Made by a program: the position numbers and the translations under genes
In this document: one piece after another, positions 1 to 54,013 of the stretch
How positions within the stretch are numbered: position 1 is the stretch's first letter
Layout: each line of letters begins with the position of its first letter
IMG/VR virus record: IMGVR_UViG_2778261162_000003
Origin: a virus
Lineage: Duplodnaviria > Heunggongvirae > Uroviricota > Caudoviricetes
Direction: 5' to 3' (one strand)
Length of the DNA: 54,013 nt
The notes under the pieces: generated by a model
What the model saw: the letters and a program-made list of their open reading frames with translations, nothing else
Told to the model about the DNA's origin: nothing
The model's database searches: none

Positions 1-650
<650 letters not shown>

Positions 651-760
651 TGCTGCGAAGGGCGTTTTCTTGCTGAGGTGTCATTGAACAAGCCCCATGT
701 CGGCAAGCATAAGCACACAGAATATGAAGCCCGCTGCCAGAAAAATGCATTCAGTGGTTG

Positions 761-952
761 TCATACCTGGTCTCTCTCATCTGCTTCTGCTTTCGCCACC
801 ATCATTTCCAGCTTTTGTGAAAGGGATGTGGCTAACGTATGAAATTCTTCGTCTGTTTCTACTGGTATTGGCACAAACCTGACTCCAATTTGAGCAAGGC
901 TATGTGCCATCTCAATACTCGTTCTTAACTCAACAGGAGATGCTTTGTGCAT
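761..952 (-). CDS. Small lambda left-arm protein (orf63-like)
   Basis: 63-aa ORF immediately downstream of exo in the leftward operon; recalled resemblance to lambda orf63 (MHKASPVELRTSIEMAHSLAQIG...). Confidence 0.45.
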   Translation of the reverse strand: MHKASPVELRTSIEMAHSLAQIGVRFVPIPVETDEEFHTLATSLSQKLEMMVAKAEADERDQV

Positions 953-1103
953 ACCGCCTCCCGTTTATTATTTATCTTCTCAGCCAGCCGCTGTGCTTTC
1001 AGGGGATTTCTGATAACAGAAAGGCCGGGAAATACCCAGCCTCGCTTTGTAACGGAGTAGACGAAAGTGATCGCGCCTACCCGGATATTATCGTGAGGAT
1101 GCG

Positions 1104-1784
1104 TCATCGCCATTGCTCCCCAAATACAAAACCAATTTCAGCCAGTGCCTCGTCCATTTTTTCGATGAACTCCGGCACCATCTCGTCAAAACTCGCCATG
1201 TACTTTTCATTCCGCTCAATCACGACATAATGCAGGCCTTCACGCTTCATGCGCGGGTCATAGTTGGCAAAGTACCAGGCATCTTTTCGCGTCACCCACA
1301 TGCTGTACTGCACCTGGGCCATGTAAGCCGATTTTATTGCCTCGAAACCACTGAGCCGGAATTTCATGAAATCCCGGGAGGTAAACGGGCATTTCAGTTC
1401 AAGGCCGTTGCCGTCACTGCATAAACCATCGGGAGAGCAGGCGGTGCGCATACTTTCGTCGCGATAGATGATCGGGGATTCAGTAATATTCACGCCGGAA
1501 GTGAATTCAAACAGGGTTCTGGCGTCGTTCTCGTACTGTTTTCCCCAGGCCAGCGCCTTAGCATTAACTTCCGGAGCCACACCGGTGCAAACCTCAGCCA
1601 GCAGGGTGTGGAAGTAGGACATTTTCATGTCAGGCCACTTCTTTCCTGAGCGGGGCTTTGCTATCACGTTGTGAACTTCTGAAGCGGTGATGACGCCGAG
1701 CCGTAATTTGTGCCATGCATCATCCCCCTGTTCGACAGCTCTCACGTCGATCCCGGTACGCTGCAGGATAATGTCCGGTATCAT
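1104..1784 (-). CDS. exo: Lambda-type exonuclease (Red alpha)
   Basis: 226 aa, near-identical over its length to recalled lambda Exo ([39 protein letters not shown]...). Confidence 0.95.
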
Positions 1785-2566
1785 GCTGCCACCTTCTGCT
1801 CAGTGGCTTTCTGTTTCAGGAATCCAAGAGCTTTCACTGCTTCGGCCTGTGTCAGTTCTGACGATGCGCGAATGTCGCGGCGAAATATCTGGGAACAGAG
1901 CGGCAATAAGTCGTCATCCCATGTTTTATCCAGGGCGATCAGCAGAGTGTTAATCTCCTGCATGGTTTCATCGTTAACCGGAGTGATGTCGCGTTCTGGC
2001 TGACGTTCTGCAGTGTATGCAGTATTTTCGACAATGCGCTCGGCTTCATCCTTGTCATAGATACCAGCAAATCCGAAGGCCAGACGGGCACACTGAATCA
2101 TGGCTTTATGCCGTAACATCCGTTTGGGATGCGACTGCCACGGCCCCGTGATTTCTCTGCCTTCGCGGGTTTTGAATGGTTCGCGGCGGCATTCATCCAT
2201 CCATTCGGTAACGCAGATCGGATGATTACGGTCCTTGCGGTAAATCCGGCATGTACAGGATTCATTGTCCTGCTCAAAGTCCATGCCATCAAACTGCTGG
2301 TTTTCATTGATGATGCGGGACCAGCCATCAACGCCCACCACCGGAACAATGCCGTTCTGCTTATCAGGGAAGGCGTAAATTTCTTTCGTCCACGGATTAA
2401 GGCCGTACTGGTTGGCGACGATCAGCAATGCGATGAACTGCGCATCGCTGGCATCACCTTTAAATGCCGTCTGGCGAAGAGTGGTGATCAGTTCCTGTGG
2501 GTCGACAGAATCCATGCCGACACGTTCAGCCAGCTTCCCTGCCAGCGTTGCGAGTGCTGTACTCAT
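1781..2566 (-). CDS. bet: Lambda-type single-strand annealing protein Bet (Red beta)
   Basis: 261 aa, near-identical to recalled lambda Bet; overlaps exo start by 4 nt as in lambda. Confidence 0.95.
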
Positions 2567-2571
2567 CCGTT

Positions 2572-2868
2572 TTATACCTCTGAATCAATATCAACCTGGT
2601 GGTGAGCAATGGTTTCAACCATGTACCGGATGTGTTCTGCCATGCGCTCCTGAAACTCAACATCGTCATCAAACGCACGGGTAATGGCTTTTTTGCTGGC
2701 CCCGTGGCGTTGCAAATGATCGATGCATAGCGATTCAAACAGGTGCTGGGGCAGGCCTTTTTCAATGTCGTCTGCCAGTTCTGCCTCTTTCTCTTCACGG
2801 GCGATCTGCTGGTAGTAACGCGCCCAGCTCTGAGCCTCAAGACGATCCTGAATGTAATAAGCGTTCAT
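2572..2868 (-). CDS. gam: Gam, host RecBCD inhibitor (98-aa short form)
   Basis: [27 protein letters not shown]... matches lambda Gam C-terminal 98 aa; an in-frame stop 19 codons upstream excludes the long form. Confidence 0.9.
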
Positions 2869-2943
2869 GGCTGAACTCCTGAAAATGGCTGTGAAAATAT
2901 CGCCCGCGAAATGCCAGGCTGATTAGGAAAACAGGAAAGGGGA

Positions 2944-3234
2944 TTAGCGATTCAGGCCGTTACCGCGTCCGTCGAGAAAAACTTCCACGAGCAAATCACG
3001 GGTATAAGTGCGCTCGATGCCGCGATGCAGATAAAGCCGTCCGCGTAAATTAGCTGATGCAGTCCAGGTACCATCTTTGTGTTTGACCAGCATTCCTGGC
3101 ATGACCGCGCCGCGATTAACGGTCTGCGTTCCGTAATGTTGATGAACCATAAAAACTCCTGCCCGTAAGCTGGGCTGCTGAACATATAGAGACTTCTGCG
3201 CGTATTCAGGCGGTGGATGGCCGCCGGTTGTCAT
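2944..3234 (-). CDS. Hypothetical protein in the kil/cIII position of the pL operon
   Basis: 96-aa ORF between the pL region and gam; no recognised similarity; competing overlapping ORF in another frame. Confidence 0.3.
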
Positions 3235-3424
3235 AACTAAGCCGCCTCGTTGAAGCGACTAAGGTATGAAATGTTGAGTTGATTTCAGCTGGTCACACCG
3301 ACGTTCACGCGTCCGTTTCACCCCTCGCACTCCCCGAAGCCTGCTGAAATTCAAACTGCGGATCTAAGCGGTCATCGCAACGGTGAATCAGGTGGTTGCC
3401 GTATCGTTGTGTTGTTGCGATGAA

Positions 3425-3505
3425 CTTATTTAAAACTATAGTTGTTTTACCGTCAACAACAAAAGTTGTTTTATTGGTTGTTTTAGATATAACTGGTTGT
3501 ATTTA
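3425..3505 (-). promoter_or_regulatory. Putative pL promoter with OL operator repeats
   Basis: Minus-strand -35 TTGACG (3451-3456) and -10 TTAAAT (3428-3433) with 17-bp spacer; AACAAC/GTTGTT half-sites including palindrome AACAACAAAAGTTGTT (3455-3470); same architecture as the pR region. Confidence 0.45.
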
Positions 3506-3745
3506 GGATGGATTTATTTTGTGACTTGAATCGCATAGCGATAACTGAAGCGAGGTTATGGTGGTTTTTTTAACGGTGTGTGTGATGAGGGGAGGGCAAA
3601 AGAAAACCCGGCACGGTGACCGGGATTCTTACGCCGTTAGGTAAAGATATTATTGCGGTGGCTTAATATTACTACCTAGAGCAAAGATAGGAATTAGTTC
3701 TTTACTGAATGAGCACAATGCCCAGTTGATAATTTTTAATTGGTA

Positions 3746-4435
3746 CTACCCATGCTTCCTATATGTCTGCGGCATGCTCCCAATAACCTTACCGAAGATG
3801 AACACCCGGTTCATCTCGTCTTTCTCGATCGGGTCCCACGGTGAGTAGCTTTTGTTATCAGAGATGACCAGCAGCTTATCCTTCATCATTTGCAGGCGCT
3901 TTACATGGGCTGTGTCGTCGTACAGAAACGCATAGATACCATCACCGTCGAAAGATTTAACTGTGATATCAACGAACAGCAGATCACCTGGTTCGATCGT
4001 TCCTGACATGCTGTCACCACGCACGTTAATGATGCGGATATTTTCCGCCTTCCTACCATCGAACATATGACGAGCATCGTCAAACGAGTACTCAACCGAG
4101 CGTAGAACTTCTACAAACTCACGGTTGATGACTCCCGGCCCAGCACTGACTTCTATATCAAGAACGTCAATCTTGAAGTATTTGGAATGGCTGACAGTTG
4201 ATTGTATTGGTTGCACTGTACTGTCTGACATATTTCCAACGCCAGAAGATAACCATTCTGCGCGCACACCCAAAGCGTTCGCGATCTCCACGATTTTAGT
4301 TGTTTGATTAGCTTTCCCTGTTTCGATTTTCTGAATAGCAGCTTGGCTAACCCCGACCAAATCCCCAAGCGCCTTTTGTGTAAGGCCTCGCGCTAATCTG
4401 GCTTCTTTAAGTCTTTCTGAGAGTGTTGTTTTCAT
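3746..4435 (-). CDS. cI: Prophage repressor CI (N-terminal HTH plus C-terminal LexA/S24-type self-cleavage domain)
   Basis: HTH LTQKALGDLVGVSQAAIQKIETGK; C-terminal domain with catalytic Ser (RGDSMSGT) and Lys (HVKRL); start taken at MKTTLSERL since the upstream ATG lies inside the operator region; no Shine-Dalgarno, consistent with a leaderless pRM transcript. Confidence 0.85.
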   Translation of the reverse strand: MKTTLSERLKEARLARGLTQKALGDLVGVSQAAIQKIETGKANQTTKIVEIANALGVRAEWLSSGVGNMSDSTVQPIQSTVSHSKYFKIDVLDIEVSAGPGVINREFVEVLRSVEYSFDDARHMFDGRKAENIRIINVRGDSMSGTIEPGDLLFVDITVKSFDGDGIYAFLYDDTAHVKRLQMMKDKLLVISDNKSYSPWDPIEKDEMNRVFIFGKVIGSMPQTYRKHG

Positions 4436-4539
4436 AGTCCAAATGTACAACCAAGGTTTTATTTCATCAAACGAAAATGGTTGTTGACTAAAAACAACCA
4501 TAGTTTTAATCTTGATTCAAATTAACCACGGAGGTTGTT
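4436..4539. promoter_or_regulatory. Divergent pRM/pR control region with OR operators
   Basis: Plus-strand pR: -35 TTGACT (4484-4489), 17-bp spacer, -10 TAATCT (4507-4512), RBS GGAGG before cro ATG; palindrome ATGGTTGTT-N7-AACAACCAT (4477-4501) overlapping the -35. Confidence 0.55.
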
Positions 4540-4770
4540 ATGAACCCAGCTATCAAAACAGCGATCAATATCGTTGGTTCACAAAAGAAACTGGGCGCTG
4601 CTTGCGAAGTTTCACAGCAGGCCGTCTATAAGTGGCTTCACAACAAAGCAAAGGTATCCCCTGAACATGTCGGCAGCATTGTTACGGCTACTGGTGGAGT
4701 AGTGAAGGCATACCAGATTCGCCCGGATCTTCCGAAGTTGTTTCCACACACCGAAAAGAACGCAGCTTAA
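4540..4770 (+). CDS. cro: Cro-like HTH regulator
   Basis: 76 aa, divergent from cI across an operator region; HTH QKKLGAACEVSQQAVYKW. Confidence 0.7.
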   Translation: MNPAIKTAINIVGSQKKLGAACEVSQQAVYKWLHNKAKVSPEHVGSIVTATGGVVKAYQIRPDLPKLFPHTEKNAA

Positions 4771-4839
4771 ATTTCCATTTCACGCTCTTTAACAATAAGC
4801 AATCAACTTAACAGTCAATTCAAACTAAAGGAGTCAATT

Positions 4840-5379
4840 ATGCAACCACTTACATACCAACAGACTAGCGGATTTAGCCCGACTGCGGTGATAAATCGTT
4901 CTCAAACAAAACAGGTGCCAGGCCACGAAAAAATCCGTGATGCCGTCCGCGCCTGGTCGGCTGAAGATAATCAGGATGTCGTTGCCGCACTCATTGTGAA
5001 TGAGTATCGAGCACAGGGCGGCGGCACTATCGATTTTTCTGATGATGTCAGTCGTGCACGCCAGAAGCTGTTCCGCTTTCTCGATAACAAATTCGATTCT
5101 GAAAAATACCGAAATAACGTGCGTGAACTGACTCCAGCAATTCTGGCAGTACTACCGCTGAAATATCGCGGCCACCTGGTTGAGCAGGATAGCTTCATGG
5201 CTCGGCTGGCTGAAATGGAAAAGGAACTCAGTGAGGCAAAACAGGCTGTCATTCTCAACGCACCACGCCACCAGAAACTGAAGGAAATTAGTGAAGGTAT
5301 TGTGTCGATGTTTCGTGTGGACCCAGATCTGGCTGGTCCATTGATGGCGATGGTTACTACCATGCTGGGGGCGATATGA
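4840..5379 (+). CDS. CII-like regulatory protein (possibly phage 186 CII/CP76 family)
   Basis: 179-aa ORF in the cII position between cro and O; family assignment from recollection only. Confidence 0.4.
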   Translation: MQPLTYQQTSGFSPTAVINRSQTKQVPGHEKIRDAVRAWSAEDNQDVVAALIVNEYRAQGGGTIDFSDDVSRARQKLFRFLDNKFDSEKYRNNVRELTPAILAVLPLKYRGHLVEQDSFMARLAEMEKELSEAKQAVILNAPRHQKLKEISEGIVSMFRVDPDLAGPLMAMVTTMLGAI

Positions 5380-5465
5380 CAGGTTCAGAAATGGCGAAAG
5401 CCGGTCTGCTGGAACAGAACCGACTTTCAGGTGCAAATCGTAACACACTCATTGCGGGAGGAATT

Positions 5466-6395
5466 ATGGCAAACACTGCTGAGATATTCAATTTTCCAGT
5501 GCCGGATGCGGCACAAAAGGAGCCGCGCGTGGCAGATCTCGATGATGGTTATACGCGCATTGCAAATGAGTTGCTGGAAGCTGTGATGCTGGCCGGATTA
5601 ACACAGCACCAGCTTCTGGTCTTCCTAGCTGTCATGCGCAAAACATATGGCTTTAATAAAAAACTGGATTGGGTGAGCAACGAGCAACTGTCCGAATTGA
5701 CCGGGATATTGCCGCACAAGTGTTCTGCTGCAAAAAGTGTTCTGGTAAAGCGTGGGATTTTGATTCAGAGCGGGCGGAATATCGGTATTAATAATGTGGT
5801 CAGTGAATGGTCAACATTACCCGAATCAGGTAAGAAAAATAAAGTTTACCTGAAAGAGGTAAATTTACCTGAATCAGGTAAGAAAAGTTTACCCAAATCA
5901 GGTAAAGGCGTTTACCCGAATCAGGTAAACACAAAAGACAAACTAACAAAAGACAATATAAAACCTTTTTCGTCCGAGAATTCTGGCGAATCCTCTGACC
6001 AACCAGAAAACGATCTTCCTGTGGTGAAACCAGATGCTGCAATTCAGAGCGGCAGCAAGTGGGGGACAGCAGAAGACCTGACCGCCGCAGAGTGGATGTT
6101 TGACATGGTGAAGACCATCGCGCCATCAGCCAGAAAACCGAATTTTGCAGGGTGGGCTAACGATATCCGCCTGATGCGTGAACGTGACGGACGTAACCAC
6201 CGCGACATGTGTGTGCTGTTCCGCTGGGCATGCCAGGACAACTTCTGGTCCGGTAACGTGCTAAGTCCGGCCAAACTCCGCGACAAGTGGACCCAACTCG
6301 AAATCAACCGTAACAAGCAACAGGCAGGCGTGACAGCTAGCAAACCAAAACTCGACCTGACAAACACAGACTGGATTTACGGGGTGGATCTATGA
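5466..6395 (+). CDS. O: Replication initiator O
   Basis: C-terminal about 130 aa near-identical to lambda O (SENSGESSDQPENDL...TNTDWIYGVDL); divergent N-terminal iteron-binding domain; start at MANTAEIF preceded by GGAGG; ori iterons inside the gene. Confidence 0.85.
   Translation: MANTAEIFNFPVPDAAQKEPRVADLDDGYTRIANELLEAVMLAGLTQHQLLVFLAVMRKTYGFNKKLDWVSNEQLSELTGILPHKCSAAKSVLVKRGILIQSGRNIGINNVVSEWSTLPESGKKNKVYLKEVNLPESGKKSLPKSGKGVYPNQVNTKDKLTKDNIKPFSSENSGESSDQPENDLPVVKPDAAIQSGSKWGTAEDLTAAEWMFDMVKTIAPSARKPNFAGWANDIRLMRERDGRNHRDMCVLFRWACQDNFWSGNVLSPAKLRDKWTQLEINRNKQQAGVTASKPKLDLTNTDWIYGVDL
5817..5965 (+). repeat. Replication origin: four roughly 18-bp iterons plus an AT-rich segment inside O
   Basis: Direct repeats TTTACC(C/T)(G/A)AATCAGGTAA at 5817-5833, 5864-5882, 5888-5906, 5911-5929, followed by AT-rich sequence; lambda ori-like organisation. 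Confidence 0.8.
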
Positions 6396-7093
6396 AAAAC
6401 ATCGCCGCACAGATGATTAACTTTGACCGTGAGCAGATGCGTCGGATCGCCAACAACATGCCGGAACAGTACGACGAAAAGCCTCAGGTACAGCAGGTAG
6501 CGCAGATCATCAATGGTGTGTTCAGCCAGTTACTGGCAACTTTCCCGGCGAGCCTGGCTAACCGTGACCAGAATGAACTGAACGAAATCCGCCGCCAGTG
6601 GGTTCTGGCTTTCCGGGAAAACGGGATCACCACAATGGAACAGGTTAACGCTGGAATGCGCGTAGCCCGTCGGCAGAATCGACCATTTCTGCCATCACCC
6701 GGGCAGTTTGTTGCATGGTGCCGGGAAGAAGCATCCGTTATCGCCGGACTGCCAAACGTCAGCGAGCTGGTTGATATGGTTTACGAGTATTGCCGGAAGC
6801 GAGGCCTGTATCCGGATGCGGAGTCTTATCCGTGGAAATCAAACGCGCACTACTGGCTGGTTACCAACCTGTATCAGAACATGCGGGCCAATGCGCTTAC
6901 TGATGCGGAATTACGCCGTAAGGCCGCAGATGAGCTTGTCCATATGACTGCGAGAATTAACCGTGGTGAGGCGATCCCTGAACCAGTAAAACAACTTCCT
7001 GTTATGGGCGGTAGACCTCTAAATCGTGCACAGGCTCTGGCGAAGATCGCAGAAATTAAAGCTAAGTTCGGACTGAAAGGAGCAAGTGTATGA
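6392..7093 (+). CDS. P: Replication protein P (DnaB helicase loader)
   Basis: 233 aa, near-identical to recalled lambda P. Confidence 0.95.
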   Translation: MKNIAAQMINFDREQMRRIANNMPEQYDEKPQVQQVAQIINGVFSQLLATFPASLANRDQNELNEIRRQWVLAFRENGITTMEQVNAGMRVARRQNRPFLPSPGQFVAWCREEASVIAGLPNVSELVDMVYEYCRKRGLYPDAESYPWKSNAHYWLVTNLYQNMRANALTDAELRRKAADELVHMTARINRGEAIPEPVKQLPVMGGRPLNRAQALAKIAEIKAKFGLKGASV

Positions 7094-7392
7094 CGGGCAA
7101 AGAGGCAATTATTCATTACCTGGGGACGCATAAGAGCTTCTGTGCACAGGACGTTGCCGCGGTAACAGGCGCAACCGTAACCAGCATAAATCAGGCTGCG
7201 GCTAAAATGGCGCGGGCAGGAATCCTGGTCGTTGATGGTAAGGTCTGGCGAACGGTGTATTACCGGTTCGCTACCAGAGAAGAACGGGAAGGAAAGGTGA
7301 GCACGAATCTGATTTTTAAGGAGTGTCGCCAGAGTGCCGCGATGAAACGCGTATTGAGGGTATATAAAAGAACATCAATGGGTACACAATGA
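7090..7392 (+). CDS. ren: Ren (Rex exclusion relief protein)
   Basis: MTGKEAIIHYLGTH... matches lambda Ren / K-12 RenD. Confidence 0.85.
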   Translation: MTGKEAIIHYLGTHKSFCAQDVAAVTGATVTSINQAAAKMARAGILVVDGKVWRTVYYRFATREEREGKVSTNLIFKECRQSAAMKRVLRVYKRTSMGTQ

Positions 7393-7459
7393 TGAAACAG
7401 GTGAGTTGATTTCAAACTGTAGTACAATTCTCTCCAGTTTGAACAGGAAAGAATATGCT

Positions 7460-7792
7460 ATGAACCCTTATATTTATCTTGGTGGTGCAATACTTGCAGA
7501 GGTCATTGGTACAACCTTAATGAAGTTTTCAGAAGGTTTTACACGGTTATGGCCATCTGTTGGTACAATTATTTGTTATTGTGCATCATTCTGGTTATTA
7601 GCTCAGACGCTGGCTTATATTCCTACAGGGATTGCTTATGCTATCTGGTCAGGAGTCGGTATTGTCCTGATTAGCTTACTGTCATGGGGATTTTTCGGCC
7701 AACGGCTGGACCTGCCAGCCATTATAGGCATGATGTTGATTTGTGCCGGTGTGTTGGTTATTAATTTATTGTCACGAAGCACACCACATTAA
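7460..7792 (+). CDS. emrE: Small multidrug resistance efflux transporter EmrE
   Basis: 110 aa from MNPYIYLGGAILAEVIGTTLMKFSEGF..., matches E. coli EmrE; conserved Glu14. Confidence 0.95.
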   Translation: MNPYIYLGGAILAEVIGTTLMKFSEGFTRLWPSVGTIICYCASFWLLAQTLAYIPTGIAYAIWSGVGIVLISLLSWGFFGQRLDLPAIIGMMLICAGVLVINLLSRSTPH

Positions 7793-8048
7793 AAATAATT
7801 TGTTTCTAAACGACTAAAATATGGAGGCTCTTATATTTATATGAGCCTCGTTTTATGCTTTTTGTTAATGTCTTTATTTTTTTATGTATTCTTTTGTGCT
7901 TTCAAGATTATGGCGTAAGAAAATTGCAATACGATTATTGTTGTATATTCAAGATAATGTGACCTTAATTGTCTTTTTAAATAAAAATTAAACAAAAATT
8001 ATATCTCACCACTAAGGTTTATAGAAGCATACGTTAGCAGGTGTCACC

Positions 8049-9575
8049 ATGAAAAAAGCCATAGCATATATGCGATTTTCATCACCAGGTCAGATGTCTG
8101 GCGACTCATTAAACCGACAGAGAAGACTTATTGCTGAATGGTTAAAGGTAAATAGTGATTATTATCTTGATACCATAACATATGAAGATTTAGGATTAAG
8201 TGCATTCAAAGGAAAGCATGCACAATCAGGAGCTTTTTCGGAATTTTTAGATGCTATAGAGCATGGTTATATATTGCCAGGAACTACATTGTTAGTTGAA
8301 AGTCTGGACAGACTTTCAAGAGAAAAAGTCGGTGAAGCGATTGAGCGTCTGAAATTGATTTTGAATCACGGTATTGATGTTATAACTCTTTGCGATAATA
8401 CAGTCTATAATATTGACTCTTTGAATGATCCATATTCATTAATAAAAGCCATACTTATAGCACAAAGGGCAAATGAAGAAAGCGAGATAAAGTCAAGTCG
8501 GGTTAAATTATCATGGAAGAAAAAACGGCAGGATGCACTGGAGTCAGGCACGATTATGACGGCGTCTTGTCCGAGATGGCTCTCCTTAGATGACAAAAGA
8601 ACGGCTTTTGTTCCAGACCCCGACAGGGTGAAAACTATTGAGCTAATTTTTAAACTCAGGATGGAAAGGCGCTCATTGAATGCAATAGCCAAGTATTTAA
8701 ATGATCATGCTGTAAAGAATTTCTCAGGAAAAGAAAGTGCATGGGGACCTTCTGTAATTGAAAAATTATTAGCGAATAAAGCTCTGATAGGTATATGCGT
8801 ACCTTCATATCGTGCAAGAGGTAAAGGAATAAGTGAAATCGCTGGCTATTATCCCAGAGTCATATCAGATGATTTGTTTTACGCTGTGCAGGAAATTCGG
8901 TTGGCACCTTTTGGTATTAGCAATAGTAGCAAAAACCCTATGTTGATAAATCTACTTCGAACAGTTATGAAGTGCGAGGCTTGTGGTAATACCATGATTG
9001 TTCATGCGGTATCTGGAAGTTTGCATGGCTATTATGTTTGTCCGATGAGAAGACTGCATCGATGTGACAGGCCATCAATAAAGAGAGATTTGGTTGATTA
9101 TAATATCATTAATGAGTTGCTTTTTAATTGTAGTAAAATCCAACCAGTTGAAAACAAGAAAGATGCTAATGAAACTTTAGAGTTGAAAATTATTGAGCTC
9201 CAGATGAAAATTAATAATTTAATTGCTGCATTATCTGTTGCGCCTGAAGTTACCGCTATAGCAGAAAAAATCAGAGTATTAGATAAGGAATTACGAAGGG
9301 CTTCTGTATCATTAAAAACTTTGAAGAGTAAAGCGGTGAGCTCACTTGGTGATTTTCATGCTATTGACTTAACCAGTAAAAATGGGCGAGAGCTATGTCG
9401 TACACTTGCCTATAAAACATTCGAAAAAATCATAATCAATACAGATAATAAAACCTGTGATATCTATTTTATGAATGGCATTGTTTTTAAACACTATCCT
9501 TTAATGAAAACAATATCCGCCCAGCAGGCGATAAGTACTCTCAAATATATGGTTGATGGTGAGGTTTATTTTTGA
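8049..9575 (+). CDS. ybcK: Large serine recombinase (YbcK-like)
   Basis: 508 aa; N-terminal resolvase-like catalytic domain (AYMRFSSPGQ, active-site Ser); Cys-rich recombinase zinc-ribbon; AT-rich codon usage. Confidence 0.85.
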   Translation: MKKAIAYMRFSSPGQMSGDSLNRQRRLIAEWLKVNSDYYLDTITYEDLGLSAFKGKHAQSGAFSEFLDAIEHGYILPGTTLLVESLDRLSREKVGEAIERLKLILNHGIDVITLCDNTVYNIDSLNDPYSLIKAILIAQRANEESEIKSSRVKLSWKKKRQDALESGTIMTASCPRWLSLDDKRTAFVPDPDRVKTIELIFKLRMERRSLNAIAKYLNDHAVKNFSGKESAWGPSVIEKLLANKALIGICVPSYRARGKGISEIAGYYPRVISDDLFYAVQEIRLAPFGISNSSKNPMLINLLRTVMKCEACGNTMIVHAVSGSLHGYYVCPMRRLHRCDRPSIKRDLVDYNIINELLFNCSKIQPVENKKDANETLELKIIELQMKINNLIAALSVAPEVTAIAEKIRVLDKELRRASVSLKTLKSKAVSSLGDFHAIDLTSKNGRELCRTLAYKTFEKIIINTDNKTCDIYFMNGIVFKHYPLMKTISAQQAISTLKYMVDGEVYF

Positions 9576-9686
9576 GTAATAATCACTTTTTCAACCGTGC
9601 TATAGTAAGAAAGTTAGGTAAGTACAATAAAATTATCTATCCTGAACGAAGCGTCCTGAGCTATGGTTTTACTATAGGGACTGCCA

Positions 9687-10004
9687 ATGGATGCTGGCGT
9701 TCTCGTTCTAGCAGTTCAACAATCCCCAATCACAAAACAATTCACTGATAACGAACTTTGCACACTCGCCTGGTTATGGCGAGCAGGGAATGTGATGTTA
9801 ATTGCCTACCAGAACGTTACTCATCTTCTTCAGGATGCGGAGCATGGTGAAGCTGGTCACTTCACTTCCATCGAGCAAGAATATCCCCAGATACTCAACA
9901 GAGCGCGAGCAATCCTCGTCCGAGAAACGGCACATGTAAAACTTCAGCCGTGGCAGGATGATAAGTGGAGTCGAGTATTGCCGTATTTGCGTCAAATCTG
10001 TTAG
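9687..10004 (+). CDS. Hypothetical protein
   Basis: 105-aa ORF in the AT-rich islet downstream of ybcK; codon usage less AT-rich than its neighbours, possibly a gene remnant. Confidence 0.3.
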   Translation: MDAGVLVLAVQQSPITKQFTDNELCTLAWLWRAGNVMLIAYQNVTHLLQDAEHGEAGHFTSIEQEYPQILNRARAILVRETAHVKLQPWQDDKWSRVLPYLRQIC

Positions 10005-10193
10005 GAGTATAGCCGCCAGCCATGAGTGTTGTATTAAAACAAGGATGTCTATATATGGGATAGCGAGAGTATGAATATCAGTTATTTTGAGAGTTAACTG
10101 ATTGTGAAATTAGTTTTTTTCACAAACGAGTGGGGTTACTATGATGAGTGTTCTAATGCATAGGGAACACCTAATTTTTTCAATGAATTCAAA

Positions 10194-11138
10194 TTGATAG
10201 GATCAAAAATGGCACAACAGAGAACTACCTCCCTCAGATCCATACCTTTAGACTTAGATGTTAAGCAAGAGGCTGTCATTAACGGTATAGAAATGGGGGT
10301 ACTCGATAACGGAATTCCGTACCTTACTCAGAATGGGTTGGCAAATGTTTGTGGTGTTCAGCGTTTGCGAATCAAGGAAATTACCGATGAGTGGGCTCAA
10401 TCCGTTGAGAACGGTATTTTCAAAAAAGGAAGAATGACTTTTATTGGTACATATCTTCTTAATGAAGGTTTTACAGATGAAAAACTTTATATACCAATAA
10501 TTCGAAATGGTGTTGAGTACCATGCTTATCCAGATGTTGTATGCATGGCTATACTTGAATACTATGCCTTTGAAGCAAAACAAGCAGAAAGTGAGACTGC
10601 AATTAGATCTTACAGAGAGCTTGCTAAAAAAGGCCTCAAGACATTTATATACGAGGCGCTAAAATATCAACCGGAGGACCCGTGGAGGCATTACCATGAC
10701 AGAGTATCTTTATTAAAAGATAAGGGAACCATACCTGATGGGTATTTCATTATATTTAATGAAATTGCAGGTATGATGGTAGATCTCATCAATGCTGGAT
10801 TAGCGATTAATCAGCATACCGTACCTGATGGCAGTGTTGGTTCTTGCTGGGCGCGTCACTGGAAAGCAAAGGGGTTAGCAACAGAATTTGGAGAAAGAGT
10901 AGACTGTGAGCATTATTACCCTGAAGATTTTCTTCAGGCAAGTTCCAATCCTCAGATCATTAATGCCTATCCTGATTCTGCATTGTCAGAGTTTCGTAGA
11001 TGGTTTAAGCATGAATATTTAACCACAAAGTTCCCACCGTATATTCTTAAAAAATCAAACGTGCTTCCTGGTGGTACAGAAGATGCTAATCGTCTGATAG
11101 AAGCTTTCAAAAAATCAGAGCTAGAAAATAAACCATAA
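10194..11138 (+). CDS. Hypothetical protein with KilA-N/Bro-N-like N-terminal domain; candidate antirepressor or abortive-infection protein (BstA-like architecture)
   Basis: 314-aa ORF with AT-rich upstream region; N-terminal DNGIPYLTQNGLANVCGV resembles the Bro-N/KilA-N core (GEPWFVAKDVAEALG-like); C-terminal two-thirds unrecognised. Confidence 0.6.
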   Translation: MIGSKMAQQRTTSLRSIPLDLDVKQEAVINGIEMGVLDNGIPYLTQNGLANVCGVQRLRIKEITDEWAQSVENGIFKKGRMTFIGTYLLNEGFTDEKLYIPIIRNGVEYHAYPDVVCMAILEYYAFEAKQAESETAIRSYRELAKKGLKTFIYEALKYQPEDPWRHYHDRVSLLKDKGTIPDGYFIIFNEIAGMMVDLINAGLAINQHTVPDGSVGSCWARHWKAKGLATEFGERVDCEHYYPEDFLQASSNPQIINAYPDSALSEFRRWFKHEYLTTKFPPYILKKSNVLPGGTEDANRLIEAFKKSELENKP

Positions 11139-11334
11139 TTGTTTTTTGGCTTTTGATTTTACATAATCATTTTGCCATAATCATGTCATCGGAGCCTGAA
11201 CAACTCCGGTGACTTCTGCGCTAAACGGGGACGTTTATGCGCACATACAATCCAAACTCTCTTCTCCCTTCACAGATGCAGAGATGCACCTGCGATTTTT
11301 TGCATCCAGCGTTTGACCTCTGCGGAGGTGAAGC

Positions 11335-11790
11335 GTGAATCTCCCACAAGATGGCATCAAATTACATCGCGGTAACTTCACCGCTATCGGTCGGCAGATC
11401 CAGCCTTATCTGGAGGAGGGCAAATGCTTTCGCATGGTGCTTAAACCGTGGCGTGAGAAACGCAGTCTTTCCCAGAATGCACTCAGCCACATGTGGTACA
11501 GCGAAATCAGTGAATACCTCATCAACAGGGGTAAAACGTTCGCCACTCCAGCTTGGGTAAAAGATGCTCTCAAACACACATATCTCGGTTATGAAACCAA
11601 AGACCTGGTTGATGTCGTAACCGGTGATATCACCACTATCCAGTCGTTACGCCATACCTCCGATCTTGATACCGGAGAGATGTATGTCTTCCTGTGTAAG
11701 GTTGAAGCCTGGGCGGTGAATATTGGCTGCCACCTGACTATTCCGCAGAGCTGCGAGTTCCAGCTGCTCCGTGACAAGCAGGAGGCGTAA
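11335..11790 (+). CDS. ybcN: NinB-family protein (YbcN)
   Basis: 151 aa, matches K-12 DLP12 YbcN / lambda NinB family. Confidence 0.9.
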
Positions 11791-11960
11791 TGGCTACACC
11801 GCTTATTCGTGTCATGAACGGACACATCTACAGAGTATCAAATCGTCGTAAGCGTAAGCCTGAGCCGAAGCCATCCGAAATACCAACACTGCTCGGATAT
11901 ACCGCTAGCCTGGTTGATAAAAAATGGTTGCGACTGGCAGCAAGGAGGAATCATGGCTGA
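11790..11960 (+). CDS. ninE: NinE
   Basis: 56-aa ORF ([27 protein letters not shown]...) overlapping the ybcN stop (TAATG); below the ORF-track length cutoff. Confidence 0.75.
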   Translation: MATPLIRVMNGHIYRVSNRRKRKPEPKPSEIPTLLGYTASLVDKKWLRLAARRNHG

Positions 11961-12243
11961 TTTGAGAAAAGCAGCGCGTGGTCGGGAATGCCAGGTAAGA
12001 ATCCCTGGCGTATGTAATGGCAATTCTGAAACGTCTGTACTGGCACATATCCGGCTGGCTGGATTGTGCGGTACCGGTATCAAACCGCCAGACCTGATTG
12101 CCACCATTGCATGTTCTGCCTGCCACGACGAAATCGACCGCCGCACACATTTTGTCGATGCTGCATATGCAAAAGAATGCGCGCTGGAAGGTATGGCGAG
12201 AACACAGGTTATCTGGCTGAAAGAGGGGGTTATTAAGGCGTGA
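11953..12243 (+). CDS. ybcO: YbcO (DUF1364 family)
   Basis: 96 aa from [24 protein letters not shown]...; Cys-rich; start overlaps the ninE end. Confidence 0.8.
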
Positions 12244-12602
12244 ATACCTACAGCATCACATTACCCTGGCCTCCGAGCAATAATCGCTATTACCGCCATA
12301 ATCGCGGGCGCACGCACATCAGCGCAGAAGGGCAGGCATACCGCGATAACGTCACCCGAATCATTAAAAACGCAATGCTGGATATCGGCCTGGCTATGCC
12401 AGTGAAAATCCGTATTGAGTGCCACATGCCGGATCGCCGTCGCCGTGACCTGGATAATCTGCAAAAAGCCGCTTTTGACGCACTCACCAAAGCAGGTTTC
12501 TGGCTGGATGATGCTCAGGTCGTTGATTACCGCGTTGTGAAGATGCCTGTTACCAAAGGTGGGAGGCTGGAACTGACCATCACCGAAATGGGGAATGAAT
12601 GA
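12240..12602 (+). CDS. rusA: Holliday junction resolvase RusA
   Basis: 120 aa, matches E. coli RusA ([18 protein letters not shown]...). Confidence 0.95.
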
Positions 12603-12739
12603 TGTTTGAGTTTTATATGGCAGAACTTCTTCGCCACCGCTGGGGGCATCTGCGCTTATATCGTTTCCCCGGTTCTGTTTTGACCGATTACCGAATACTG
12701 AAGAATTACGCCAAAACCCTGACAGGAGCAGGAGTATGA
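12599..12739 (+). CDS. ylcG: YlcG small protein
   Basis: 46-aa [30 protein letters not shown]... overlapping the rusA stop; matches K-12 YlcG. Confidence 0.7.
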
Positions 12740-12824
12740 AGTCAGAGATAACAATCAACTAATACTGTTTTGTTGATTTTTGCTTGTAATTGGCGTTCTG
12801 GTCTGATTTTTGTGGAGTAAGTTG

Positions 12825-13208
12825 ATGCGTGATATTCAGATGGTTCTTGAGCGTTGGGGAGCGTGGGCGGCTAATAATCATGAAGATGTGACCTGGTCGT
12901 CCATTGCCGCCGGTTTTAAGGGATTAATTACTTCAAAAGTAAAATCTCGCCCGCAATGTTGTGACGATGACGCGATGATTATTTGCGGGTGCATGGCCCG
13001 TCTGAAAAAGAACAACAGCGATTTGCACGATTTATTAGTAGATTATTATGTAGTCGGTATGACATTCATGTCACTGGCAGGTAAGCATTGCTGCTCTGAT
13101 GGTTATATCGGGAAAAGGTTACAGAAGGCTGAGGGCATAATTGAAGGGATGTTAATGGCATTAGATATCCGGTTAGAGATGGATATCGTTGTTAATAACT
13201 CTAATTAA
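12825..13208 (+). CDS. quuD: Late gene antiterminator Q (phage 21 / DLP12 QuuD type)
   Basis: 127 aa from [22 protein letters not shown]...; matches K-12 QuuD. Confidence 0.9.
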
Positions 13209-13230
13209 TATGCCAATTGTTTACTAAAAA

Positions 13231-13259
13231 TTATTAAAAATGGGGCGTTGAGACGCCCC
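13231..13259 (-). terminator. Putative rho-independent terminator downstream of nmpC (minus strand)
   Basis: Hairpin GGGGCGTTGAGACGCCCC (13242-13259) followed on the minus strand by a U-run; two further hairpins lie between it and the nmpC stop. Confidence 0.4.
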
Positions 13260-13397
13260 CAAAAATAAAGGGTAATATATAACAGAAGGTTTATATAGTT
13301 AGAAGCAAGGTTGTGCTTCTAAAGGAAGTGGCTTGAGGGAGCCACTTATATGTTGGGGAGGCAACGCCTCCCGCAACATATCTTTTTCGTAATCAGA

Positions 13398-14495
13398 TTA
13401 GAACTGGTAAACCAGACCTACAGCAACGATGTCATCAGTGCTTACACCGAGTGCTTTAGTGAAGTCATTTTTGTCAAGCAGGTTGATTTTGTAATCAACG
13501 AAAGTAGACATATTTTTGTTGAAGTAATAGGTTGCACCTACATCAACATATTTGACTAAGTCCTGATCGCCCCATACTCCAAGATCTTTACCTTTAGATT
13601 GCAGGTAAGCAACGGACGGACGCAGACCGAAATCGAACTGATATTGTGCAACAGCTTCGAAGTTTTGGGCTTTATTAGCAACGAAGTGATCAGCAAATAC
13701 AGTCATATTCTGGGTTTCAGAATAGGTAGTGGCCAGGTAAATGTTGTTAGCGTCATATTTCAGACCTGCGGCCCAAACTTCTGCATTTTTACCGGAAGCA
13801 AATACTTCAGGAAGAACTTTCCCTGCATTAACTTGAGTGTCGGTACGATCAGATTTCGCATAAGTTGCACCGATACCGAATCCTTCGTATTCATAGGTAG
13901 CAGAGAAACCGAAGCCATCACCGTTACCTTCAGTGTAGTTATCGAAATCGCTACGATCGTTTTTGCCTTGGTACTGAGCAGCAAAGTTCAGACCATCAAC
14001 CAGACCAAAGAAGTCGTTGTTACGATAGGTTGCAACACCAGTGGTGCGACCAGTCATGAACACATCTGTTTGGGTCCAGGTATCGCCACCGAATTCTGGC
14101 AGAACGTCAGTCCACGCACCGATGTCGTATGCTACACCGTAGTTACGGCCGTAATCGATTGAGCCGTAGTCACCGAATTTCAGGCCTGCAAATGCAAGAC
14201 GGGTTTTGTCTTTGGAGGAACCTTGAGATTCAGCGCGGTTGCCTTTGAATTCATATTCCCACTGACCGAAACCAGTCAGTTGATCGTTGATTTGGGTTTC
14301 ACCTTTGAAGCCAAGACGGGCATAAGTAGTATCACCATCATCTGCATCATTAGAGGAGAAGTAGTGCTTGGCATTAACTTTCCCGTACAGATCCAGCTTG
14401 TTACTGTCTTTATTATAAATTTCAGCTGCCTGAGCAGACATCGCCATCAGTACTGATGCAGCTACAGCAGAAATTGCCACTGTTAATTTTTTCAT
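13398..14495 (-). CDS. nmpC: OmpC/OmpF-family general porin NmpC, apparently intact
   Basis: 365 aa with signal peptide [23 protein letters not shown] and C-terminal ...VGLVYQF; antisense to the late operon between Q and the lysis genes, as for the lc gene of phage PA-2. Confidence 0.9.
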
Positions 14496-15083
14496 CGTGA
14501 GCCCTTTTTTTTGAACTATTATTAAAAAATGATGTCACTGCGCGATAAATATTCATCTAATCAATGTGATTATTTCAAGATGTAAGTTTTAGTTTCTCAT
14601 TTAATTTGTGAAGTAGATCTCTATTTTTATCTGAACTTTTTCTATCGAAACCTATTTATGGCTCTTATTTGAACAAAAATAAACCTATTAGCTAATTTAT
14701 ATTAATGGTTGTTATTTATGGAGGTTCTATAATTCAGCAGTTTAATTTAAATCAACTAAAAATAACGTCTGAAATTATTTATTGGTTATTTGTTGAGGTT
14801 TTCTTATGTATTTGTGGTGGTGTTTTGAACACTCGGTAGCATTCTCATAAATATCATTCAGTGGTTTACGTACGTAAAAAATTGGTTATGCTGTTAAGAG
14901 TGGTTACTTCGTCACACAGCTTAAACCCGCCGTCGAGCTGGTTTTTCCATTTTTTGAGTCTCGATATTAGCTGATAACTCAATACCTGAGTTATTCACTG
15001 ACTCCGAGTCTGTTACGTTTCTGCTTTTTTGCGATACGTTGTATTCCCTCAATTTACACCCGCTTTGTCTGCGAGGTGGGGTT

Positions 15084-15299
15084 ATGAAATCCATGGATAA
15101 GTTAACAACGGGTGTCGCCTATGGCACCTCAGCAGGTAGTGCCGGTTACTGGTTTTTACAGCTGCTCGATAAAGTCACGCCCTCACAGTGGGCAGCAATA
15201 GGTGTGCTGGGTAGCCTGGTATTTGGCCTGCTGACGTACCTGACAAACCTTTATTTCAAGATTAAAGAAGATAAGCGCAAGGCTGCGAGAGGTGAATAA
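15084..15299 (+). CDS. essD: Phage-21-type pinholin S21 with dual start motif (MKSM)
   Basis: 71 aa [28 protein letters not shown]...; two TMDs; matches K-12 EssD. Confidence 0.9.
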
Positions 15300-15796
15300 T
15301 GCCTCCATCATTACGAAAAGCCGTTGCTGCTGCTATTGGTGGCGGAGCAATTGCTATAGCATCAGTGTTAATTACTGGCCCAAGTGGTAACGATGGTCTG
15401 GAAGGTGTCAGCTACATACCATACAAAGATATTGTTGGTGTATGGACTGTATGTCACGGGCATACAGGAAAAGACATCATGCTCGGTAAAACGTATACCA
15501 AAGCAGAATGCAAAGCCCTCCTGAATAAAGACCTTGCCACGGTCGCCAGACAAATTAACCCGTACATCAAAGTCGATATACCGGAAACAATGCGCGGCGC
15601 TCTTTATTCATTCGTTTACAACGTGGGTGCTGGCAATTTCAGAACATCGACGCTTCTTCGCAAAATAAACCAGGGCGATATCAAAGGCGCATGTGATCAG
15701 CTACGTCGCTGGACATATGCTGGCGGTAAGCAATGGAAAGGTCTCATGACTCGTCGTGAGATTGAGCGTGAAATCTGTTTGTGGGGTCAGCAATGA
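15299..15796 (+). CDS. rrrD: SAR endolysin (lysozyme R21 type)
   Basis: 165 aa; N-terminal Gly/Ala-rich signal-arrest-release segment; catalytic region matches K-12 RrrD. Confidence 0.9.
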
Positions 15797-16254
15797 ACAG
15801 AGTAACCGCGATTATCTCCGCTCTGGTTATCTGCATCATCGTCGGCCTGTCATGGGCTGTTAATCATTACCGTGATAACGCCATTACCTACAAAGCCCAG
15901 CGCGACAAAAATGCCAGAGAACTGAAGCTGGCGAACGCGGCAATTACTGACATGCAGATGCGTCAGCGTGATGTTGCTGCGCTCGATGCAAAATACACGA
16001 AGGAGTTAGCTGATGCGAAAGCTGAAAATGATGCTCTGCGTGATGATGTTGCCGCTGGTCGTCGTCGGTTGCACATCAAAGCAGTCTGTCAGTCAGTGCG
16101 TGAAGCCACCACCGCCTCCGGCGTGGATAATGCAGCCTCCCCCCGACTGGCAGACACCGCTGAACGGGATTATTTCACCCTCAGAGAGAGGCTGATCACT
16201 ATGCAAAAACAACTGGAAGGAGCCCAGAAGTATATTAATGAGCAGTGCAGATAG
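15793..16254 (+). CDS. rzpD: i-spanin Rz
   Basis: 153 aa from [26 protein letters not shown]..., near-identical to recalled lambda Rz. Confidence 0.85.
16013..16195 (+). CDS. rzoD: o-spanin Rz1 lipoprotein embedded in Rz (+1 frame)
   Basis: 60-aa ORF with lipobox VVVGC and proline-rich segment, fully inside Rz. Confidence 0.8.
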
Positions 16255-16285
16255 AGCTGCCCATATCGATGGGCAACTCATGCAA

Positions 16286-16579
16286 TTATTGTGAGCAATA
16301 CACACGCGCTTCCAGCGGAGTATAAATGCCTAAAGTAATAAAACCGAGCAATCCATTTACGAATGTTTGCTGGGTTTCTGTTTTAACAACATTTTCTGCG
16401 CCGCCACAAATTTTGGCTGCATCAACAGTTTTCTCCTGTCCAATTCCCGAAACGAAGAAGTGATGGGTGATGGTTTCCTTTGGTGTTACTGCTGTCGGTT
16501 TGTTTCCAACAGTAAACGTCTGTTGAGCACATCCTGTAATAAGCATTGCCAGAGCGGCAGAAAACAACATTTTTTTCAT
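16286..16579 (-). CDS. borD: Bor lipoprotein (serum resistance)
   Basis: 97 aa from MKKMLFSAALAMLITGCAQQ...; lipobox LITGC; matches lambda Bor. Confidence 0.9.
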   Translation of the reverse strand: MKKMLFSAALAMLITGCAQQTFTVGNKPTAVTPKETITHHFFVSGIGQEKTVDAAKICGGAENVVKTETQQTFVNGLLGFITLGIYTPLEARVYCSQ

Positions 16580-16938
16580 CTTATTATCCTGCATTGTTAA
16601 AAACGGCAGAATCCTATGTGACAACAATTAAACGATAGTTAAATGGATTGATGAAAATTAAAACTATATAGGTGGATGCTCAGCCTATTGGAGGAGGGGG
16701 GCACTCAGAATCCTGTGGAATGAAATAAACCGCTCTTTCTGTCCATTACCCTTTTAGCTGCGCTGTATCGTCGCCGTATTCCCGCATTAACCATGACCGT
16801 AGCCCGACGGGGAATTCCTTCTGCGTGAGTGTGCGGGAATAATCAAAAACGATGCGCACCGGGTTTTACTGTGCTGACAGACGCAGGGTTACCCTCATAG
16901 TCGCTTTTCCGGTGCGATGGTGGAAGAAACCGGGATGT

Positions 16939-17133
16939 TTATTCATCATCACTTTGGATTGATGTATATGCTCTCTTTTCTGACGTTAGTCTCCGACGGC
17001 AGGCTTCAATGACCCAGGCTGAGAAATTCCCAGACCCTTTTTGCTCAAGAGCGATGTTAATTTGTTCAATCATTTGGTTAGGAAAGCGGATGTTGCGGGT
17101 TGTTGTTCTGCGGGTTCTGTTCTTCGTTGACAT
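16939..17133 (-). CDS. ylcI: Small ribbon-helix-helix-like protein (YlcI-like)
   Basis: 64-aa ORF between bor and cos; basic N-terminus then FPNQMIEQINIALEQKGSGNFSAWVIEACRRRL; identification from recollection. Confidence 0.5.
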   Translation of the reverse strand: MSTKNRTRRTTTRNIRFPNQMIEQINIALEQKGSGNFSAWVIEACRRRLTSEKRAYTSIQSDDE

Positions 17134-17332
17134 GAGGTTGTCCCGTATTCAGTGTCGCTGATTTGTATTGTCTGAAGTTGTTTTTACGTTAAGTTGATGC
17201 AGATCAATTAATACGATATCTGCGTCATAATTGATTATTTGACGTGGTTTGATTGCGTAGATGCACGTTGTGATATGCAGATGATAATTATTATCATTTT
17301 TCGGGTCCTTTCCGGCGATCCGACAGGTTACG

Positions 17333-17344
17333 GGGCGGCGACCT
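17333..17344 (+). other. cosN cohesive end (lambda-type 12-nt overhang GGGCGGCGACCT) within a lambda-like cos region
   Basis: ...CGACAGGTTACG|GGGCGGCGACCTCGCGGGTTTTCGCTATTTATGAAAATTTTCCGG... matches the recalled lambda genome ends, upstream of nu1. Confidence 0.9.
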
Positions 17345-17521
17345 CGCGGGTTTTCGCTATTTATGAAAATTTTCCGGTTTAAGGCATTTCCGTTCTTCTT
17401 CGTCGTAACTTAATGTTTTTATTTAAAATACCCCCTGAAAAGAAAGGAAACGACAGGTGCTGAAAACGAGCTTTTGGGCCTCTGTCGTTTCCTTTCTCTG
17501 TTTTTGGCCGTGGAATGAACA

Positions 17522-18041
17522 ATGGAAGTCAACAAAAAGCAGCTGGCTGACATTTTCGGCGCGAGTATCCGTACCATTCAGAACTGGCAGGAACAGGGAA
17601 TGCCCGTTCTGCGAGGCGGTGGCAAGGGTAATGAGGTGCTTTATGACTCTGCCGCCGTTATAAGATGGTATGCCGAAAGGGATGCTGAAATTGAGAACGA
17701 AAAGCTGCGCCGGGAAGTTGAAGAACTGCGGCAGGCCAGCGAGACAGATCTCCAGCCAGGGACTATTGAGTACGAACGCCATCGACTTACGCGTGCGCAG
17801 GCCGACGCACAGGAGCTGAAAAATGCCAGAGACTCCGCTGAAGTGGTGGAAACCGCATTCTGTACTTTCGTGCTGTCGCGGATCGCAGGTGAAATTGCCA
17901 GTATTCTCGACGGGATCCCCCTGTCGGTGCAGCGGCGTTTTCCGGAACTGGAAAACCGACATGTTGATTTCCTGAAACGGGATATCATCAAAGCCATGAA
18001 CAAAGCAGCCGCGCTGGATGAACTGATACCGGGGTTGCTGA

Positions 18042-18067
<26 letters not shown>
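17522..18067 (+). CDS. nu1: Terminase small subunit Nu1
   Basis: 181 aa, near-identical to lambda Nu1 (MEVNKKQLADIFGASIRTIQNWQEQGMPV...). Confidence 0.95.
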
Positions 18068-21748
<3,681 letters not shown>

Positions 21749-21768
<20 letters not shown>

Positions 21769-23068
21769 TCTCCCGCATATTGCCAGCATGGCTTTTAATG
21801 AGCCGCTGATGCTTGAACCCGCCTATGCGCGGGTTTTCTTTTGTGCGCTTGCAGGCCAGCTTGGGATCAGTCGCCTGACGGATGCAGTATCCGGCGACAG
21901 CCTGACTGCCGGAGAGGCACCCGCGGCGCTGGCGTTATCCGGTGATGATGACGGACCACGACAGGCCCGCAGTTATCAGGTCATGAACGGCATCGCCGTG
22001 CTGCCGGTGTCCGGTACGCTGGTCAGCCGGACGCGGGCGCTGCAGCCGTATTCGGGAATGACCGGTTACAACGGCATTATCGCTCGTCTGCAACAGGCTG
22101 CCAGCGATCCGATGGTGGACGGCATTCTGCTCGATATGGACACACCGGGCGGGATGGTGGCGGGAGCATTTGACTGTGCTGACATCATCGCCCGTGTGCG
22201 TGACATAAAGCCGGTATGGGCGCTGGCCAACGACATGAACTGCAGTGCAGGTCAGCTGCTTGCCAGCGCCGCCTCCCGGCGTCTGGTCACGCAGACCGCC
22301 CGGACAGGCTCCATCGGCGTCATGATGGCTCACAGTAATTACGGTGCTGCGCTGGAGAAACAGGGCGTGGAAATCACGCTGATTTACAGCGGCAGCCATA
22401 AGGTGGATGGCAACCCCTACAGCCATCTACCGGATGATGTCCGGGAAACACTGCAGTCCCGGATGGATGCAACCCGCCGGATGTTTGCACAGAAGGTGTC
22501 GGCATATACCGGCCTGTCCGTGCAGGCTGTGCTGGATACCGAGGCTGCAGTGTACAGCGGTCAGGAGGCCATTGATGCCGGACTGGCTGATGAACTTGTC
22601 AACAGCACCGATGCGATCACCGTTATGCGTGATGCACTGGATGCACGTAAATCCCGTCTCTCAGGAGGGCGAATGACCAAAGAGACTCAATCAACAACTG
22701 TTTCAGCCACTGCTTCGCAGGCTGACGTTACTGACGTGGTGCAAGCGACGGAGGGCGAAAACGCCAGCGCGGCGCAGCCGGACGTGAACGCGCAGATCAC
22801 CGCTGCGGTTGCGGCAGAAAACAGCCGCATTATGGGGATCCTCAACTGTGAGGAAGCTCACGGACGCGAAGAACAGGCACGTGTGCTGGCCGAAACCCCC
22901 GGTATGACCGTGGAAACGGCCCGCCGCATTCTGGCAGCTGCACCACAGAGTGCACAGGTGCGCAGTGACACTGCGCTGGATCGTCTGATGCAGGGGGCAC
23001 CGGCACCACTGGCTGCAGGTAACCCGGCATCTGATGCCGTTAACGATTTGCTGAACACACCAGTGTAA
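21749..23068 (+). CDS. C: Capsid assembly protease C (GTG start)
   Basis: VTAELRNLPHIASMAFNEPLM... matches lambda gpC (439 aa); GTG start overlapping the B 3' end by 20 nt as in lambda. Confidence 0.9.
22463..23068 (+). CDS. nu3: Scaffolding protein Nu3 (in-frame internal start within C)
   Basis: ATG at 22463 in the C frame at the offset where lambda nu3 starts within C. Confidence 0.75.
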   Translation: MDATRRMFAQKVSAYTGLSVQAVLDTEAAVYSGQEAIDAGLADELVNSTDAITVMRDALDARKSRLSGGRMTKETQSTTVSATASQADVTDVVQATEGENASAAQPDVNAQITAAVAAENSRIMGILNCEEAHGREEQARVLAETPGMTVETARRILAAAPQSAQVRSDTALDRLMQGAPAPLAAGNPASDAVNDLLNTPV

Positions 23069-23077
23069 GGGATGTTT

Positions 23078-23410
23078 ATGACGAGCAAAGAAACCTTTAC
23101 CCATTACCAGCCGCTGGGCAACAGTGACCCGGCACATACGGCAACCGCGCCCGGCGGATTGAGTGCGAAAGCGCCTGCAATGACCCCGCTGATGCTGGAC
23201 ACCTCCACCCGTAAGCTGGTTGCGTGGGATGGCACCACCGACGGTACTGCCGTTGGCATTCTGGCGGTTGATGCTGACCAGACCAGCACCACGCTGACGT
23301 TCTACAAGTCCGGCACGTTCCGTTATGAGGATGTGCTCTGGCCGGAGGCTGCCAGCGACGAGACGAAAAAACGGACCGCGTTTGCCGGAACGGCAATCAG
23401 CATCGTTTAA
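23078..23410 (+). CDS. D: Head decoration protein D
   Basis: 110 aa from [27 protein letters not shown]..., matches lambda gpD. Confidence 0.95.
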
Positions 23411-23465
23411 CCTTACCCTTCATCACTAAAGGCCGCCTGTGCGGCTTTTTTTACGGGATTTTTTT

Positions 23466-24491
23466 ATGTCGATGTACACAACCGCCCAGCTGCTGGCGGC
23501 AAATGAGCAGAAATTTAAGTTTGATCCGCTGTTTCTGCGTCTCTTTTTCCGTGAGAGCTATCCCTTCACCACGGAGAAAGTCTATCTCTCACAAATTCCG
23601 GGACTGGTAAACATGGCGCTGTACGTTTCGCCGATTGTTTCCGGTGAGGTTATCCGTTCCCGTGGCGGCTCCACCTCTGAATTTACGCCGGGATATGTCA
23701 AACCCAAGCATGAGGTGAATCCGCAGATGACCCTGCGTCGCCTGCCGGATGAAGATCCGCAGAATCTGGCGGACCCGGCTTACCGCCGCCGTCGCATCAT
23801 CATGCAGAACATGCGTGACGAAGAGCTGGCCATTGCTCAGGTCGAAGAGATGCAGGCAGTTTCTGCTGTGCTTAAGGGCAAATACACCATGACCGGTGAA
23901 GCCTTCGATCCGGTTGAGGTGGATATGGGCCGCAGTGCGGCGAACAACATCACACAGTCCGGCGTCACGGAGTGGAGCAAGCGTGACAAGTCCACGTATG
24001 ACCCGACCGACGATATCGAAGCCTACGCGCTGAACGCCAGCGGTGTGGTGAATATCATCGTGTTTGACCCGAAAGGCTGGGCGCTGTTCCGTTCCTTCAA
24101 AGCCGTCAGGGAGAAGCTGGATACCCGTCGCGGCTCTAATTCCGAGCTGGAGACAGCGGTAAAAGACCTGGGCGAAGCGGTGTCCTATAAGGGGATGTAT
24201 GGCGATACGGCGATCGTCGTGTATTCCGGACAGTACGTGGAAAACGACGTCAAAAAGAACTTCCTGCCGGACAACACGATGGTGCTGGGGAACACTCAGG
24301 CACGCGGTCTGCGCACCTATGGCTGCATTCAGGATGCGGACGCACAGCGCGAAGGTATTAACGCCTCTGCCCGCTACCCGAAAAACTGGGTGACCACCGG
24401 CGATCCGGCGCGTGAGTTCACCATGATTCAGTCAGCACCGCTGATGCTGCTGGCTGATCCTGATGCGTTCGTGTCCGTACAACTGGCGTAA
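23466..24491 (+). CDS. E: Major capsid protein E
   Basis: 341 aa from MSMYTTAQLLAANEQKFKFDPLFLR..., matches lambda gpE. Confidence 0.95.
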   Translation: MSMYTTAQLLAANEQKFKFDPLFLRLFFRESYPFTTEKVYLSQIPGLVNMALYVSPIVSGEVIRSRGGSTSEFTPGYVKPKHEVNPQMTLRRLPDEDPQNLADPAYRRRRIIMQNMRDEELAIAQVEEMQAVSAVLKGKYTMTGEAFDPVEVDMGRSAANNITQSGVTEWSKRDKSTYDPTDDIEAYALNASGVVNIIVFDPKGWALFRSFKAVREKLDTRRGSNSELETAVKDLGEAVSYKGMYGDTAIVVYSGQYVENDVKKNFLPDNTMVLGNTQARGLRTYGCIQDADAQREGINASARYPKNWVTTGDPAREFTMIQSAPLMLLADPDAFVSVQLA

Positions 24492-24532
24492 TCATGGCCC
24501 TTCGGGGCCATTTTCTCTCTGTGGAGGAGTCC

Positions 24533-24928
24533 ATGACGAAAGATGAACTGATTGCCCGTCTTCAGGTGCTGGGTGAGCAACTGAACCGTGATGTCAGCCT
24601 GACGGGGACGAAAGAAGAACTGGTGCTCCGTGTGGCAGAGCTGGAAGAGGAGCTTGATGACACGGATGACGCTGCCGGTCAGGACACATCTGTCAGCCCG
24701 GAAAATGCGCTGACCGGACATGAAAATGAGGTGGTATCAGCGCAGCCGGATACCGTGATTGATACGGCTGCTCTGGTCACGGTCGTGGCACTGGTGACGC
24801 TGCATACCGATGCACTTCACGCCACGCGGGATGAGGCTGTGGCATTTGTGCTGCCGGGAACGGCGTTCCGTGTCTCTGCCGGTGTGGCAGCTGAAATGAC
24901 AGAGCGCGGCCTGGCCAGAATGCAATAA
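24533..24928 (+). CDS. FI: DNA packaging protein FI
   Basis: 132 aa from MTKDELIARLQVLGEQLNRDV..., matches lambda gpFI. Confidence 0.9.
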   Translation: MTKDELIARLQVLGEQLNRDVSLTGTKEELVLRVAELEEELDDTDDAAGQDTSVSPENALTGHENEVVSAQPDTVIDTAALVTVVALVTLHTDALHATRDEAVAFVLPGTAFRVSAGVAAEMTERGLARMQ

Positions 24929-24939
24929 CGGGAGGCGCT

Positions 24940-25293
24940 GTGGCTGATTTCGATAACCTGTTCGATGCTGCCATTGCCCGCGCCGATGAAACGATACGCG
25001 GGTACATGGGAACGTCAGCCACCATGACATCCGGTGAGCAGTCCGGCGCAGTAATACGTGGTGTTTTTGATGACCCTGAAAATATCAGCTATGCCGGACA
25101 GGGCGTGCGCGTTGAAGGCTCCAGCCCGTCCCTGTTTGTCCGGACTGATGATGTGCGGCAACTGCGGCGTGGAGACACGCTGACCATCGGTGAGGAAAAC
25201 TTCTGGATAGACCGGGTTTCGCCGGATGATGGTGGAAGCTGTCATCTCTGGCTTGGGCGGGGCGTACCGCCTGCCGTTAACCGTCGCCGCTGA
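24940..25293 (+). CDS. FII: Head completion protein FII
   Basis: 117 aa, matches lambda gpFII. Confidence 0.93.
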   Translation: MADFDNLFDAAIARADETIRGYMGTSATMTSGEQSGAVIRGVFDDPENISYAGQGVRVEGSSPSLFVRTDDVRQLRRGDTLTIGEENFWIDRVSPDDGGSCHLWLGRGVPPAVNRRR

Positions 25294-25304
25294 AAGGGGG
25301 ATGT

Positions 25305-25883
25305 ATGGCCATAAAAGGTCTTGAGCAGGCCGTTGAAAACCTCAGCCGTATCAGCAAAACGGCGGTGCCTGGTGCCGCCGCAATGGCCATTAACCGCGTT
25401 GCGTCATCCGCGATATCGCAGTCGGTGGCACAGGTTGCCCGTGAGACAAAGGTACGCCGGAAACTGGTAAAGGAAAGGGCCAGGCTGAAAAGGGCCACGG
25501 TCAAAAATCCGCAGGCCAGAATCAGGGTTAACCGGGGGGATTTGCCCGTAATCAAGCTGGGTAACGCGCGGGTTGTCCTTTCCCGCCGCAGACGTCGTAA
25601 AAAGGGGCAGCGTTCATCCCTGAAAGGTGGCGGCAGCGTGCTTGTGGTGGGAAACCGTCGTATTCCCGGCGCGTTTATTCAGCAACTGAAAAATGGCCGG
25701 TGGCATGTCATGCAGCGTGTGGCCGGGAAAAACCGTTACCCCATTGATGTGGTGAAAATCCCGATGGCGGTGCCGCTTACCACGGCGTTTAAACAGAATA
25801 TTGAACGGATACGGCGTGAACGTCTTCCGAAAGAGCTGGGCTATGCGCTGCAGCATCAACTGAGAATGGTAATAAAGCGATGA
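25305..25883 (+). CDS. Z: Tail completion protein Z
   Basis: 192 aa, lambda gpZ size and position. Confidence 0.9.
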   Translation: MAIKGLEQAVENLSRISKTAVPGAAAMAINRVASSAISQSVAQVARETKVRRKLVKERARLKRATVKNPQARIRVNRGDLPVIKLGNARVVLSRRRRRKKGQRSSLKGGGSVLVVGNRRIPGAFIQQLKNGRWHVMQRVAGKNRYPIDVVKIPMAVPLTTAFKQNIERIRRERLPKELGYALQHQLRMVIKR

Positions 25884-26275
25884 AACATACTGAACTCCGT
25901 GCAGCCGTACTGGATGCACTGGAGAAGCATGACACCGGGGCGACGCTTTTTGATGGTCGCCCCGCTGTTTTTGATGAGGCGGATTTTCCGGCAATTGCCG
26001 TTTATCTCACCGGCGCTGAATACACGGGCGAAGAGCTGGACAGCGATACCTGGCAGGCGGAGCTGCATATCGAAGTTTTCCTGCCTGCTCAGGTGCCGGA
26101 TTCAGAGCTGGATGCGTGGATGGAGTCCCGGATTTATCCGGTGATGAGCGATATCCCGGCACTGTCAGATTTGATCACCAGTATGGTGGCCAGCGGCTAT
26201 GACTACCGGCGCGACGATGATGCGGGCCTGTGGAGTTCAGCCGATCTGACTTATGTCATTACCTATGAAATGTGA
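25880..26275 (+). CDS. U: Tail terminator protein U
   Basis: 131 aa, matches lambda gpU. Confidence 0.92.
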
Positions 26276-26282
26276 GGACGCT

Positions 26283-27023
26283 ATGCCTGTACCAAATCCT
26301 ACAATGCCGGTGAAAGGTGCCGGGACCACCCTGTGGGTTTATAAGGGGAGCGGTGACCCTTATGCGAATCCGCTTTCAGACGTTGACTGGTCGCGTCTGG
26401 CAAAAGTTAAAGACCTGACGCCCGGCGAACTGACCGCTGAGTCCTATGACGACAGCTATCTCGATGATGAAGATGCAGACTGGACTGCGACCGGGCAGGG
26501 GCAGAAATCTGCCGGAGATACCAGCTTCACGCTGGCGTGGATGCCCGGAGAGCAGGGGCAGCAGGCGCTGCTGGCGTGGTTTAATGAAGGCGATACCCGT
26601 GCCTATAAAATCCGCTTCCCGAACGGCACGGTCGATGTGTTCCGTGGCTGGGTCAGCAGTATCGGTAAGGCGGTGACGGCGAAGGACGTGATCACCCGCA
26701 CGGTGAAAGTCACCAATGTGGGACGTCCGTCGATGGCAGAAGATCGCAGCACGGTAACAGCGGCAACCGGCATGACCGTGACGCCTGCCAGCACCTCGGT
26801 GGTGAAAGGGCAGAGCACCACGCTGACCGTGGCCTTCCAGCCGGAGGGCGTAACCGACAAGAGCTTCCGTGCGGTGTCTGCGGATAAAACAAAAGCCACC
26901 GTGTCGGTCAGTGGTATGACCATCACCGTGAAAGGTGTTGCTGCAGGCAAGGTCAACATTCCGGTCGTATCCGGTAATGGTGAACTTGCTGCGGTTGCAG
27001 AAATCACCGTCACCGCCAGTTAA
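26283..27023 (+). CDS. V: Major tail tube protein V (with C-terminal Ig-like domain)
   Basis: 246 aa from [22 protein letters not shown]..., matches lambda gpV. Confidence 0.95.
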
Positions 27024-27038
27024 TCCGGGGAGTCAGAG

Positions 27039-27461
27039 ATGTTCCTGAAAACCGAATCATTTGAACATAACGGTGTGACCGTCACGCTTTCTGAACTGTC
27101 AGCCCTGCAGCGTATTGAGCATCTCGCCCTGATGAAACGGCAGGCAGAACAGGCGGAGTCAGACAGCAACCGGAAGTTTACTGTGGAAGACGCCATCAGA
27201 ACCGGCGCGTTTCTGGTGGCGATGTCCCTGTGGCATAACCATCCGAAGAAGACAAAGCTGCCTTCCATGAATGAAGCCGTTAAACAGATTGAGCAGGAAG
27301 TGCTTACCACCTGGCCCACGGAGGCAATTTCTCATGCTGAAAACGTGGTGTACCGGCTGTCCGGTATGTATGAGTTTGTGGTGAATGATGCTCCTGAACA
27401 GACAGAGGACGCCGGGCCTGCAGAGCCTGTTTCTGCGGGAAAGTGTTCGATGGTGAGCTGA
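27039..27461 (+). CDS. G: Tail assembly chaperone G
   Basis: 140 aa, matches lambda gpG; ends just after the slippery site. Confidence 0.93.
   Translation: MFLKTESFEHNGVTVTLSELSALQRIEHLALMKRQAEQAESDSNRKFTVEDAIRTGAFLVAMSLWHNHPKKTKLPSMNEAVKQIEQEVLTTWPTEAISHAENVVYRLSGMYEFVVNDAPEQTEDAGPAEPVSAGKCSMVS
27437..27443 (+). promoter_or_regulatory. Programmed -1 ribosomal frameshift slippery heptamer G GGA AAG (G to G-T fusion)
   Basis: GGGAAAG at 27437-27443 in the G frame; the -1 frame continues as KVFDGELSFALKL..., the T reading frame. Confidence 0.85.
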
Positions 27462-27877
27462 GTTTTGCCCTGAAACTGGCGCGAGAGATGGGGCGACCCG
27501 ACTGGCGTGCCATGCTTGCCGGGATGTCATCCACGGAGTATGCCGACTGGCACCGCTTTTACAGTACCCATTATTTTCATGATGTTCTGCTGGATATGCA
27601 CTTTTCCGGGCTGACGTACACCGTGCTCAGCCTGTTTTTCAGCGATCCGGATATGCATCCGCTGGATTTCAGTCTGCTGAACCGGCGTGAGGCTGACGAA
27701 GAGCCTGAAGATGATGTGCTGATGCAGAAAGCGGCAGGGCTTGCCGGAGGCGTCCGCTTTGGCCCGGACGGGAATGAAGTTATCCCCGCTTCCCCGGATG
27801 TGGCGGACATGACGGAGGATGACGTAATGCTGATGACAGTATCAGAAGGGATCGCAGGAGGAGTCCGGTATGGCTGA
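27443..27877 (+). CDS. T: T portion of the G-T tail assembly chaperone (made only as G-T fusion by -1 frameshift)
   Basis: ORF in the -1 frame relative to G, starting at the slippery site and ending before H; matches lambda gpT. Confidence 0.85.
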   Translation: MFDGELSFALKLAREMGRPDWRAMLAGMSSTEYADWHRFYSTHYFHDVLLDMHFSGLTYTVLSLFFSDPDMHPLDFSLLNRREADEEPEDDVLMQKAAGLAGGVRFGPDGNEVIPASPDVADMTEDDVMLMTVSEGIAGGVRYG

Positions 27878-30449
27878 ACCGGTAGGCGATCTGGTCGTTG
27901 ATTTAAGTCTGGATGCGGCCAGATTTGACGAGCAGATGGCCAGAGTCAGGCGTCATTTTTCCGGTACGGAAACTGATGCGAAAAAAACAGCGGCAGTCGT
28001 TGAACAGTCGCTGAGCCGACAGGCGCTGGCTGCACAGAAAGCGGGGATTTCCGTCGGGCAGTATAAAGCCGCCATGCGTATGCTGCCTGCACAGTTCACC
28101 GACGTGGCCACGCAGCTTGCAGGCGGGCAAAGCCCGTGGCTGATCCTGCTGCAACAGGGGGGTCAGGTTAAGGACTCCTTCGGCGGGATGATCCCCATGT
28201 TCAGGGGGCTTGCCGGTGCGATCACCCTGCCGATGGTGGGGGCCACCTCGCTGGCGGTGGCGACCGGTGCGCTGGCGTATGCCTGGTATCAGGGCAACTC
28301 AACCCTGTCCGATTTCAACAAAACGCTGGTCCTTTCCGGCAATCAGGCGGGACTGACGGCAGATCGTATGCTGGTCCTGTCCAGAGCCGGGCAGGCGGCA
28401 GGGCTGACGTTTAACCAGACCAGCGAGTCACTGACGGCGCTGGTGAATGCCGGTGTGCGTGGTGGTGAGCAGTTTGAGGCGATCAGCCAGAGTGTGGCGC
28501 GTTTCTCCTCTGCATCCGGCGTGGAGGTGGACAAGGTCGCTGAAGCCTTCGGGAAGCTGACCACAGACCCGACGTCGGGACTGACAGCGATGGCACGTCA
28601 GTTCCATAACGTGACGGCGGAGCAGATTGCGTATGTTGCTCAGTTGCAGCGTTCCGGAGATGAAGCCGGGGCATTGCAGGCGGCGAACGAGGCCGCAACG
28701 AAAGGGTTTGATGACCAGACCCGCCGCCTGAAAGAGAACATGGGCACGCTGGAGACCTGGGCAGACAGGACAGCACGGGCATTCAAATCCATGTGGGATT
28801 CGGTGCTGGATATTGGTCGCCCGGACACTGCCCAGGGAATGCTGGAGAAAGCAGAAAAGGCTTTTGATGAGGCGGACAAAAAATGGCAGTGGTATCAGAG
28901 CCGGAGCCACCGGCGCGGTAAAACCTCAGCATTTCTTGCCAATCTCCGGGGAGCATGGGAGGACAGAGCGAATGCGCAACTTGGGCTTTCAGCCGCCACG
29001 TTGCAGGCCGATCTTGAAAAGGCCAGAGAGATGGCAGCAAAGGACTGGGCCGAGTCTGAGGCATCACGGCTGAAATATACCGAAGAGGCGCAGAAGGCTT
29101 ACGAACGGCTGCAGACGCCGCTGGAGAAATATACCGCCCGTCAGGAAGAACTGAACAAGGCACTGAAAGACGGGAAAATCCTGCAGGCGGATTACAACAC
29201 GCTGATGGCGGCGGCGAAAAAGGATTATGAAGCGACGCTGAAAAAGCCGAAACAGTCCGGCGTGAAGGTGTCTGCGGGCGATCGTCAGGAAGACAGTGCT
29301 CATGCTGCCCTGCTGACGCTTCAGGCTGAACTCCGGACGCTGGAGAAGCATGCCGGAGCAAATGAGAAAATCAGCCAGCAGCGCCGGGATTTGTGGAAGG
29401 CGGAGAGCCAGTTCGCGGTACTGGAGGAGGCGGCGCAACGTCGCAAGCTGTCTGCACAGGAGAAATCCCTGCTGGCGCATAAAGATGAGACGCTGGAGTA
29501 CAAACGCCAGCTGGCTGCACTTGGCGACAAGGTTACGTATCAGGAGCGCCTGAACGCGCTGGCGCAGCAGGCGGATAAATTCGCACAGCAGCAACGGGCA
29601 AAACGGGCCGCCATTGATGCGAAAAGCCGGGGGCTGACTGACCGGCAGGCAGAACGGGAAGCCACGGAACAGCGCCTGAAGGAACAGTATGGCGATAATC
29701 CGCTGGCGCTGAATAACGTCATGTCAGAGCAGAAAAAGACCTGGGCGGCTGAAGACCAGCTTCGCGGGAGCTGGATGGCAGGCCTGAAGTCCGGCTGGAG
29801 TGAGTGGGAAGAGAGCGCCACGGACAGTATGTCGCAGGTAAAAAGTGCAGCCACGCAGACCTTTGATGGTATTGCACAGAATATGGCGGCGATGCTGACC
29901 GGCAGTGAGCAGAACTGGCGCAGCTTCACCCGTTCCGTGCTGTCCATGATGACAGAAATTCTGCTTAAGCAGGCAATGGTGGGGATTGTCGGGAGTATCG
30001 GTAGCGCCATTGGCGGGGCTGTTGGTGGCGGCGCATCCGCATCAGGCGGTACAGCCATTCAGGCCGCTGCGGCGAAATTCCATTTTGCAACCGGAGGATT
30101 TACGGGAACCGGCGGCAAATATGAGCCAGCGGGGATTGTTCACCGTGGTGAATTTGTCTTCACGAAGGAGGCAACCAGCCGAATTGGTGTCGGCAACCTG
30201 TACCGCCTGATGCGGGGCTATGCGGAAGGTGGTTATGTGGGCGGTGCCGGAAGTCCGGCGCAGATGCGGCGGGCTGAAGGCATTAATTTTAATCAGAACA
30301 ATCACGTGGTGATTCAGAACGACGGTACGAATGGTCTGCCAGGTCCACAGATGATGAAGGCAGTGTATGACATGGCCCGCAAGGGTGCCCGTGATGAAAT
30401 TCAGGCACAGATGCGCGATGGTGGTCTGTTCTCCGGAGGTGGACGATGA
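27870..30449 (+). CDS. H: Tail tape measure protein H
   Basis: 859 aa; N-terminus and most of the length match lambda gpH; C-terminal region slightly divergent from the recalled lambda sequence. Confidence 0.93.
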   Translation: MAEPVGDLVVDLSLDAARFDEQMARVRRHFSGTETDAKKTAAVVEQSLSRQALAAQKAGISVGQYKAAMRMLPAQFTDVATQLAGGQSPWLILLQQGGQVKDSFGGMIPMFRGLAGAITLPMVGATSLAVATGALAYAWYQGNSTLSDFNKTLVLSGNQAGLTADRMLVLSRAGQAAGLTFNQTSESLTALVNAGVRGGEQFEAISQSVARFSSASGVEVDKVAEAFGKLTTDPTSGLTAMARQFHNVTAEQIAYVAQLQRSGDEAGALQAANEAATKGFDDQTRRLKENMGTLETWADRTARAFKSMWDSVLDIGRPDTAQGMLEKAEKAFDEADKKWQWYQSRSHRRGKTSAFLANLRGAWEDRANAQLGLSAATLQADLEKAREMAAKDWAESEASRLKYTEEAQKAYERLQTPLEKYTARQEELNKALKDGKILQADYNTLMAAAKKDYEATLKKPKQSGVKVSAGDRQEDSAHAALLTLQAELRTLEKHAGANEKISQQRRDLWKAESQFAVLEEAAQRRKLSAQEKSLLAHKDETLEYKRQLAALGDKVTYQERLNALAQQADKFAQQQRAKRAAIDAKSRGLTDRQAEREATEQRLKEQYGDNPLALNNVMSEQKKTWAAEDQLRGSWMAGLKSGWSEWEESATDSMSQVKSAATQTFDGIAQNMAAMLTGSEQNWRSFTRSVLSMMTEILLKQAMVGIVGSIGSAIGGAVGGGASASGGTAIQAAAAKFHFATGGFTGTGGKYEPAGIVHRGEFVFTKEATSRIGVGNLYRLMRGYAEGGYVGGAGSPAQMRRAEGINFNQNNHVVIQNDGTNGLPGPQMMKAVYDMARKGARDEIQAQMRDGGLFSGGGR

Positions 30450-30775
30450 AGACCTTCCGCTGGAAAGTGAAACCCGGTATGGATGTGGCTTCGGCCCCTT
30501 CCGTCAGGAAAGTGCGCTTTGGTGATGGCTATTCCCAGCGAGCGCCTGCCGGGCTGAATGCCGACCTGAAAACGTACAGCGTGACGCTTTCTGTTCCCCG
30601 TTGGGAGGCCACGGCGCTGGAGTCGTTTCTGGCTGAGCACGGGGGCTGGAAAGCCTTTCTGTGGACGCCGCCTTATGAGTGGCGGCAGATAAAGGTGACC
30701 TGCGCAAAATGGTCGTCGCGGGTCAGTATGCTGCGTGTTGAGTTCAGCGCAGAGTTTGAACAGGTGGTGAACTGA
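30446..30775 (+). CDS. M: Tail tip protein M
   Basis: 109 aa, matches lambda gpM. Confidence 0.93.
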   Translation: MKTFRWKVKPGMDVASAPSVRKVRFGDGYSQRAPAGLNADLKTYSVTLSVPRWEATALESFLAEHGGWKAFLWTPPYEWRQIKVTCAKWSSRVSMLRVEFSAEFEQVVN

Positions 30776-31473
30776 TGCAGGATATCCGGCAGGAAACACT
30801 GAATGAATGCACCCGTGCGGAGCAGTCGGCCAGCGTGGTGCTCTGGGAAATCGACCTGACAGAGGTCGGTGGAGAACGTTATTTTTTCTGTAATGAGCAG
30901 AACGAAAAAGGTGAGCCGGTCACCTGGCAGGGGCGACAGTATCAGCCGTATCCCATTCAGGGGAGTGGTTTTGAACTGAATGGCAAAGGCACCAGTACGC
31001 GCCCCACACTGACGGTTTCTAACCTGTACGGTATGGTCACCGGGATGGCGGAAGATCTGCAGAGTCTGGTCGGTGGAACGGTGGTCCGGCGTAAGGTTTA
31101 CGCCCGTTTTCTGGATGCGGTGAACTTCGTCAACGGAAACAGTGGCGCCGATCCGGAGCAGGAGGTGATCAGCCGCTGGCGCATTGAGCAGTGCAGCGAA
31201 CTGAGCGCGGTGAGTGCCTCTTTTGTACTGTCCACGCCGACGGAAACGGATGGCGCTGTTTTTCCGGGACGTATCATGCTGGCCAACACCTGCACCTGGA
31301 CCTATCGCGGTGACGAGTGCGGTTATAGCGGTCCGGCTGTCGCGGATGAATATGACCAGCCAACGTCCGATATCACGAAGGATAAATGCAGCAAATGCCT
31401 GAGCGGTTGTAAGTTCCGCAATAACGTCGGCAACTTTGGCGGCTTCCTTTCCATTAACAAACTTTCGCAGTAA
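30775..31473 (+). CDS. L: Tail tip protein L
   Basis: 232 aa, matches lambda gpL; Cys cluster near the C-terminus. Confidence 0.93.
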   Translation: MQDIRQETLNECTRAEQSASVVLWEIDLTEVGGERYFFCNEQNEKGEPVTWQGRQYQPYPIQGSGFELNGKGTSTRPTLTVSNLYGMVTGMAEDLQSLVGGTVVRRKVYARFLDAVNFVNGNSGADPEQEVISRWRIEQCSELSAVSASFVLSTPTETDGAVFPGRIMLANTCTWTYRGDECGYSGPAVADEYDQPTSDITKDKCSKCLSGCKFRNNVGNFGGFLSINKLSQ

Positions 31474-31478
31474 ATCCC

Positions 31479-32222
31479 ATGACACAGACAGAATCAGCGA
31501 TTCTGGCGCACGCCCGGCGATGTGCGCCAGCGGAGTCGTGCGGCTTCGTGGTAAGCACGCCGGAGGGGGAAAGATATTTCCCCTGCGTGAATATCTCCGG
31601 TGAGCCGGAGGCGTATTTCCGTATGTCGCCGGAAGACTGGCTGCAGGCAGAAATGCAGGGTGAGATTGTGGCGCTGGTCCACAGCCACCCCGGTGGTCTG
31701 CCCTGGCTGAGTGAGGTCGACCGGCGGCTGCAGGTGCAGAGTGATTTGCCGTGGTGGCTGGTCTGCCGGGGGACGATTCATAAGTTCCGCTGTGTGCCGC
31801 ATCTCACCGGGCGGCGCTTTGAGCACGGTGTGACGGACTGTTACACACTGTTCCGGGATGCTTATCATCTGGCGGGGATTGAGATGCCGGACTTTCATCG
31901 TGAGGATGACTGGTGGCGTAACGGCCAGAATCTCTATCTGGATAATCTGGAGGCGACGGGGCTGTATCAGGTGCCGTTGTCAGCGGCACAGCCGGGCGAT
32001 GTGCTGCTGTGCTGTTTTGGTTCATCGGTGCCGAATCACGCCGCAATTTACTGCGGCGACGGCGAGCTGCTGCACCATATTCCTGAACAACTGAGCAAAC
32101 GAGAGAGGTACACCGACAAATGGCAGCGACGCACACACTCCCTCTGGCGTCACCGGGCATGGCGCGCATCTGCCTTTACGGGGATTTACAACGATTTGGT
32201 CGCCGCATCGACCTTCGTGTGA
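31479..32222 (+). CDS. K: Tail tip assembly protein K (JAMM/MPN plus NlpC/P60-like domains)
   Basis: 247-aa ORF; JAMM-like motif HSHPGGLPWLSEVD in the N-terminal part; overlaps I as in lambda. Confidence 0.85.
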   Translation: MTQTESAILAHARRCAPAESCGFVVSTPEGERYFPCVNISGEPEAYFRMSPEDWLQAEMQGEIVALVHSHPGGLPWLSEVDRRLQVQSDLPWWLVCRGTIHKFRCVPHLTGRRFEHGVTDCYTLFRDAYHLAGIEMPDFHREDDWWRNGQNLYLDNLEATGLYQVPLSAAQPGDVLLCCFGSSVPNHAAIYCGDGELLHHIPEQLSKRERYTDKWQRRTHSLWRHRAWRASAFTGIYNDLVAASTFV

Positions 32223-32791
32223 AAACGGGGGCTGAAGCCATCCGGGCACTGGCCACACAGCTCCCGGCGTTTCGTCAGAAACTGAGCGACGGCTGGTATC
32301 AGGTACGGATTGCCGGGCGGGACGTCAGCACGTCCGGGTTAACGGCGCAGTTACATGAGACTCTGCCTGATGGCGCTGTGATTCATATTGTTCCCAGAGT
32401 CGCCGGGGCCAAGTCAGGTGGCGTATTCCAGATTGTCCTGGGGGCTGCCGCCATTGCCGGATCATTCTTTACCGCCGGAGCCACCCTTGCAGCATGGGGG
32501 GCAGCCATTGGGGCCGGTGGTATGACCGGCATCCTGTTTTCTCTCGGTGCCAGTATGGTGCTCGGTGGTGTGGCGCAGATGCTGGCACCGAAAGCCAGAA
32601 CTCCCCGTACACAGACAACGGATAACGGTAAGCAGAACACCTATTTCTCCTCACTGGATAACATGGTTGCCCAGGGCAATGTTCTGCCTGTTCTGTACGG
32701 GGAAATGCGCGTGGGGTCACGCGTGGTTTCTCAGGAGATCAGCACGGCAGACGAAGGGGACGGTGGTCAGGTTGTGGTGATTGGTCGCTGA
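32120..32791 (+). CDS. I: Tail tip assembly protein I
   Basis: 223 aa, matches lambda gpI (MAATHTLPLASPGMARICLYGDLQRFGRRIDLRV...). Confidence 0.93.
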   Translation: MAATHTLPLASPGMARICLYGDLQRFGRRIDLRVKTGAEAIRALATQLPAFRQKLSDGWYQVRIAGRDVSTSGLTAQLHETLPDGAVIHIVPRVAGAKSGGVFQIVLGAAAIAGSFFTAGATLAAWGAAIGAGGMTGILFSLGASMVLGGVAQMLAPKARTPRTQTTDNGKQNTYFSSLDNMVAQGNVLPVLYGEMRVGSRVVSQEISTADEGDGGQVVVIGR

Positions 32792-32851
32792 TGCAAAATG
32801 TTTTATGTGAAACCGCCTGCGGGCGGTTTTGTCGTTTATGGAGCGTGAGGA

Positions 32852-35800
32852 ATGGGTAAAGGAAGCAGTAAGGGGCATACCCCGCGCGAAGCGAAGGACA
32901 ACCTGAAGTCCACGCAGTTGCTGAGTGTGATTGATGCCATCAGTGAAGGGCCGATTGAAGGTCCGGTGGATGGATTAAAAAGCGTGCTGCTGAACAGTAC
33001 GTCGGTGCTGGACAGTGATGGGAATACCAACATCGCCGGTGTCACGGTGGTGTTCCGGGCTGGTGAGCAGGAGCAGACTCCGCCGGAGGGATTTGAATCC
33101 TCCGGCTCCGAGACGGTGTTGGGTACGGAAGTGAAATACGACACGCCGATCACCCGCGCCATCACGTCGGCAAACATCGACCGACTGCGCTTTACCTTCG
33201 GTGTGCAGGCACTGGTGGAAACCACCTCAAAGGGGGACCGGAATCCGTCGGAAGTTCGCCTGCTGGTTCAGATACAGCGTAATGGTGGCTGGGTGACGGA
33301 AAAAGACATCACCATTAAGGGCAAAACCACCTCGCAGTATCTGGCCTCGGTGGTGGTGGATAACCTGCCGCCGCGCCCGTTTAATATCCGGATGCGCAGA
33401 ATGACGCCGGACAGCACCACAGACCAGCTGCAGAACAAAACGCTCTGGTCGTCATACACCGAAATCATCGATGTGAAACAGTGCTACCCGAACACGGCAC
33501 TGGTCGGCGTGCAGGTGGACTCGGAACAGTTCGGCAGCCAGCAGGTGAGCCGTAATTATCATCTTCGCGGGCGCATTCTGCAGGTGCCGTCGAACTATAA
33601 CCCGCAGACGCGGCAATACAGCGGTATCTGGGACGGAACGTTTAAGCCAGCATACAGCAACAACATGGCCTGGTGTCTGTGGGATATGCTGACCCATCCG
33701 CGCTACGGCATGGGGAAGCGTCTCGGTGCGGCGGATGTGGACAAATGGGCGCTGTATGTCATCGGCCAGAATTGCGACCAGTCGGTGCCGGATGGCTTTG
33801 GTGGCACGGAGCCGCGCATCACCTGTAATGCCTACCTGACCACACAGCGCAAGGCGTGGGATGTTCTCAGTGATTTCTGCTCGGCGATGCGCTGTATGCC
33901 GGTATGGAACGGGCAGACGCTGACGTTCGTGCAGGACCGACCGTCGGATAAGGTGTGGACCTATAACCGCAGTAATGTGGTGATGCCGGATGATGGCGCG
34001 CCGTTCCGCTACAGCTTCAGTGCCCTGAAGGACCGTCATAATGCCGTTGAGGTGAACTGGATTGACCCGGATAACGGCTGGGAGACGGCGACAGAGCTTG
34101 TTGAAGATACGCAGGCCATTCTCCGTTACGGTCGTAACGTCACGAAGATGGATGCCTTTGGCTGTACCAGCCGGGGCAGGCACACCGCGCCGGGCTGTGG
34201 CTGATTAAAACGGAACTACTGGAAACGCAGACCGTGGACTTCAGCGTGGGTGCGGAAGGGCTTCGCCATGTGCCGGGCGATGTCATTGAAATCTGCGATG
34301 ATGACTATGCGGGGATCAGCACCGGCGGGCGCGTGCTGGCGGTGAACAGCCAGACCCGGACGCTGACGCTCGACCGTGAAATCACGCTGCCATCCTCCGG
34401 TACCACGCTGATAAGCCTGGTTGACGGAAGTGGCAATCCGGTCAGCGTGGAGGTCCAGTCCGTCACCGACGGCGTGAAGGTAAAAGTGAGCCGTGTTCCT
34501 GACGGCGTTGCCGGATACAGCGTATGGGGGCTGAAGCTGCCGACGCTGCGCCAGCGCCTGTTCCGCTGCGTGAGTATCCGTGAGAACGACGACGGCACGT
34601 ATGCCATCACCGCCGTGCAGCATGTACCGGAAAAAGAAGCTATCGTGGATAACGGGGCGCACTTTGACGGCGACCAGAGCGGCACGGTGAATGGTGTCAC
34701 GCCGCCAGCAGTGCAGCACCTGACTGCCGAAGTCACCGCAGACAGCGGGGAGTATCAGGTACTGGCCCGCTGGGACACGCCGAAGGTGGTGAAGGGCGTG
34801 AGTTTCATGCTTCGCCTGACCGTGGCAGCGGATGACGGCAGTGAGCGGCTGGTCAGCACGGCCCGGACGACAGAAACCACTTACCGCTTCACACAACTGG
34901 CTCTGGGGAACTACAGGCTGACAGTCCGGGCAGTAAATGCGTGGGGGCAGCAGGGCGATCCGGCGTCGGTATCGTTCCGGATTGCCGCACCGGCAGCGCC
35001 GTCGCGGATTGAGCTGACGCCGGGCTATTTTCAGATAACCGCCACGCCGCATCTTGCGGTTTATGATCCGACGGTACAGTTTGAGTTCTGGTTCTCGGAA
35101 AAACGGATTGCGGATATCAGGCAGGTTGAAACCACAGCACGCTATCTTGGCACGGCGCTGTACTGGATAGCCGCCAGTATCAATATCAGGCCGGGCCATA
35201 ATTATTATTTTTACGTTCGCAGTGTGAACACCGTTGGCAAATCGGCATTCGTGGAGGCTGTTGGTCAGCCGAGTGATGACGCATCCGGCTATCTGGATTT
35301 TTTCAAAGGCGAGATAGGGAAAACCCATCTGGCTCAGGAGCTGTGGACGCAGATTGATAACGGTCAGCTTGCGCCTGACCTGGCTGAAATCAGGACGTCC
35401 ATAACGGATGTCAGCAATGAAATCACACAGACCGTCAATAAGAAACTGGAAGACCAGAGTGCAGCGATCCAGCAGATACAGAAGGTTCAGGTTGATACAA
35501 ATAATAATCTGAACAGCATGTGGGCTGTGAAGCTGCAGCAGATGCAGGACGGACGCCTTTATATCGCGGGTATCGGTGCCGGTATTGAGAACACCCCCGA
35601 CGGCATGCAGAGTCAGGTGCTGCTGGCGGCAGACAGGATTGCGATGATTAATCCTGCAAATGGCAACACAAAACCGATGTTTGTTGGTCAGGGTGATCAG
35701 ATATTCATGAATGAAGTGTTCCTGAAATATCTGACGGCTCCCACCATTACCAGCGGCGGTAATCCTCCTGCATTTTCCCTGACACCGGACGGAAAGCTGA

Positions 35801-36330
35801 CCGCTAAAAATGCAGATATCAGTGGCAGTGTGAATGCGAACTCCGGGACGCTCAACAACGTTACGATAAATGAGAACTGTCAGATTAAAGGGAAACTGTC
35901 AGCCAACCAGATTGAAGGCGATATTGTCAAAACAGTGGGTAAGGCTTTCCCGCGGGACTCCCGGGCACCGGAGCGGTGGCCATCAGGGACCATTACCGTC
36001 AGGATTTATGACGATCAGCCTTTTGACAGGCAAATTGTTATTCCGGCGGTGGCATTCTGCGGCGCTAAACATGAGCGGGAGAATAACGATATTTATTCGT
36101 CATGCCGCCTGATAGTGAAGAAAAATGGTGCTGAAATTTATAACCGTACCGCGCTGGATAATACGCTGATTTACAGTGGTGTTATTGATATGCCAGCTGG
36201 TCACGGCCACATGACGCTGGAGTTTTCGGTGTCAGCATGGCTGGTAAATGACTGGTATCCCACAGCAAGTATCAGCGATTTGCTGGTTGTGGTGATGAAG
36301 AAAGCCACCGCAGGCATCAGTATCAGCTGA
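32852..36330 (+). pseudogene. J: Tail tip host-specificity protein J, interrupted by a -1 frameshift in a G-run (or sequencing error); C-terminal receptor-binding region appears divergent from lambda J
   Basis: ORF 32852-34204 matches lambda J residues 1 to about 445; frame changes at GGGG (34173-34176) where recalled lambda has GGGGG; downstream frame continues as [24 protein letters not shown]... matching lambda J to 36330. Confidence 0.85.
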
Positions 36331-36349
36331 ATTTTATAACCCATATACG

Positions 36350-36375
36350 GGCGCCAGAAATGGCGCCTTTTTTAT
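36350..36375 (+). terminator. Rho-independent terminator downstream of J
   Basis: Hairpin GGCGCC-AGAAAT-GGCGCC followed by TTTTTT. Confidence 0.7.
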
Positions 36376-36397
36376 TGCAGAAAAGCGAGAGGTAATT

Positions 36398-36997
36398 ATG
36401 CGTAAAGTTTGTGCAGCCATTTTGTCCGCAGCCATCTGTCTGGCCGTATCCGGTGCGCCTGCATGGGCGTCTGAGCAGCAGGCCACACTGAGCGCAGGGT
36501 ATCTTCATGCCCGTACGAACGCTCCCGGCAGCGATAATCTGAACGGGATTAACGTGAAATACCGTTATGAGTTTACGGACACGCTGGGGCTGATTACGTC
36601 ATTCAGTTATGCCAACGCTGAAGATGAGCAAAAAACGCATTACAGCGATACCCGCTGGCATGAAGATTCCGTGCGTAACCGCTGGTTCAGCGTGATGGCG
36701 GGGCCGTCTGTGCGCGTGAATGAATGGTTCAGCGCGTATGCGATGGCGGGTGTGGCTTACAGCCGTGTGTCGACTTTCTCCGGGGATTATCTGCAGGTGA
36801 CCGACAATACGGGGAAAACGCACGATGTGCTGATCGGAAGTGATGACGGTCGCCACAGCAACACGTCTCTGGCGTGGGGGGCTGGCGTGCAGTTTAACCC
36901 GACCGAATCCGTGGCCGTTGATGTCGCTTATGAAGGTTCCGGCAGTGGCGACTGGCGCACTGACGGTTTCATCGTGGGTGTCGGTTATAAATTCTGA
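36398..36997 (+). CDS. lom: Outer membrane protein Lom (Ail/Lom family)
   Basis: 199 aa with signal peptide; C-terminal ...[10 protein letters not shown] beta-barrel signature; matches lambda Lom. Confidence 0.9.
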
Positions 36998-37024
36998 TTA
37001 GCCAGGTAACACAGTGTTATGACA

Positions 37025-37050
37025 GCCCGCCGGTTCAGGCGGGCTTTTTT
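37025..37050 (+). terminator. Rho-independent terminator downstream of lom
   Basis: Hairpin GCCCGCC-GGTTCA-GGCGGGC followed by TTTTTT. Confidence 0.7.
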
Positions 37051-37061
37051 GTGGGGTGAAT

Positions 37062-39890
37062 ATGGCAGTAAAGATTTCAGGTGTACTGAAAGACGGCACA
37101 GGAAAACCGGTACAGAACTGCACAATCCAGCTGAAAGCAAAACGTAACAGTACCACGGTGGTGGTGAACACGCTGGCCTCAGAAAATCCGGATGAAGCCG
37201 GGCGTTACAGCATGGACGTTGAGTACGGTCAGTACAGCGTTATTCTGTTGGTGGAAGGATTCCCGCCGTCACATGCCGGGACCATCACCGTGTATGAAGA
37301 TTCCCGACCCGGTACGCTGAATGATTTTCTCGGTGCCATGACGGAGGATGATGCCCGTCCTGAGGCACTGCGCCGTTTTGAACTGATGGTGGAAGAGGTG
37401 GCGCGTAACGCGTCCGCGGTGGCACAGAACACGGCAGCCGCGAAGAAGTCAGCCAGCGATGCCAGCACATCAGCCCGTGAGGCGGCAACCCATGCGACTG
37501 ATGCTGCAGGCTCAGCACGCGCAGCCAGCACGTCAGCCGGACAGGCTGCTTCGTCGGCTCAGTCAGCGTCTTCCAGCGCAGGAACGGCATCAACAAAGGC
37601 CACTGAAGCATTAAAAAGTGCTGCCGCTGCAGAGTCCTCAAAAAGCGCGGCGGCTACCAGTGCCGGTGCGGCGAAAACGTCAGAAACGAATGCGGCAGCG
37701 TCACAACAATCAGCAGCCACTTCTGCATCCGCCGCGACCACGAAGGCGTCAGAAGCAGCCACCTCAGCCCGGGATGCGGCGGCCTCAAAAGAGGCAGCGA
37801 AATCATCAGAAACGAACGCATCATCAAGCGCCAGTAGTGCCGCTTCCTCGGCAACGGCGGCAGGCAATTCCGCGAAGGCGGCAAAGACGTCTGAGACAAA
37901 CGCCAGGTCTTCTGAAACGGCAGCGGGACAGAGCGCCTCGGCTGCGGCAGGCTCAAAAACAGCGGCTGCGTCGTCTGCCAGTGCCGCGTCAACAAGTGCC
38001 GGGCAGGCCTCAGCCAGTGCCACCGCCGCCGGAAAATCGGCAGAAAGCGCCGCATCATCCGCTTCAACAGCCACAACGAAGGCTGGCGAAGCCACTGAAC
38101 AGGCCAGCGCAGCAGCGAGGTCTGCTTCCGCAGCGAAGACATCCGAAACGAACGCGAAAGCGTCGGAAACCAGCGCAGAATCCTCAAAAACGGCTGCCGC
38201 ATCGTCCGCCAGTTCGGCGGCGTCATCGGCATCATCTGCGTCTGCTTCAAAAGATGAGGCGACCAGACAGGCGTCAGCAGCGAGGGGCAGCGCCACGACG
38301 GCATCCACGAAGGCGACAGAGGCTGCTGGCAGTGCGGCAGCGGCAGCACAGAGCAAAAGTACGGCGGAATCCGCGGCAACGCGCGCCGAGACAGCAGCAA
38401 AACGGGCAGAGGATATTGCATCCGCCGTGGCGCTTGAGGATGCGAGCACGACGAAAAAGGGGATAGTACAGCTCAGCAGTGCGACTAACAGCACTTCCGA
38501 GTCACAGGCGGCAACGCCAAAAGCCGTTAAGGCCGCGTATGACCTGGCTAACGGGAAATACACCGCACAGGACGCTACGACAGCACAAAAAGGAATTGTC
38601 CAGCTCAGTAGTGCAACCAACAGCACATCTGAAACGCTTGCTGCGACACCGAAAGCAGTGAAAGCAGCTAATGACAATGCGAATGGTCGGGTACCTTCTG
38701 CCCGTAAGGTGAATGGTAAGGCGCTTTCAGCGGATATAACACTGACGCCGAAAGATATTGGTACGCTTAACTCAACAACAATGTCATTCAGCGGTGGTGC
38801 TGGTTGGTTCAAATTAGCAACGGTAACCATGCCACAGGCGAGTTCTGTTGTTTCAATTACGTTGATTGGTGGCGCTGGATTTAACGTGGGGTCACCTCAA
38901 CAGGCAGGTATATCTGAACTTGTTTTACGTGCAGGTAATGGTAATCCGAAGGGGATTACTGGTGCTTTATGGCAGCGCACATCGACAGGGTTTACAAATT
39001 TTGCCTGGGTCAATACATCTGGTGATACTTACGATATTTACGTTGCAATCGGAAATTATGCGACTGGTGTAAATATTCAATGGGATTATACCAGTAATGC
39101 CAGCGTGACGATTCATACGTCACCAGCATATTCTGCTAATAAGCCGGAAGGGTTAACGGACGGTACAGTTTATTCACTCTATACGCCATCAGAGCAGTTT
39201 TATCCGCCTGGCGCACCAATCCCGTGGCCATCAGATACCGTTCCGTCTGGCTATGCCCTGATGCAGGGGCAGACTTTTGACAAATCTGCATACCCGAAAC
39301 TTGCAGCCGCTTATCCGTCAGGCGTGATCCCTGATATGCGTGGCTGGACGATTAAGGGCAAACCTGCCAGTGGTCGGGCCGTATTGTCTCAGGAACAGGA
39401 CGGCATTAAATCGCATACCCACAGCGCCAGCGCATCCAGTACGGATTTGGGGACGAAAACCACATCGTCGTTTGATTACGGCACTAAATCCACGAATAAC
39501 ACTGGTGCGCATACCCATAGTTTAAGTGGCAGCACGAATGCAGCTGGTAATCACAGCCATAGAGATGGCCGTCGATTTAACCCCAGTGTTTTTAAAGATA
39601 CTTATCAATATGGTTATACAAGCTCAGGTCAAAATACCTGGGGTGTACAAGGCTCAGTAGGTATGTCTACGGGGTGGTTAGCGAATACCAGTACAGATGG
39701 TAATCATAGCCATTCACTGTCCGGCACAGCAGCATCTGCAGGTGCACACGCGCATACTGTCGGTATTGGTGCTCATACGCACTCCGTTGCGATTGGTTCA
39801 CATGGACACACCATCACCGTTAACGCTGCTGGTAACGCGGAAAACACCGTCAAAAACATCGCATTTAACTATATTGTGAGGCTTGCATAA
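37062..39890 (+). CDS. stf: Side tail fiber protein Stf (full length)
   Basis: N-terminal 110 aa match lambda Stf ([27 protein letters not shown]...); long Ala/Ser/Thr-rich repeat region; C-terminal domain with repeated His-x-His motifs ([42 protein letters not shown]). Confidence 0.9.
37400..38470 (+). repeat. Low-complexity Ala/Ser/Thr-rich coding repeat inside stf
   Basis: Iterated SAxSAxxAAT/KTSETNA units at protein level; GC-rich repetitive DNA producing long spurious ORFs on other frames and the opposite strand. Confidence 0.8.
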
Positions 39891-40465
39891 TGGCATTCAG
39901 AATGAGTGAACAACCACGGACCATAAAAATTTATAATCTGCTGGCCGGAACTAATGAATTTATTGGTGAAGGTGACGCATATATTCCGCCTCATACAGGT
40001 CTGCCAGCAAACAGTACCGATATTGCACCACCAGATATTCCTGCTGGCTTTGTGGCTGTTTTCAACAGTGATAAGGCATCGTGGCATCTTGTTGAAGACC
40101 ATCGGGGTAAAACGGTTTATGACGTAGCGTCAGGGGACGCGTTATTTATTTCTGAACTCGGTCCGTTACCGGAAAATGTTACCTGGTTATCGCCGGAAGG
40201 GGAGTTTCAGAAGTGGAACGGCACAGCCTGGGTGAAAGATGCAGAAGCAGAAAAACTGTTCCGGATCCGAGAGGCGGAAGAAACAAAAAACAGCCTGATG
40301 CAGGTAGCCAGTGAGCATATTGCGCCACTTCAGGATGCTGTAGATCTGGAAATCGCAACGGAGGAAGAAACCTCATTGCTGGAAGCCTGGAAAAAGTATC
40401 GGGTGTTGCTGAACCGTGTTGATACGTCAACTGCACAGGATATTGAATGGCCAGCACTGCCGTAG
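39890..40465 (+). CDS. tfa: Tail fiber assembly protein Tfa
   Basis: 191 aa; start overlaps the stf stop (TAATG); matches lambda Tfa family. Confidence 0.9.
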
Positions 40466-40562
40466 GGTAAAACATATAAATTCTATAATTAGATGTATCT
40501 TTCCATTTACGGCAAGGAAGGGGGCTTGGAAGACGTAAAGCATCTCACACCGAGATTATTTT

Positions 40563-41153
40563 TTATATGTCAGGTGTCTGAAGTTTTGCTTTGGCTCTTA
40601 AAATGGTTTGCCGCGAGGTTTTGAATTCCCGGGCAATGGCACTTATACTTACACCTGACTTAATTCGTTCGAATACCACCTGTTTCTGTTCTTCATTTAA
40701 CACAGGTGGTCGACCAAAACGTTTCCCTGCGCCGCGGGCTCTTACTATCCCGGAATGAGTGCGTTCAAGTAAAAGGTCTCGTTCAAATTCAGCGACTGCT
40801 GAAATTACGTGCATCATCATTTTTCCTGTTGGACTGGTCAGGTCAATGCCCCCCAATGCTAAGCAATGCACTCTGATACCTGTTTCGGTCAGTTGTTCCA
40901 CTGTTTTCCTGATATCCATTGCATTACAACCAAGGCGATCCAGTTTTGTCACAATCAATTGATCACCACATTTCAGGCGAGCAAGCAACCGGTTAAAACC
41001 AGGACGCTCACTGGTTGCTGCTGAGCCGCTAATGTGTTCTTCGATTATTTGCTGAGGTTTGATTTTAAAACCTGCACTTTCGATTTCCCGGCGTTGATTT
41101 TCGATGGTCTGATCCAGCGTTGATATCCGACAGTAAGCAAAAATTCGAGACAT
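40563..41153 (-). CDS. pin: Pin/Gin/Hin/Cin-family serine DNA invertase
   Basis: 196 aa; N-terminal [15 protein letters not shown] with active-site Ser; C-terminal HTH; immediately follows tfa in convergent orientation. Confidence 0.9.
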
Positions 41154-41469
41154 AGTGAGACTCTATACGAAATTGGTGTTCATATCATAATGCATCTCAG
41201 AAAATAATTTTGATTATTTTTGTGCATATTTGTATGTACACGTTCGAAAATAAACGAATGCGTATGCAACCCCGTAATTTTGGTGAGACCCAAAATCGAT
41301 TTTGTGAAAAATGGCTTTAACTCGGTTTGTTTTTCGAGTTCCGGGCGGACTCAAGGAAGAAGAATAGTGTTGCGTGTTATTTTAACCAGATTTCAAGTTG
41401 TTTGATCGTGGAAAAGTGGAGCAAAATGTTGTTAAAGTGGAAAAATGATAAAAAAGTAAGTTTATTATA

Positions 41470-41736
41470 TTACATTTTACCATTTAAATTTTGGTTGTCT
41501 TTAAGAACTGATATCGCTGTTTGTAATAATTCTTTGTTATCCAGCCATGATTTTTTCTTTATGTTTCCTTCAATGTAATCAAGCAATGTTCTGGTATTGA
41601 TAGGTCTTCCCTGTTTTGCTACTTCCACTACAGCATCCCCTAGGATAATTCTTACTTCAGGAAGCTGCGCAGGGAACCACTTTAGGGTGTCTTTTGATTT
41701 CATGAAGATATTCCTTAAAATATTATTGATTTTCAT
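41470..41736 (-). CDS. Hypothetical protein
   Basis: 88-aa ORF in AT-rich cargo region; no recognised similarity. Confidence 0.35.
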   Translation of the reverse strand: MKINNILRNIFMKSKDTLKWFPAQLPEVRIILGDAVVEVAKQGRPINTRTLLDYIEGNIKKKSWLDNKELLQTAISVLKDNQNLNGKM

Positions 41737-42204
41737 TGCGATATTGTATGTCTGATTCAGGATATGTTGACTTATACATCGGTTTTGTCTGGGTTATTGG
41801 ATATGCCAATCCCTAATTTTATTAGGGCATGACTAAAAATGCTGAATATGATAAGGAGAGAAGTGATTATCAGTATGCTGTTCATATAGCCTCGAATTAG
41901 TAATGTGTTATATATGATATAGTTGACAATTTTTATCCTGGGTGTTCTTAAAGTTCGTAGATAAACATTGTCGTTTCAGGTATACAGGAATGCTAACAGG
42001 TGGCGGCAAAAATCAGGCGGTTTATGGCGCAAGCTGAAGTGGCAACTGCAAACTATCTTATGCAGAGACTCTACACGGATTGGGTTTAAAAGTATACATA
42101 GATAACAGTTTTTATCTGAAGAAGAAAAATATCAAGGTGATATAGCCTATATGCCTATGATGCGGAGGAATGAATGTGATGGGAGTGATGTATCTGAATA
42201 GTTG

Positions 42205-42243
42205 AAAAACCGCAGACACGCCTTATGCAAGAACGTGCTGCGG
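42205..42243 (-). terminator. Putative rho-independent terminator of the methyltransferase gene
   Basis: Inverted repeat CCGCAGACACG...CGTGCTGCGG followed on the minus strand by a U-run, directly downstream of the stop at 42251. Confidence 0.5.
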
Positions 42244-42250
42244 TTGGATG

Positions 42251-42919
42251 CTATTTTTTCCCTGAAGCGGAAAACATTACTACAGTACCTTGAACCTTGG
42301 TTTTAACATTCTCGAAATGCTCTGAGAGTATATGTGTTAAGCCTTCTTCGGAATCTTTTGTGTTTGAAAAGATGCCTTTCTGATTGTAAATGCGCATCAG
42401 TTTTTGACCGAAGCTATTGTGCACAACTCCATCGCCAAGAATTGTGGCTCCGTATAGAGTTCCATCGTCAGTTAAGGCCTGCGCCGCATTGCGTATTACA
42501 CAGCTTTTTGTAGATATATTTCCAGGCAGGCAGTGAAGAAGGTAAAACATGGAAATGGAATCAAATTGACCATGTAACGCCGCGGGATAAGGTTCAAAAA
42601 CATCATGGTTAATTTTATGTTTAATTTTTGATTCCCCAGCCCTTGTAGATGCCGCGTTCAGGCTAGCTTCGTTCAAATCCATTAAAGATATCAGACTACT
42701 CTCAGGTACGTGAGTAAGGTAAAACCCAGTTCCAACACCAATATCCAGATGGTTGTTACCTAAATGTTCCAGAAAGTGTGGAAGAAGGTGTTCCTTTGTA
42801 GGACATCCCCATGCAAGCCGATTTGATACTCCCAAAACCCACCAGTCATAAAGCTTTAGGGTAAGTGGTGTGTAAATTTTAGCCCCATCATCTGTGTTTT
42901 TTTTCATTAATTTCACCAT
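42251..42919 (-). CDS. ybcY: Class I SAM-dependent methyltransferase (YbcY-like), apparently intact
   Basis: 222 aa; SAM-binding motif LDIGVGTGF; AT-rich; position corresponds to K-12 ybcY. Confidence 0.7.
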   Translation of the reverse strand: MVKLMKKNTDDGAKIYTPLTLKLYDWWVLGVSNRLAWGCPTKEHLLPHFLEHLGNNHLDIGVGTGFYLTHVPESSLISLMDLNEASLNAASTRAGESKIKHKINHDVFEPYPAALHGQFDSISMFYLLHCLPGNISTKSCVIRNAAQALTDDGTLYGATILGDGVVHNSFGQKLMRIYNQKGIFSNTKDSEEGLTHILSEHFENVKTKVQGTVVMFSASGKK

Positions 42920-42975
42920 GTTATAGTTTTATTTGTGAATTAAATCAATTATGGCGATGAATTACAAGGGGTTAA

Positions 42976-43281
42976 ATGCTGCCGCAGCATAGCGATATTG
43001 AAATAGCCTGGTATGCTTCGATACAGCAGGAGCCGAATGGCTGGAAGACCGTCACCACACAGTTCTACATCCAGGAATTCAGTGAGTATATTGCGCCACT
43101 GCAGGATGCTGTAGATCTGGAAATCGCAACGGAGGAAGAAAGATCGTTGCTGGAGGCATGGAATAAATATCGGGTATTGTTGAATCGAGTTGATACATCA
43201 GTAGCTCTGGGTATGAAGCTGTTTGTAACTCATGTTACAGTAACAGTCATTACTATCTCGAAGGTGCAAAATGTATATTGA
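42976..43281 (+). pseudogene. Tail fiber assembly gene fragment (tfaX-like 3' remnant)
   Basis: ORF contains [37 protein letters not shown], near-identical to the Tfa C-terminus; about 120 nt of DNA similarity to 40318-40440; no Tfa N-terminal part. Confidence 0.75.
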
Positions 43282-43464
43282 TTTGATATTTTATAAATTT
43301 ACTTCGAATCTGGCACGTCAACTTTTGATTAAAGTAATATCAGTTTTCGGCGAAAAAAGGACCGTGTACATGAGACGATTTCATACAATAATAACAAAAA
43401 TATGAATATGCTCCCAATGCAATATATGTTTTGCATTGGGAGCAAATAGCGGAATATTTTGAAA

Positions 43465-44949
43465 TTATTGTATTTCTGCTTCAGAATTTCCTGGGCAGTA
43501 TATATTTTCTATTTTTTGTGGAGTGATCAGGTAATGTACAACTGCTTTATCTACACATAAATTAACTCCGGTGAGAGCTAATGTATGCCCATCACCATTT
43601 ATTGTTAGTAACGGGCTGGAAAATTTCTCTGCCATCTTACGGGCATTAATCCAGGGCGTTGTTGGGTCGTATTTGTGTGCTACAAACAGTAAACCAGAGG
43701 GCAGAACAGTATTTTTCAGGCGAGTTTTGTTCAGGTCGCTATGTATTGGCCATAATTCACAAAAATCAGGTGAATCGGAACGTCCATTGTCAAAGTTAAT
43801 AGCCGGGAAGGCATTCGCAAGAGCGTCTTTTCGGGATTTTCGCTCTTCTGGTGTTAATTGCTCATCCCCCTGATCTACACAGAGGATTACCCCCGAAGCA
43901 TCGCTTGACTCTTCTGAGGCTATCGGAGCACTGAGCGCAGTTTCAATTTCATTACTGACAATCCCCTGAGAGAACTGGCGTATGGCAGTTGCAAGGGTTG
44001 GCCATGATGAACGCCATAGCAGAAGGTCTGTTGTTAATGATATGAGTTCATCTGAAGATATATTTTCTCCCTTACTGTCTAATAAAGGTTTGTGATGTAA
44101 TTTTGATAATAGCTCATGGAACTGAGTTATTGCCTTATCTCTGTCTGAAGAAAGCGGGCAACTTTTTGTACGCGCACACCAGGATGCAAAGCGATCAAAC
44201 GTTTCCTGATAACTCTGTGCCTGTTTGAGTTGCCATGTGAAGTTGTCCTCCAGGTCATCGATATCGACGACTCCATCAAGAACGATAGATCTTACGTTGT
44301 AGGGAAAACGTTCTGCATATAAGGCTGCAATTTGAGTTCCATACGAATACGCCACGGCTGTCAGTTGTTTATCCCCCAAGGCTTGCCTAATACGATCAAT
44401 ATCGTATACAGCCTCGTTAGAGCCGATATGGCGAATGACTTCGGCTCCGGTATTATGGATACAGGCATTAATTTTATTTAATACTTGTTGCTTTTCGGTT
44501 ATGTTTTCCTGAGTCTCTGTATCTGATTGCCGGCAGTTTATTGTCGGAGTGGACTGTCCGACGCCTCGAGGATCAAATCCAATAATATCCCATGACTCAC
44601 GAAGATTTGTGACTGGCCAGTCAAAGTTAATATAAGGATTTATGCCTGGTAACCCGGGACCACCACTTATTATCAGGATACTTCCTTTATGCTTGCTTTT
44701 TGCCGGCAATTTTGTCAACGCTAGTTTGACTTGTGATTTTTTTTCATAAGAAGCATCTCCGCCTGTGTCTGTATATTTTAATGGAACAGACAAATAACCA
44801 CATAGTAAGTCAGGAGACGGTTTTTCCTCACCAAACCAGTGGTTGAATTGACTGGCCATACAGGATTGCCACTGTATCTGCTGGGCAGATACGGTTACTG
44901 GTAGAAGTAACGTTAAAACAACTTTGAAATGAGTGATTATTTTTCGCAT
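43465..44949 (-). CDS. Secreted alpha/beta-hydrolase, S33 (TAP/tripeptidyl aminopeptidase-like) family
   Basis: 494 aa; signal peptide; oxyanion-hole-like ISGGPGLPG; nucleophile elbow AYSYGT (x-S-x-G); family assignment from motifs only. Confidence 0.6.
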   Translation of the reverse strand: MRKIITHFKVVLTLLLPVTVSAQQIQWQSCMASQFNHWFGEEKPSPDLLCGYLSVPLKYTDTGGDASYEKKSQVKLALTKLPAKSKHKGSILIISGGPGLPGINPYINFDWPVTNLRESWDIIGFDPRGVGQSTPTINCRQSDTETQENITEKQQVLNKINACIHNTGAEVIRHIGSNEAVYDIDRIRQALGDKQLTAVAYSYGTQIAALYAERFPYNVRSIVLDGVVDIDDLEDNFTWQLKQAQSYQETFDRFASWCARTKSCPLSSDRDKAITQFHELLSKLHHKPLLDSKGENISSDELISLTTDLLLWRSSWPTLATAIRQFSQGIVSNEIETALSAPIASEESSDASGVILCVDQGDEQLTPEERKSRKDALANAFPAINFDNGRSDSPDFCELWPIHSDLNKTRLKNTVLPSGLLFVAHKYDPTTPWINARKMAEKFSSPLLTINGDGHTLALTGVNLCVDKAVVHYLITPQKIENIYCPGNSEAEIQ

Positions 44950-45135
44950 TGTGTCTCTGAATATCGGAATAAAGATAAGATTTGAATATATTGAGGTCTT
45001 GTGTTGCGGTAAGAGATTACACGTTATGACATAGGTTAAATGCTTACAAAATTAGTGGATATTGCCTACTTGTAACTGTAAACAAATTCCCCGGGGTTAT
45101 ACAATACCACCGGGGAGAAAATCTGGTTAACTTCG

Positions 45136-46089
45136 TTAAAAGGTGTACTTAAGACCAGCAGTAGTGATGAAGTTATAGTTTTCTATGCCTGCACCATTTT
45201 TGCTGTAGTCTGAAGTGTTATCATTGTGATCATAAAGTGAAGTATTACCTTTTTTATTCGTAACCCGATTCCATGCGCCTTCAACATAAACTTTTGCGTT
45301 AGGTGTTACGTAATAACCTGCATTGACTGCAACAGAATAGTAATTTTGGTCTTTGACTTTACTGCGATAAGTGATTCTTTTTCCTGGGTCATAGTGCTCA
45401 TCGTTATCAGATGCTTCCACCCAGCCGCTGTATTTAAATGTGCCACCTAGCTCAAAATCTTCATAACGATAACTTCCAGTCAAGCCAATGTAGGGCATTT
45501 TAAAACGTTGTTTGTAGCCGATTGCTCTTTCTCCATTCGGGAAGGAGCCGATATCATCTCTGAATCCCTCCTCAGAACTGTAGATATAGGAACCACCTCT
45601 GGCTGTAAAGCTATAACGGCTTTCCTGATATCCGGCCATGAGTCCCAGGCGGTAATTGGGTTCGTTGAGGAGCCAGCCTTTGATATTCAGATCAAATTCG
45701 TTGGCATAATTGAGTTGTGTATCAGGGTGCCTACTTTCATCTGTCCAGGTTCCGGGGTTACTGGAATCCATCCAGTCCTGATCGACCATATTGCCACCTC
45801 GGCTGCCGAGAGTAGTCCAGCCCGCAGCCCCAATAGATATCTGGGGCATCAAATCCCAATTAATTGCACCTTTAATAATTGCAGCGTTATTGAATTTCCA
45901 GTCGAGTTGACTGACTTTTCGGCCTCCTTCTTCAGCTAGATAAACGCGCTCTTTTGTTTTTCCGCTCAGAGTTCCAAGACTAATGTCCGCATTTATGTTG
46001 TCAGGAGTAAACGATATAGTCTCGGTAGAAGCAAAAGAGCTGATCGCAATAGGGGTTGTCAGAACTATTCCCAGAAGTTTCGCCCGCAT
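45136..46089 (-). CDS. ompT: Outer membrane protease OmpT (omptin)
   Basis: 317 aa, matches E. coli OmpT (MRAKLLGIVLTTPIAISSFA...TAGLKYTF). Confidence 0.95.
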   Translation of the reverse strand: MRAKLLGIVLTTPIAISSFASTETISFTPDNINADISLGTLSGKTKERVYLAEEGGRKVSQLDWKFNNAAIIKGAINWDLMPQISIGAAGWTTLGSRGGNMVDQDWMDSSNPGTWTDESRHPDTQLNYANEFDLNIKGWLLNEPNYRLGLMAGYQESRYSFTARGGSYIYSSEEGFRDDIGSFPNGERAIGYKQRFKMPYIGLTGSYRYEDFELGGTFKYSGWVEASDNDEHYDPGKRITYRSKVKDQNYYSVAVNAGYYVTPNAKVYVEGAWNRVTNKKGNTSLYDHNDNTSDYSKNGAGIENYNFITTAGLKYTF

Positions 46090-46511
46090 AAAAGTTCTCC
46101 ATTCAATCGTTTTAATGATTGAATATGTATTTTTTATATCTAACTTAATGAGTCAATCACATATTGCTCCACTGTTTATATTTTGTTTAGTATTGAATGA
46201 TTATCACAATGCGCTATCTGTTTTTGGTTTAATTATCTGTTATTGTTTTATGTTGCGGTTTTACTGTGTGGTTTTTTATGCTTTTGTGGTGTTTTTATCT
46301 ATTTAAGCGCCATGCCTTTAAAGGCATATAAGCGAAAATAGCATGAGGTTTATCCTCAATTGCTATGTTTTTTAGTACAAAAAAGAGGGACAAAACTGAG
46401 ACACATAAGGCCTCACAATGGCTTGCAAGGCTTTACATGTTTTGAGGTAGTGGGACGTGTGAGCGCAGAGATGGCGCGGTAATTTGTTGACTTAAAATGT
46501 CGTTCTAGGAA

Positions 46512-46556
46512 CTTCTAAGTCGTGGGCCGCAGGTTCGAATCCTGCAGGGCGCGCCA
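46512..46556 (+). pseudogene. pauD: Partial tRNA-Arg(UCU) 3' segment (pauD-like); probable prophage attR core
   Basis: CTTCTAAGTCGTGGGCCGCAGGTTCGAATCCTGCAGGGCGCGCCA equals the anticodon-loop-to-CCA part of argU tRNA; no 5' half present. Confidence 0.8.
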
Positions 46557-46601
46557 TTTCTTCTTCATTTATGCCCGTCTTATCCGTTTCCGCTTTGCCC
46601 T

Positions 46602-47363
46602 TCACCACATCACTTTTTGTCGCTGTTTGGCGAGATAATTCAACGGTGTCAGGCCGTAAAACGCCTTAAAAACAGAGATAAAGTATGACGTGCTGCTATA
46701 GCCACATAATTGCGCCACCTGAGTGATATTTTTGTTATCCATCAATAACATCTGTACGGCGTAACGCATACGACACTCTGTGACAATCTGGCTATAGCTG
46801 GTATTTTCGTTTTTTAATTTCTTTTTGAGCAGGCTGGGGCTTAAACATAGCGAACTGGCGACAATTCGCAGATTCCAGTAATGCTGAATATCGCTTTGAA
46901 TAATGCGGCAGACGCTGTCGCGGACGCTGCTGCGTAAGATATACATCAGTAGGGCAATAAACCGCGATTGCTCAAGAAAGTTAGACAATACGGTAAAAAG
47001 CAATACGCGCGTCAACTCCGCTTCGCAGGGTTTGCTGGGTTGCTGCTTGCTGTGGTTGGCGGCTAGCCGGAACACTTCCGGTGTACGGCTATGACAAGCA
47101 ATAACCGGGGTTGCCAGCCGCGACCAGGGCTTTACACAGGTTAAGTTCTTATTTAAAAACAACAGATAATCGTTGATGATGTTACGGTTGATGTGGGTGA
47201 TTAATACGTGATTTAACGTTGAGAGTTCAATGACGTTATTGTTGCACGCGAAGGCGGCCAGGTAGTTTTTCGGAAGGGTAAACGTAGCATGGTTATTGAC
47301 GCTTACCTCTACCTCTTTTTCGGTCAGGATCACCACGCAAGGTTCACTGCTGCTCAATTGCAT
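46602..47363 (-). CDS. envY: AraC-family transcriptional regulator EnvY
   Basis: 253 aa; C-terminal AraC-type HTH; position after ompT/pauD as in K-12. Confidence 0.85.
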   Translation of the reverse strand: MQLSSSEPCVVILTEKEVEVSVNNHATFTLPKNYLAAFACNNNVIELSTLNHVLITHINRNIINDYLLFLNKNLTCVKPWSRLATPVIACHSRTPEVFRLAANHSKQQPSKPCEAELTRVLLFTVLSNFLEQSRFIALLMYILRSSVRDSVCRIIQSDIQHYWNLRIVASSLCLSPSLLKKKLKNENTSYSQIVTECRMRYAVQMLLMDNKNITQVAQLCGYSSTSYFISVFKAFYGLTPLNYLAKQRQKVMW

Positions 47364-47545
47364 TTCGCACTCCTCAGATATCAGAAACTCCGCTCAAAGG
47401 ATCTATGCTTCCTGCATGAGTGATCGGCCCGTTCGCCGATAACGATCTTCTTTCTTTAGCACGCTTTTTAGCAATTAATCTTGATGGAATTCTGACGAGA
47501 GCGAAAGAGGTAAGCCAGGTCGTACCCGACTTACCTGGAGGAGAT

Positions 47546-48436
47546 TTAATACTCGAGAATGCCGTGCGCGACGGGCAAATAGCGCAGAGAGAAATAGAGA
47601 GTGTCTTTACCGCAAGAGGAACGTTTCGCTAACAGCGAGGCGATCTCTGCGTCCGGTTTCGGTTTCGCTGTAAAGGTTTTGCCTTTGCCGGCGACAAACA
47701 GTTCATAAACAATGCCGCTTGCTGGGGCGGAACTTTGGCAATCGGCGCTGGCCTGTAGATAACGTTCACGCTGTTCAGCGGTCAGTTTATCCACGCCGCT
47801 GCCATCCTGTACCCAAACATTAACGCCGGTTGCTTTAACGTGTTCCAGCAGTTGGCGATAGCCATCGGGCGACATGTTTCCGGCGAAAAAACTACTGATA
47901 TAAACCGGTTTTGCTGAAACATCGCTAATCAGCCGCTGCGCGTTGTTTAACCATGTTAGCAAAGGCTGACGGGCAGCTTCGCTGCGCCAGTTCAGGTCGT
48001 CAATTTCCGCGCTGATGTACCAGCCATCCGGCGTTACGCCAGGCGCGGCGCTCCATAATCTGGCTTGCTGGAGATCGGCAGCCAGCAGGCGATTAAGATA
48101 GCTTTCCAGCGCTGCGGACGACTGTTTCTGGTGCATAAAAAATTCCGGATCGGCGTTCAGCCCGACAATCAGCTTCAGGCCAGCCTGTTGCGCAGCTGCG
48201 GCACGCTTAAACAATAACGCGCGCTGTTCTGGCTGGGTGAATGCATCGCCGTAACGGGTCCATTGCAAAACCAGGGTATCGAAGCCTTGCAAACGTAACT
48301 GACTCATCAGCCCCTGCCACTGGGTATCGGTAACCTGACTATCTCGGTTTTGTGGTTGCCAGATAATACCTTTCATCGCAAAGGAAAAAGGGCTGACCAA
48401 AAGCAGTGTCAGCAATACGAAAATGAACTTACGCAT
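47546..48436 (-). CDS. ybcH: YbcH (DUF4434 family), signal-peptide protein
   Basis: 296 aa with signal peptide; position between envY and nfrA as in K-12. Confidence 0.8.
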   Translation of the reverse strand: MRKFIFVLLTLLLVSPFSFAMKGIIWQPQNRDSQVTDTQWQGLMSQLRLQGFDTLVLQWTRYGDAFTQPEQRALLFKRAAAAQQAGLKLIVGLNADPEFFMHQKQSSAALESYLNRLLAADLQQARLWSAAPGVTPDGWYISAEIDDLNWRSEAARQPLLTWLNNAQRLISDVSAKPVYISSFFAGNMSPDGYRQLLEHVKATGVNVWVQDGSGVDKLTAEQRERYLQASADCQSSAPASGIVYELFVAGKGKTFTAKPKPDAEIASLLAKRSSCGKDTLYFSLRYLPVAHGILEY

Positions 48437-51429
48437 TTACCAGTGCACTCCAATGGTGAGAAACGCGTTGTTGCGCTCTCCGTTACGTTGATTAATCGCC
48501 TTAAAGGTATGTTGATACTCGACGCCGAGACTGACTTTGTGCGGCCAGGCGTCGTAGTGCGTCTCGCCGGTCCAGATATTCCAGCGGACCCCGACTCCGC
48601 CAAGCTGCGCGCCCTGAGTGCCTTTATCACGATAGCCGTTGTCCTGAACGTGAGCGTAAGGCTCAATAGTCTGTCCGTTAGCTACCTTCTGATGCCAGCT
48701 GACGCGATAATCTGCCGTCCACGCCTGAATATCCTGGCGGATATATTGCGCCGCATCGAGGTACAGGTTTTGGGCAAACCAGCCTGAACCGTTCGGGTGC
48801 CATTCGTCGCTGTATTTGCCGCCATTAAAGAATGAGGCGCTGGCGCGCAGCATGGTATCGGATGCGCCATTTTGCCCGTTCAGCGGCAACTGCTGTTCGA
48901 CGGCGAGGAAAAAGATCTGATCGCGCAGCGGCTTCCAGCGCAGACCGGTGCCGGACATCGGATTTTTCACCGGCATCATCACCCCGTTTTCTCCGGTATC
49001 GGCAAAGACGCGGCTATAAACTGAGAGCAGGTCGCCTTCCAGCAGCATATTGCGTCCGATGCGGTACTCGGCTTCCAGTTGCCCGTAGCTACGATAGCTT
49101 TTCCCTGGCGCTGCGCCGCCGACATTATTGTTAGCGGTGCTCATTGCCCCGGAACGCAAGCCGATAGAAGAATCGAAACTGAACGTCCAGCGGCGACCGA
49201 CCTCCTCATGCAAACGGCGGAAATTGAAGCGTTGCTGATTTTGCTCTGGGGTCAGTGGGGTTATCAGCGCCTGATTATCAATGTCATCAATCACCAGCCG
49301 GGCGTAGTGCTGCGTCGCAGGCATGTCATCCAGACGCTGGTTCACGTAGGCCAGTTGTCGGATCAGTGCCGGATCGTCCGGAAGCCCTTTATGCGCCTGT
49401 TCGAGCATTTCCCGCGACTGTGCGATATCACCGCTATCCCACAAGGCGTAACCAAGCGCTGCCTGGATGTTGCTATTATTCGGTTCCAGTTCCAGCGCGG
49501 CGCGCAAATCACTCACCGCCGCCGGGACATTATGACGTTGGCGATAAATTGTCGCCCGCGCAACGTAAGCGTTGGCAGAAGGCGCAATATTGATTGAGCG
49601 CGTGAGATCGCTCAGTGCGAGTTCCGGCTGACCAGGAATGTAACGTTGCGCATGCAGCCACCAGTAGAGGGCATTGTTTCCCAGTCCACGTTGTTCTGCC
49701 TGTTGTAGCCAGCGATCGCGAGCTGCACCATTTCCTGCCGCCTGGGCGGTATTGGCAGCAGCAAGCAGATCCTCATTGCTCATGTCGTGAAGACTGATTT
49801 TCTGCCAGGCCGCCAGTGCGGTGGCGTAGTCCTCAACCTGATACGCCTGATAGGCTACCGCACGATGTTGCCAGGCGTTCGGTTGTCGTTGTTCGGCCTG
49901 AAGCCATGCATACAGCGCCACACCGGGTAGCGTGTCCCGATAACACTTTGCCAGACGGTTCCAGGCGGCAGCATCGTAGGAAGGCGACATATCGCCCAGC
50001 AAGCGAACTATTGCCGGGCAATTATCTGCAATACCCGGCAACTGACTTTGCCACTGACGTTGCTCCGCCAGCGGTAAGGGTTTCGATAAAATCGCCACCT
50101 TCGCCGGCGTTGCCAGGTAAGGATGACTTTCCAGCAGAGACGCCAGTCGCGCCATTAAAGTCTGGCTGACACGCGCATCGCCCTGGAAAGGATAGCGTTG
50201 CAGCAATAAATCGGCAGCTTCGCGTGACTGCTCGTTCTGCATCAGTTGCCAGGTCAGTTGATCCAGGCGGGTAAGATTTGCCGGTTCTTGCTGATACAGC
50301 AATCGTGCCAGACGCAGAGATTCAGCCTTGTTACGGGCGCCACGCTGACAGCATAACGCTCCTCAAGCATTTCATTGGCGGGGAGGGTGGCGAGCAGTTT
50401 TTGCGCTGCGTCGTACTGACCTTCTTTTAACAGCACCGGTAGCGTCGCGCCAACAACATACTGGCGGTTATCGGCAAACTGCACCGTATAATTCGCCAAT
50501 GCCTGAACGGGGTTGGCGCTGTATTTAGATAACAGATAGAGCCAACTTTTCTCTTGTGCGTCCGTGGTAAACAGCGGCTTATTTTCATTGAGATAATGCT
50601 GGAGGCGTGCTTTTTCGCCACGATAAGCCAGCGCGGTCGCGTAAGTAATATATGACTGAGGATCGGTGAAGATCCCCTGTGATTGCAGTGCCAGGATCCG
50701 ATCGTCCAGCTGCCCGGCAAGAAGCACGTCAAACCACTGACGGCGTTCTGCCGCGCTTAATGTGTTCTGCTGGCGTGCTTCATTGTATAGCGTATCTGCC
50801 TGGGACCATTGTTTCAGGTAGATTGCCCGTTGCAGCAGATCGGTTCGCAGCGTTTTTCCTTCTGGCGATGCAGCAAACGTCGCATCGTTCAGTTGCGCTC
50901 TGGCGACAGGTAATTGTGCCAGCCGCAGGGCATTCTGCCCGACTTCACTGCGACAACGCAGGGTCGGCGCAGCGTCGCACGCTTTTTGCTGGGCAAGCAG
51001 TTCTTCAACAGTCGTAACGCTTTTCACTTCAACCGGAATAGCCGCCAGACTGCGCTCAAGTCGGGCATCTCCTGGGTGACGTTTCAGTTGATCCTCAAGC
51101 AACAGCCGCGCCCGGTCATCATGACCAAAATGGCGATAGGCTTCCGCAAGGTATAAAGTAAGCGGAATATTATCCGGCACCTGCTGGTGTATATATTCAA
51201 ATTCGCGGATGGCGGTTGCTTCGTCGTTATTTTTCTGTGCCTTCAGCGACTTATCGAGACGGGGATAAATAACAAAATGGCGATAATCGCTCAGCCCCAG
51301 CTCTTCTGCGCTGGTGCCGATATTGTCTGCGAGTGCGCTGGTACTCAATAAAGACGTCAGCAGTAAACCAGACCATCCGATGACGCGATTAAGGTTATTC
51401 TCCTTCATTTTCGGACTCCAGTTGCGCAA
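48437..51429 (-). pseudogene. nfrA: Bacteriophage N4 adsorption outer membrane protein NfrA, split into two overlapping ORFs (frameshift or sequencing error)
   Basis: N-terminal ORF 50254-51429 (391 aa, signal peptide, TPR-like) and C-terminal ORF 48437-50302 (621 aa, ends ...AFLTIGVHW) in different frames, overlapping about 50 nt; together equal NfrA length (about 990 aa). Confidence 0.8.
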
Positions 51430-53632
51430 CCTGTTCTGTGTTTAAACCTGCTTTGAGTAATAGTGATTGCATCGAAACTTGTAATTCGCGTTGAATTGTC
51501 AGGACGCGATCCAACGTTTCCTGGCTGATAACGCCTTCGGTGACCAAAAACTTGCCGAGCGGCAGAGAACTGCGTTCATGGCGCAATAACAACACGTTAA
51601 TTGCTGAACGATTAATATGACCGAGCGTGGTCAGTATTTCGGCGAACAGGAACTGATGCGGCACATATTGCCGCCAGATTTCACCGGTCTGCTGTTCCGT
51701 GAGCCACTGATGCTGAACCGCATTGTACAACATTGCCCGCGGATCGTGACCGCGTCGGCGTGCATACCAGTGACGTAACCCCGTGACAATTTGTCCCCGC
51801 AGAACAATGACGTAACGCACTTTGCGTCCGACTTTACGCGTCAGGGCCGCCAGCGAAACCGGGTCAATACCATCTTCACTGCCGACAATTAACTCATCAT
51901 TTTCCAGACGCAGCGGCAGTACTGCATAATGCAGCGCTACGGAGGCTGGCATTTCGGCAATCAGCGAGGACGGGATCTGCCAGGCATCGATGGATTCCCA
52001 CGCCACGCCGTTTTGCTCTGCCAGCGCCTGTGCCAGCTGCTCGGCGCTAATCAGCCCCTGCATCAGCATTGAACCGCCCAGGCGTAGACCTTCGACGCGA
52101 TTACGCAGTGCTGTATCGAGTTGTTCTTCAGTGATGACCTGATTTTCCAGCAGAATTTGGCCTAACGGGCGCAACGAGCGGGTATCGCCAGTCACGCTGG
52201 GGAAGTCATGCGTTGTTTTATCCCACGCGACGCGACGTGGATCGCCGTGTTGAAGTACCTGTTTTAGCGCGCGCCAGTTGGCCATGAAGTTAATCAGGTT
52301 GCCCCAGAAAAGACGCAGGACAGATAGCAGCCCCTGCGTCAGACCGTAGTAGCCAGTGACGAAAATCACCCGCTGCACGATGCGGTTAACCATCAAGCCA
52401 AAGTTTAGCCACAGCAGGGTCATTAACCATGCGCTGCCGCTAAAAATAGAAAGGAAATGCCAGGCATTGGGCCACAAACTTTCATACGCCAGCAACAGCA
52501 AAAGCTGGAGCATCACCAGCATCGCGAGGAAGCTGACAAAGTTACTGATTGCCCCTTTGCGGTCGCGCCAGAGAAAGTAGTTCAGCGTCAGGCTGGAGGT
52601 CCATTTGTGGGTTTTAAAGCCCTGGAAAACAATGCCGATGATCCAGCGAGATTTTTGTCGAACTGCAGTCGAAAAGGTATCGGGGAAATATTCGCGCACG
52701 CAGATCATGTTTGACGTCCGTGCGTGCTGTAAAAATTTGCGCTGCTCGCGTTCTTTGGCTTCGTCCACCACCGGAAAACGGACAAAAATTTCCGTCATAC
52801 CTTTCTCTTTCAGGCGGAAACCAATGTCGTAATCTTCAGTCAGACTCTGCACGTCGAAAGCAATACCGTCACCGTCAGCTAACAGAGCGGTCACGGCGCG
52901 GCGGCTGAAACAGGTGCCGACGCCTGCGCTGGGCACTTGTCCGGCGAGGGCTTCACGCACCGGAACATCTTTGCCATGCAGCTCTGAAAACTCATCAATG
53001 TAAGTCATGCTGGTGAAGTGCGTCCATTCGCGTTCGAACGGATACACCGGGATCTGAATCAGATCTTTACGCTCGACCAGATAGTTGAACAGACGCAATT
53101 CCATCGGTGAAATCACATCTTCGGCGTCATGCAGAATAAAACCAGCAAAAGCGAAATTGGCGCTACGTTCAAACTGGGTGATGGCGTCCAGCACGTTGTT
53201 CAGACAGTCGGCTTTGCTGGTGGGACCAGGACGCGCGCAGACTACCTTATGCACGTTCGGAAAGCGAGCGCACACTTCGTCAACATCACGTTGAGTATCG
53301 GGGTCGTTGGGGTAGGTGCCAACAAAGATATGATAGTTTTCGTAGTCGAGCGTGGTCGCCGCCAGCTCGGCCATATTGCCGATGACGCCCGTTTCATTCC
53401 ACGCCGGAACCATAATCGCTAACGGTTTTTCATCTGGTTTATACAGTTCGCGGTAACTCATTCGCGGGTAGCGGCGATAAACACTCAACTTGCGTTTAAT
53501 GCGGCGTACCCAGTAGACGACATCAATAAAAAAATCGTCCAGCCCGCTGATGAACATGATGACCGCTAACGTTATCGCGATTACTTTTAAGCCGTAGAGC
53601 CAGGTTGCAAAAACATCAAGAAGCCAGTCCAC
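51395..53632 (-). CDS. nfrB: Bacteriophage N4 adsorption protein NfrB (inner membrane GT2 glycosyltransferase)
   Basis: 745 aa, matches E. coli NfrB; overlaps the nfrA start (nfrBA operon). Confidence 0.9.
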   Translation of the reverse strand: MDWLLDVFATWLYGLKVIAITLAVIMFISGLDDFFIDVVYWVRRIKRKLSVYRRYPRMSYRELYKPDEKPLAIMVPAWNETGVIGNMAELAATTLDYENYHIFVGTYPNDPDTQRDVDEVCARFPNVHKVVCARPGPTSKADCLNNVLDAITQFERSANFAFAGFILHDAEDVISPMELRLFNYLVERKDLIQIPVYPFEREWTHFTSMTYIDEFSELHGKDVPVREALAGQVPSAGVGTCFSRRAVTALLADGDGIAFDVQSLTEDYDIGFRLKEKGMTEIFVRFPVVDEAKEREQRKFLQHARTSNMICVREYFPDTFSTAVRQKSRWIIGIVFQGFKTHKWTSSLTLNYFLWRDRKGAISNFVSFLAMLVMLQLLLLLAYESLWPNAWHFLSIFSGSAWLMTLLWLNFGLMVNRIVQRVIFVTGYYGLTQGLLSVLRLFWGNLINFMANWRALKQVLQHGDPRRVAWDKTTHDFPSVTGDTRSLRPLGQILLENQVITEEQLDTALRNRVEGLRLGGSMLMQGLISAEQLAQALAEQNGVAWESIDAWQIPSSLIAEMPASVALHYAVLPLRLENDELIVGSEDGIDPVSLAALTRKVGRKVRYVIVLRGQIVTGLRHWYARRRGHDPRAMLYNAVQHQWLTEQQTGEIWRQYVPHQFLFAEILTTLGHINRSAINVLLLRHERSSLPLGKFLVTEGVISQETLDRVLTIQRELQVSMQSLLLKAGLNTEQVAQLESENEGE

Positions 53633-54013
53633 ACAAAAACCTTACATTAACGCTGGTTATGTTTAGGGTGGCGTATATTAAGGTTTTTTATGAATTGTGA
53701 CAGCTTTTTACCATTAATAGGTATGACTATTGCGGCACGTTATTTTTACACTGGTTATAAAAGTTGCCGTTTGCGTAGAATGTAGACAAAAGCATGGTGT
53801 CAAGGAGGGGAGGTTAACGTCATAGTGAAAAGGAGCGGTGGCACCGAGCAGGTCATAATGTAGTGGAAGTGCCTGGAGGAGGTGAGCAGGCAGGGCAAGA
53901 TTACGAAAGCCCGCTCCCCGCAAGGACTGACGCGAGATAGTTTCTGTCCATGGCTGCTTTTCGCATCTTACGTCTTAACCCTGCCTTGAATACCTTATCA
54001 TTCGTCAAAATAT

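Follow-up and report, generated by a model that had tools for sequence, protein, structure and literature searches.

N with its nut sites in lambda and the put RNA in HK022 are the textbook routes by which the early operons of lambdoid phages are served. The put RNA is built of two stems, is about 70 nt long, is present in copies past both pL and pR, and acts in cis on RNA polymerase via the zinc-binding domain of the beta-prime subunit. Lambda genetics also knows N-independent derivatives, the nin-type deletions, which arise by terminator removal; with the terminator gone, N is dispensable for the genes behind it.

We analyzed the interval between cI and gam (2869-3745) of a 54,013-nt phage sequence, which in its full length is called the window below. 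The order of the region is cI, pL/oL, a leader of ~270 nt and then kil-gam-bet-exo (Table 1). The order cI-(cargo)-pL-leader-kil-gam-bet-exo was seen in every relative inspected, with an annotated N in none. The prophage family comprises the intact relatives of the K-12 DLP12 remnant and is very common in E. coli; the leader was found in 2231 out of 5426 complete E. coli genomes (~41%), O157:H7 among them, and phage Turner is 99% identical to the window across 2869-3745. No paper describing the present leader was found in the literature on GevA/GevT, KilS, phi80 tL1 and DLP12 antitermination. We read the interval, with moderate confidence, as the early-left control region of an N-less lambdoid prophage of the DLP12 type in which the loss of a terminator has made an antiterminator unnecessary for kil-gam-bet-exo.

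Table 1. Features in and around the early-left control region, with positions in the window.
Feature	Position	Strand	Basis or remark
kil, KilR-family FtsZ/cell-division inhibitor, 68 aa, first gene of the pL operon	2944-3150	-	phrog_294, BLASTP, PGAP
Hairpin H-B, GGCGG-CCAUCCA-CCGCC	3209-3225	-	nucleotide-level conservation
Invariant AUG of a possible upstream ORF (MTTGGHPPP...)	3232-3234	-	kept in all nine sequences
Hairpin H-A, core AGUCGCUUC-AAC-GAGGCGGCU at 3240-3260	3237-3263	-	covariation; 3' arm with invariant GAG
31-aa arginine-rich ORF, TTG start, judged non-coding	3259-3354	-	no family match, indels, no periodicity
Family-specific part of the leader	3264-3421	-	replaces nutL-N-tL1A or putL-genes-terminator of relatives
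Stretch weakly colinear with the lambda N leader just past nutL boxB	3293-3346	-	local alignment
Perfect 10-bp inverted repeat, TCATCGCAAC (3372-3381) / GTTGCGATGA (3414-3423), 32 nt between the arms	3372-3423	-	
pL promoter, -35 TTGACG (3451-3456), 17-nt spacer, -10 TTAAAT (3428-3433)	3428-3456	-	sequence reading
oL operator block, repeats of the AACAAC-N4-GTTGTT type	3431-3499		direct repeat family; same motif at oR 4477-4501
Intrinsic terminator of the cI (pRM) transcript, upstream of pL	3607-3624	-	CCCGGTCACCGTGCCGGG then TTTTCTTTT; conserved in relatives
cI repressor (HTH and S24 peptidase domains)	3746-4435	-	Pfam and PHROGs matches
Perfect 12-nt consensus boxA CGCTCTTTAACA in the nutR position	4783-4794	+	13 nt past the cro stop

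The kil gene and the lack of N and put

The first gene of the pL operon had been described in an earlier note on this DNA as a 96-aa ORF of unknown function. By homology its product is a member of the KilR family: it matches phrog_294 (E = 1.6e-38), BLASTP against KilR of the Rac prophage gave 36% identity (E = 9e-13) between residues 1-59 and 1-61 with the N-termini aligned, and PGAP calls the same 207-bp gene in the relatives. Because kil starts at the ATG at 3150, the leader measures ~270 nt and not the ~190 nt first estimated. In Rac, too, the homologous toxic gene stands behind a long non-coding leader, in which kilS is annotated. However, the Rac leader showed nothing in common with the present one beyond a single 9-mer, nhmmer with the family-specific part found nothing significant in the Rac locus, and Rac kilR is not the first gene after a repressor-controlled promoter.

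The earlier statement that no N-like gene lies between cI and gam is correct. The best match of tblastn with lambda N, HK022 Nun and P22-type gp24 over the 54 kb had an E-value of 0.49, and none of the ORFs of the interval matched an N-like family in Pfam or PHROGs. The lack of a boxA-like motif in the interval was likewise confirmed, as no boxA was found on its leftward strand even with three mismatches allowed. A lambda-type nut site (boxA with a boxB hairpin) was found in neither early transcript, and a search of the leader by eye for RfaH ops-like and boxB-like motifs gave none that was convincing. A short arginine-rich ORF in the interval had been named as the finding that would speak for an N-like gene. 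One of 31 aa does exist, and we judge it to be non-coding: its stop codon reads CAG in 53 of the 57 leader variants, several relatives carry frame-breaking indels, and its variable sites among the 57 variants split 14:8:15 over codon positions 1-3. No Shine-Dalgarno sequence is visible in front of it, and it had no match in Pfam or PHROGs. The long frame running from 3354 into kil, considered as an N-like extension of Kil, was rejected as well on account of a TAG in the window, the lack of three-base periodicity and independent indels in strain 800, Turner and two IMG/VR variants. Compared with the N/nut systems of phi80 and lambda, the locus shares the gene order pL ... kil-gam and a consensus boxA in the nutR position, and the 3' module of its leader is homologous to the phi80 sequence between tL1A and tL1B, whereas the N gene, the nutL boxA, the boxB hairpin and tL1A are missing.

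In a phage without N some N-independent logic must apply, and a put-like RNA had been suggested together with a covariance search for it. The covariance model was built from 10 putL/putR sequences (HK022, HK639, CobraSix, phiEt88, UPF_BP1 and PDP110P2; model R1, 11 pairs, 7 covarying). While the controls scored 82-93 bits in HK639 and CobraSix and 84 bits in putL of S9-5, which was outside the training set, the maximum over the whole window with the filters off was 8.9 bits (E = 1.7), elsewhere in the phage. The leaders of pL and pR gave no hit up to E = 10, and neither did the relatives of the family. Matches to the window were also missing in blastn-short searches with putL and putR, the put stem II motif GGCGGG.UCAGG..GA.CGGCAAU was absent, and an Rfam scan of 2500-5500 at E up to 1 returned one chance IRES match and nothing else. 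A second, putR-like copy of the leader is absent, the best self-match near pR being a 12/13 stretch at 4801-4813.

The locus does resemble those of HK022 and HK639 in being lambdoid and N-less, with a conserved non-coding RNA that begins at or near the start of the pL transcript, as putL does, and the put phages HK639, CobraSix and S9-5 even carry the same downstream kil-leader module with the hairpins H-A and H-B. To the eye, GAAACGGACGCGUGAACGUCGG with the 37-nt hairpin behind it bears a faint likeness to put stems I and II. In contrast to those phages, the window has neither the sequence and structure of put nor a paired element after pR, and the terminator that put must overcome just upstream of the module is missing. 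We therefore regard an HK022-type put antiterminator RNA as extremely improbable. Of the N-independent mechanism proposed earlier, the absence of N stands, while the put RNA and the DNA operator discussed below both fail.

The pL promoter and the 5' end of its transcript

The hexamers of pL bear out its earlier placement. They align with TTGATA-17-TATTAT of the 4A7 type and TTGACT-17-TATTGT of the FDAARGOS_946 type, and the promoter is missing from the list of a simple promoter scan because its -10 is weak. Judged from the hexamers, transcription would start at ~3421, seven bases past the -10 and inside the promoter-proximal arm of the inverted repeat. Compared with the heteroimmune 4A7, strain 800 and FDAARGOS_946, which differ in the DNA-binding domain of cI, the window diverges solely in the immunity-specific operator block (~3421-3499).

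The inverted repeat itself is present as first reported. Perfect 10-bp repeats with loops of 3-60 nt occurred in 4% of the shuffles of the 877-nt region, and across the whole window seven such loci were counted against 2.9 expected; taken by itself, the repeat is only marginally beyond chance. It had been suggested to be a DNA-level operator, be it for cI, Cro or another repressor, and indeed it is perfect, palindrome-like, adjoins pL and contains CAACAAC, which resembles an operator half-site of the same immunity type. However, it lies past the -10 and the start site, its arms are separated by 32 nt versus 4 nt in the operators, and it falls outside ~3421-3499 and is conserved where the operators and the cI DNA-binding domains differ. 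Its retention in phages whose operator set differs rules out an immunity-specific operator, and we consider an operator function of any kind highly improbable.

Rather than being a repressor site, the repeat would be transcribed and would fold at the extreme 5' end of the pL mRNA, where folding predicts a terminal stem-loop of 8-10 bp with a C-rich loop of 32 nt. The first 67 nt fold with -13.3 kcal/mol (z = -1.85), and 12 of 200 shuffles folded equally well. Among the 57 variants the changes in the arms were mostly wobble-compatible (C-G/U-G, A-U/G-U), with three singleton breaks and zero double compensatory changes, and the third immunity type has another sequence in place of the 5' arm. Stem-loops at the 5' terminus shield E. 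coli mRNAs from 5'-end-dependent decay; by this analogy the repeat most likely affects the stability or early folding of the transcript.

The kil-upstream module and the terminators of the left operon

The leader is a mosaic of the family-specific segment (~150 nt) and a 3' part (3151-3272) that is the kil-upstream module of other phages. From UCAUACC to H-B the module is common to phi80, HK225, HK639, CobraSix, ENT1, KO-TP1 and S9-5, and it was aligned in nine sequences from eight phage lineages. In this alignment 97% of the cells of H-A are paired and 7 of its 11 pairs have changed on both sides. None of 500 shuffles reached its covariation score, and slid registers pair at just 32-54%. H-A is thus a conserved structured RNA, and since it contains conserved U-G pairs it is the leftward RNA strand that folds. 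H-B is near-invariant in the nine sequences. Followed by a U-run it is annotated as a terminator in HK639, and the U-run is also found in CobraSix; as an intrinsic terminator of the window H-B was rejected, because UGAAUACG follows the stem in place of a U-run and the terminator scan omits it. The module accompanies kil in many phages, and its probable role is to tune kil expression. As an RNA element it is well supported and uncharacterised; N-type, put-type and N-less phages alike have it before kil, and a toxic cell-division inhibitor may be under its control.

Such control could take the form of a regulated attenuator that silences the toxic kil and the following genes under leaky pL transcription. 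Rho would stop transcription in the long untranslated leader unless the short ORF beginning at the invariant AUG upstream of H-B is translated, with H-A controlling its GAGG ribosome-binding site and its proline run setting the speed of the ribosome. The covariation of H-A and the position of the invariant GAG, 10-11 nt upstream of that AUG, fit this scheme. So does the GG(H/Y)PP frame leading into H-B, which is kept in 8/9 sequences, even across a 3-nt in-frame difference in S9-5, and the short ORF of KO-TP1 overlaps the following gene through an ATGA at its end. Further support comes from the rho-dependent terminator annotated in phi80 ~120 nt downstream of the module, from the C-rich and G-poor first 40 nt of the leader (14 C, 5 G) and from Rac, where kilR is reportedly silenced by Rho and NusG and the annotated kilS is an sRNA gene in the kilR leader. 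On the other hand, the G-rich middle part of the leader (20 G within 40 nt) is unlike a Rho-loading site, and the 10-11 nt between GAGG and AUG is a long distance. In CobraSix the frame is shifted, and H-B is invariant even at positions that would be fourfold degenerate in the codons, indicating that it is the nucleotide sequence and not the peptide that is conserved. Past this frame the peptide is not conserved, the length and the stop of the ORF differ in every lineage, and in the window the ORF enters kil in frame. Taken together, we consider the attenuator unlikely.

The absence of a terminator before the module carries the reading that we prefer. In all seven phages with which the module is shared (phi80, HK225, HK639, CobraSix, ENT1, KO-TP1 and S9-5), it is directly preceded by a canonical hairpin with a U-run, annotated in phi80 as the rho-independent tL1A just after N. 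An antitermination device was identified in four of them, N with nutL in phi80 and putL in HK639, CobraSix and S9-5. The family of the window has neither the device nor the pre-module terminator. Scanning the leader, kil, gam and the end of bet (2500-3424) gave only weak candidates of 5-6 bp, a result that applies to intrinsic terminators, as rho-dependent ones are invisible to sequence scans. In phage Turner the first strong leftward terminator lies past exo, upstream of the xis/int side (AGGGAGCTACAGGCTCC then TTTTTTATT). RNA polymerase from pL would accordingly meet no strong terminator until past exo, and, in the absence of the intrinsic terminator that related phages carry before the module, N or put would be dispensable for kil-gam-bet-exo. 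The strong terminator past exo means that full leftward expression may still need read-through or a separate promoter. HK225, ENT1 and KO-TP1, in which the terminator is present and no device was identified, count against terminator loss as the explanation.

Should the terminator simply have been lost, the locus would be a natural counterpart of the laboratory N-independent mutants, and N would be dispensable in a large share of real lambdoid prophages. The likeness to the nin-type deletions lies in the missing terminator; the difference is that we are dealing with the left operon of a natural, very widespread lineage and not with a laboratory mutant.

The family-specific segment and the boxA of the right operon

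The family-specific segment has a nucleotide diversity of 0.025, compared with 0.057-0.076 at the fourfold-degenerate sites of kil, gam and bet. This ratio of about one-third argues for some function, which terminator loss leaves unsaid; the segment is subject to purifying selection and may act as a new antiterminator RNA. Alternatively to terminator loss, the segment (~3264-3421), perhaps with the 5' stem-loop, may be a new cis-acting RNA that renders the polymerase termination-resistant or blocks Rho. It would work like the put of HK022, though unrelated to it, from the putL/nutL position directly after pL. The segment indeed stands exactly at the nutL/putL position of phages with the same downstream kil module, and it is kept across at least three immunity types, from the transcription start on. 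There is also something for such an RNA to overcome, namely the strong terminator further along the operon before the xis/int side, and in phi80 the shared module is part of a region annotated for rho-dependent termination, just upstream of tL1B.

Against these points, constraint on the segment is no higher than on the nearby non-coding spacers (0.018 between kil and gam), and no second copy or similar motif was found past pR, unlike the pair of putL and putR. Folded as one RNA, as proposed in the earlier note, 3235-3425 was no better than its shuffles (z = -0.35), and the leader matched neither put nor any Rfam family. In RNAalifold on the 57 distinct leader variants, only one-sided and wobble-compatible changes appeared, double compensatory ones being absent; the variants resemble one another too closely for a structure of the family-specific part to be provable from them. 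Finally, other N-less prophages in which Kil comes first, in Silvania and Enterobacter, have pL leaders of just ~80 nt. A new cis-acting RNA of this kind is therefore improbable in our view. Little more credit than to a long shot can be given to its fullest version, in which the RNA of 3264-3421 together with H-A/H-B forms an undescribed, protein-independent antiterminator or anti-Rho element unrelated to put, acting through the pre-kil Rho region and the post-exo terminator. If true, the commonest family of lambdoid prophages in E. coli would have such an antiterminator at its disposal, and an active constrained leader would be a third kind of early antitermination device.

An nhmmer search with the segment over the pL regions of 23 further loci, from phages and prophages, gave nothing significant. 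The leaders of Kil homologues from Citrobacter, Kluyvera, Enterobacter, Silvania and Pseudocitrobacter were considered as a source of covariation and turned out to be unrelated. At one locus of the collection (L082) the leader is replaced by cargo genes.

A possible trace of an N-dependent past is found on both sides of cI. In the leader, a 55-column local alignment matches nt 78-132 with nt 75-127 of the lambda leader at a score reached by 11 of 1000 shuffles; this likeness to the lambda N leader is suggestive only. On the right, the boxA past cro is the sole boxA without a mismatch in the whole window, and no boxB-type hairpin was seen in the 45 nt that follow it. With the relic-like boxA and the weak likeness of the leader, an N-dependent ancestry is possible. 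The 13-mer AAUCAACU(C/U)AACA, common to the pL leader and the sequence just past the boxA, was discarded as a nut-like signal: the 4A7 immunity type lacks it after cro, and two of its positions rank with the leader's more variable sites. Scanning the rightward strand from pR to the Q gene gave no strong intrinsic terminator.

The 12-nt match followed by AT agrees with the boxA core of the rrn operons and recalls their boxA/Nus antitermination; unlike the rrn boxA, the copy in the window sits after cro in a phage right operon and in one immunity type of the family only, and any such role is putative. It is present in relatives of the same immunity type and absent after cro in 4A7, while in the FDAARGOS_946 type just ~30 nt separate cro from ydaT. 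The cro-boxA-ydaT junction was found in 1515 of the 5426 E. coli genomes.

Gene content of the early-left region

The prophage in the window is lambdoid (see the table). Over 2869-3745, phages Turner and PhiR34_1 are 99% identical to it and the "Lambda_4A7"-type (Bievrevirus) and PhiR phages 92-96%. Since an O157:H7 relative carries ren, emrE and ybcK in its nin region, as the K-12 DLP12 remnant does, the family is read as intact relatives of DLP12. The earlier observation on 2869-3745 is largely right; the mechanisms proposed with it are not. What lies here is a lambdoid early-left control region of an N-less kind, ordinary but uncharacterised, in which a well-supported module of conserved RNA hairpins is combined with a segment under constraint.

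Features of the early region of the window
Feature	Coordinates	Strand	Remark
exo	1104-1784	minus	
bet	1781-2566	minus	
gam	2572-2868	minus	
ORF (kil frame)	2944-3234	minus	
Hairpin H-B	3209-3225	minus	GGCGG-CCAUCCA-CCGCC, loop CCAUCCA; after AUG
Invariant AUG	3232-3234	minus	after H-A
Hairpin H-A	3237-3263	minus	covariation
Non-coding stretch	between the 2944-3234 ORF and cI	minus-strand side	
pL	3456-3428	minus	TTGACG-17-TTAAAT
cI	3746-4435	minus	
cro	4540-4770	plus	YdaS-type
"CII"	4840-5379	plus	YdaT-type
O- and P-like genes		plus	

The claim that the region has no N-like gene was borne out by tblastn of lambda N, HK022 Nun and P22-type gp24 against the whole window (best E = 0.49), and neither Pfam nor PHROGs gave an N-like family for any ORF of the interval. 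A short arginine-rich ORF, which the earlier note had named as evidence that would count against this claim, does exist (3259-3354, TTG start, MNFSRLRGVRGVKRTRERRCDQLKSTQHFIP). However, we judged it non-coding because it has no upstream Shine-Dalgarno sequence and no Pfam or PHROGs match, CAG replaces its TAG stop in 53 of the 57 distinct leader variants, its frame is broken by independent indels in strain 800 and two IMG/VR variants, and the variable sites counted from 3354 to 3151 are spread 14:8:15 across the three codon positions. For comparison, 32/518 first and second positions of bet are variable vs 58/117 fourfold-degenerate sites.

The 96-aa ORF, previously taken to be of unknown function, is Kil (phrog_294, E = 1.6e-38; 36% identity to Rac KilR). 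The KilR alignment begins at residue 1 of the form starting at ATG 3150, this 68-aa form is annotated in relatives by NCBI's pipeline, and the 28 codons upstream are dispensable, as shown by phage Turner, in which 1 nt is missing from the stretch between 3234 and 3150. With Kil starting at ATG 3150, the leader, i.e., the untranslated part of the pL transcript, runs from ~3421 to 3151. Of 5426 complete E. coli genomes, 2231 contain this leader, nearly always once and in no case under an annotated feature, and our literature searches turned up no description of it.

The database records of close relatives annotate kil inconsistently. The 93-aa kil of the Turner record (L002 3084-3365) is a frameshift artefact and the 128-aa "Kil" of the PhiR47_2 record (L001 3076-3462) begins at the TTG of the arginine-rich frame, while 4A7 and RefSeq have the 68-aa form. 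The kil-gam spacer (2869-2950) is ~93% identical to the lambda sequence right after the lambda kil stop, and many Stx phages have Kil annotated over matches to it; thus, a lambda-type kil-gam junction has acquired a KilR-type kil. Between the cI stop and pL (3500-3745), where lambda has rex, relatives (loci L001, L003, L013, L014 and L111) have a cargo hotspot, holding a SIR2-family gene, or a HipA kinase with DUF3037, or an ASCH-domain gene with a partner annotated GevA/GevT; in the window it is empty except for the cI terminator. At the left end, a few hundred bases beyond exo, an IstB-like ATPase ORF (12-530, plus strand), called by eye from its Walker motif, is a candidate IS21-type helper protein, and in this copy the leftward operon seems to stop short of the xis/int side.

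The pL promoter and the 5' end of its transcript

An HK022 put-like RNA had been suggested as an N-independent mechanism. HK022 putL and putR were extracted from the HK022 genome, their positions agreeing with the residues named in PMC9378689, and relatives from HK639, CobraSix, phiEt88, UPF_BP1 and PDP110P2 were added to give a covariance model of ten aligned sequences with 7 confirmed covarying pairs. The model scored CobraSix at 93 bits, HK639 at 82 bits and the putL of S9-5, absent from the training set, at 84 bits. In the whole window with filters off, the best hit reached 8.9 bits (E = 1.7) and lay in neither early leader, the model found no put in relatives of the family, and Rfam was negative as well. 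The put hypothesis is thus rejected for this leader.

The perfect 10-bp inverted repeat (3372-3381/3414-3423) is exactly as described, but by itself it is marginal, since 4% of region shuffles contain such a repeat with a loop of 3-60 nt. The pL hexamers align across the three immunity types (those of the window, 4A7 and FDAARGOS_946). The sole block diverging from heteroimmune relatives, at about 3421-3499, contains the operators and the promoter hexamers, and its divergence matches that of the cI N-terminal domains. Homology is back seven bases past the -10, at the predicted start, as (A/G)UCGCAAC, so the repeat is transcribed and lies at the extreme 5' end of the RNA. The suggestion that it is a DNA-level operator was therefore rejected, as it sits in transcribed sequence outside the divergent block. 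Its predicted fold is a stem of 8-10 bp that closes a C-rich loop of 32 nt (first 67 nt: -13.3 kcal/mol, z = -1.85). Most substitutions that the 57 variants show in the arms are compatible with wobble pairing; there is no double compensatory change, a pair is lost in three singletons, and the third immunity type has another sequence in place of the 5' arm. We read the repeat, on its predicted fold, as a 5'-terminal stem-loop of the pL transcript. In E. coli, such stem-loops shield mRNAs from 5'-end-dependent attack, and this one may protect the pL transcript in the same way.

A conserved RNA module ahead of kil

The leader is a mosaic. Its 3' part, from UUUCAUACC (3264-3272) towards kil, is common to phi80, HK225, HK639, CobraSix, ENT1, KO-TP1 and S9-5 (loci L105, L106, L008, L010, L108, L109 and L110), with an annotated kil downstream in six of the seven; ENT1 lacks the annotation. 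In H-A, 97% of cells are paired across nine sequences, with changes on both sides in 7 of 11 pairs, a covariation score reached by 0/500 shuffles and only 32-54% pairing in slid-register controls. Because U-G pairs are conserved, the leftward RNA is the folding strand. A possible upstream ORF with a proline run (MTTGGHPPP...) begins at the AUG. H-B is near-invariant, including at the positions that a gene opened by this AUG would make fourfold-degenerate, and the frame is shifted in CobraSix; the constrained object is thus the nucleotide sequence and not a peptide. The H-B hairpin of HK639, with its U-run, is annotated as a terminator; no U-run follows H-B in the window. The phi80 module is flanked by two annotated terminators, the rho-independent tL1A, which closely follows N, and the rho-dependent tL1B. 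This well-supported conserved RNA hairpin module is common to N-type (phi80), put-type (HK639, CobraSix, S9-5) and N-less phages.

It is unlikely, though conceivable, that the leader is a Rho/upstream-ORF attenuator guarding kil. What probability we give this comes from an SD-like invariant GAG within H-A, the conserved AUG, tL1B of phi80 and the precedent of Rac kilR, a Kil gene reported to be silenced by Rho and NusG (PMC5793797).

The missing terminator and the family-specific segment

In all seven other lineages, a canonical hairpin with a U-run lies directly upstream of the module, and the nameable upstream devices are N with nutL (phi80) and putL (HK639, CobraSix, S9-5). The window's family lacks this terminator and has in its place a 150-nt segment (3264-3421) found only there. 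In Silvania and Enterobacter, prophages in which Kil comes first lack N, and their leaders span just ~80 nt. Scans, which are blind to Rho-dependent sites, gave only weak candidates in part 2500-3424 of the pL operon and no strong terminator between pR and Q; the first strong one in the Turner operon comes only past exo. In the sequences compared, device and terminator appear together or are absent together, and this is the main support for our preferred reading, in which the lineage would manage without N because the terminator ahead of the kil module is gone. The Turner terminator (L006 4391-4409; AGGGAGCTACAGGCTCC then TTTTTTATT) is a strong intrinsic one within the pL operon, separating the small ORFs that follow exo from the xis/int side; terminator loss gives no account of int/xis expression from pL in an N-less phage.

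The family-specific segment does not evolve neutrally. With a nucleotide diversity of 0.025, it falls below the fourfold-degenerate sites of kil, gam and bet (0.057-0.076) and above first and second codon positions (0.0035-0.0097), and 21/117 of its sites are variable vs 85/191 fourfold-degenerate sites. This constraint, together with the strong Turner terminator before xis/int, would suit a new antiterminator RNA, but we think that quite improbable, as the segment has no second copy near pR, no proven covariation and no greater constraint than the neighbouring kil-gam spacer (0.018).

In the nutR position, 13 nt beyond the stop codon of cro, there is a perfect 12-nt consensus boxA (CGCTCTTTAACA then AT; 4783-4794, plus strand); the 54 kb contain no other exact copy. 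No boxB is visible near it in this phage without N. Within the family it occurs only in the window's immunity type, and the cro-boxA-ydaT junction is present in 1515/5426 E. coli genomes. This boxA may still work as a Nus-factor site or may be the remnant of a nutR. Leader nt 78-132 are colinear with nt 75-127 of the lambda N-leader, a score reached by 11/1000 shuffles; both similarities hint at descent from an N-dependent ancestor. The 13-mer AAUCAACU(C/U)AACA occurs in the pL leader (3272-3284, minus strand) and, with a 12/13 match, in the pR leader (4801-4813, plus strand), 6 nt after boxA; the match is probably due to chance, since two positions vary within the family.

Citrobacter, Kluyvera, Silvania and Enterobacter prophages (L097-L103) carry Kil homologues 84-87% identical. 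In most of them kil again comes first after pL, but the conserved leader ahead of it is a different one, ~175 nt or ~80 nt long. A related CAUCG... opens most of these leaders and also the pL transcripts of HK639, CobraSix and ENT1. In Rac of E. coli K-12 (L015 5406-5503), the sRNA gene kilS, with a strong terminator at its end, is annotated on the strand of kilR, ~175 nt upstream of it; an RNA derived from the leader of a Kil gene thus has a precedent, the sequences being unrelated.

Follow-up and report, generated by a model that had tools for sequence, protein, structure and literature searches.

Organization of the immunity region

Positions 3425-4539 of the window (the whole 54,013-nt stretch of viral DNA that was analysed) comprise the immunity region of a lambda-like prophage that occupies the DLP12/argU site. 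The region has 99.6% identity with phages PhiR34_1 and Turner and was found in about 1,050 of 5,426 complete E. coli genomes. Every match in a scan of viral contigs was 100% identical to the window, so that scan was of no use for comparison. More divergent relatives were E. coli KCJ3K291 (L004), with 83% identity at the nucleotide level, and Klebsiella phage ST101-KPC2phi6.1, whose repressor has 74% identity over its N-terminal domain and an unchanged recognition helix, GVSQAAIQKIETG. A literature search with the RefSeq protein accession and the PhiR phage names returned nothing relevant. This analysis directly established which gene families and sites are present (Table 1), how the sites are spaced and that they are conserved.

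Table 1. Genes, promoters and operators of the immunity region (positions in the window).
Feature	Position	Strand	Description
cI repressor gene	3746..4435	-	229 aa; Pfam domains; PGAP same start
cro-like gene	4540..4770	+	76 aa, YdaS family; Pfam YdaS_toxin (PF15943), E 4e-17; phrog_35 transcriptional repressor
cII-like gene	4840..5379	+	179 aa, YdaT family; Pfam YdaT_toxin (PF06254), E 1.4e-28; phrog_163 CII-like activator
Intrinsic terminator downstream of cI	3597..3624	-	CCCGG-loop-CCGGG, then TTTTCTTTT
pR (predicted)	4484..4512	+	TTGACT (4484-4489), 17-nt spacer AAAAACAACCATAGTTT, TAATCT (4507-4512); predicted start ~4519
pL (predicted)	3428..3456	-	TTGACG (3456..3451), 17-nt spacer GTAAAACAACTATAGTT, TTAAAT (3433..3428); predicted start ~3421
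pRM (predicted)	4442..4470	-	TTGATG (4470..4465), 17 nt, TACATT (4447..4442), 6 nt, ATG 4435; predicted start, A of ATG
OR1 (predicted)	4494..4507	+	ACAACCATAGTTTT; in pR spacer, 1-nt overlap with -10 hexamer; centre 65.5 bp from cI ATG
OR2 (predicted)	4471..4484	+	ACGAAAATGGTTGT; abuts pRM -35, 1-nt overlap with pR -35; centre 42.5 bp from ATG
OR3 (predicted)	4447..4460	+	ACAACCAAGGTTTT; in pRM spacer, 1-nt overlap with pRM -10; centre 18.5 bp from ATG
OL1 (predicted)	3432..3445	-	ACAACTATAGTTTT; in pL spacer
OL2 (predicted)	3456..3469	.	ACAACTTTTGTTGT; 24 bp centre to centre from OL1; 1-nt overlap with pL -35
Two extra ACAAC half-sites	3477-3481, 3496-3500	-	upstream of OL2

The product of cI is, as judged from its domains, a LexA/CI-type repressor with a 434-like helix-turn-helix and an S24 self-cleaving domain. 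The N-terminal domain matched Pfam HTH_3 (E 5e-13, residues 9-62) and the C-terminal domain Peptidase_S24 (E 1e-18, residues 95-218). The S24 motifs are Ala98-Gly99, Ser142 (in GDSM) and Lys179 (in VKRL), and these align with the AG, GNSM and FKKL of lambda. Among proteins of solved structure, the best relative of the DNA-binding domain was the 434 repressor (E 4.5e-9, about 39% identity), which aligns gap-free over its residues 2-65. Read from this alignment, Gln17 and Gln28 of 434 are retained, Gln29 is replaced by Ala and Gln33 by Lys.

The two genes downstream of pR belong to the YdaS and YdaT families, with Pfam matches that both exceed the curated cut-offs. The cro-like gene has a GGAGG ribosome-binding site (4530-4534). 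YdaS is the equivalent of Cro in prophage CP-933P (PMC8630535), and YdaT is a functional equivalent of CII (PMC9986795). The first-pass annotation, made without database searches, had described a non-lambda immunity module whose repressor and cro-like proteins are not those of lambda. The gene families bear this out: cI is 23% identical to lambda cI, its DNA-binding domain is nearest that of 434, and the Cro has no meaningful similarity to lambda Cro.

The same annotation had paired this module with "lambda-identical" recombination and structural genes. Identity was too strong a claim. The red genes share about 98% identity with their counterparts in phage 434, a lambda relative; lambda itself is absent among the matches listed. 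The structural genes match lambda at 96.1% identity over 88% of 23 kb.

Promoters and the probable leaderless cI transcript

The promoters pR and pL both have the -35/17 bp/-10 layout, at the positions described previously. A consensus promoter scan with a threshold of 9/12 called none of pR, pL and pRM, each of which was one match short by our own count. Relatives have TATTCT as the -10 hexamer of pR, with equal spacing. The pL promoter was aligned with that of L004; with an 18-nt spacer, its second hexamer would be TAAATA.

The cI mRNA is likely to be leaderless, because the start codon at 4435 is supported (see below), a TANATT hexamer lies 6 nt upstream and there is no Shine-Dalgarno sequence. 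In the window and in five relatives alike, the 25 nt that precede the ATG contain none of AGGA, GGAG, GAGG and AAGG, in agreement with the first-pass annotation. TACATT, 6 nt and the cI ATG follow one another here as TAGATT, 6 nt (TAACGT) and ATG do in lambda, so that an AUG without a Shine-Dalgarno sequence is preceded by a -10 hexamer placed for a start at the A of that AUG. TANATT is retained in six lineages. It lies 6 nt upstream of ATG in five of them, among which are L004, the Klebsiella phage, PA28 and HK639, and the distance in 4A7 is 7 nt; the nucleotides between TANATT and ATG are unrelated among lineages. The leaderless cI that had been proposed by analogy with lambda is, as a prediction from sequence, well supported by this lambda pRM-type geometry and its conservation, and it has an experimental precedent in a related module (PMC8630535).

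It is unlikely that the switch works as described here but with a pRM transcript that carries a leader of a few nucleotides, or that is made from another -10 hexamer, such that cI is not strictly leaderless. TACATT matches the consensus at only 4 of 6 positions and was missed by the promoter scan, and the choice of start site may shift by 1-2 nt. Against this, the hexamer keeps its distance of 6-7 nt from the ATG in the six lineages and lambda while the intervening bases are unrelated, and a short leader would not aid translation, since none of those lineages has a Shine-Dalgarno sequence. In addition, the repressor gene paaR2 of CP-933P, whose partners are YdaS and YdaT, is expressed leaderless, as determined by 5' RACE and N-terminal sequencing (PMC8630535).

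Operators

The predicted operators are 14-bp sites, ACAAC-N4-GTTKT; OR has three of them and OL two that are clear. A motif search of the 54-kb window, suggested by the first-pass annotation, found ACAACNNNNGTTKT at four places (five strand matches, versus 0.29 expected), all in the control regions. ACAAC or GTTGT occurred eight times in about 157 bp of control DNA, versus about 0.3 expected (window-wide count, 107).

The operator architecture recognised in the first-pass annotation is real, but its unit needed correction. ACAAC(C/T)ATAGTT lies between the hexamers of both pR and pL, as had been noted, is absent elsewhere in the window, and is the core of OR1 and OL1. The palindrome at 3455-3470 (AACAAC-AAAA-GTTGTT) is present and is OL2, the only fully symmetric site. 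The sequence at 4477-4501 is also a perfect 9+7+9 palindrome, ATGGTTGTT-GACTAAA-AACAACCAT, but its arms read GTTGTT...AACAAC, opposite to the order given, and we rejected it as an operator: the right half of OR2 simply adjoins the left half of OR1 here.

The sites at OR are spaced 24 and 23 bp apart. Measured from the cI ATG, their centres are at 18.5, 42.5 and 65.5 bp, compared to 19, 42 and 66 bp for the annotated lambda operators. The left half of OR2, ACGAA, is weaker and off-pattern. There is a clear site at the equivalent 42.5-bp position in PA28 and HK639. L004 and the Klebsiella phage have OR2 unchanged but differ in the 10 bp on its left side.

The outer ACAAC/GTTKT bases are retained at all five sites in L004 and ST101-KPC2phi6.1, neither of which differs in the recognition helix, and the central four bases and the flanks vary. 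OR1 is identical in L004 and is ACAACTAAGGTTTT in the Klebsiella phage; the counterparts of OR3 are ACAACCGTGGTTTT and ACAACCATGGTTTT, respectively. Both relatives have ACAACTATGGTTTT in place of OL1 and ACAACTATTGTTGT in place of OL2, with unchanged spacing. The three lineages of the same specificity are not very far apart, so part of this conservation could reflect shared ancestry rather than selection.

The additional pair of ACAAC half-sites upstream of OL2 could represent a degenerate OL3. Of these, the distal half-site also occurs in L004 and the Klebsiella phage, but we recognised no second half for it and no convincing OL3. A fourth candidate on the OR side, ACCACGGAGGTTGT at 4525-4538, has one mismatch and lies over the cro ribosome-binding site, where lambda has the same GGAGGTTGT; it is probably incidental.

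There is little chance that longer palindromes, either the 25-bp ATGGTTGTT-N7-AACAACCAT or a 17-bp AAAAC-N7-GTTTT, are the functional units in place of the 14-bp sites. The perfection of the palindrome at 4477-4501 and the AAAACAAC(C/T)ATAGTTTT common to pR and pL speak for them. However, one arm of the 25-bp palindrome is lost in the Klebsiella relative (CCAT to CTAA) where the 14-bp sites stay, and the equivalent arms are one base farther apart at pL. The 17-bp form was rejected: it suits no sites other than OR1 and OL1, and OR3 and OL2 do not conform to it. The 14-bp form suits five sites and has a position-for-position match in PA28 and HK639.

The start of cI

The start of cI at 4435 was supported over the upstream ATG at 4501. 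RefSeq PGAP annotation places the start at 4435, L004 has a TAG within the 22-codon extension (4501-4435), and the Klebsiella relative has no ATG at the position equivalent to 4501. There is hardly any chance that translation of cI begins at the ATG at 4501 on a leadered transcript and yields a 251-aa protein, even though this frame contains no stop codon between 4501 and 4435 in the window and the records of both PhiR34_1 and Turner annotate this longer gene (756 nt): 22 open codons would arise by chance about one time in three, by our estimate, the alignment with the 434 repressor begins at residue 5 of the short form, and the ATG at 4501 falls within OR1 and the pR spacer, so no pRM-type promoter can precede it. 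These results suggest that the cI start in the two deposited phage genomes is apparently 22 codons too far upstream.

Comparison with other lambdoid immunity regions

Comparison with the immunity regions of other lambdoid phages had been proposed in the first-pass annotation; that with lambda, 434, HK639, PA28 and CP-933P indicated a specificity that differs from those of lambda and imm434. The region resembles lambda in its divergent cI and cro with three operators between them, in the nearly equal distances from operators to ATG, in the -10 hexamer 6 nt from an ATG without a Shine-Dalgarno sequence, and in the S24 self-cleaving C-terminal domain. It differs from lambda in that the operators are of 14 bp rather than 17 bp and of another sequence, the Cro is unrelated, there is no rexAB, a YdaT-family protein stands in place of CII, and no N gene was found.

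The predicted specificity differs from that of imm434, based on differences in the recognition helix, the operators and the leader. The operators of 434 are ACAA-N6-TTGT, and its repressor reads the outer and not the central bases. The sites described here are likewise 14 bp long, and in them too the outer bases are conserved while the centre varies; OL2 (ACAACTTTTGTTGT) matches the 434 pattern exactly. However, position 5 is always C (ACAAC-N4-GTTKT versus ACAAG/T... in 434), three of the sites have AAAAC as the second half, and 434 cI has a 30-nt leader with a GAGG Shine-Dalgarno sequence. The DNA-binding domain is homologous to that of 434, but neither the Gln28/Gln29/Gln33 contacts nor the operators are identical. 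By megablast, the region had no match to lambda imm434, though that phage was in the collection searched.

HK639 and PA28 are similar in layout of operators and pRM. Both have three 14-bp operators and TANATT 6 nt from an ATG without a Shine-Dalgarno sequence; the cI of HK639 is also 229 aa (44% identity), and, as in the region described here, HK639 lacks N and its cII gene is long, of YdaT length. They differ in the half-site, which is ATAAC rather than ACAAC, and in the recognition helix, which is SQPAIQK rather than SQAAIQK. Their sites, ATAAC-N4-GTTAT, are centred 18.5, 42.5 and 67.5 bp from the ATG. The presence of these sites at matching positions in the SQPAIQK relatives indicates that repressor and operator change together. 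Together with ATACGC/AQPTIWR, the pairs ACAAC/SQAAIQK and ATAAC/SQPAIQK form a natural series for change of specificity in 434-type repressors.

The PaaR2/YdaS/YdaT system of CP-933P (E. coli O157:H7) is similar in having a YdaS-type Cro, a YdaT-type CII, a divergent repressor gene and a lambda-like logic of pRM, pR and pL; it differs in that PaaR2 lacks an S24 domain and its gene is followed by a toxin-antitoxin pair, in that its operators are 18-bp repeats of another sequence, and in its YdaT site, TTGATT-N6-AATCAA, which is not clearly present here (PMC8630535, PMC9986795). The best match to that site near pR (4512-4529) has two mismatches, none is positioned as in CP-933P, and we rejected such a YdaT site here. 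Across the window there were nine matches, versus 3.3 expected, and 1 of 100 shuffles reached nine.

Interpretation of the switch

Based on these results, we believe that the region is a lambdoid lysogeny switch of the standard kind whose immunity specificity is not that of lambda (probability roughly 0.8). Repressor and cro genes are divergent, three sites lie over pR and pRM, and matching OL sites lie at pL; OR1-3 and OL1-2 were located 23-24 bp apart and are kept in relatives, and an OL3 could not be made out. The switch is of a known, common type. Since it combines a lambda-like layout with a phage-434-type repressor and 14-bp operators, the region is real and was correctly read but is ordinary.

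We infer the following about how the repressor binds and cooperates, how pRM is activated, where its transcript starts and how the prophage is induced. Dimers of cI would bind ACAAC-N4-GTTKT and read the outer five base pairs, not the central four, like the 434 repressor. OR2, with its one poor half-site, would probably need cooperative help from OR1. Repressor on OR1 and OR2 would shut pR and cro, and from OR2, 42.5 bp before the cI start codon, it would also stimulate the weak pRM. Transcription from pRM would begin at the A of the cI ATG or immediately beside it, giving a leaderless mRNA that ends at the terminator downstream of cI. At high repressor concentration OR3 would be occupied and pRM turned off, and OL1 and OL2 would cover pL likewise. 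The order of binding to these sites is presumably reversed for the YdaS-type Cro, and the YdaT-type protein would substitute for CII. Induction of the prophage would follow self-cleavage of the repressor, prompted by SOS-activated RecA.

There is little new biology in a textbook-type switch that had been correctly read. The analysis defines the likely operator and the cI start for an immunity type carried by about one-fifth of complete E. coli genomes.

Early operons and the pL leader

No N gene and no HK022-type put RNA were found in the early operons. A profile of six put sequences found HK639, which has a putL-like RNA, at E 3e-26 and nothing in the window (best E 8). Searches of the pL leader for a put-like RNA with blastn and nhmmer were negative, as was Rfam, and the leader folded no better than shuffled sequence (z = +0.4), and we rejected it as a candidate. 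It is quite unlikely that the pL leader, or a boxA alone, is an undescribed means of making early transcription processive.

Two further observations concern these operons. The pR operon contains a lone rrn-type boxA (GCTCTTTAACAA, 4784-4795) without boxB. Homology with heteroimmune phages starts at 3421/3420, and the pL leader, of about 150 nt, starts exactly at this end of the immunity module and enters a stretch homologous to the region just past the phi80 tL1A terminator and to an annotated terminator of HK639.

Genes of the immunity region

The immunity of this lambda-like prophage is not that of lambda, because its cI has 23% identity to that of lambda and comparison of its Cro with lambda Cro gave no meaningful similarity. 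The first-pass annotation had made the same claim, but its description of the recombination and structural genes as lambda-identical was too strong: they are near-identical, since the red genes match those of the lambda relative phage 434 at ~98% identity and the structural genes match lambda at 96.1% over 88% of 23 kb. cI residues Ala98-Gly99, Ser142 and Lys179 align with the cleavage site and catalytic residues of lambda cI. The next two genes belong to the families YdaS and YdaT, which in the E. coli O157:H7 prophage CP-933P are equivalent to Cro and CII (PMC8630535, PMC9986795).

Features of the immunity region and other elements, in window positions; operators are predicted
Feature	Position	Strand	Remarks
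IstB, C-terminal part	12-530	+	IS21-family ATPase, left end of window, Pfam E 4e-64
pL leader	3151-3425	minus	~270 nt
OL1	3432-3445		ACAAC-N4-GTTKT
OL2	3456-3469		ACAAC-N4-GTTKT
Intrinsic terminator	3597-3624		after cI; hairpin and T-run
cI	3746-4435	minus	229 aa; HTH_3 residues 9-62, Peptidase_S24 residues 95-218
OR3	4447-4460		ACAAC-N4-GTTKT
pRM -35 hexamer	4470..4465		TTGATG
OR2	4471-4484		ACGAAAATGGTTGT; left half a poor match
OR1	4494-4507		ACAAC-N4-GTTKT
YdaT-site-like match	4512-4529	+	TTGATTCAAATTAACCAC
cro-like gene	4540-4770		divergent from cI; YdaS family
boxA	4784-4795	+	GCTCTTTAACAA
cII-like gene	4840-5379		next after cro-like gene; YdaT family
emrE, ybcK	7406-9575		after ren, nin region
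IS009 RNA family match	40233-40431	+	full-length Rfam match, 226.7 bits (gathering score 117)

Predicted operators

The operator pattern was confined to the two control regions. Among solved relatives of the cI N-terminal domain, the phage 434 repressor comes closest (E 4.5e-9, gap-free alignment to residues 2-65); its sites are 14 bp, ACAA-N6-TTGT. A scan of the 54 kb for ACAAC-N4-GTTKT found four places, compared to 0.29 expected, all in these regions; between the two right-hand ones there is a fifth site, one half of which matches poorly. The OR sites are 24 and 23 bp apart, centre to centre, and the OL sites 24 bp. The predicted OR centres are 18.5, 42.5 and 65.5 bp from the cI ATG and the cro start is 105 bp away, compared to annotated centres at 19, 42 and 66 bp and a cro start at 101 bp in lambda. 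We looked for an OL3 beside OL1 and OL2 and in relatives; all that turned up were two conserved ACAAC half-sites, at 3477-3481 and 3496-3500.

The promoter-like layouts of pR and pL and their common ACAAC(C/T)ATAGTT core were there as first described, and a simple promoter scan gave no call for pR, pL or pRM (the predicted cI promoter). OR1 falls within the pR spacer and OL1 within the pL spacer, and OR2 and OL2 each share one base with a -35 hexamer. OR2 abuts the pRM -35 hexamer, the position where lambda repressor activates pRM.

Both palindromes of the first-pass annotation are present, but they are not of the same kind: 3455-3470 is AACAAC-N4-GTTGTT, whereas 4477-4501 is GTTGTT-N7-AACAAC with longer arms. 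The latter, 25 bp long, is the right half of OR2 beside the left half of OR1. As an operator unit it was rejected: it is broken in Klebsiella phage ST101-KPC2phi6.1, where the 14-bp sites persist. The earlier interpretation is thus supported, with the operator unit corrected to the predicted 14-bp sites.

Comparison with relatives

All five predicted operators were kept at the same positions in two relatives with the same recognition helix as the window cI, GVSQAAIQKIETG. These same-specificity relatives, which are not very distant from the window, are E. coli KCJ3K291 (83% nucleotide identity here; the cI C-terminal domain and neighbouring genes differ) and the Klebsiella phage (74% identity in the N-terminal domain; rexAB adjoins cI). 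The outer ACAAC and GTTKT bases were invariant across the three, and the central four varied (OR3 CAAG/CGTG/CATG; OR1 CATA/TAAG; OL1 TATA/TATG; OL2 TTTT/TATT), as did the DNA between operators.

Among more distant relatives, recognition helix and predicted site change together. In the Stx1-phage PA28 and in phage HK639 the helix is SQPAIQK, and the sites, of the form ATAAC-N4-GTTAT, have their centres 18.5, 42.5 and 67.5 bp from the cI ATG; phage 4A7 has AQPTIWR and ATACGC-type sites. We found no paper on this particular immunity type. The switch belongs to a well-known kind.

The specificity unit comprises the cI N-terminal domain, OR and cro; OL forms a short block of its own. This follows from two sharp junctions with heteroimmune phages (4A7, Perceval group; PhiR30_1). 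The pL leader is in common from 3421/3420, which coincides with the predicted pL transcription start, and cI is in common only from ~4198 leftwards, the linker (~residue 79) and C-terminal domain; the C-terminal domain is therefore common to different immunity types. The gap between cI and pL (3470-3745) resembles the rex position of lambda in being a slot for variable cargo: it holds only the terminator in the window, rexA/rexB in the Klebsiella phage, a YafO toxin gene and another gene in KCJ3K291, and DUF3800 or BamE-like genes in other relatives.

The start of cI

Comparison with relatives indicates that the cI start annotated in both deposited phage genomes is probably 22 codons too far upstream. 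PGAP places the start at 4435, as did the first-pass annotation, and the phage depositors at 4501, an ATG within OR1. The 22-codon extension carries a TAG in KCJ3K291, and the Klebsiella phage lacks the upstream ATG. In the deposited records PV340559.1 and PP925837.1 (L001 4512-5267, L002 3512-4267), cI is annotated as 251 aa, from the ATG inside OR1.

The cI transcript from the predicted pRM is probably leaderless (we put this at about 0.7-0.8). The coding strand upstream of 4435 reads TACATT-TGGACT-ATG, compared to TAGATT-TAACGT-ATG in lambda. A TANATT hexamer occurs in five relatives despite unrelated nucleotides between it and the ATG: TAGATT in KCJ3K291 and PA28, TAAATT in the Klebsiella phage and TATATT in HK639, all 6 nt from the ATG, and TAAATT in 4A7, 7 nt away. 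None of the five has a Shine-Dalgarno sequence upstream of cI. In contrast, phage 434 cI has a 30-nt leader with GAGG. 5' RACE and N-terminal sequencing have shown the CP-933P repressor gene, which has the same Cro/CII partners, to be expressed leaderless (PMC8630535).

Early transcription

We found no N gene between pL and kil/gam, no HK022-type put RNA in the pL leader (profile search), and a boxA without a boxB-like hairpin after it. No other stretch of the 54 kb matches this rrn-type boxA pattern exactly. It occupies the position of lambda nutR, after cro and ahead of the cII-like gene; the pL leader has no counterpart. Leader positions 3203-3271 are 84-95% identical to phi80 DNA directly after N, starting where the annotated tL1A terminator ends, and also match HK225 and an annotated HK639 terminator. 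Shuffled sequence folded as well as the first 150 nt of leader RNA. A match, with two mismatches, to the CP-933P YdaT site TTGATT-N6-AATCAA is present at the predicted pR start; it carries little weight alone, since the window has nine such matches (3.3 expected).

Identity and spread of the prophage

This appears to be an intact relative of DLP12, a prophage that is defective in K-12. In a genome that matches query 3400-4560 at 100% identity, the prophage adjoins tRNA-Arg and intD, downstream of fimZ, which is the DLP12 attachment site, and has emrE and ybcK in its nin region. The placement of emrE (SMR efflux pump) and ybcK (serine recombinase) is the same in DLP12.

The immunity region is widespread and already sequenced. 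Among 5,426 complete E. coli genomes, 1,048 carry positions 3400-4560 at a coverage of at least 80%, most of them with an identity of 99% or higher; Escherichia phages PhiR34_1 and Turner match 3235-4840 at 99.6% identity; and a viral-contig scan gave hundreds of identical copies. The region has the annotations cI, Cro and cII in deposited phage records.

The left arm of the prophage is apparently interrupted by an IS element, because an otherwise identical prophage continues with orf61-type, TraR and int genes at the position where the window's left end has the IstB part. The IS009 RNA match lies close to where the structural genes end with the tail fibre.

Follow-up and report, generated by a model that had tools for sequence, protein, structure and literature searches.

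A bstA homologue in the nin region of an argU/DLP12 lambda-like prophage of Escherichia coli

What is encoded between ybcK and ybcN in the lambda-like DNA analysed here (a stretch of 54,013 nucleotides, referred to as the window), and do the two genes that lie there belong together? In Escherichia coli K-12 this interval, between ybcK and ylcH/ybcN, is taken up by ybcL and ybcM, and K-12 also lacks the smaller of the two window genes. An initial annotation of the window had treated the locus as an AT-rich islet of two genes, the larger of which was singled out as a predicted phage-defence gene. Our analyses divide the locus differently and place the larger gene in a family of prophage proteins with a known role in defence.

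The cargo cassette and its place in the prophage

In strain GE3 the region lies inside an apparently complete lambda-like prophage at the tRNA-Arg gene argU, beside fimZ. The gene set of this prophage comprises int, exo/bet/gam, the repressor, cro, O, P, ren, emrE, ybcK, both ORFs, a ylcH-like gene and ybcN, together with ninE, ybcO, rusA, Q, a porin, and the lysis, head and tail genes. Collinearity between the window and the GE3 argU prophage extends over about 28 kb, and the larger gene of the window, the bstA homologue described below, is prophage-encoded, with lambda-like genes of the replication, nin, Q, lysis and structural groups around it. The locus has the following parts:

9687-10004, plus strand: ORF105, an ORF of 105 aa with the P22AR C-terminal domain only; prophage backbone
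10003-11151, no strand assigned: variable cargo cassette of 1149 bp, GC 0.38, with bstA and its own 205-bp upstream region
10209-11138, plus strand: bstA homologue, 309 aa, with a putative N-terminal DNA-binding domain and a BstA_C domain
11237-11338, plus strand: ylcH-like ORF of 33 aa; backbone, outside the cassette, overlapping the start of ybcN at 11335

Two plus-strand ORFs were found in the region, ORF105 at 9687-10004 and a larger one that runs to 11138 from either a TTG at 10194 or an ATG at 10209. Both had been recognised from the outset, the larger as a protein of 314 aa. Since an AGGA (10200-10203) lies 5' of the ATG at 10209, and the identical gene in RefSeq (WP_000068668.1) has the same start, the ATG was taken as the start codon, giving a product of 309 aa. 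That neither ORF resembles the YbcL and YbcM proteins of K-12 was borne out, as no BLASTP match was better than E 0.4. The ylcH-like ORF was placed on the basis of the RefSeq annotation of the identical region in GE3 and of the backbone homology, which is back from about 11152.

The limits of the cassette emerged from BLASTN comparisons with four related prophages or phages, including phage Turner. Homology ended at about 10002 (at 9992 in one of them) and resumed at 11151-11153, which puts the cassette edges just 3' of the ORF105 stop codon and 13 bp 3' of the bstA stop codon; BLASTN homology to K-12 had already ended at 9614. The supposed two-gene islet is accordingly reduced to a cargo that extends over 10003-11151 only, with ORF105 as part of a backbone common to prophages that carry other cargo. 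The AT-rich character ascribed to the block holds for the cassette (GC 0.38, vs 0.50 across the window as a whole and 0.51 across ybcN-rusA), but not for ORF105 (0.475), and the AT-rich tract is not confined to the block, as it extends left over emrE and ybcK (GC 0.36).

At an identity of at least 99% the cassette was present in 110 of 5426 complete E. coli genomes, on chromosomes only and always in a prophage at the argU/DLP12 site; among the matches listed, its intact copies were flanked by the P22AR_C ORF and ybcK/ybcN. It is nearly invariant across its carriers, and many E. coli genomes match a stretch of 2.1 kb around bstA at 100% identity. The same slot in other strains holds alternative cargos. 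Two of them encode hypothetical proteins, of 260 aa and 169 aa, another combines a HEPN-domain protein with a partner of 133 aa, and there are further cargos of different sizes. Cargo is exchanged at this slot, which is bounded by the P22AR_C remnant and ylcH/ybcN, and the varied nature of the cargo, including a HEPN-domain gene, fits a defence or moron hotspot. PADLOC and Pfam searches with the 260-aa and 169-aa cargo proteins, YbcL, YbcM and YbcK produced no match to a defence family.

The larger gene and the BstA family

Profile matches over essentially its entire length make it almost certain that the 309-aa protein belongs to the BstA family. PHROG 6287 ("BstA abortive infection system, replication inhibitor") was matched with an E-value of 1.9e-136, residues 10-313 (in the numbering of the 314-aa TTG-start form) aligning with positions 2-303 of a profile of 304, and the PADLOC BstA model with an E-value of 3.8e-121 over profile positions 5-291 of 292. 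In tblastn searches of phage genomes, BstA of the Salmonella phage BTP1, the founding member of the family, was 40% identical to the 309-aa protein over 97% of its length, and a Pseudomonas phage protein was 50% identical to it. A large protein database contained the identical sequence (P0001) and 1250 homologues at E <= 1e-10, and the BstA_C domain (PF26567) was annotated on P0001 and, among the 120 homologues listed, on every one except a truncated form of 187 aa. The assignment of BstA_C to the 309-aa protein comes from this precomputed annotation and from the full-length PHROG and PADLOC matches; local Pfam and NCBIfam scans gave no usable match for the protein. The C-terminus, which the initial annotation had left as unrecognised, is therefore a named domain, and of the two architectures that it had offered, BstA was the one upheld by the full-length matches.

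BstA is a prophage protein that gathers at the replicating DNA of a foreign phage, blocks replication and aborts the infection (Owen et al. 2021, PMC8585504), and the aba element spares the prophage's own lytic growth (PMC8585504). The three BstA proteins that have been assayed, those of BTP1, Klebsiella and E. coli NCTC10963, are only ~40% identical and yet all defend, each with a cognate aba (PMC8585504). Because proteins so diverged share this function, it was extended to the 309-aa protein, itself only 38-40% identical to any tested BstA, and we consider it likely that this protein acts as an abortive-infection defence. The prediction that the larger gene would serve in defence gains in this way from the end-to-end match to the BstA models.

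The best explanation of the locus, and in our view a probable one, is that 10209-11138 encodes a BstA abortive-infection protein carried in a nin-region cassette of a lambda-like argU/DLP12 prophage. By homology with the three tested proteins, BstA would be produced in the lysogen. Upon infection by a sensitive foreign phage it would gather at the replicating DNA of that phage and replication would be blocked; the infected cell would then die without the release of progeny, and both the population and the resident prophage would be protected. A cognate aba that overlaps the beginning of bstA, for which 10162-10230 is a candidate, would leave the lytic growth of the prophage itself unharmed.

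The gene had been thought uncharacterised, a description that does not fit: the family has been known, with experimental tests, since 2021 (PMC8585504), and BstA at this hotspot was catalogued in 2023 (PMC10121019). According to the latter survey, bstA in E. coli occurs only in lambda-like prophages in tRNA-Arg at hotspot 32, i.e., envY-fimZ, tRNA-Arg TCT (Hochhauser et al. 2023, PMC10121019). Hotspot 32 is the argU/DLP12 site, and since bstA prophages are reported there, the window bstA has to be regarded as already catalogued. The window agrees with the hotspot 32 prophages (PMC10121019) in site, prophage type and defence-gene call, but that survey lists the system only, without its position inside the prophage, the limits of the cassette or the aba region. 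A literature search narrowed to KilA-N and phage defense found no newer mechanistic or structural work on BstA.

Comparison with the proteins already assayed brings out both likeness and difference. The window protein shares with BTP1 BstA its two-domain make-up and its carriage by a prophage, but the window gene does not follow the repressor; its neighbours, in the nin region, are the P22AR_C remnant on one side and ylcH/ybcN on the other. With BstA-Ec of NCTC10963, which defended with its cognate aba (PMC8585504), it has in common the species, the family and, again, the prophage origin. The BstA-Ec type was identified in E. coli O178:H19 2012C-4431 (locus L013, 301 aa), where the sequence upstream of the gene matches the published cloning primer exactly. 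It is only 38% identical to the window protein, and the immunity region in which it adjoins a LexA/CI-like repressor is a different one, P22-like in type. That the window gene might be the published BstA-Ec itself was considered and rejected, given the absence of the cloning primer from the window, the difference in length (897 bp vs 930 bp) and the 38% identity.

Promoter and aba candidates at the 5' end of bstA

The location of bstA after the repressor is conserved to a striking degree (Owen et al. 2021, PMC8585504). Six close relatives of the window gene were examined (Lonsdalea, 74% identity; Rosenbergiella, 70%; Morganella, 69%; and three metagenomic contigs), and in five of them bstA lay directly downstream of a repressor with HTH and S24-peptidase domains; the exceptions were a 76% relative and the second copy of a 74% relative, both of them beside tail or unannotated genes. 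This typical arrangement is not that of the window, where the minus strand carries the repressor-like gene (3746-4501) and bstA is situated ~5.7 kb away in the nin region, in the pR direction. As it is not downstream of the repressor, bstA probably needs a promoter of its own, which would lie in the 205-bp upstream region. Two candidate elements were recorded in and next to this region:

10117-10145, plus strand: weak promoter-like site TTTTCA-17-TATGAT, from a consensus scan (9/12); candidate for bstA's own promoter
10162-10230, plus strand: candidate aba, an imperfect direct repeat flanking the start codon at the family-typical position, with a spacing of ~57 bp

The promoter-like site is overlapped by an inverted repeat, TTGTGAAA/TTTCACAA, at 10102-10125. 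The number of promoter-like sites in the region was not above that in shuffled sequences, and alignment of the 205-bp upstream region with the spacers between repressor and bstA in the relatives gave motif matches of 10-11 nt only.

It is at this point that the most durable of the alternatives has to be weighed, namely that bstA is a silent or decaying passenger, unexpressed in lysogens or expressed only in the prophage's own lytic cycle, and has no part in defence. Its position in the nin region, away from the arrangement seen in five of the six relatives, the want of a convincing promoter and the degeneracy of the aba repeats (below) all lean in this direction, as does the fact that bstA is disrupted by IS1, IS2 or IS3, or truncated, in several genomes, although insertions of this kind would also be expected in an abortive-infection gene that is costly but active. 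A decaying gene would not readily account for an ORF that about 100 genomes of varied origin share in intact and identical form, that has a good ribosome-binding site and that was accompanied into the cassette by 205 bp of its own upstream DNA. Other morons of this prophage region, e.g., emrE in K-12, are expressed independently. With these points on both sides, we judge a silent bstA to be unlikely, and a functional BstA protein remains the preferred reading.

The aba element of BTP1 is a 63-bp sequence made up of 29 bp upstream of bstA and the first 34 bp of the gene (PMC8585504). It requires its terminal CCCGCC direct repeats, in either of which a single base change abolishes function (PMC8585504), and in the main text of that paper the repeat is described for BTP1 only (PMC8585504). 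The family at large was surveyed through 80 BstA loci fetched from reference genomes and anchored on the conserved motif MG....G..[YF]L; the 200 nt that precede the anchor were searched for exact direct repeats with a length of 6 nt or more. The spacings between repeat copies had a pronounced peak, at 57 bp in 39 cases and 56 bp in 15, with other spacings represented by roughly 2 cases each, and the validated BTP1 repeats, with a spacing of 56, fall in this class. The first copy was usually ~115-135 nt upstream of the anchor (mostly 122-131), and repeat units reached 16 nt in length.

The sequence of the repeat differs between BstA loci and agrees within a locus. Over a fixed 16 nt, a copy matched its own partner at 9.5/16 positions, the partners from other loci at 6.2/16 and control offsets at 4.3/16, and the own partner was the better match in 76 of 83 BstA loci; these statistics are based on simple shuffling controls and on loci that are phylogenetically related. 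An in-frame stop codon made the first copy non-coding in at least 25 loci, and in many alphaproteobacterial loci both copies are possibly inside a longer ORF. By its size the peak at 56-57 bp is convincing. For its function we infer, by analogy with BTP1, that repeats of this class may mark aba elements throughout the family. If so, locus-specific repeats could set which aba suppresses which BstA.

In the window the corresponding pair consists of AGGGAAC-ACCT (10162-10172) and AGAGAACTACCT (10219-10230). As in BTP1, the direct repeats lie on either side of the start codon, in the same position and with about the same spacing as in the mapped 63-bp aba; unlike those of BTP1 they are imperfect, with agreement at 8/12 positions at an offset of 57, or in 10/12 columns if one gap is allowed, which is not above control offsets. 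No exact direct repeat of at least 5-6 nt with a spacing of 45-70 bp was found around the window start codon. Cleaner versions exist in relatives: Rosenbergiella has two copies of GATCACCCCATT, two other relatives have two copies of CACCCT, and an 86% relative has two of AGAGAAC. In the window, 10162-10230 is put forward as a candidate aba with degenerate repeats.

Removed from the repressor promoter and with decayed repeats, the bstA of the argU prophage may have partly escaped from the BstA/aba logic. The composite proposal, in which aba elements are predictable family-wide from their repeats and the argU-prophage copy has partly escaped that logic, is a tentative one, and as a whole we are inclined to doubt it more than to accept it.

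Antirepressor-like features and the meaning of the locus

KilA-N and Bro-N heads are common in antirepressors, and a second alternative would make the 309-aa protein an antirepressor-type regulator, with a KilA-N/Bro-N-like head and an effector tail, that controls prophage induction. The origin of the neighbouring ORF105 from an antirepressor-like gene (below) and a weak resemblance of the N-terminal domain to DNA-binding folds could be taken to favour it. An AlphaFold2 model of the protein, built with 61 homologues, had a mean pLDDT of 87.7 and two domains, a predicted alpha/beta domain at the N-terminus and a C-terminal domain predicted to be mostly helical. The weak matches of the former to DNA-binding folds included the APSES domain of Mbp1, and PADLOC registered an HTH match in the protein (E 2.1e-8). 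For the C-terminal domain there was no convincing structural match, Foldseek with the model returned nothing significant, and a sequence search of solved structures gave nothing meaningful and no solved relative.

The motif that had suggested a KilA-N/Bro-N-like N-terminus, DNGIPYLTQNGLANVCGV, is present, as residues 33-50 of the 309-aa protein, but it was accompanied by no Pfam match to Bro-N, KilA-N, ANT or P22AR at E <= 1, and an hhalign comparison of the BstA profile with a Bro-N + P22AR_C protein gave a probability of 1.3%. The KilA-N-like label is accordingly remote and weak, and the Bro-N-like label is not supported. A full-length antirepressor match for the larger protein was looked for and did not occur. 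Against the antirepressor there is, in addition, the end-to-end match of both domains to the BstA models and the action in abortive infection of BstA proteins that are equally divergent (PMC8585504). An antirepressor at 10209-11138 is very improbable, and a BstA protein is again to be preferred.

The antirepressor-like sequence of the locus is found in ORF105. This ORF matches Pfam P22_AR_C (E 7.7e-14) and, over its full length, PHROG 7640, and it aligns with residues 101-198 of a 202-aa protein of strain GF47 at an identity of 77%. The GF47 relative has both a Bro-N and a P22AR_C domain; ORF105 has the latter only, and Bro-N is absent from it. Homology to the GF47 gene starts at position 9688, one base past the first base of the ORF105 ATG, and this alignment identifies ORF105 as the 5'-truncated 3' half of an antirepressor-like gene, the truncation point of which coincides with the right edge of the emrE-ybcK block. 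The carriage of a P22AR C-terminal domain is a likeness to P22 Ant and to Bro-N/P22AR_C proteins in general, but the Bro-N half is missing from the window, and the 309-aa protein has no detectable relation to such proteins.

ORF105 had also been seen as a partner of the larger gene, and its distribution speaks to this. It was found in about 1100 genomes, the great majority of which (about 1000) are without bstA, it is kept in prophages that carry at least four other cargos, and none of the six close relatives examined (69-76% identity) has an ORF105-like neighbour beside bstA. Although the two ORFs are adjacent, on the same strand and co-occur in the intact carriers among the matches listed, a two-gene system of, e.g., a regulator or antidote with an effector is scarcely credible and was rejected on the module boundary that separates them (10002/10003) and on the contexts of the relatives, one of the partners being, moreover, a truncated half of a gene. 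ORF105 is an unrelated remnant of the backbone and should not be counted as a component of a defence system.

The window bstA is, then, a known BstA family member, already catalogued at the argU/DLP12 site, i.e., real but ordinary. Most copies of the gene at this site are still labelled "hypothetical protein" in RefSeq, and about 2% of complete E. coli genomes carry the BstA variant of the window in their argU prophage. What interest is left lies in the non-canonical position of the gene, its degenerate aba candidate, the unrecognised alternatives in the slot and the repeat signature of the family. The window copy departs from the repressor-linked arrangement thought typical of bstA, and, if its escape from the BstA/aba logic is true, BstA might hinder the induction of its own prophage or come under a new kind of regulation. 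The slot's alternative cargos, including two unrecognised proteins and the HEPN pair, might be searched for defence functions. For the family as a whole, the 56-57 bp repeat signature, if confirmed, would locate aba elements and would offer a test of how BstA separates self from foreign DNA.

Cargo exchange and the adjoining gene break

A slot bounded by a P22AR_C remnant and ylcH/ybcN is a site of cargo exchange in these prophages, and the following regions were compared:

10003-11151, cargo slot of the window
L010:4429-5402, slot region of a second locus
L011:4429-5190, slot region of a third locus
L015:2664-3882, slot region of a fourth locus

In K-12 the slot is occupied by ybcL/ybcM. Its occupants in other E. 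coli strains are a protein of 260 aa or one of 169 aa, both without a match in Pfam and PADLOC scans, a HEPN-domain protein together with a partner of 133 aa, or cargos of other sizes. Strain GF47 has an unbroken Bro-N + P22AR_C gene of 202 aa, of which the 105-aa ORF (9687-10004) proved to represent the C-terminal half. The break, at junction 9687/9688, falls where the AT-rich emrE-ylcJ-ybcK block (GC 0.36), which encodes a large serine recombinase, ends on the right, and this suggests that the block was inserted into, or recombined with, the Bro-N + P22AR_C gene.

Other genes of the prophage

The argU prophage of E. coli strain GE3 is collinear with the window except in the immunity region (3387-4839 in the window versus L003:12314-15439), where in GE3 a 533-aa SIR2-family protein, likely the product of a second defence gene, adjoins the repressor. 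The corresponding place in the window, downstream of a 251-aa repressor-like gene, is just ~500 bp (3235-3745) and holds no ORF of at least 50 aa. Downstream of the Q-like antiterminator is a further gene:

13398-14495, minus strand, intact porin gene of the nmpC/ompC type, 365 aa

Its K-12 counterpart, nmpC, is disrupted by IS5.

Broken copies of bstA and repeats at its loci

Several carriers have a bstA that is truncated or interrupted by IS1, IS2 or IS3 (E. coli genomes H1-H6, H122 and H123, and the database protein P0039), one truncated form being a 187-aa product, with 54 member sequences, that matches 57% of the protein at 100% identity. Such disruptions are consistent with an active abortive-infection gene that carries a fitness cost, as well as with simple decay of the gene.

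A survey of 83 BstA loci (from L016-L095, L004, L007, L013 and L014) revealed direct repeats spaced 56-57 bp apart upstream of the conserved N-terminal motif. Exact repeats of 6 nt or more number 54 at the two spacings together, versus ~2 at any other. The repeat units agree within a locus, and their sequence varies between loci. The counterpart of this region in the window is:

10162-10230, candidate aba element

The experimentally mapped aba repeats of Salmonella phage BTP1 fall in the same 56-57 bp class, and, judged from sequence, direct repeats at this spacing may be a general signature of aba elements, the self-immunity DNA of BstA.

Follow-up and report, generated by a model that had tools for sequence, protein, structure and literature searches.

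A probable one-base deletion in a G-run splits the tail tip gene J of a nearly complete lambdoid prophage at the DLP12/argU locus of Escherichia coli

The window analysed here, the whole stretch of 54,013 bp, is contig NTPL01000026.1 of the E. coli draft assembly GCA_002463795.1 and carries a lambdoid prophage of a type present at the argU/DLP12 locus of many strains. Its genes include DUF1382, exo, bet, gam, kil, cI, O, P, ren, emrE, ybcK, rusA, quuD and a porin gene, together with essD, rrrD, rzpD, nohD, a full lambda-like set of head and tail genes, lom, stf, tfa and pinR. The right end of the window is E. coli chromosome with ompT, envY, ybcH, nfrA and nfrB and is nearly identical (shown as 100.0%) to that of many strains. 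The features to which we refer are the following:

1-594, IS21-family element (istB), 3′ end; many strains have copies that are 99.8% identical to it
595-40465 (end approximate), plus strand, visible lambdoid prophage at the DLP12/argU locus, from the DUF1382 gene to lom, stf and tfa
27437-27443, slippery heptamer GGGAAAG of the G/GT -1 frameshift, in the overlap of G (27039-27461) and T (27443-27877)
32852-36330, plus strand, pseudogene of J (tail tip/central tail fibre), 3479 nt, recognized from two ORFs, Pfam domains and the comparison with lambda
32852-34204, plus strand, 5′ ORF of J, 450 aa (442 native residues, 8 out-of-frame residues, stop)
34138-34201, plus strand, sole stretch in which a -1 shift would restore J, between the last stop of the -1 frame (34135-34137) and the zero-frame stop
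34173-34176, plus strand, GGGG run, site of the one-base deletion (GGGGG in lambda and nearly all relatives)
34177-36330, plus strand, rest of J (native Q443 to S1159), in the -1 frame relative to the 5′ ORF
34202-34204, plus strand, premature TGA stop read in the shifted frame
48437-51408, minus strand, nfrA (phage N4 adsorption protein), split into ORFs of 384 aa and 621 aa by a deletion at about 50338

The IS21-family element, which explains the end of the contig, is joined to the early-left arm of the prophage inside a small hypothetical gene, on what is the int side in strain 2014C-3338. When 57 annotated proteins of 2014C-3338 were compared with the window by tblastn, 55 were recovered at full length, in one frame and without stops; only J and nfrA were split between frames, J being the sole prophage gene in this state.

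The sequence read at 34160-34210 is ggctgtaccagccGGGGcaggcacaccgcgccgggctgtggcTGAtt. The initial annotation had placed a change of frame at a run of four G in J, where it gave five for lambda, followed by a premature stop, and these points were all borne out: J is open in two frames on either side of 34173-34176, the TGA lies at 34202-34204, and lambda (NC_001416) has GGGGG in an otherwise identical context of 50 nt. The 5′ ORF is native up to G442, continues with the aberrant residues RHTAPGCG and carries the FNIII-A_GpJ domain and a truncated Phage-tail_3 hub domain. The downstream ORF listed in the ORF table starts one base back in frame with GTG at 34234, ends at 36330 and comprises 698 aa. 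Both translations are recognizable as J, and the downstream part of the gene encodes the remainder of the hub, Ig_J, Ig_J_second, Phage_Tail_Tip and the receptor-binding Ig_GpJ_C. Addition of one G yields an ORF of 3480 nt with 1159 codons plus stop, in place of the approximately 1130 lambda-like codons that had been estimated; the likeness to lambda was thus correct and the length too short. A functional gpJ gene has an uninterrupted frame, and here it is broken by the one-base deletion and the TGA. What is found instead is the mark of a pseudogene, a single-base indel relative to intact close homologues, and no compensating indel was detected elsewhere in J in comparisons with EBJ003, 2014C-3338, lambda and the closest allele. 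The truncated J that had been deduced from the loss of a single base in a homopolymer is therefore supported, with translation ending after 442 native and 8 aberrant residues.

The repaired product is a complete gpJ. It shows 83.2% identity with the 1132-aa lambda J from end to end (residues 1-1158 versus 1-1131), it matches the gpJ of PDB 8iyk with an E-value of 0, its first 836 residues aligning position for position, and the gene lies in the expected tail gene order H-M-L-K-I-J-lom-stf-tfa. A Pfam scan recovered all six gpJ domains above their cut-offs (E-values 1e-31 to 1e-42), at the following residues of repaired J:

86-207, FNIII-A_GpJ
330-498, Phage-tail_3 (hub)
610-714, Ig_J
716-818, Ig_J_second
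872-1000, Phage_Tail_Tip
1029-1159, Ig_GpJ_C (receptor-binding)

The window J shares with lambda gpJ (PDB 8iyk, 8k35) the gene family, the order of neighbours, the Pfam set and the 50 nt around the G-run. It differs in a diverged C-terminal part of the repaired protein, in its repaired length of 1159 aa rather than 1132 aa, and in having four G rather than five, with the frame lost past residue 442.

A comparison of the locus in related strains, proposed in the initial annotation, was carried out, and nearly all relatives have five G and are in frame. The prophage of E. coli EBJ003 differs from the window at a single one of 163 aligned columns, GGGGG versus GGGG, and 2014C-3338 likewise has five G at this run; this one G is the sole uncompensated indel of the window J relative to lambda, EBJ003, 2014C-3338 and the closest allele. 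An 81-mer centred on the run was searched in 5426 complete E. coli genomes and matched 8287 places in 4219 of them. The exact four-G form occupied one of these places (about 0.01%), in strain RM8082; in the summary by identity bands two records reached at least 99%, and RM8082 was the only genome listed at 100%, while the other matches listed all carried one extra base. In RM8082, J is annotated as frameshifted and so is an adjacent tail gene. Among IMG/VR contigs, the four-G 29-mer was present on 2 and the five-G 30-mer on at least 120, and in GTDB, sampled with one genome per species, none of 22 matches had four G, all 22 being the 30-nt form.

The four J alleles with four G, those of the window, RM8082 (L002) and two IMG/VR contigs (L011 and L012), share no more than about 95-96% identity with one another, so the same G5-to-G4 deletion, or else the same miscall, arose more than once. 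Such repetition would be expected from a small hotspot at this homopolymer, or from assemblies in which homopolymers are now and then miscalled. Among the alleles found, the one closest to the window J (L008; GCA_900479525.1, UCXY01000009.1) differs from it by two substitutions and the length of the G-run. It is inactivated separately, by a TGT-to-TGA change at position 2931, equivalent to 34165 in the window, which places the nonsense codon 8 nt upstream of an intact five-G run. The proximity of this lesion to the run is largely a matter of ascertainment, since the look-up required an identical 698-aa downstream product. The look-ups turned up no sister isolate carrying this variant of the prophage, so that the ancestral state of the J run is not seen directly within the lineage.

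We consider it probable that the isolate has truly lost one G in J (G5 to G4). The competing explanation with the largest remaining share, although an unlikely one, is a sequencing or consensus error, in which the isolate would have an intact J with five G, one of them missed when the homopolymer was called from the reads. A change in homopolymer length is a classic class of error, the window J allele was seen in this one isolate and run only, and the only complete genome found with four G, that of RM8082, includes a tail gene next to J that is annotated as frameshifted. Moreover, the same contig contains a second private one-base deletion, in nfrA, and two private frameshifts within 54 kb are somewhat above the expectation for a wild isolate, which counts against a genuine deletion. 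However, the nfrA deletion, a T absent between GGG and CGCC, lies outside any homopolymer; the 4253 complete E. coli genomes compared all lack it, and a second contig encodes the same truncated product. A Logan contig (SRR3989769_219) from a separate assembly, built straight from the SRR3989769 reads, matches the window with 100% identity along 15,646 nt and likewise has four G at the run. This contig and the NCBI assembly very probably go back to a single read set, so that a systematic platform error at the G-run keeps a small probability; yet runs of no more than four or five G are hardly long enough to be miscalled systematically at consensus depth. Poor overall quality of the assembly was considered and rejected in view of the 55 intact genes among 57 and of the region 590-28844, whose 28,255 nt differ from 2014C-3338 by 260 substitutions but by no gap and contain 140 homopolymers of at least 5 nt, none of which differs in length from its counterpart. 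Together, the Logan contig and this gap-free alignment make an assembly artefact unlikely, and the escape through sequencing error that had been left open at the outset is weakened, as there is no general problem with homopolymer indels on this contig. No paper on SRR3989769, NTPL00000000 or GCA_002463795 was found in the literature.

Readings in which the four-G gene still yields working J are, taken jointly, very improbable. In one of them, -1 ribosomal frameshifting or transcriptional slippage would still allow the four-G template to yield full-length J. Such recoding is favoured by the background level of slippage that G-rich runs can show, by the occurrence of the four-G form in four alleles of only about 95% mutual identity and by the fact that J would be restored by a -1 shift at any point of 34138-34201; even a low efficiency might suffice, J being a trimer in the lambda tail tip (PMC10721106). 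Yet the zero-frame codons of this stretch, read directly (AAC GTC ACG AAG ATG GAT GCC TTT GGC TGT ACC AGC CGG GGC AGG CAC ACC GCG CCG GGC TGT GGC), include no X XXY YYZ slippery heptamer. The 94 nt of RNA downstream (34177-34270) fold at -31.8 kcal/mol with z = -0.61 against shuffled sequences, which indicates no unusual stimulatory structure. Nor is the two-frame arrangement conserved, given the single E. coli place, the 2 versus at least 120 IMG/VR contigs and the 0 of 22 in GTDB; in E. coli, the exact four-G 81-mer is absent from the other 8286 places. This prophage does have a genuine programmed frameshift, which is of the canonical lambda G/GT type and lies at 27437-27443. Like J here, lambda G/GT has overlapping frames in a tail gene, but it uses the heptamer GGGAAAG, conserved among phages, whereas the J site has nothing comparable, with no heptamer, no stimulatory structure and no conservation. 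A programmed -1 frameshift in J was therefore rejected, and the suggestion that a slippage-prone tract might correct the frame found no support; we regard recoding of any kind as highly improbable. Four G are far shorter than the tracts known to give RNA-polymerase slippage or phase variation. Phase variation was rejected as well, the tract being 4 or 5 nt long (contingency loci typically have at least 7 nt) and the four-G form occupying about 0.01% of places, even though that form nonetheless occurs in the four alleles. The same four alleles, with the nearly identical allele that has a nonsense codon 8 nt away, are what might speak for the G5 run (J codons 441-442) as a recurrent reversible hotspot or weakly leaky slip site, an idea to which we give very little credence; if true, it would switch lambdoid prophages between infectious and tail-less states. 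Still less probable is a split but functional J, in which the 450-aa piece and a piece re-initiated at GTG 34234 would form a working tail tip. The 698-aa ORF begins 30 nt past the TGA and is predicted as a gene by gene callers, and in other phages the hub domains are spread over separate proteins (PMC10721106); against this, the break falls in the middle of Phage-tail_3, residues 443-461 would be absent, and no conserved split of J was seen in related phages, the only other split found, in the closest allele, being a nonsense change at a different codon.

If the deletion is genuine, as we think probable, the frame would shift past residue 442 and translation would stop within the hub domain. 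In lambda gpJ, hub domain HDIV includes strands at 477-482 and 570-578 and is followed by the FNIII domains, the central fibre and the receptor-binding domain (PMC10721106). Because translation stops inside Phage-tail_3, the truncated J would be devoid of everything from the remainder of the hub onwards: Ig/FNIII domains, central fibre and C-terminal receptor-binding domain. Tail assembly of lambda "starts with protein J" (PMC3224144), and heads without tails are predicted for this reason: upon induction, without full-length J, tail assembly would not be started, and the cell would accumulate DNA-filled heads, no tails and no infectious particles. By analogy with lambda genetics, the prophage should be tail-less, except where J is supplied by another resident prophage, where the gene is repaired by recombination or where four G revert to five. 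The initial annotation had called the prophage adsorption-defective; "defective" stands, but the expected defect is a failure of tail assembly rather than of adsorption alone, given the role of J in assembly (PMC3224144) and a break within residues 330-498.

The J deletion looks recent and private, as every other prophage gene checked is intact. The IS21-family element next to the left arm is a second sign of decay, and its junction may affect excision; with this element adjoining the early-left arm, the picture fits a prophage that is beginning to decay. The lesion in J is ordinary prophage decay of an already-known kind, neither regulated nor programmed, and involves no new mechanism. Cryptic and defective lambdoid prophages of E. 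coli decay through point lesions and IS insertion, as is the case here. DLP12 of K-12 occupies the same argU/ompT-nfrA locus and shares with the window prophage ybcK, emrE, rusA, quuD, essD, rrrD, rzpD and nohD as well as the flanking genes ompT, ybcH, nfrA and nfrB. DLP12 of K-12 has lost its structural genes, whereas the window prophage is nearly complete, with its full set of head and tail genes. The nearest textbook parallel is the laboratory lambda (lambda PaPa), whose side tail fibre gene, stf, is broken up by a frameshift into orf-401 and orf-314 (PMC10721106). As in J, this is a plain, unprogrammed frameshift that divides a gene of the tail-fibre region into two annotated ORFs; lambda PaPa is viable because stf is dispensable, whereas J is essential for tail assembly and its lesion should be lethal for particle production. 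No open biological question hinges on the J frameshift. Its relevance is local, for inducing the prophage, for its use in transduction and for scoring prophage intactness in this isolate, and it calls for caution with automated annotation, by which two J genes of 450 and 698 aa are called at one pseudogene.

Some minor observations concern the neighbouring tail genes and the distribution of the J sequence. The stf gene (37062-39890) is in frame and encodes 942 aa, compared with 986 aa in 2014C-3338, with 93% identity between the two products. No other assembly contained the exact Stf product of the window, and the end of the Logan contig, at 38497, lies inside stf; the shorter Stf may reflect a genuine difference in repeat length, or internal repeats that were collapsed in assembling short reads. 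The lom gene (36398-36997) is intact in the window, and the otherwise similar prophage of 2014C-3338, in which lom is annotated as frameshifted, is without a 13-nt segment, CTGGCGTGGGGGG, at about 36869. Finally, in the GTDB scan (L133-L154) the lambda-type J 30-mer also occurred on low-coverage contigs in assemblies of unrelated bacteria, among them Pseudomonas, Shewanella, Bradyrhizobium, Paenibacillus and Oceanobacillus. Four such contigs measure about 48.4-48.5 kb, and the presence of the 30-mer in these assemblies looks like contamination with lambda control DNA.

Follow-up and report, generated by a model that had tools for sequence, protein, structure and literature searches.

The J gene of the prophage analyzed here is very probably a natural lambdoid mosaic that carries a receptor-binding domain (RBD) of the VT1-Sakai/1A2 class, likely of the OmpC type, and that has most likely become a pseudogene through a 1-nt deletion. 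The window, i.e., the whole stretch of DNA under analysis (54,013 nt), holds a prophage at the DLP12 position of the E. coli chromosome, adjoining ompT, envY, ybcH, nfrA and nfrB; a tRNA scan detected no tRNA genes in the window. J follows H-M-L-K-I and precedes lom and stf, an order identical to that of annotated relatives, and the names of the tail-cluster genes were taken from near-identical annotated prophages.

27870-30449, H, in the lambdoid tail cluster, with M, L and K next
32120-32791, I, directly before J in the H-M-L-K-I order
32852-36330 (+ strand), J, the lambdoid tail-tip attachment protein and central tail fiber
36398-36997 (+ strand), lom, with a match to Pfam Ail_Lom
37056-39890, stf, in the lambdoid tail cluster, 3′ of lom
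39890-40465, tfa, in the lambdoid tail cluster, after stf

The DNA of lom was 53-83% identical to lambda and 71-99% identical to PhiR55_1, VT1-Sakai and Stx2a_1447; since lom is not lambda-like, the non-lambda stretch extends beyond the 3′ end of J. Elsewhere in the same prophage lies an intact PA-2-type lc porin gene (13398-14495), a 99.5% match to record J02580. We take this gene to be the one that links phage PA-2, Lc and OmpC, a connection that stands outside our main argument.

The open reading frame listing directly revealed J as two frames, 32852-34204 (450 aa) and 34234-36330 (698 aa), in place of a single intact frame of about 1130-1165 codons. The sequence-only reading had overlooked this interruption. 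The two parts meet at a run of four G residues, which is a run of five G in lambda, PhiR55_1 and E. coli NCCP 15734 in the window alignment.

32852-34204 (+ strand), 5′ open frame of J, the hub-domain part, with 441 native codons and 9 out-of-frame codons before a premature stop
34173-34176 (+ strand), frameshift site, GGGG as opposed to GGGGG in intact relatives, a 1-nt deletion
34177-36330 (+ strand), 3′ part of J after the frameshift, covering residues 443-1159 of repaired J and the stop; its first GTG, at 34234, is the start of the 698-aa frame

All protein comparisons below use the repaired J of 1159 aa, in which the missing G is restored. We infer from the deletion that J has lost its function and, in this strain, is most likely a pseudogene, because translation would stop after 450 codons. 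The prophage is therefore probably tail-defective; it would have no functional tail tip of its own unless J came from another resident prophage or was restored by recombinational repair. An alternative, which we regard as unlikely, is that an error in sequencing or assembly produced the frameshift, in which case the real genome would have an intact, functional J. The missing base falls within a G homopolymer, a classic site of error, every listed intact relative has five G, and all listed E. coli genome matches to the 3479-nt J query span 3480 nt. A second 1-nt deletion in the window, the loss of a single T between GGG and C that splits nfrA, could likewise hint at an error-prone assembly, but it lies outside any homopolymer of the deleted base. 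Across 7353 nt, the Logan assembly of SRR3989769 agrees with the window at every position (100% identity), and it contains the four-G allele with its 450-aa product as well; the reads behind this assembly are perhaps those behind the window too, which leaves room for a systematic error at the G homopolymer. Decay of a prophage J has a precedent as well, in that the annotation of the VT1-Sakai prophage describes its J as likewise split by mutation.

By descent, J is nonetheless a member of the lambda-like tail-tip family, even as a likely pseudogene. Pfam searches with the repaired protein returned six gpJ-specific families along with a weak match to fn3; these are placed as in lambda J and all exceed the gathering cut-off. 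The six families run in the order FNIII-A_GpJ, Phage-tail_3, Ig_J (aa 610-714), Ig_J_second (716-818), Phage_Tail_Tip (872-1000) and Ig_GpJ_C (1029-1159); FNIII-A_GpJ and Phage-tail_3 fall within the 5′ part of J. When the 352-aa C-terminus was compared with solved gpJ chains, the best match was 9wca ("A8 gpJ 713", an OmpC-retargeted chimera; E 5e-126), followed by 8xcj (1.4e-104) and 8iyk (3.8e-103), and matches of this kind across the whole C-terminus settle the fold.

Alignment with lambda J (NC_001416, 15505-18903) bore out the earlier impression of a C-terminus unlike that of lambda: residues 1-810 were 96.8% identical, whereas residues 811-1159 were 50.9% identical, clearly not above 95%. 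At the DNA level, identity stayed at 91-100% as far as nt ~35250, fell to 76% in the bin 35252-35326 and was 36-65% thereafter, apart from a lambda-like island at 35702-35851 (87-99%). The start of the divergent stretch had been placed at 35280, about 25 nt at most from where divergence actually begins (aa ~806-819, nt ~35266-35305); its length, given as roughly 300 residues, is actually about 340, and the divergence is uneven, with 41% identity and a net 28-aa insertion over residues 831-960, 97.8% over the lambda-like residues 961-1005 and 44% over residues 1006-1159. The divergent part comprises five segments:

35305-35463 (+ strand), putative alpha-helical shaft of the long type, aa 819-871, assigned by its position in the alignment
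35464-35730 (+ strand), upper central straight fiber of the phage 21 type, aa 872-960, from alignments and Pfam
35731-35865 (+ strand), conserved lower fiber segment, aa 961-1005, with 44 of 45 residues equal to lambda
35866-35934 (+ strand), fiber-to-RBD linker of the A8-chimera type, aa 1006-1028
35935-36327 (+ strand), C-terminal Ig-like RBD of the VT1-Sakai/1A2 class, aa 1029-1159, a predicted OmpC binder, matching Pfam PF12421 Ig_GpJ_C at E 2.7e-37

The shaft is named after the corresponding lambda domain (809-861; PMC11101478). Together, shaft and upper fiber were about 41% identical to lambda, 28 aa longer than their lambda counterpart, and 99% identical to phage 21, PhiR55_1 and VT1-Sakai; the upper fiber retains the Phe equivalent to lambda F924 (PMC13043305). 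The lower fiber includes window residue 992, which corresponds to lambda 964, the fusion point of published chimeras. In the linker, residues Q1011, I1012, K1013 and I1025 are as in A8, as opposed to R, V, L and L in 1A2 and VT1-Sakai. The RBD scored 128 bits against Ig_GpJ_C, compared with 247 bits for lambda.

The mosaic structure could be read directly from DNA identities along the gene. The stretch 35250-35700 was 89-99% identical to phage 21, PhiR55_1 and VT1-Sakai and 36-65% identical to lambda; 35777-35851 was 99% lambda-like and 77-87% identical to phage 21, PhiR55_1 and VT1-Sakai; and 35927-36330 was 85-100% identical to PhiR55_1, VT1-Sakai and Stx2a_1447 (87-96% for the RBD of Stx2a_1447) and 57-71% identical to lambda and phage 21. 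The G+C content drops from 0.588 to 0.47-0.51. Moreover, a syntenic prophage of strain LZSFT34, at the same chromosomal site, has the same J to about nt 35850, followed by a phage-434-type RBD. On these alignments, the C-terminal divergence of J is a recombinational exchange of several modules. The domain swap proposed from the sequence was thus correct as to exchange by recombination, but several modules moved, not one. In this reconstruction, J is a natural recombinant whose hub and FNIII region (aa 1-810) and lower fiber are lambda-like, whose long shaft and upper fiber are of the phage 21 type, and whose Ig-like RBD belongs to the VT1-Sakai/1A2 class.

We consider it barely credible that the divergence instead built up within one lineage, as gradual drift through point mutations or under diversifying selection and without exchange of modules. 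The differences between the window and 1A2 are concentrated in variable segments, and diversifying selection is reported to act on C-terminal residues of J in nature (Maddamsetti 2018), both of which would suit such a history. Against it stand identity changes that are abrupt within 75-nt bins, nearest relatives that differ from segment to segment (phage 21, lambda, A8 and VT1-Sakai), the 28-aa indel and G+C step, and an upstream 3 kb common to syntenic prophages carrying a 434-class RBD. An analysis of dN/dS on the RBD was dropped, as the contrast of 80% DNA identity with 93% protein identity mixes the shaft with the RBD.

Comparison with named relatives places each module of the mosaic. Lambda J (P03749; PDB 8IYK, 8XCG) shares the gene position and Pfam architecture, and presumably the tail-tip and fiber mechanism; it binds LamB, and its RBD is 41% identical to that of the window. 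J of VT1-Sakai (Sp15; E. coli O157:H7, AP000400), whose C-terminus is that of 1A2, has the long shaft as in the window (98%), whereas its N-terminal two-thirds are only 61-88% identical in DNA. In phage 21 (OL657228), the shaft and upper fiber are 99% identical, the 28 extra residues included, and the DNA of J matches at 94.5% identity from the start of the gene for 3,099 nt, which brings the match to about window nt 35950, but the RBD is 65% identical. The A8 chimera (PDB 9wca/9wcb) has the same residues as the window at aa 992-1028, and its RBD is 61% identical. J of phage 434 (OL657227) has an RBD 44% identical to the window, and its class fills the same slot in the LZSFT34 prophage. PhiR55_1, an isolated phage, encodes an intact J (XSB43168.1) with 95.2% DNA identity over the full length and 123 of 127 RBD residues (aa 1033-1159; 97%) in common. 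The closest protein was the intact gpJ of E. coli NCCP 15734 (WP_338465622.1, annotated as "phage attachment tail tip protein J"), from which the repaired J differs at 2 of 1159 residues (G91D, R494C); the prophage that carries that copy occupies the Qin (ydfJ) locus, as opposed to the DLP12 locus of the window prophage. A whole-gene identity of at least 99% was found for 41 records.

The class of the RBD follows directly from these comparisons. The window RBD was identical to VT1-Sakai/1A2 at 123 of 131 residues (94%; 8 differences), and over the 168-aa segment equivalent to the published graft it matched VT1-Sakai J at 155 residues (92%; 13 differences), a high identity to a segment that retargets lambda J when grafted. 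The sequences of 1A2 and A8 came from a machine-read supplement PDF with dropped bases and were compared by frameshift-tolerant alignment; over the 159 cleanly read codons, 1A2 matched VT1-Sakai at 155 and the window at 142. Identities to other RBDs were 97% for PhiR55_1 (aa 1033-1159), 65% for phage 21, 61% for A8, 44% for 434 and 41% for lambda; relative to the LamB-binding RBD of lambda (~1001-1132), the window RBD also has several indels in variable segments, which sets it apart from the lambda type.

Brödel et al. (2024, PMC11338833) made residue 964 of lambda J the fusion point for the C-terminus of 1A2, in a chimera screen that used a lamB-deleted recipient to seek variants with another receptor. 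In their delivery assay, with a lamB/ompC double deletion and plasmid-borne OmpC variants, delivery was efficient for 21 of 23 OmpC variants by A8, 1A2 or both; 1A2 delivered efficiently with the OmpC of EDL933 and not with that of MG1655 (PMC11338833). It thus accepts the majority of the natural OmpC variants assayed, EDL933 among them, and performs poorly with the K-12 form. The OmpC assignment is repeated in a preprint (10.1101/2025.02.28.640725). From homology to this experimentally retargeted chimera, we infer that the receptor of the window allele is most probably OmpC rather than LamB; OmpC use is demonstrated for 1A2 and predicted for the window allele. The suggestion that J recognizes a different outer-membrane receptor thus gains support by homology only, with OmpC the likely candidate. 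Use of OmpC has also been described for the A8 chimera (PMC11338833), phage 434 (PMC12502783) and phi330, an EHEC phage with an RBD that shares 35-40% identity with those of lambda and 434 (PMC12502783). The RBDs of A8 and 434 are classes separate from that of the window that also reach OmpC; phi330 was not used as evidence, as there was no sequence to compare with the window RBD. Our literature search found no receptor assignment for PhiR55_1, PhiR46_1, vB_EcoS-640R1 or 2G7b, with PhiR55.1 appearing only in a defense-system/ManYZ context, and no receptor data for the gpJ of NCCP 15734.

Phage 21 cautions against reading a receptor from divergence alone. Its native receptor is LamB, from which use of OmpC and OmpF can evolve by few J mutations, a single one being enough for OmpC (PMC11336670), and its RBD is 47% identical to that of lambda and 80% identical to that of A8. 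A LamB user with so distant an RBD means that divergence from lambda by itself is no proof of a new receptor, and its closeness to the OmpC user A8 indicates that receptor choice is labile in this fold. The window RBD, 65% identical to that of phage 21, might by the same token still bind LamB as another solution for the same receptor, with host range unchanged. We judge this highly improbable, because the window RBD is far closer (94%) to the 1A2/VT1-Sakai RBD, and 1A2 was recovered with a lamB-deleted recipient and delivers into lamB/ompC-deleted cells supplied with OmpC variants (PMC11338833). Among the substitutions relative to 1A2, R1076K, N1078H and N1079T share one variable segment and D1134N lies in a second; three of the eight in the RBD are thus grouped within residues 1076-1079, where the sequence is hypervariable and prone to indels, and the eight could shift the range of OmpC variants used, or even the porin. 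A more elaborate scenario, which we think decidedly doubtful, extends this to an RBD retuned to another OmpC subset or porin, a frameshifted J that serves as a silent cassette for co-resident lambdoid prophages to acquire through recombination, and an lc porin that replaces the receptor against OmpC-using superinfection. E. coli genomes with any J match have a median of 3 J matches, and the complete E. coli genomes together contain roughly 16,000.

If predicted OmpC binding is accepted, entry would proceed as in lambda, for which cryo-EM has described the tail-tip domains and the opening of the homotrimer on receptor binding (PMC11101478). Given the 97% identity of the hub, J would likewise be expected to assemble into a homotrimer that seals the tail tip until contact with the receptor opens it. 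By analogy with the lambda structures, the trimer would project the central fiber, and the bottom loops of the three RBDs would enter a trimeric outer-membrane porin; porin binding would then spread the RBDs, the helical shaft would refold onto the fiber, and the hub would open to eject the DNA. With J frameshifted, an OmpC-type specificity is probably unexpressed in this genome.

Counted directly, matches to the window RBD class occurred in 3,395 of 5,426 complete E. coli genomes, and matches to the lambda RBD in 98 of the same 5,426, with laboratory lysogens topping that list. The window RBD is thus the commonest natural version in E. coli and the finding is ordinary: with the lambda RBD rare and this class common, being different from lambda is the default and no mark of unusualness. 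Both the mosaic exchange of the J C-terminus and the retargeting from LamB to OmpC by this RBD class are already known from published work, and 1A2-class retargeting has already been applied in engineered delivery vectors. As a discovery, the C-terminal divergence of J therefore carries little weight; predictions of inducibility or host range made from this genome should take the frameshift in J into account.

The lambdoid prophage of the window keeps its tail genes in lambda's order and is bordered on its right by ompT, envY, ybcH, nfrA and nfrB (99.9-100% identity to E. coli strain LZSFT34), which is the DLP12 position in the E. coli chromosome.

Tail genes of the window prophage
27870-30449, H
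30446-30775, M
30775-31473, L
31479-32222, K
32120-32791, I
32852-36330, + strand, J (tail-tip attachment protein, central tail fibre)
36398-36997, + strand, lom
37056-39890, + strand, stf
39890-40465, tfa

We compared J with its lambda counterpart (NC_001416), both as DNA and as a repaired protein in which one missing G was added back (1159 aa versus 1132 aa in lambda). DNA identity was 91-100% up to approximately nt 35250, 76% in the bin 35252-35326 and 36-65% beyond, with a lambda-like island of 87-99% at 35702-35851. Correspondingly, residues 1-810 of the repaired protein were 96.8% identical to lambda J and residues 811-1159 were 50.9% identical; the latter comprised residues 831-960 (41%, with a net insertion of 28 residues), 961-1005 (97.8%) and 1006-1159 (44%). 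The sequence-only reading had described a near-identical upstream portion and a divergent C-terminus at 35280-36330, the 3′ third of J. Since C-terminal identity fell below 95% in this alignment, the divergence stands, and its coordinates had been placed correctly to within about 25 nt. The Pfam architecture was the same as that of lambda J (FNIII-A_GpJ, Phage-tail_3, Ig_J, Ig_J_second, Phage_Tail_Tip at 872-1000 and Ig_GpJ_C at 1029-1159), and the onset of divergence mapped to the shaft of the lambda protein.

To delineate the origin of the divergent part, we compared window J with those of lambda, phage 21, PhiR55_1, the VT1-Sakai prophage, Stx2a_1447, 434 and the LZSFT34 prophage, together with A8 and 1A2, natural gpJ C-termini grafted onto lambda J in published chimeras.

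Nearest types along the divergent part of J
35305-35730 (aa 819-960), shaft and upper fibre: 99% phage 21 / PhiR55_1, 98% VT1-Sakai, 41% lambda; exceeds the lambda segment by 28 aa
35731-35865 (aa 961-1005), lower fibre: 44/45 residues identical to lambda
35866-35934 (aa 1006-1028), linker: A8 type
35935-36327 (aa 1029-1159), receptor-binding domain (RBD): 94% VT1-Sakai; 97% PhiR55_1 (aa 1033-1159)

At DNA level the lower fibre was 99% identical to lambda, compared to 77-87% for the phages that are elsewhere nearest to the window, and RBD identity to other phages was 65% for phage 21, 61% for A8, 44% for 434 and 41% for lambda. Drift as the source of this divergence was rejected on the basis of these patchwork affinities, a step in G+C across the boundary from 0.588 to 0.47-0.51, and the LZSFT34 prophage. 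In the latter, located at the same chromosomal site, J (2853-6350 of its contig) matches the window to approximately nt 35850 (92-100%) and thereafter carries a 434-class RBD, 96% identical to 434 and 42% to the window. These two prophages, syntenic with each other, provide a clean natural case in which an RBD cassette has been exchanged. The divergence of J is thus recombinational module exchange, in support of the domain swap that had been proposed.

In lambda, four bottom loops of the RBD enter LamB, and binding flips the shaft by ~180 degrees and opens the hub (PMC11101478). In the work of Brödel et al. 2024, lambda gpJ was fused at residue 964 to C-termini of natural gpJ proteins, and a recipient lacking lamB served to screen these chimeras for variants using another receptor; in a lamB/ompC double deletion carrying 23 plasmid-borne OmpC variants, A8, 1A2 or both delivered efficiently with 21, and 1A2 was efficient with the EDL933 variant but not with that of MG1655 (PMC11338833). 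The 1A2 sequence, machine-read from the supplement of that study with dropped bases and therefore aligned with frameshift tolerance, had 159 cleanly read codons, of which 155 matched the C-terminal 168 residues of VT1-Sakai J and 142 matched window J. Over the same 168 residues, the window and VT1-Sakai are 92% identical, with 13 substitutions, and the Pfam RBD contains eight of these (I1052V, C1070S, R1076K, N1078H, N1079T, K1090R, D1134N and S1157T). Among solved structures, the window C-terminus matched the A8 chimera best (PDB 9wca, E 5e-126), with lambda J itself behind it. Given the likeness of both the RBD and the grafted segment, we assign the window RBD to the 1A2/VT1-Sakai class, for which OmpC is the predicted receptor. 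A receptor other than that of lambda, as initially suggested, is supported, with OmpC itself assigned purely by homology. Phage 21 uses LamB, and a single J mutation enables its use of OmpC (PMC11336670); its RBD is 47% identical to lambda and 80% to the OmpC-using A8. Few changes can suffice to shift specificity within this fold.

J had also been treated as intact; however, a G-run at 34173-34176 contains four G in the window and five in lambda, PhiR55_1 and E. coli NCCP 15734, and all J matches listed among E. coli genomes span 3480 nt compared to the 3479-nt query. This 1-nt deletion stops translation after 450 codons (32852-34204), leaving the remainder in another frame as a 698-aa ORF. 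It recurs in the Logan assembly made from run SRR3989769, in which a contig matching the window at 100% identity over 7353 nt, 4-G allele included, encodes the identical 450-aa product, so the deletion is reproducible from reads. A less likely alternative is a homopolymer error common to both assemblies. The deletion is probably genuine and J probably dead in this genome, similar to VT1-Sakai J, which is also annotated as mutation-truncated.

Several other features accompany J. nfrA (48437-51429, - strand), whose product is an outer-membrane protein that phage N4 requires for adsorption, has lost one T near 50338 relative to LZSFT34, outside any T homopolymer, which divides the gene into ORFs of 621 aa and 391 aa; the adjoining nfrB, ybcH, envY and ompT carry no indels. 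An intact prophage porin gene (13398-14495, - strand, 365 aa, Pfam Porin_1, E 1e-156) shares 99.5% DNA identity with lc of phage PA-2 (J02580.1) and 98% with nmpC of phage 434, which is disrupted by IS5. OmpC is the receptor of PA-2 and 434, and its level falls when Lc is expressed; the porin cargo and OmpC-class J could therefore form a receptor-replacement or superinfection-exclusion pair. A 508-aa large serine recombinase (8049-9575, + strand; Resolvase, Recombinase and Zn_ribbon_recom domains) lies inside the prophage, 3′ of the replication genes (O and P, 5376-7093). Integrase-like genes are unusual at this position, and it may be the sign of a nested element. Stf (944 aa) contains an Ala/Ser/Thr-rich low-complexity stretch of ~400 aa, which explains the compositional anomaly at 37250-38750 (AT skew 0.2-0.43, G+C 0.58-0.62), and carries HxH repeats rich in His at its C-terminus. 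tfa is followed by an invertase ORF of pin type (40563-41153, - strand), called pinQ or pinR in relatives; a search for long inverted repeats on either side of a fibre segment yielded none that was convincing. In J, F952 (~35704-35706, in 'QIFMNEVF') is the conserved counterpart of lambda F924, the trigger of the prophage abortive-infection nuclease HepS (PMC13043305); an intact copy of window J would therefore be expected to trigger HepS.

The J allele, its RBD class and the receptor used by this class were all already known. E. coli NCCP 15734 has an intact gpJ (WP_338465622.1) that differs from repaired window J by two residues, and 41 records match the whole gene at at least 99% identity. 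Of 5,426 complete E. coli genomes, 3,395 have a match to the RBD segment (35927-36330), with ~3,190 records at at least 90% identity. These classes appear again in the phage collection, where 56 records match the window RBD protein at 90-95%, 89 at 60-80% (the class of phage 21 and A8) and 97 at under 60% (the classes of lambda, mEp460 and 434). The lambda RBD has matches in 98 genomes of the same complete E. coli set, all at least 99% identical; five among the matches listed are a K-12 derivative, a B derivative, C41(DE3), C43(DE3) and BL21-Gold(DE3), all laboratory strains. The outlier is lambda, not the window prophage.

Follow-up and report, generated by a model that had tools for sequence, protein, structure and literature searches.

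The window analysed here is a stretch of viral DNA of 54,013 nucleotides, in which the gene order is J-lom-stf-tfa-pin-ydfK-ynaM-ybcY-tfaX'-hydrolase-ompT-envY-ybcH-nfrA. Strain KSC207 is syntenic with it, and there the prophage sits behind the argU tRNA and intD. The genes between the two copies of the tfa 3' end all lie on the minus strand. The interval had been described, from the sequence alone, as AT-rich, and this was borne out: the GC content is 31-47% over 40400-43500 (38-43% over the ybcY-tfaX cassette), compared to 50-64% in stf. The sequence-only reading had also placed an invertase, an 88-aa hypothetical gene and an intact SAM methyltransferase there. A recombinase, ydfK and the methyltransferase ybcY were all found, but the small ynaM gene had been missed. 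The 88 aa correspond to the open frame of ydfK, which extends to 41736; the annotated start gives the shorter protein listed in the table. Of 5426 complete E. coli genomes, 311 contain the entire region, as do the phages Turner, Kati and PhiR68_2. Its architecture is ordinary: it is the mosaic right arm of a lambda-like prophage that is common in E. coli and has been sequenced many times already.

Features of the locus, with positions counted from the first nucleotide of the window.
Feature	Position	Strand	Basis
tfa, tail fibre assembly gene, 191 aa, complete	39890..40465	+	ORF; Pfam Caudo_TAP, E = 3e-44
Direct repeat, left copy (tfa 3' end)	40298..40443	.	Self-comparison
Module 1, pin-ydfK-ynaM	40466-42209		Standard Rac/Qin right end
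Tn3-family transposon remnant (right terminal inverted repeat, tnpR, 57 nt upstream)	40520..41210	-	DNA homology to L016
Degenerate transposon terminal inverted repeat	40520..40567	.	Alignment to L016
Small serine recombinase, PinR/PinQ type, orphan TnpR, 196 aa	40563..41153	-	Pfam Resolvase and HTH_7
ydfK/ynaE homologue, 77 aa	41470..41703	-	100% to K-12 YdfK; RefSeq annotation
ynaM/ynfT small hydrophobic protein, 37 aa	41772..41885	-	100% to K-12 YnaM; RefSeq annotation
Module 2, mobile ybcY-tfaX cassette (hairpin, methyltransferase, 56-nt gap, tfaX to VDTS codons)	42206..43205	.	Homology elsewhere
Hairpin and minus-strand U run, predicted ybcY terminator, module joint	42210..42243	-	Fold -22.3 kcal/mol, z = -3.47
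ybcY, class I SAM-dependent methyltransferase, 222 aa, intact	42251..42919	-	Pfam Methyltransf_12/23/25/11
tfaX ORF, 101 aa	42976..43281	+	ORF; Pfam
Direct repeat, right copy (Tfa-homologous part of tfaX)	43069..43214	.	Self-comparison

The complete Tfa is 96-97% identical to TfaR and TfaQ. Its 3' end is indeed repeated in the same orientation, over 146 nt aligned without gaps at 84% identity; the BLAST core (40309-40429 and 43080-43200) covers 121 nt at 88.4% identity (E = 5.6e-37). Both sites noticed earlier are thus real, but the positions first given to them were 2-4 nt off, the true offset being 2771 nt. At the protein level, residues 132-182 of Tfa match 43054-43206 (78%, E = 9e-20), and the right-hand ORF matches positions 75-121 of the 131 of Pfam Caudo_TAP (E = 9e-18). 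The left copy is a recurrent recombination joint among phages, and phages Tritos and ev243 retain only the 3' piece of tfa, from about 40355, behind an unrelated fibre cassette. The two repeats are best explained as traces left by recombination at tfa homology.

The genes between the repeats might be taken for a single cargo bracketed by them. This was rejected, since two modules each occur alone and meet at a common hairpin. The first module displays the organization of the right ends of the K-12 prophages Rac (stfR-tfaR-pinR-ynaE-ynaM) and Qin (stfQ-tfaQ-pinQ-ydfK-ynfT): three genes follow tfa in the same order and orientation, up to the hairpin. The recombinases are 99% identical, YdfK and YnaM are 100% identical, and the DNA is near-identical as far as the hairpin, which is followed by attachment-site DNA in Rac and Qin and by ybcY-tfaX-hydrolase-ompT in the window. 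The pin module was detected in 2736 of the 5426 complete genomes, and it occurs without ybcY-tfaX in Rac, Qin, Tritos, mEp460 and HannyBb. In Rac, Qin, Tritos, DLP12, O26, ev243, P2-like prophages and a further prophage remnant (L015), the partner changes exactly at this 34-nt hairpin. The hairpin of the window is that of Tritos up to GCGGTTGG and is of the DLP12 type thereafter. On the left side, arrangements with and without pin diverge within the last ~30 nt of tfa. The window is probably a recombinant of Rac/Qin-type and DLP12-type right ends, with a crossover in the shared hairpin. Neither the tfa 3' segment nor the 34-nt hairpin is described as a joint in the literature searched.

The second module is mobile. 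The cassette was recovered at 96.2-96.8% identity over 995-996 nt in P2-like prophages adjoining smpB (L011-L014), and with the same identity for ybcY-tfaX in L015, a different, J-encoding remnant beside an Iso_dh fragment. This 1-kb unit recurs behind unrelated tail genes and always includes the 3' piece of tfa. It lies directly after tfa, without the pin module, in K-12 DLP12, O26:H11 11368 and ev243. Moreover, the spacing between tfa and tfaX' excludes the pin module in 378 genomes; each of the matches listed for these genomes contains tfa, the methyltransferase, tfaX' and the hydrolase. The earlier proposal of a cargo brought in by recombination between tfa copies is fair for this half of the interval, a 96% unit found elsewhere, and does not hold for pin-ydfK-ynaM, which is a separate module. 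General recombination, with tfa homology on one side, would spread the methyltransferase cassette between phages and leave a full and a partial tfa as direct repeats.

The earlier suggestion to compare the locus with tfaD-ybcY-tfaX of K-12 proved useful, as the same hairpin-ybcY-tfaX unit is found there. DLP12 (tfaD-ybcY-tfaX-appY-ompT) also shares the chromosomal site (ompT-envY-ybcH-nfrA) and the left breakpoint of tfaX with the window. It differs in lacking pin-ydfK-ynaM and most structural genes, which are deleted, and in carrying appY instead of the alpha/beta hydrolase. In DLP12, ybcY carries the annotation of a pseudogene, with 2 nt missing from a T run close to its 5' end, and tfaX is interrupted by an in-frame TGA, although its natural 3' end is preserved. 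In the window, the tfaX ORF starts with 35 unique codons, continues with about 42 codons derived from Tfa and ends in a C-terminus that has been replaced, and RefSeq treats 43069-43281 as a tail fibre assembly pseudogene without N-terminus. Intact tfaX genes of 86-89 aa with the natural Tfa end exist elsewhere. No description of the tfaD-ybcY-tfaX structure was found in the literature searched.

The methyltransferase cassette has the features of a moron: a predicted terminator (the hairpin), a predicted promoter of its own (42975-42948, minus strand, a weak match to the consensus), a deviant GC content and a presence that varies between Turner, Tritos, ev243, O26 and K-12. The moron concept is reportedly due to Hendrix and colleagues, and the modular theory to Botstein. 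The locus shows no essential difference from the morons and modular mosaicism of lambdoid phages, in which AT-rich accessory genes with such signals lie between conserved phage genes, vary in presence between phages that are otherwise syntenic and are exchanged at short common sequences. A search for defence systems with PADLOC yielded no credible match to the recombinase, YdfK, YnaM or YbcY, the strongest being that of ybcY to mad2 (E = 7e-4), and NCBIfam gave only sub-threshold matches.

The recombinase had been assigned to the Pin family of invertases. The gene does encode a serine recombinase, 99% identical to PinR, but it is not strictly of that family, with 38% identity to PinE over 183 residues. 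Gin, Cin, Hin and Pin share roughly 60-70% identity with one another. Gin is the best match among solved structures (106 bits in phmmer), little above gamma-delta resolvase (84 bits), and close membership of the Gin/Cin/Hin/Pin group was rejected on these two grounds. The protein is 83% identical to the TnpR (P0135) of a Tn3-family transposon of E. coli plasmids (NZ_CP012500.1 28566-32416; loci L016-L019); P0135 is separated by 160 nt from a divergently oriented 994-aa DDE_Tnp_Tn3 transposase. In the region of the recognition helix, the recombinase reads SRQTILRAK, the transposon resolvase TRQTILRVR and PinE GVSTLYKRF, which suggests that its DNA specificity differs from that of PinE. The name "pinR" in a Salmonella preprint is apparently an annotation name for the fljAB flagellar-phase invertase, unrelated to the prophage module.

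The relationship to the transposon extends to the DNA, with 83% identity over 690 nt to L016 (3942-4630), including the right terminal inverted repeat and 57 nt upstream of tnpR. The window can be aligned with the transposon up to the tip of this repeat, a GGGG lying ~55 nt past the tfa stop codon; beyond it, L016 and L017 diverge from L018. In L016 itself the terminal repeats measure 52-53 nt (822-874 and 4586-4638). The other transposon parts were sought in the window. Neither a second terminal inverted repeat nor further transposon DNA was found there, and the L016 TnpA, used as a tblastn query, had no match in the window at E <= 1. Homology ends 57 nt upstream of the tnpR ATG, so that the crossover subsite upstream of tnpR is absent; the resolvase half-site motif TGTCCGAAA occurs 11 times in the window, against 12.4 expected by chance. 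Compared to the plasmid transposon, the window thus keeps TnpR and one end, and lacks the transposase, the res crossover subsites and the left inverted repeat. The idea that pin-ydfK-ynaM forms a bounded transposon was discarded, as neither a second end nor a tnpA remnant was found.

Judging by these alignments, the recombinase is a descendant of a Tn3-family transposon resolvase. Because of this descent and the retained terminal repeat, it probably reached the side of tfa by transposition and not within a fibre switch. A Tn3-family transposon would have inserted ~55 nt downstream of tfa, then lost its transposase, its res crossover sites and its other inverted repeat to become a one-ended relic. 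Its origin from a resolvase is new, if only as a modest detail. In the titles and abstracts retrieved, which came from an incomplete literature collection, a transposon origin of PinR/PinQ is not stated, and "Tn3" and "tnpR" have zero occurrences in a 2025 paper on PinQ (PMC12529663).

Signs of an inversion switch were searched for at several levels. No inverted stf or tfa came up in self-BLAST of 36000-46000, covering both strands, or when the whole window was searched by tblastn with Tfa, Stf and Pin; for Tfa and Stf, the only extra match was the direct tfaX copy. No match to the 26-nt hix/gix/pix-like consensus was found in the window with at most 3 mismatches. In a position-count scan, the best candidate reached 13 of the 18 specified positions, which is the maximum in shuffled sequence, and the two real pix sites of e14 score 17/18 by hand. 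The crossover core motif was found 5 times where 2.05 are expected, with no pair, and searches with the e14 half-site and 16-mer gave nothing above chance. The window thus contains no functional switch, and the earlier statements that it holds neither an inverted alternative fibre end nor a convincing gix/hix-like site are confirmed.

One could still imagine that the recombinase is the remnant of a segment of the Mu G, P1 C or e14 P type that lost its inverted fibre end and its crossover sites. The gene lies directly after stf-tfa, as do gin, cin and pinE, so that, as in the Din-family switches (Mu G/Gin, P1 C/Cin, e14 P/PinE), a small serine recombinase adjoins stf/tfa-type genes, and Gin is its closest solved structure. 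However, the resemblance stops there: inverted crossover sites and alternative fibre ends are missing, identity to PinE is low, and the recombinase gene is oriented towards tfa, whereas pinE faces away from the P segment. Moreover, tfaX is a direct copy in a cassette known without any recombinase, and the tfa-pin layout is unchanged in deposited complete phage genomes. The kinship to Tn3-family tnpR in both protein and DNA, with a transposon terminal repeat adjoining, contradicts a decayed switch; this reading, proposed from the sequence alone, fails, and we regard it as extremely improbable. It is also very unlikely that the tfa repeats are active substrates, homologous or site-specific, for looping out or deleting pin-ydfK-ynaM-ybcY. 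Their length, identity and direct orientation would be sufficient for occasional RecA- or Red-mediated deletion, but the expected tfa::tfaX junction was found in 0 of the 5426 complete E. coli genomes with a 450-nt query that covers the hydrolase-type right flank only (at least 80% coverage required). This query was used because one of 980 nt matched two joined pieces of the tfa-ybcY-tfaX arrangement. In addition, pin-less arrangements differ at the tfa terminus and are joined at the hairpin, not inside the repeat. Finally, tfaX might be a real gene for a mini tail-fibre chaperone of 86-89 aa, forming a divergent two-gene functional unit with the methyltransferase. Intact ORFs from several contexts carry the natural Tfa C-terminus, the pairing with ybcY is retained in three phage backgrounds, and the overall dN/dS of tfaX is 0.20-0.60. 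We nevertheless consider it unlikely: tfaX is often broken or re-tailed (the in-frame TGA of K-12, the replaced C-terminus of the window, a common 82-aa form), and its N-terminal 35 codons show only 6-7 changes per sequence pair, too few for their dN/dS of 0.43-0.55 to be informative. The low dN/dS of the C-terminal part would be expected if it were repeatedly copied from functional tfa, and the dS there is 0.15-0.66, compared to 0.02-0.035 in ybcY.

The present role of the recombinase is a distinct question. In Tn3 resolvase, the residues Y6, R8, S10, D36, R68 and R71 are crucial, and Arg71 mutants lose recombination (PMC2794168). When the recombinase is aligned to gamma-delta resolvase, Y7, R9, S11 and R73 are present, and two of the six positions appear substituted, with Glu39 at Asp36 and Cys76 at Arg71. 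The motif is KLDRLGC instead of KLDRLGR, the Arg being kept in 112 of 120 relatives; Cys at this position is seen in the prophage clade alone (5 clusters, against 112 with Arg), and the plasmid resolvase has Arg. Within the prophage clade dN/dS is 0.39 (26 synonymous and 36 non-synonymous changes), and it is 0.15-0.19 against the transposon gene, which suggests that the recombinase is still under some purifying selection. The resolvase cannot rearrange the locus because no cognate site lies nearby, and it may have been kept for binding DNA or acting in trans. PinQ and the 99%-identical PinR were reported to invert the e14 P segment in trans, blocking phage T2 (PMC12529663), and the PinR-type protein could be catalytically active on P-like fibre segments elsewhere in the host, the locus being half of a split phage-defence switch. 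When PinQ was over-produced, inversion of e14 P rose from about 30% to 88%, T2 protection needs both pix sites and e14 (PMC12529663), and thousands of genomes carry an intact gene, with dN/dS below 1. If inversion in trans is direct catalysis, then the PinR-type protein is a working invertase despite Cys76. We find this possible but doubtful: besides the Cys and the resolvase-like recognition helix, deletion of pinE alone locks the P segment despite pinQ and pinR (PMC12529663), only 284 of the 5426 genomes have the K-12 P segment whereas 2736 have the pin module, and the window has no pix site. Just as tentatively, the whole PinR/PinQ clade, of which about half of the complete E. coli genomes have a member, may represent a Tn3-family resolvase that was domesticated and has lost the catalytic Arg71 and res, being kept as a DNA-binding regulator or a modulator of PinE-type invertases and not as an invertase.

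Altogether, the region is very probably a stretch of accessory genes running from the tail-fibre genes to the attachment site of a lambdoid prophage at the DLP12 site, made of two independently acquired modules and without inversion-switch ancestry. The anatomy and homologies, and where the modules end and how they are distributed, are seen directly in the sequences. The order of acquisition and the route of recombination proposed here would follow from comparison of existing arrangements, among which no intermediate forms were observed. The label of P-type DNA invertase beside tail-fibre genes invites the interpretation of a broken host-range switch, and the sequence is that of a transposon resolvase relic; the main value of the result is thus a correction of annotation. 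The locus also illustrates clearly how lambdoid and P2-like phages exchange accessory cassettes at short sequences that they share, here the tfa 3' end and a terminator hairpin. If the domesticated-resolvase reading is true, the published defence mechanism in which PinQ inverts e14 would need to be re-read as an indirect effect. The change of Arg71 to Cys, the resolvase-type DNA-binding helix and the lock caused by pinE deletion make the 2025 claim that PinQ and PinR are active invertases directly testable.

The tfa 3' end recurs in the window in the same orientation, as had been proposed. The direct pair was recovered by a repeat search of the window and by sensitive self-BLAST of 36000-46000 on both strands (Table), and tblastn over the whole 54-kb window matched Tfa residues 132-182 to the direct tfaX copy (78%, E = 9e-20). 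The right-hand open reading frame, tfaX, corresponds to positions 75-121 of 131 in Pfam Caudo_TAP. The sequence-only reading had placed a gene taken for a Pin-family invertase, an 88-aa gene and a methyltransferase between the repeats; these are present, with two additions, since the 88-aa ORF is ydfK and a further small gene, ynaM/ynfT, lies beside it. The bracketed stretch is indeed AT-rich compared with stf. Recombination between the two tfa copies would yield a predictable junction, which, queried with the hydrolase-type right flank, was found in 0 of 5426 complete genomes.

Features of the repeat region and of the prophage (window positions).
Feature	Position	Strand	Size	Remark
ybcK-type ORF	8049-9575	+	508 aa	second recombinase, unrelated to pin
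stf	37056-39890		944 aa	side tail fibre
tfa 3'-end pair, repeat search	40298-40443 / 43069-43214		146 nt	84%, gapless
tfa 3'-end pair, self-BLAST	40309-40429 / 43080-43200		121 nt	88.4%, E = 5.6e-37
pin	40563-41153	-		PinR/PinQ-type serine recombinase
Match to Tn3-family element	41210-40524		690 nt	83% DNA identity
Palindrome-rich DNA	41154-41300			overlaps only the first 90 nt of the next feature
Interval before ydfK	41211-41469		260 nt	no match among sequences examined
ydfK			77 aa	from annotated start; 100% identical to K-12 YdfK
ynaM/ynfT	41772-41885		37 aa	
Shared cassette DNA	42206/42210 to 43200/43205			hairpin to VDTS codons of tfaX
Hairpin	42210-42243		34 nt	CCGCAGACACGCCTTATGCAAGAACGTGCTGCGG
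ybcY	42251-42919	-		class I SAM methyltransferase
tfaX	42976-43281	+		partial tfa
Inverted repeat	43406-43447		17 nt	8-nt loop, 94% complementary
Hydrolase gene	43465-44949	-	494 aa	alpha/beta hydrolase (TAP-like)

The same self-BLAST gave no inverted match to stf or tfa, and tblastn of Tfa, Stf and the recombinase over the 54-kb window returned nothing beyond the direct tfaX copy, with no second copy of the recombinase. No hix/gix/pix-like site matched the 26-nt consensus with up to 3 mismatches. The best crossover-site score in the window was 13 of 18 specified positions, which is the usual shuffle maximum; the two real e14 pix sites, scored by hand, reach 17 of 18. The earlier statements that inverted fibre alternatives and gix/hix-like sites are missing are thus confirmed. 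The locus is without a tail-fibre switch, and a substrate for the recombinase is absent from the window, whatever the role of the protein.

The recombinase had been labeled a Pin-family invertase. It is 99% identical to PinR and 38% identical to PinE, and in a database search many relatives, 76-85% identical, turned up on both plasmids and chromosomes across numerous Enterobacterales. P0135, a transposon TnpR found on E. coli plasmids, is 83% identical to it; its gene and the divergent one for a 994-aa Tn3-family transposase are 160 nt apart, in the classic tnpA-res-tnpR layout. This element is bounded by terminal inverted repeats of 52-53 nt, and independent copies diverge immediately outside. 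Its match to the window starts 57 nt upstream of the ATG, takes in the whole gene and enters the right terminal repeat; the alignment reaches the GGGG tip at ~40520, about 55 nt past the tfa stop codon. No transposase remnant or second terminal repeat was found in the window, and the res half-site motif was not enriched there. Judged from its sequence, the recombinase is a transposon resolvase relic and not a fibre invertase; neither the label nor the reading of the locus, which lacks both crossover site and inverted fibre copy, as a decayed switch was upheld. A Tn3-family transposon therefore very probably entered an ancestral phage immediately behind tfa, and only tnpR and one end of it have survived. 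The same 97-nt spacing from tfa is seen for a diverged recombinase of this clade (84% identical, dS 0.22), so the insertion is old. The DNA upstream of the gene contains several short palindromes (e.g. TTTTGG-N6-CCAAAATCGATTTTG) and, as single-stranded DNA, folds better than shuffles (z = -2.95).

The window was aligned from 41700 with the K-12 cryptic prophages Rac, Qin and DLP12. Window, Rac and Qin are near-identical from the ydfK 5' end through ynaM to a 34-nt hairpin, and at protein level Pin, YdfK and YnaM share 99-100% identity with their Rac and Qin counterparts. All three sequences diverge beyond the hairpin, which is followed by attachment-site DNA in Rac and Qin, whereas ybcY follows it in the window. 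DLP12 has in common with the window the hairpin and all DNA to its right; in DLP12, 14 nt separate the tfaD stop codon from the hairpin. The same hairpin joint occurs in O26:H11 strain 11368, which carries a full prophage at the chromosomal site of DLP12 without the pin-ydfK-ynaM module, in phages ev243 and Tritos, and in P2-like and other prophages. The hairpin of the window is identical to that of Tritos, a phage of the pin-module type, up to GCGGTTGG and then continues with DLP12-type sequence, placing the crossover in or just after the hairpin. Read as minus-strand RNA, the hairpin has a folding energy of -22.3 kcal/mol (z = -3.47) and precedes a U run; it is therefore the likely terminator of ybcY.

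At the left joint, tfa reads alike up to ~40425 whether or not the pin module is present. Beyond this point tfa has two different termini, one that precedes the pin module and another, TAPDIEWPTNPVRE, that precedes the hairpin. In Tritos and ev243 the fibre cassette upstream is an unrelated one, yet some 110 nt of tfa 3'-end sequence, counted from the position corresponding to 40355, still directly precede the pin module or the hairpin. Thus, the repeated segment is a recurrent recombination joint, of which tfaX is a further copy. Two Tfa variants carry internal deletions, ending where tfaX homology starts (SEHIAPLQ, P0097) or a few residues further on (LQDAVDLE, P0063), which suggests a recurrent breakpoint or a domain boundary.

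Every protein covering the unique N-terminal segment of tfaX (35 residues) is short, at 82-108 aa; some are intact, with 86-89 aa and a natural Tfa C-terminus. The 222-aa methyltransferase gene and tfaX are also found paired divergently in two other contexts. In P2-like prophages adjoining smpB they follow the tail fibre and Tfa genes; in a prophage remnant adjoining an Iso_dh fragment they come after genes for a J-like protein and a tail spike. The cassette DNA shared is 96.2-96.8% identical. Across these copies ybcY hardly varies (dS 0.02-0.035). Divergence is much greater in the portion of tfaX that stems from Tfa (dS 0.15-0.66, dN/dS 0.14-0.65), as would result if it had repeatedly exchanged sequence with functional tfa genes resident in the phages. 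Together, ybcY and tfaX make up a mobile cassette. It would have been installed through general recombination that used tfa homology on the right-hand side, leaving a complete and a partial tfa in direct orientation. K-12 tfaX keeps the natural tfa 3' end and has an in-frame TGA, whereas in the window the last codons are replaced from ~43205, where hydrolase-side sequence starts. The proposal that cargo entered via tfa copies therefore stands in part: tfa homology takes part in acquiring the cassette, but the cargo is two modules that also occur apart and meet at the hairpin, not a single unit.

The K-12 ybcY pseudogene (L002, the K-12 locus, ~8800) has 2 nt fewer than window 42899-42910 in a T run, which reads as A on the coding strand and lies a few codons from the start of the gene. 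In L011, a P2-like remnant, the sole tfa DNA preceding the cassette is a 191-nt 3' fragment (4009-4199) directly after gpD, so that neither of the flanking tfa pieces is complete; an internal deletion of this prophage is the probable cause.

The 3.7 kb around the repeats are 100% identical in many complete E. coli chromosomes, and this combined pin and ybcY-tfaX arrangement is covered to at least 80% in 311 of 5426 genomes. The pin module is present in 2736 of the 5426. In 378 genomes the tfa-tfaX' spacing is too short to hold it, and every match listed for these consists of tfa, methyltransferase, tfaX' and hydrolase. In KSC207, RefSeq annotates in order J, lom, side tail fibre, tfa, recombinase (pinR), ydfK, YnaM/YnfT, class I methyltransferase, a tfa pseudogene without N-terminus, alpha/beta hydrolase, ompT, envY, ybcH and nfrA. 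These belong to a complete lambdoid prophage, with intD upstream, integrated at an Arg tRNA gene that we take to be argU, the DLP12 site. From exo/bet onwards the window keeps synteny with this prophage, and the KSC207-type prophage is a full-length relative of DLP12. Phages Turner, Kati and PhiR68_2 also carry the whole arrangement. The architecture is common, already sequenced and annotated in full, and explained by ordinary phage mosaicism.

Elsewhere in the prophage, the hydrolase gene occupies the position of appY in K-12 DLP12. Its product matches the PADLOC model C3a206 "TAP-like protein", a candidate defence model, over nearly full length (E = 6e-57), and the inverted repeat next to it, with a T-rich tail on the minus strand, is its predicted terminator. 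The 508-aa ORF is syntenic with ybcK (large "recombinase family protein"), between the replication genes and ybcN/ninE/rusA. KSC207 and O26 encode an stf product of 986 aa, and Rac and Turner one of ~1120 aa; stf is rich in short Ala/Ser-rich direct repeat families, which probably drive this length variation.

Active-site residues of the recombinase were mapped by alignment to gamma-delta resolvase. Y6, R8, S10 and R68 of Tn3/gamma-delta correspond to Y7, R9, S11 and R73, while D36 is replaced by Glu39 and R71 by Cys76. In Tn3 resolvase, mutation of Y6, R8, S10, D36, R68 or R71 abolishes recombination and lowers cleavage ~1000-fold (PMC2794168). KLDRLGR is found in 112 of the best 120 relatives; KLDRLGC, which arises by a single CGT-to-TGT change, is restricted to the prophage clade. 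With dN/dS at 0.39 inside this clade and at 0.15-0.19 in comparison with its transposon counterpart, the gene is not decaying freely.

A 2025 paper (PMC12529663) attributes a block of phage T2 to inversion in trans of the e14 P segment by PinQ and, by extension, by PinR. We take this as published evidence that PinQ/PinR may act as an invertase of that segment, but consider such a role rather unlikely. Cys76 at the Arg71 position calls for caution, and the recognition helix resembles that of the transposon resolvase, not that of PinE, which would imply a different DNA specificity. Moreover, deletion of pinE alone locks the P segment according to the same paper (PMC12529663), and the K-12 P segment occurs in only 284 genomes against 2736 with the pin module (marginal counts among 5426). 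Neither the transposon origin nor the Arg71-to-Cys change of the PinR/PinQ clade was found in the searchable literature. Together they make the recent mechanistic claim on PinQ/PinR testable.

Follow-up and report, generated by a model that had tools for sequence, protein, structure and literature searches.

OmpT is a standard virulence marker, a protease of antimicrobial peptides and a nuisance in protein production, and Hip1 is an immunomodulatory protease that serves Mycobacterium tuberculosis as a virulence factor and is a drug target. The annotated DLP12 prophage of Escherichia coli K-12, which is defective, carries the gene order tfaX-appY-ompT. Hip1 (Rv2224c, CaeA; PDB 5UGQ, 7SFM) is a cell-envelope serine protease and esterase with the triad S228/D463/H490 and five predicted disulfides, which cleaves p-nitrophenyl butyrate and entered the literature as the carboxylesterase CaeA (PMC4022732). 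The exported serine peptidases Tap, SlpD and SlpE of Streptomyces lividans (MEROPS S33) combine the domains PF00561 and PF08386. Here, we examine a gene for a Hip1-like hydrolase that adjoins ompT in a viral DNA of 54,013 nt (Caudoviricetes; IMG/VR record IMGVR_UViG_2778261162_000003), hereafter the window, to which all coordinates refer.

Results

The window contains a lambda-like prophage (DLP12/Nesevirus-type) integrated in the tRNA-Arg gene argU. Its right end was placed by the initial annotation at a partial tRNA-Arg, and the following evidence agrees with this. The fragment at 46512-46556 (plus strand), the attR core, comprises the 3'-terminal 45 nt of tRNA-Arg(UCU) and is identical to positions 33-77 of K-12 argU, in a match that cannot be extended by a single base; it occurs once in the window, with a chance expectation of 0, and ARAGORN found no complete tRNA in the window. 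The annotated K-12 DLP12 stops exactly at the homologous argU fragment. Additionally, the isolated phage ev243 is 99.75% identical to positions 42210-46558, its homology ending at the end of the argU fragment, after which the phage continues into int, indicating that ompT and the hydrolase gene belong to the packaged phage genome. The gene order in ev243 is tail fibre, methyltransferase, tfa fragment, hydrolase, ompT, attP and int, and in strain GE3 argU and intD lie approximately 49.8 kb leftward. An arrangement of tandem prophages, with ompT in an older remnant, was ruled out because the window has one att core and because in the isolated phages the segment adjoins int without a break.

The prophage boundary thus encloses, as originally proposed, the four genes ompT, hydrolase, methyltransferase and invertase, all with Pfam support. 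The invertase is a pin-like serine DNA invertase (40563-41153, minus strand; Pfam Resolvase, 2.5e-36, and HTH_7; PHROG 125, DNA invertase). The methyltransferase (42251-42919, minus strand; Pfam methyltransferase domains) is an intact, ybcY-like class I SAM-dependent enzyme that is also present in ev243, whereas its K-12 counterpart is a pseudogene. This att-proximal, non-essential arm is presumably the counterpart of the lambda b region.

On its left, the variable slot is bordered by a tfaX-like remnant of a gene for tail-fibre assembly (42976-43281, plus strand; Pfam Caudo_TAP, 9e-18), within which lies the second copy (43069-43214) of a direct repeat of 146 nt. The window and K-12 cease to be homologous within tfaX (around 43155-43205) and become so again at 45086, some 50 nt past the ompT stop codon, indicating that the hydrolase replaces appY, as the initial annotation had supposed. 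Its view of the interval as variable was likewise borne out among E. coli genomes, where the slot exists in three states, with the hydrolase (1254 genomes), with appY (838) or deleted. It looks as if the hydrolase is the older partner of ompT and no newcomer, the appY and empty states being derived. The gene has the features of prophage cargo: it lies between the att sites, occurs in packaged phages, is dispensable and variable, and has a distinct GC content (0.42, as against 0.515 for the remaining prophage).

The hydrolase gene is common and already annotated, and it is accessory rather than core, being carried by 1254 of 5426 complete E. coli genomes, including O157:H7 Sakai (ECs1662). In approximately 1230 of them the gene is full length and at least 99% identical, 1234 have an intact ompT-hydrolase junction, and copies at least 99% identical also occur in 11 isolated temperate phage genomes. 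The ev243 record annotates it as a 'putative lactone hydrolase'. Approximately 40% of the ompT-positive E. coli genomes carry the hydrolase and approximately 60% lack it, indicating that OmpT does not need it. A search of the accessible literature found no biochemical or genetic study of the hydrolase.

The gene (43465-44949, minus strand) encodes a 494-aa alpha/beta serine hydrolase predicted to be exported. The S33-like character attributed to it at the outset is upheld by matches to PF00561 (Abhydrolase_1; 3e-33, 115.9 bits, cutoff 25.8) and, at the C-terminus, PF08386 (TAP-like Abhydrolase_4; 6e-16, 58.9 bits, cutoff 21), and by its best solved relative, Hip1, which matches residues 21-475 (E 8e-52). 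In an alignment of 15 sequences, down to 32% identity, Ser202, Asp428 and His455 are invariant and align with the Hip1 motifs GYSYG, HDPATP and QHT, which hold its triad. The GGPG motif of the oxyanion loop (G96-G97-P98-G99) is also invariant, all ten cysteines are conserved, and the nucleophile elbow, A-Y-S-Y-G, has Ala for the first Gly and fits Sm-x-S-x-G. Since the hydrolase is accessory and its triad intact, the two objections foreseen in the initial annotation, that it could be a core gene at this position or lack a triad, both fail.

The AlphaFold model (pLDDT 84.9) places helices at residues 230-380, forming a lid. The top six Foldseek matches to this model are all Hip1 (TM 0.74-0.81), followed by a tier of S33 prolyl aminopeptidases; further fold relatives include TnmK1 and TnmK2, neither of which is a peptidase. 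The prolyl aminopeptidase model TIGR01249 (NCBIfam; S33.001) reached only 35.8 bits, against a cutoff of 259.75, over residues 167-263, so the protein falls outside the proline iminopeptidases proper. Its sequence assigns it to the Hip1/tripeptidyl-aminopeptidase branch of S33-like hydrolases. A Sec signal peptide is predicted at residues 1-21 (cleavage VSA|QQ); the description of the enzyme as secreted therefore holds as regards export by Sec, with the periplasm as the probable location rather than the medium.

The adjoining ompT (45136-46089, minus strand) encodes a 317-aa omptin, an aspartyl-type protease of the outer membrane (Pfam Omptin, 3e-130; NCBIfam NF008222, 708 bits, cutoff 537), which is 99% identical to K-12 OmpT. 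The three substitutions leave the catalytic residues untouched, with D103/D105/D230/H232 of the precursor (Asp83/Asp85/Asp210/His212 in mature numbering) intact. The hydrolase gene starts 186 nt downstream on the same strand. Just past the ompT stop codon, sequence and RNAfold identify a GC-rich hairpin (CCCCGG...CCGGGG; 45088-45116, minus strand) followed by AUUUGUUU, a weak U-tail, which is likely a leaky terminator between the two genes; a divergent copy of this hairpin also trails ompT in K-12. A second, terminator-like hairpin, found by a consensus scan 20 nt past the hydrolase stop codon (43409-43444, minus strand), has a 14-bp stem and a T-rich tail. The ribosome-binding site of the hydrolase gene in the window is a weak AGAGA. 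We claim no promoter within 43200-46600, because a consensus scan there found six, no better than the 8.8 expected in shuffled sequence. In a microarray study of O157:H7 Sakai, ECs1662 and ompT fall into one expression cluster, with log2 changes on entering stationary phase of -2.53 and -2.72, respectively, and the ECs1662 signal is regulated in growing cells (PMC2241611).

We compared six diverged cassettes, including those of the prophage, an iro plasmid and the F plasmid, the latter with an OmpP-like omptin. The omptin gene always comes first and both genes lie on the same strand, separated by 92-190 nt; three cassettes have a 92-nt gap and an AGGAG ribosome-binding site. The intercistronic hairpin after the omptin stop codon is kept in all six. 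The two proteins diverge in parallel, the omptins by up to 30% and the hydrolases by up to 24%, and both genes are under purifying selection, with a dN/dS of 0.11-0.22 for the hydrolase. Gene order, strand and hairpin persist even where synonymous divergence is about 1 or higher, and the cassette has at least five distinct genetic contexts, with IS elements flanking both sides. This conservation of order, parallel divergence and hairpin among the six cassettes is new here.

The linkage with an omptin is strict within the E. coli clade and confined to it, since homologues in other genera have no omptin nearby: none was found within 8 kb at approximately 35 gammaproteobacterial loci outside E. 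coli, where the hydrolase homologues, of at most 55% identity, belong to Budvicia, Yersinia, Serratia, Providencia and Pseudomonas. A pair conserved across genera is thereby ruled out, and the linkage in the E. coli clade could be a matter of simple descent. Clustering of neighbouring ORFs at these loci revealed no conserved neighbour, only synteny within Serratia. An OppA-like binding protein adjoins the S. marcescens homologue and no other. ArlC, considered as another hydrolase-linked omptin, was discarded, its partners being Mig-14 and an epimerase.

Discussion

We consider it probable that ompT and the hydrolase gene form a two-gene lysogenic-conversion cargo whose second product is a periplasmic hydrolase of the Hip1/TAP family, most likely cleaving peptides. 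The cassette would open with ompT, continue through the GC-rich hairpin to the hydrolase and close with a strong terminator. The hydrolase would be made with a cleavable Sec signal peptide, fold in the periplasm with about five disulfides and act through Ser202-Asp428-His455. By analogy with Hip1 and the Streptomyces enzymes, its substrates may be short N-terminal peptides or exposed protein termini, with an esterase side activity. We propose that the lysogen expresses it along with ompT, probably through read-through of the hairpin, so that it would be cargo of this kind and not a virion or replication function. The ompT hairpin may, on the other hand, terminate efficiently. Cooperation with OmpT is conceivable, in the form of periplasmic trimming of the fragments that OmpT makes at the surface.

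Going further, we suggest, as an idea we ourselves think unlikely, that the omptin and the Hip1-like hydrolase are a co-inherited two-enzyme module for envelope proteolysis, spread by lambdoid phages and by F-type and virulence plasmids. OmpT or OmpP would cut cationic host peptides and proteins at the cell surface, and the periplasmic hydrolase, less abundant through leaky read-through, would complete or complement the cutting. If the hydrolase were lost, EHEC and the other carriers should then be measurably less resistant to antimicrobial peptides, have a less intact envelope or colonise the gut less well, and the enzyme would be a Gram-negative counterpart to Hip1 in its role in M. tuberculosis.

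Joint acquisition with ompT, followed by co-inheritance merely because the two genes lie too close to separate, would account for the linkage without functional coupling. We take this seriously without favouring it: homologues outside the E. coli clade stand alone, and the appY-type and deleted alleles imply that ompT works without the hydrolase, yet order, strand and hairpin have survived extensive synonymous divergence in diverse surroundings, with purifying selection acting on both genes. The substrate itself leaves some room for an esterase, lipase or lactonase acting on an envelope lipid, an acylated sugar or a host-derived ester. At 27-30% identity, homology is no guide to the substrate class, as Hip1, which hydrolyses p-nitrophenyl butyrate, was itself first taken for a carboxylesterase; the ev243 annotation, the non-peptidase fold relatives TnmK1 and TnmK2, and the partial, far sub-cutoff matches of proline-iminopeptidase models all fit such an enzyme. 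Nevertheless, the nearest characterised relatives by sequence and fold, Hip1 and, through PF08386, Streptomyces TAP, are peptidases, and the GGPG motif and the second tier of fold matches also point that way, making a non-peptide substrate somewhat unlikely.

That the gene serves the phage rather than host fitness, in anti-phage defence or superinfection exclusion, seems very improbable. The accessory arm of a prophage is a common place for such genes, and the hydrolase matches the PADLOC model PDLC01094 ('C3a206, TAP-like protein'; 6e-57), but this reflects family-level homology to a candidate accessory family, for which reason we rejected the hydrolase as a defence system. Moreover, no CRISPR or defence partner genes were found nearby, an enzyme that is exported and rich in disulfides would hardly serve to sense infection inside the cell, and the cassette also resides on F-type and iro plasmids where no phage is present. 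The remnants around the gene (the tfaX fragment and, in K-12, the ybcY pseudogene) could suggest that it too is decaying and functionless, an idea that is hardly credible and that the evidence of selection and conservation already contradicts: its length and identity are maintained across genomes, dN/dS is low among diverged copies, the triad and all ten cysteines are conserved, and its transcript was detected in Sakai (PMC2241611).

The gene pair matters because the hydrolase is a constant neighbour of ompT in a large share of ompT-positive E. coli, O157:H7 included, and because the F plasmid bears a diverged version of the cassette. If the genes cooperate, studies that scored ompT alone, or that compared strains with appY, empty and hydrolase slots, missed a variable; if they do not, the gene is one more phage-borne, presumed periplasmic hydrolase.

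The closest described enzyme is Hip1, with which the hydrolase shares homology over its full length, the fold, whose alpha/beta core carries (in the model) an inserted lid of helices, the Ser-Asp-His triad with a Thr three residues past the Asp, and nine of its ten cysteines, which align with Hip1 cysteines. Export to the cell envelope, predicted here from the signal peptide, is a further likeness; as the host is Gram-negative, unlike that of Hip1, the compartment would be the periplasm, where the Hip1 substrate GroEL2 has no obvious counterpart. The two differ in that identity is only approximately 27-30%, the elbow is A-Y-S-Y-G instead of G-Y-S-Y-G, and the hydrolase is borne by phages and plasmids beside an omptin. 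The relationship to the Streptomyces peptidases, of the same domain architecture, was taken from Pfam and the literature on Hip1 (PMC4022732).

As a locus, the window resembles the right end of K-12 DLP12 in integration site, att core, ompT, the ybcY/tfaX remnants and the flanking core genes envY-ybcH-nfrAB. The K-12 slot, however, holds the AT-rich regulator appY, convergent with ompT, and unlike defective DLP12 the window prophage is nearly collinear with isolated phages. Prophage Sp8 of Sakai carries ECs1662 ('hydrolase') and ECs1663 (ompT), 99% identical to the window pair and annotated inside a lambda-like prophage, but Sp8 adjoins minCDE, not argU, and has ISEc8 between the tfa remnant and the hydrolase. 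Finally, on the F plasmid the gene of the OmpP-like omptin precedes that of a 78% identical hydrolase, both on one strand, with the conserved hairpin between them; this cassette differs in lying next to RepFIB and int, in its 92-nt spacer and in its omptin, which is only 70% identical to OmpT.

Family, fold and catalytic residues of the hydrolase

The 494-aa product of the ORF at 43465-44949 (minus strand), initially annotated as an S33-like alpha/beta hydrolase, passed Pfam for Abhydrolase_1 (3e-33) and for a C-terminal TAP-like domain, Abhydrolase_4 (6e-16), and its best matches among solved structures were to Hip1/CaeA, the envelope serine protease/esterase of M. tuberculosis (E 8e-52 to 2e-50, hydrolase residues 21-475). 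An AlphaFold model built from a 15-sequence alignment (pLDDT 84.9, pTM 0.86) contained an alpha/beta core and a helical lid (residues 230-380), and Foldseek ranked first six Hip1 entries (TM 0.74-0.81), then TnmK1/TnmK2 and then S33 prolyl aminopeptidases, confirming the family by both sequence and fold. Proline-iminopeptidase equivalog models gave only partial matches, far below cutoff, and we assign the protein to the branch of Hip1 and the Streptomyces tripeptidyl aminopeptidases (TAP), rather than to the proline iminopeptidases proper.

Residues S202, D428, T431, H455 and G96-G97-P98-G99 were invariant in an alignment reaching down to 32% identity (Mycobacterium, Nocardia). They align with the Hip1 motifs GYSYG, HDPATP and QHT, which include the catalytic residues S228, D463 and H490 (PMC4022732), indicating that the triad S202/D428/H455 is present. 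The hydrolase contains ten cysteines and no more; each is conserved across the family alignment, and nine align with cysteines of Hip1, for which 11 cysteines and five predicted disulfides are described (PMC4022732). The PADLOC model PDLC01094 ('C3a206, TAP-like protein') matched the full-length hydrolase (6e-57), apparently reflecting homology at the family level with a candidate accessory family, here without defence context.

The N-terminus reads MRKIITHFKVVLTLLLPVTVSA before the putative cleavage site and QQ after it, with a basic n-region, a hydrophobic core and a V-x-A cleavage motif, as judged by eye; no lipobox cysteine was found in it, and residues 1-23 were disordered in the model. 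This indicates a protein probably exported via Sec, and the ten cysteines are consistent with an oxidising compartment. The enzyme had been described as secreted, which holds for the export signal; in a Gram-negative cell, however, this signal points to the periplasm as destination, unless a further secretion step exists.

Right arm and boundary of the prophage

ARAGORN found no complete tRNA in the window. The partial tRNA-Arg at 46512-46556, proposed as the prophage right end, exactly matches the 3'-terminal 45 nt of K-12 argU and nothing beyond them, and is single-copy within the window (0 expected by chance). The annotation of the cryptic prophage DLP12 in K-12 starts inside argU and ends exactly at the homologous fragment, its last genes being ybcY, tfaX, appY and ompT. 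Window positions 42210-46558 are 99.75% identical to the temperate phage ev243, and the match ends where the argU fragment ends. The boundary is thus well placed, ompT, the hydrolase, the methyltransferase and the invertase lie within it, and the coordinates first given all hold.

The arm comprises genes for the side tail fibre (37056-39890, plus) and tail-fibre assembly (39890-40465, plus), a pin-like invertase (40563-41153, minus), a ydfK-like small gene (about 41470-41703, minus), a ybcY-like SAM-dependent methyltransferase of 222 aa (42251-42919, minus), a tfaX-like fragment (42976-43281, plus), the hydrolase and ompT (45136-46089, minus), beyond which are envY, ybcH, nfrA and nfrB. Pfam/NCBIfam confirmed the families of the invertase, the methyltransferase, the omptin (OmpT-type protease) and the AraC-type EnvY. 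The methyltransferase gene is intact, whereas ybcY is annotated as a pseudogene in K-12; it also occurs in ev243 and in the Sakai prophage Sp8, and belongs to PHROG 2132, a family of unknown function. In O157:H7, unlike in the window, a manganese catalase and two ferritin-like genes replace the invertase block between the tail-fibre assembly and methyltransferase genes, and an ISEc8 element separates the hydrolase from the tfa remnant.

The side tail fibre gene includes an Ala/Ser/Thr-rich repetitive segment (37250-38750; GC 0.61-0.62; imperfect 26-27-nt repeats), giving rise to long but spurious ORFs, both in alternative frames and antisense to the gene. Separately, nfrA (48437-51429) is broken into two overlapping ORFs of 391 and 621 aa, the window being one base short of strain GE3 near 50337 (ttacggg-cgcc versus ttacgggtcgcc), either from a genuine frameshift or from a sequencing error.

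Window positions 590-37406 are collinear with the remainder of ev243 (93-97% identity), except in the immunity and nin regions. The right 15.5 kb in strain GE3 matches the window at 99.8% identity, with argU and intD located about 49.8 kb leftward of the argU fragment. The window thus contains nearly all of a DLP12/Nesevirus-type lambdoid prophage, only the int end missing, and the hydrolase-ompT segment is the att-proximal arm of the phage itself rather than a remnant caught next to it. Among deposited phage genomes, a search at the protein level recovered the hydrolase, at ≥99% identity, from 11 records of isolated temperate coliphages: ev243, 2G7b, Turner and the PhiR series. Their propagation hosts were K-12, E. 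coli C or ECOR13. In ev243 the tail genes and lom are followed by the tail fibre, methyltransferase, tfa fragment, hydrolase and ompT, and then by int. In O157:H7 Sakai, ECs1662 ('hydrolase') and ECs1663 (ompT) are annotated within Sp8, adjoining minCDE. PHROGs places both the hydrolase and OmpT in phage families of unknown function.

A variable slot downstream of ompT

The window and K-12 are 97-100% identical across ybcY and on into the first part of tfaX; homology decays at around 43155-43205 and returns at 45086, about 50 nt past the ompT stop codon. Of 5426 complete E. coli genomes, 1254 have the hydrolase segment, 838 the K-12 appY segment and 3084 part of ompT; an intact ompT-hydrolase junction occurs in 1234. 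The hydrolase is therefore accessory at this position (23% of genomes) and not a core gene. A third state occurs in bloodstream isolate MS20645 (6846-6852 of that locus), with a clean 1977-bp deletion of window positions 43003-44979 that removes the tfaX fragment and the hydrolase, leaves a 7-nt overlap at the junction, and joins ybcY to the spacer normally preceding the hydrolase start codon; envY is also absent. This 'empty' allele, of UPEC-type strains, keeps 156 nt of hydrolase-type spacer and thus derives from a hydrolase-bearing ancestor. These three states and the homology breakpoints bear out the view of a variable slot between tfaX and ompT, occupied by the hydrolase in place of appY.

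Desloges et al. 2019 (PMC6854850) had already depicted variable genes downstream of ompT in UPEC isolates (appY, ybcY and one '186 bp downstream'), without mention of a hydrolase; in isolate cystitis 6, the gene '186 bp downstream of ompT' was named ymcE (PMC6854850). As the ompT-hydrolase gap in the window is exactly 186 nt, the hydrolase allele may be present in cystitis 6 under a different name.

The 3' ends of the tail-fibre-assembly genes form a 146-nt direct repeat (84% identity; 40298-40443 and 43069-43214), flanking the block of invertase, ydfK, ynaM and methyltransferase. Since left breakpoints of slot variants lie at or beside the second copy, recombination between tfa genes is suggested to have built the mosaic arm.

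An omptin-hydrolase cassette

Five other settings contain close relatives of the hydrolase, with 76-95% identity: an iroBCDEN plasmid of a chicken isolate; the F plasmid, beside RepFIB and int, with an OmpP-like omptin 70% identical to OmpT; and three additional plasmid-like contigs that bear fimbrial operons and IS elements. An omptin gene was directly upstream, on the same strand and 92-190 nt away, in all five. Pairwise distances of omptin and hydrolase run in parallel and define identical groups, three for each gene. With dN of 0.05-0.18 for omptin and 0.02-0.15 for the hydrolase, dS up to 1 to >2, and dN/dS of 0.06-0.27 and 0.11-0.22, respectively, both genes are under purifying selection. 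In the F' lab plasmid F128, the omptin upstream of the hydrolase (4887-5830 of that locus) aligns to OmpT as two pieces in different frames and is absent from the PLSDB gene table, possibly reflecting a frameshift in that plasmid.

No nearby omptin or shared neighbour was found at homologues of ≤55% identity in, among others, Budvicia, Yersinia thracica, Enterobacter, Salmonella, Serratia, Providencia, Chromobacterium and Pseudomonas, and most ompT-positive genomes among the 5426 are devoid of the hydrolase. The omptin ArlC was rejected as hydrolase-linked, its partners being different. The linkage is thus old and stable in one clade, being neither universal nor obligatory for OmpT.

Expression and proposed role

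A GC-rich hairpin (CCCCGG...CCGGGG) with a modest U-run opens the spacer in six of six cassettes. In three of them the gap between it and the hydrolase ATG, which has an AGGAG ahead of it, is only about 45 nt, leaving little room for an independent promoter; a consensus promoter scan gave no informative signal. A strong terminator-like hairpin lies 3' of the hydrolase in the window, and in Sakai ECs1662 and ompT share an expression cluster, with similar falls on entering stationary phase (PMC2241611). The conserved hairpin, short spacers, downstream hairpin and co-expression argue for a putative bicistronic unit with an attenuating hairpin.

We conclude with high confidence that the gene is intact and under selection and encodes an exported serine hydrolase of the Hip1/TAP family, which lambdoid phages and plasmids carry as accessory cargo along with ompT, and with moderate confidence that the enzyme is periplasmic and co-transcribed with ompT. 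More tentatively, by analogy with its relatives, it could act as a peptidase on peptides entering the periplasm, possibly OmpT products. A role as an esterase is the main rival, Hip1 itself being a protease/esterase; a weak hint of a peptide-related role comes from Serratia marcescens, where a chromosomal homologue (45% identity) is followed after 240 nt, on the same strand, by the gene of an OppA-like peptide-binding protein, SBP_bac_5 (5001-8356 of that locus), a neighbour confined to part of Serratia. The hydrolase may also be purely hitch-hiking with ompT.

Relation to known systems

The location of ompT in DLP12 and Sp8 is established knowledge, the hydrolase gene is already annotated in thousands of genomes, and variation at the slot has been drawn for UPEC. 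In the searchable literature we did not find the relationship of this E. coli protein to Hip1, its occurrence in phage isolates and, next to an OmpP-like omptin, on F, or the co-diverging omptin-hydrolase cassette. The hydrolase is thus an addition to a known enzyme family at a known kind of genomic position.
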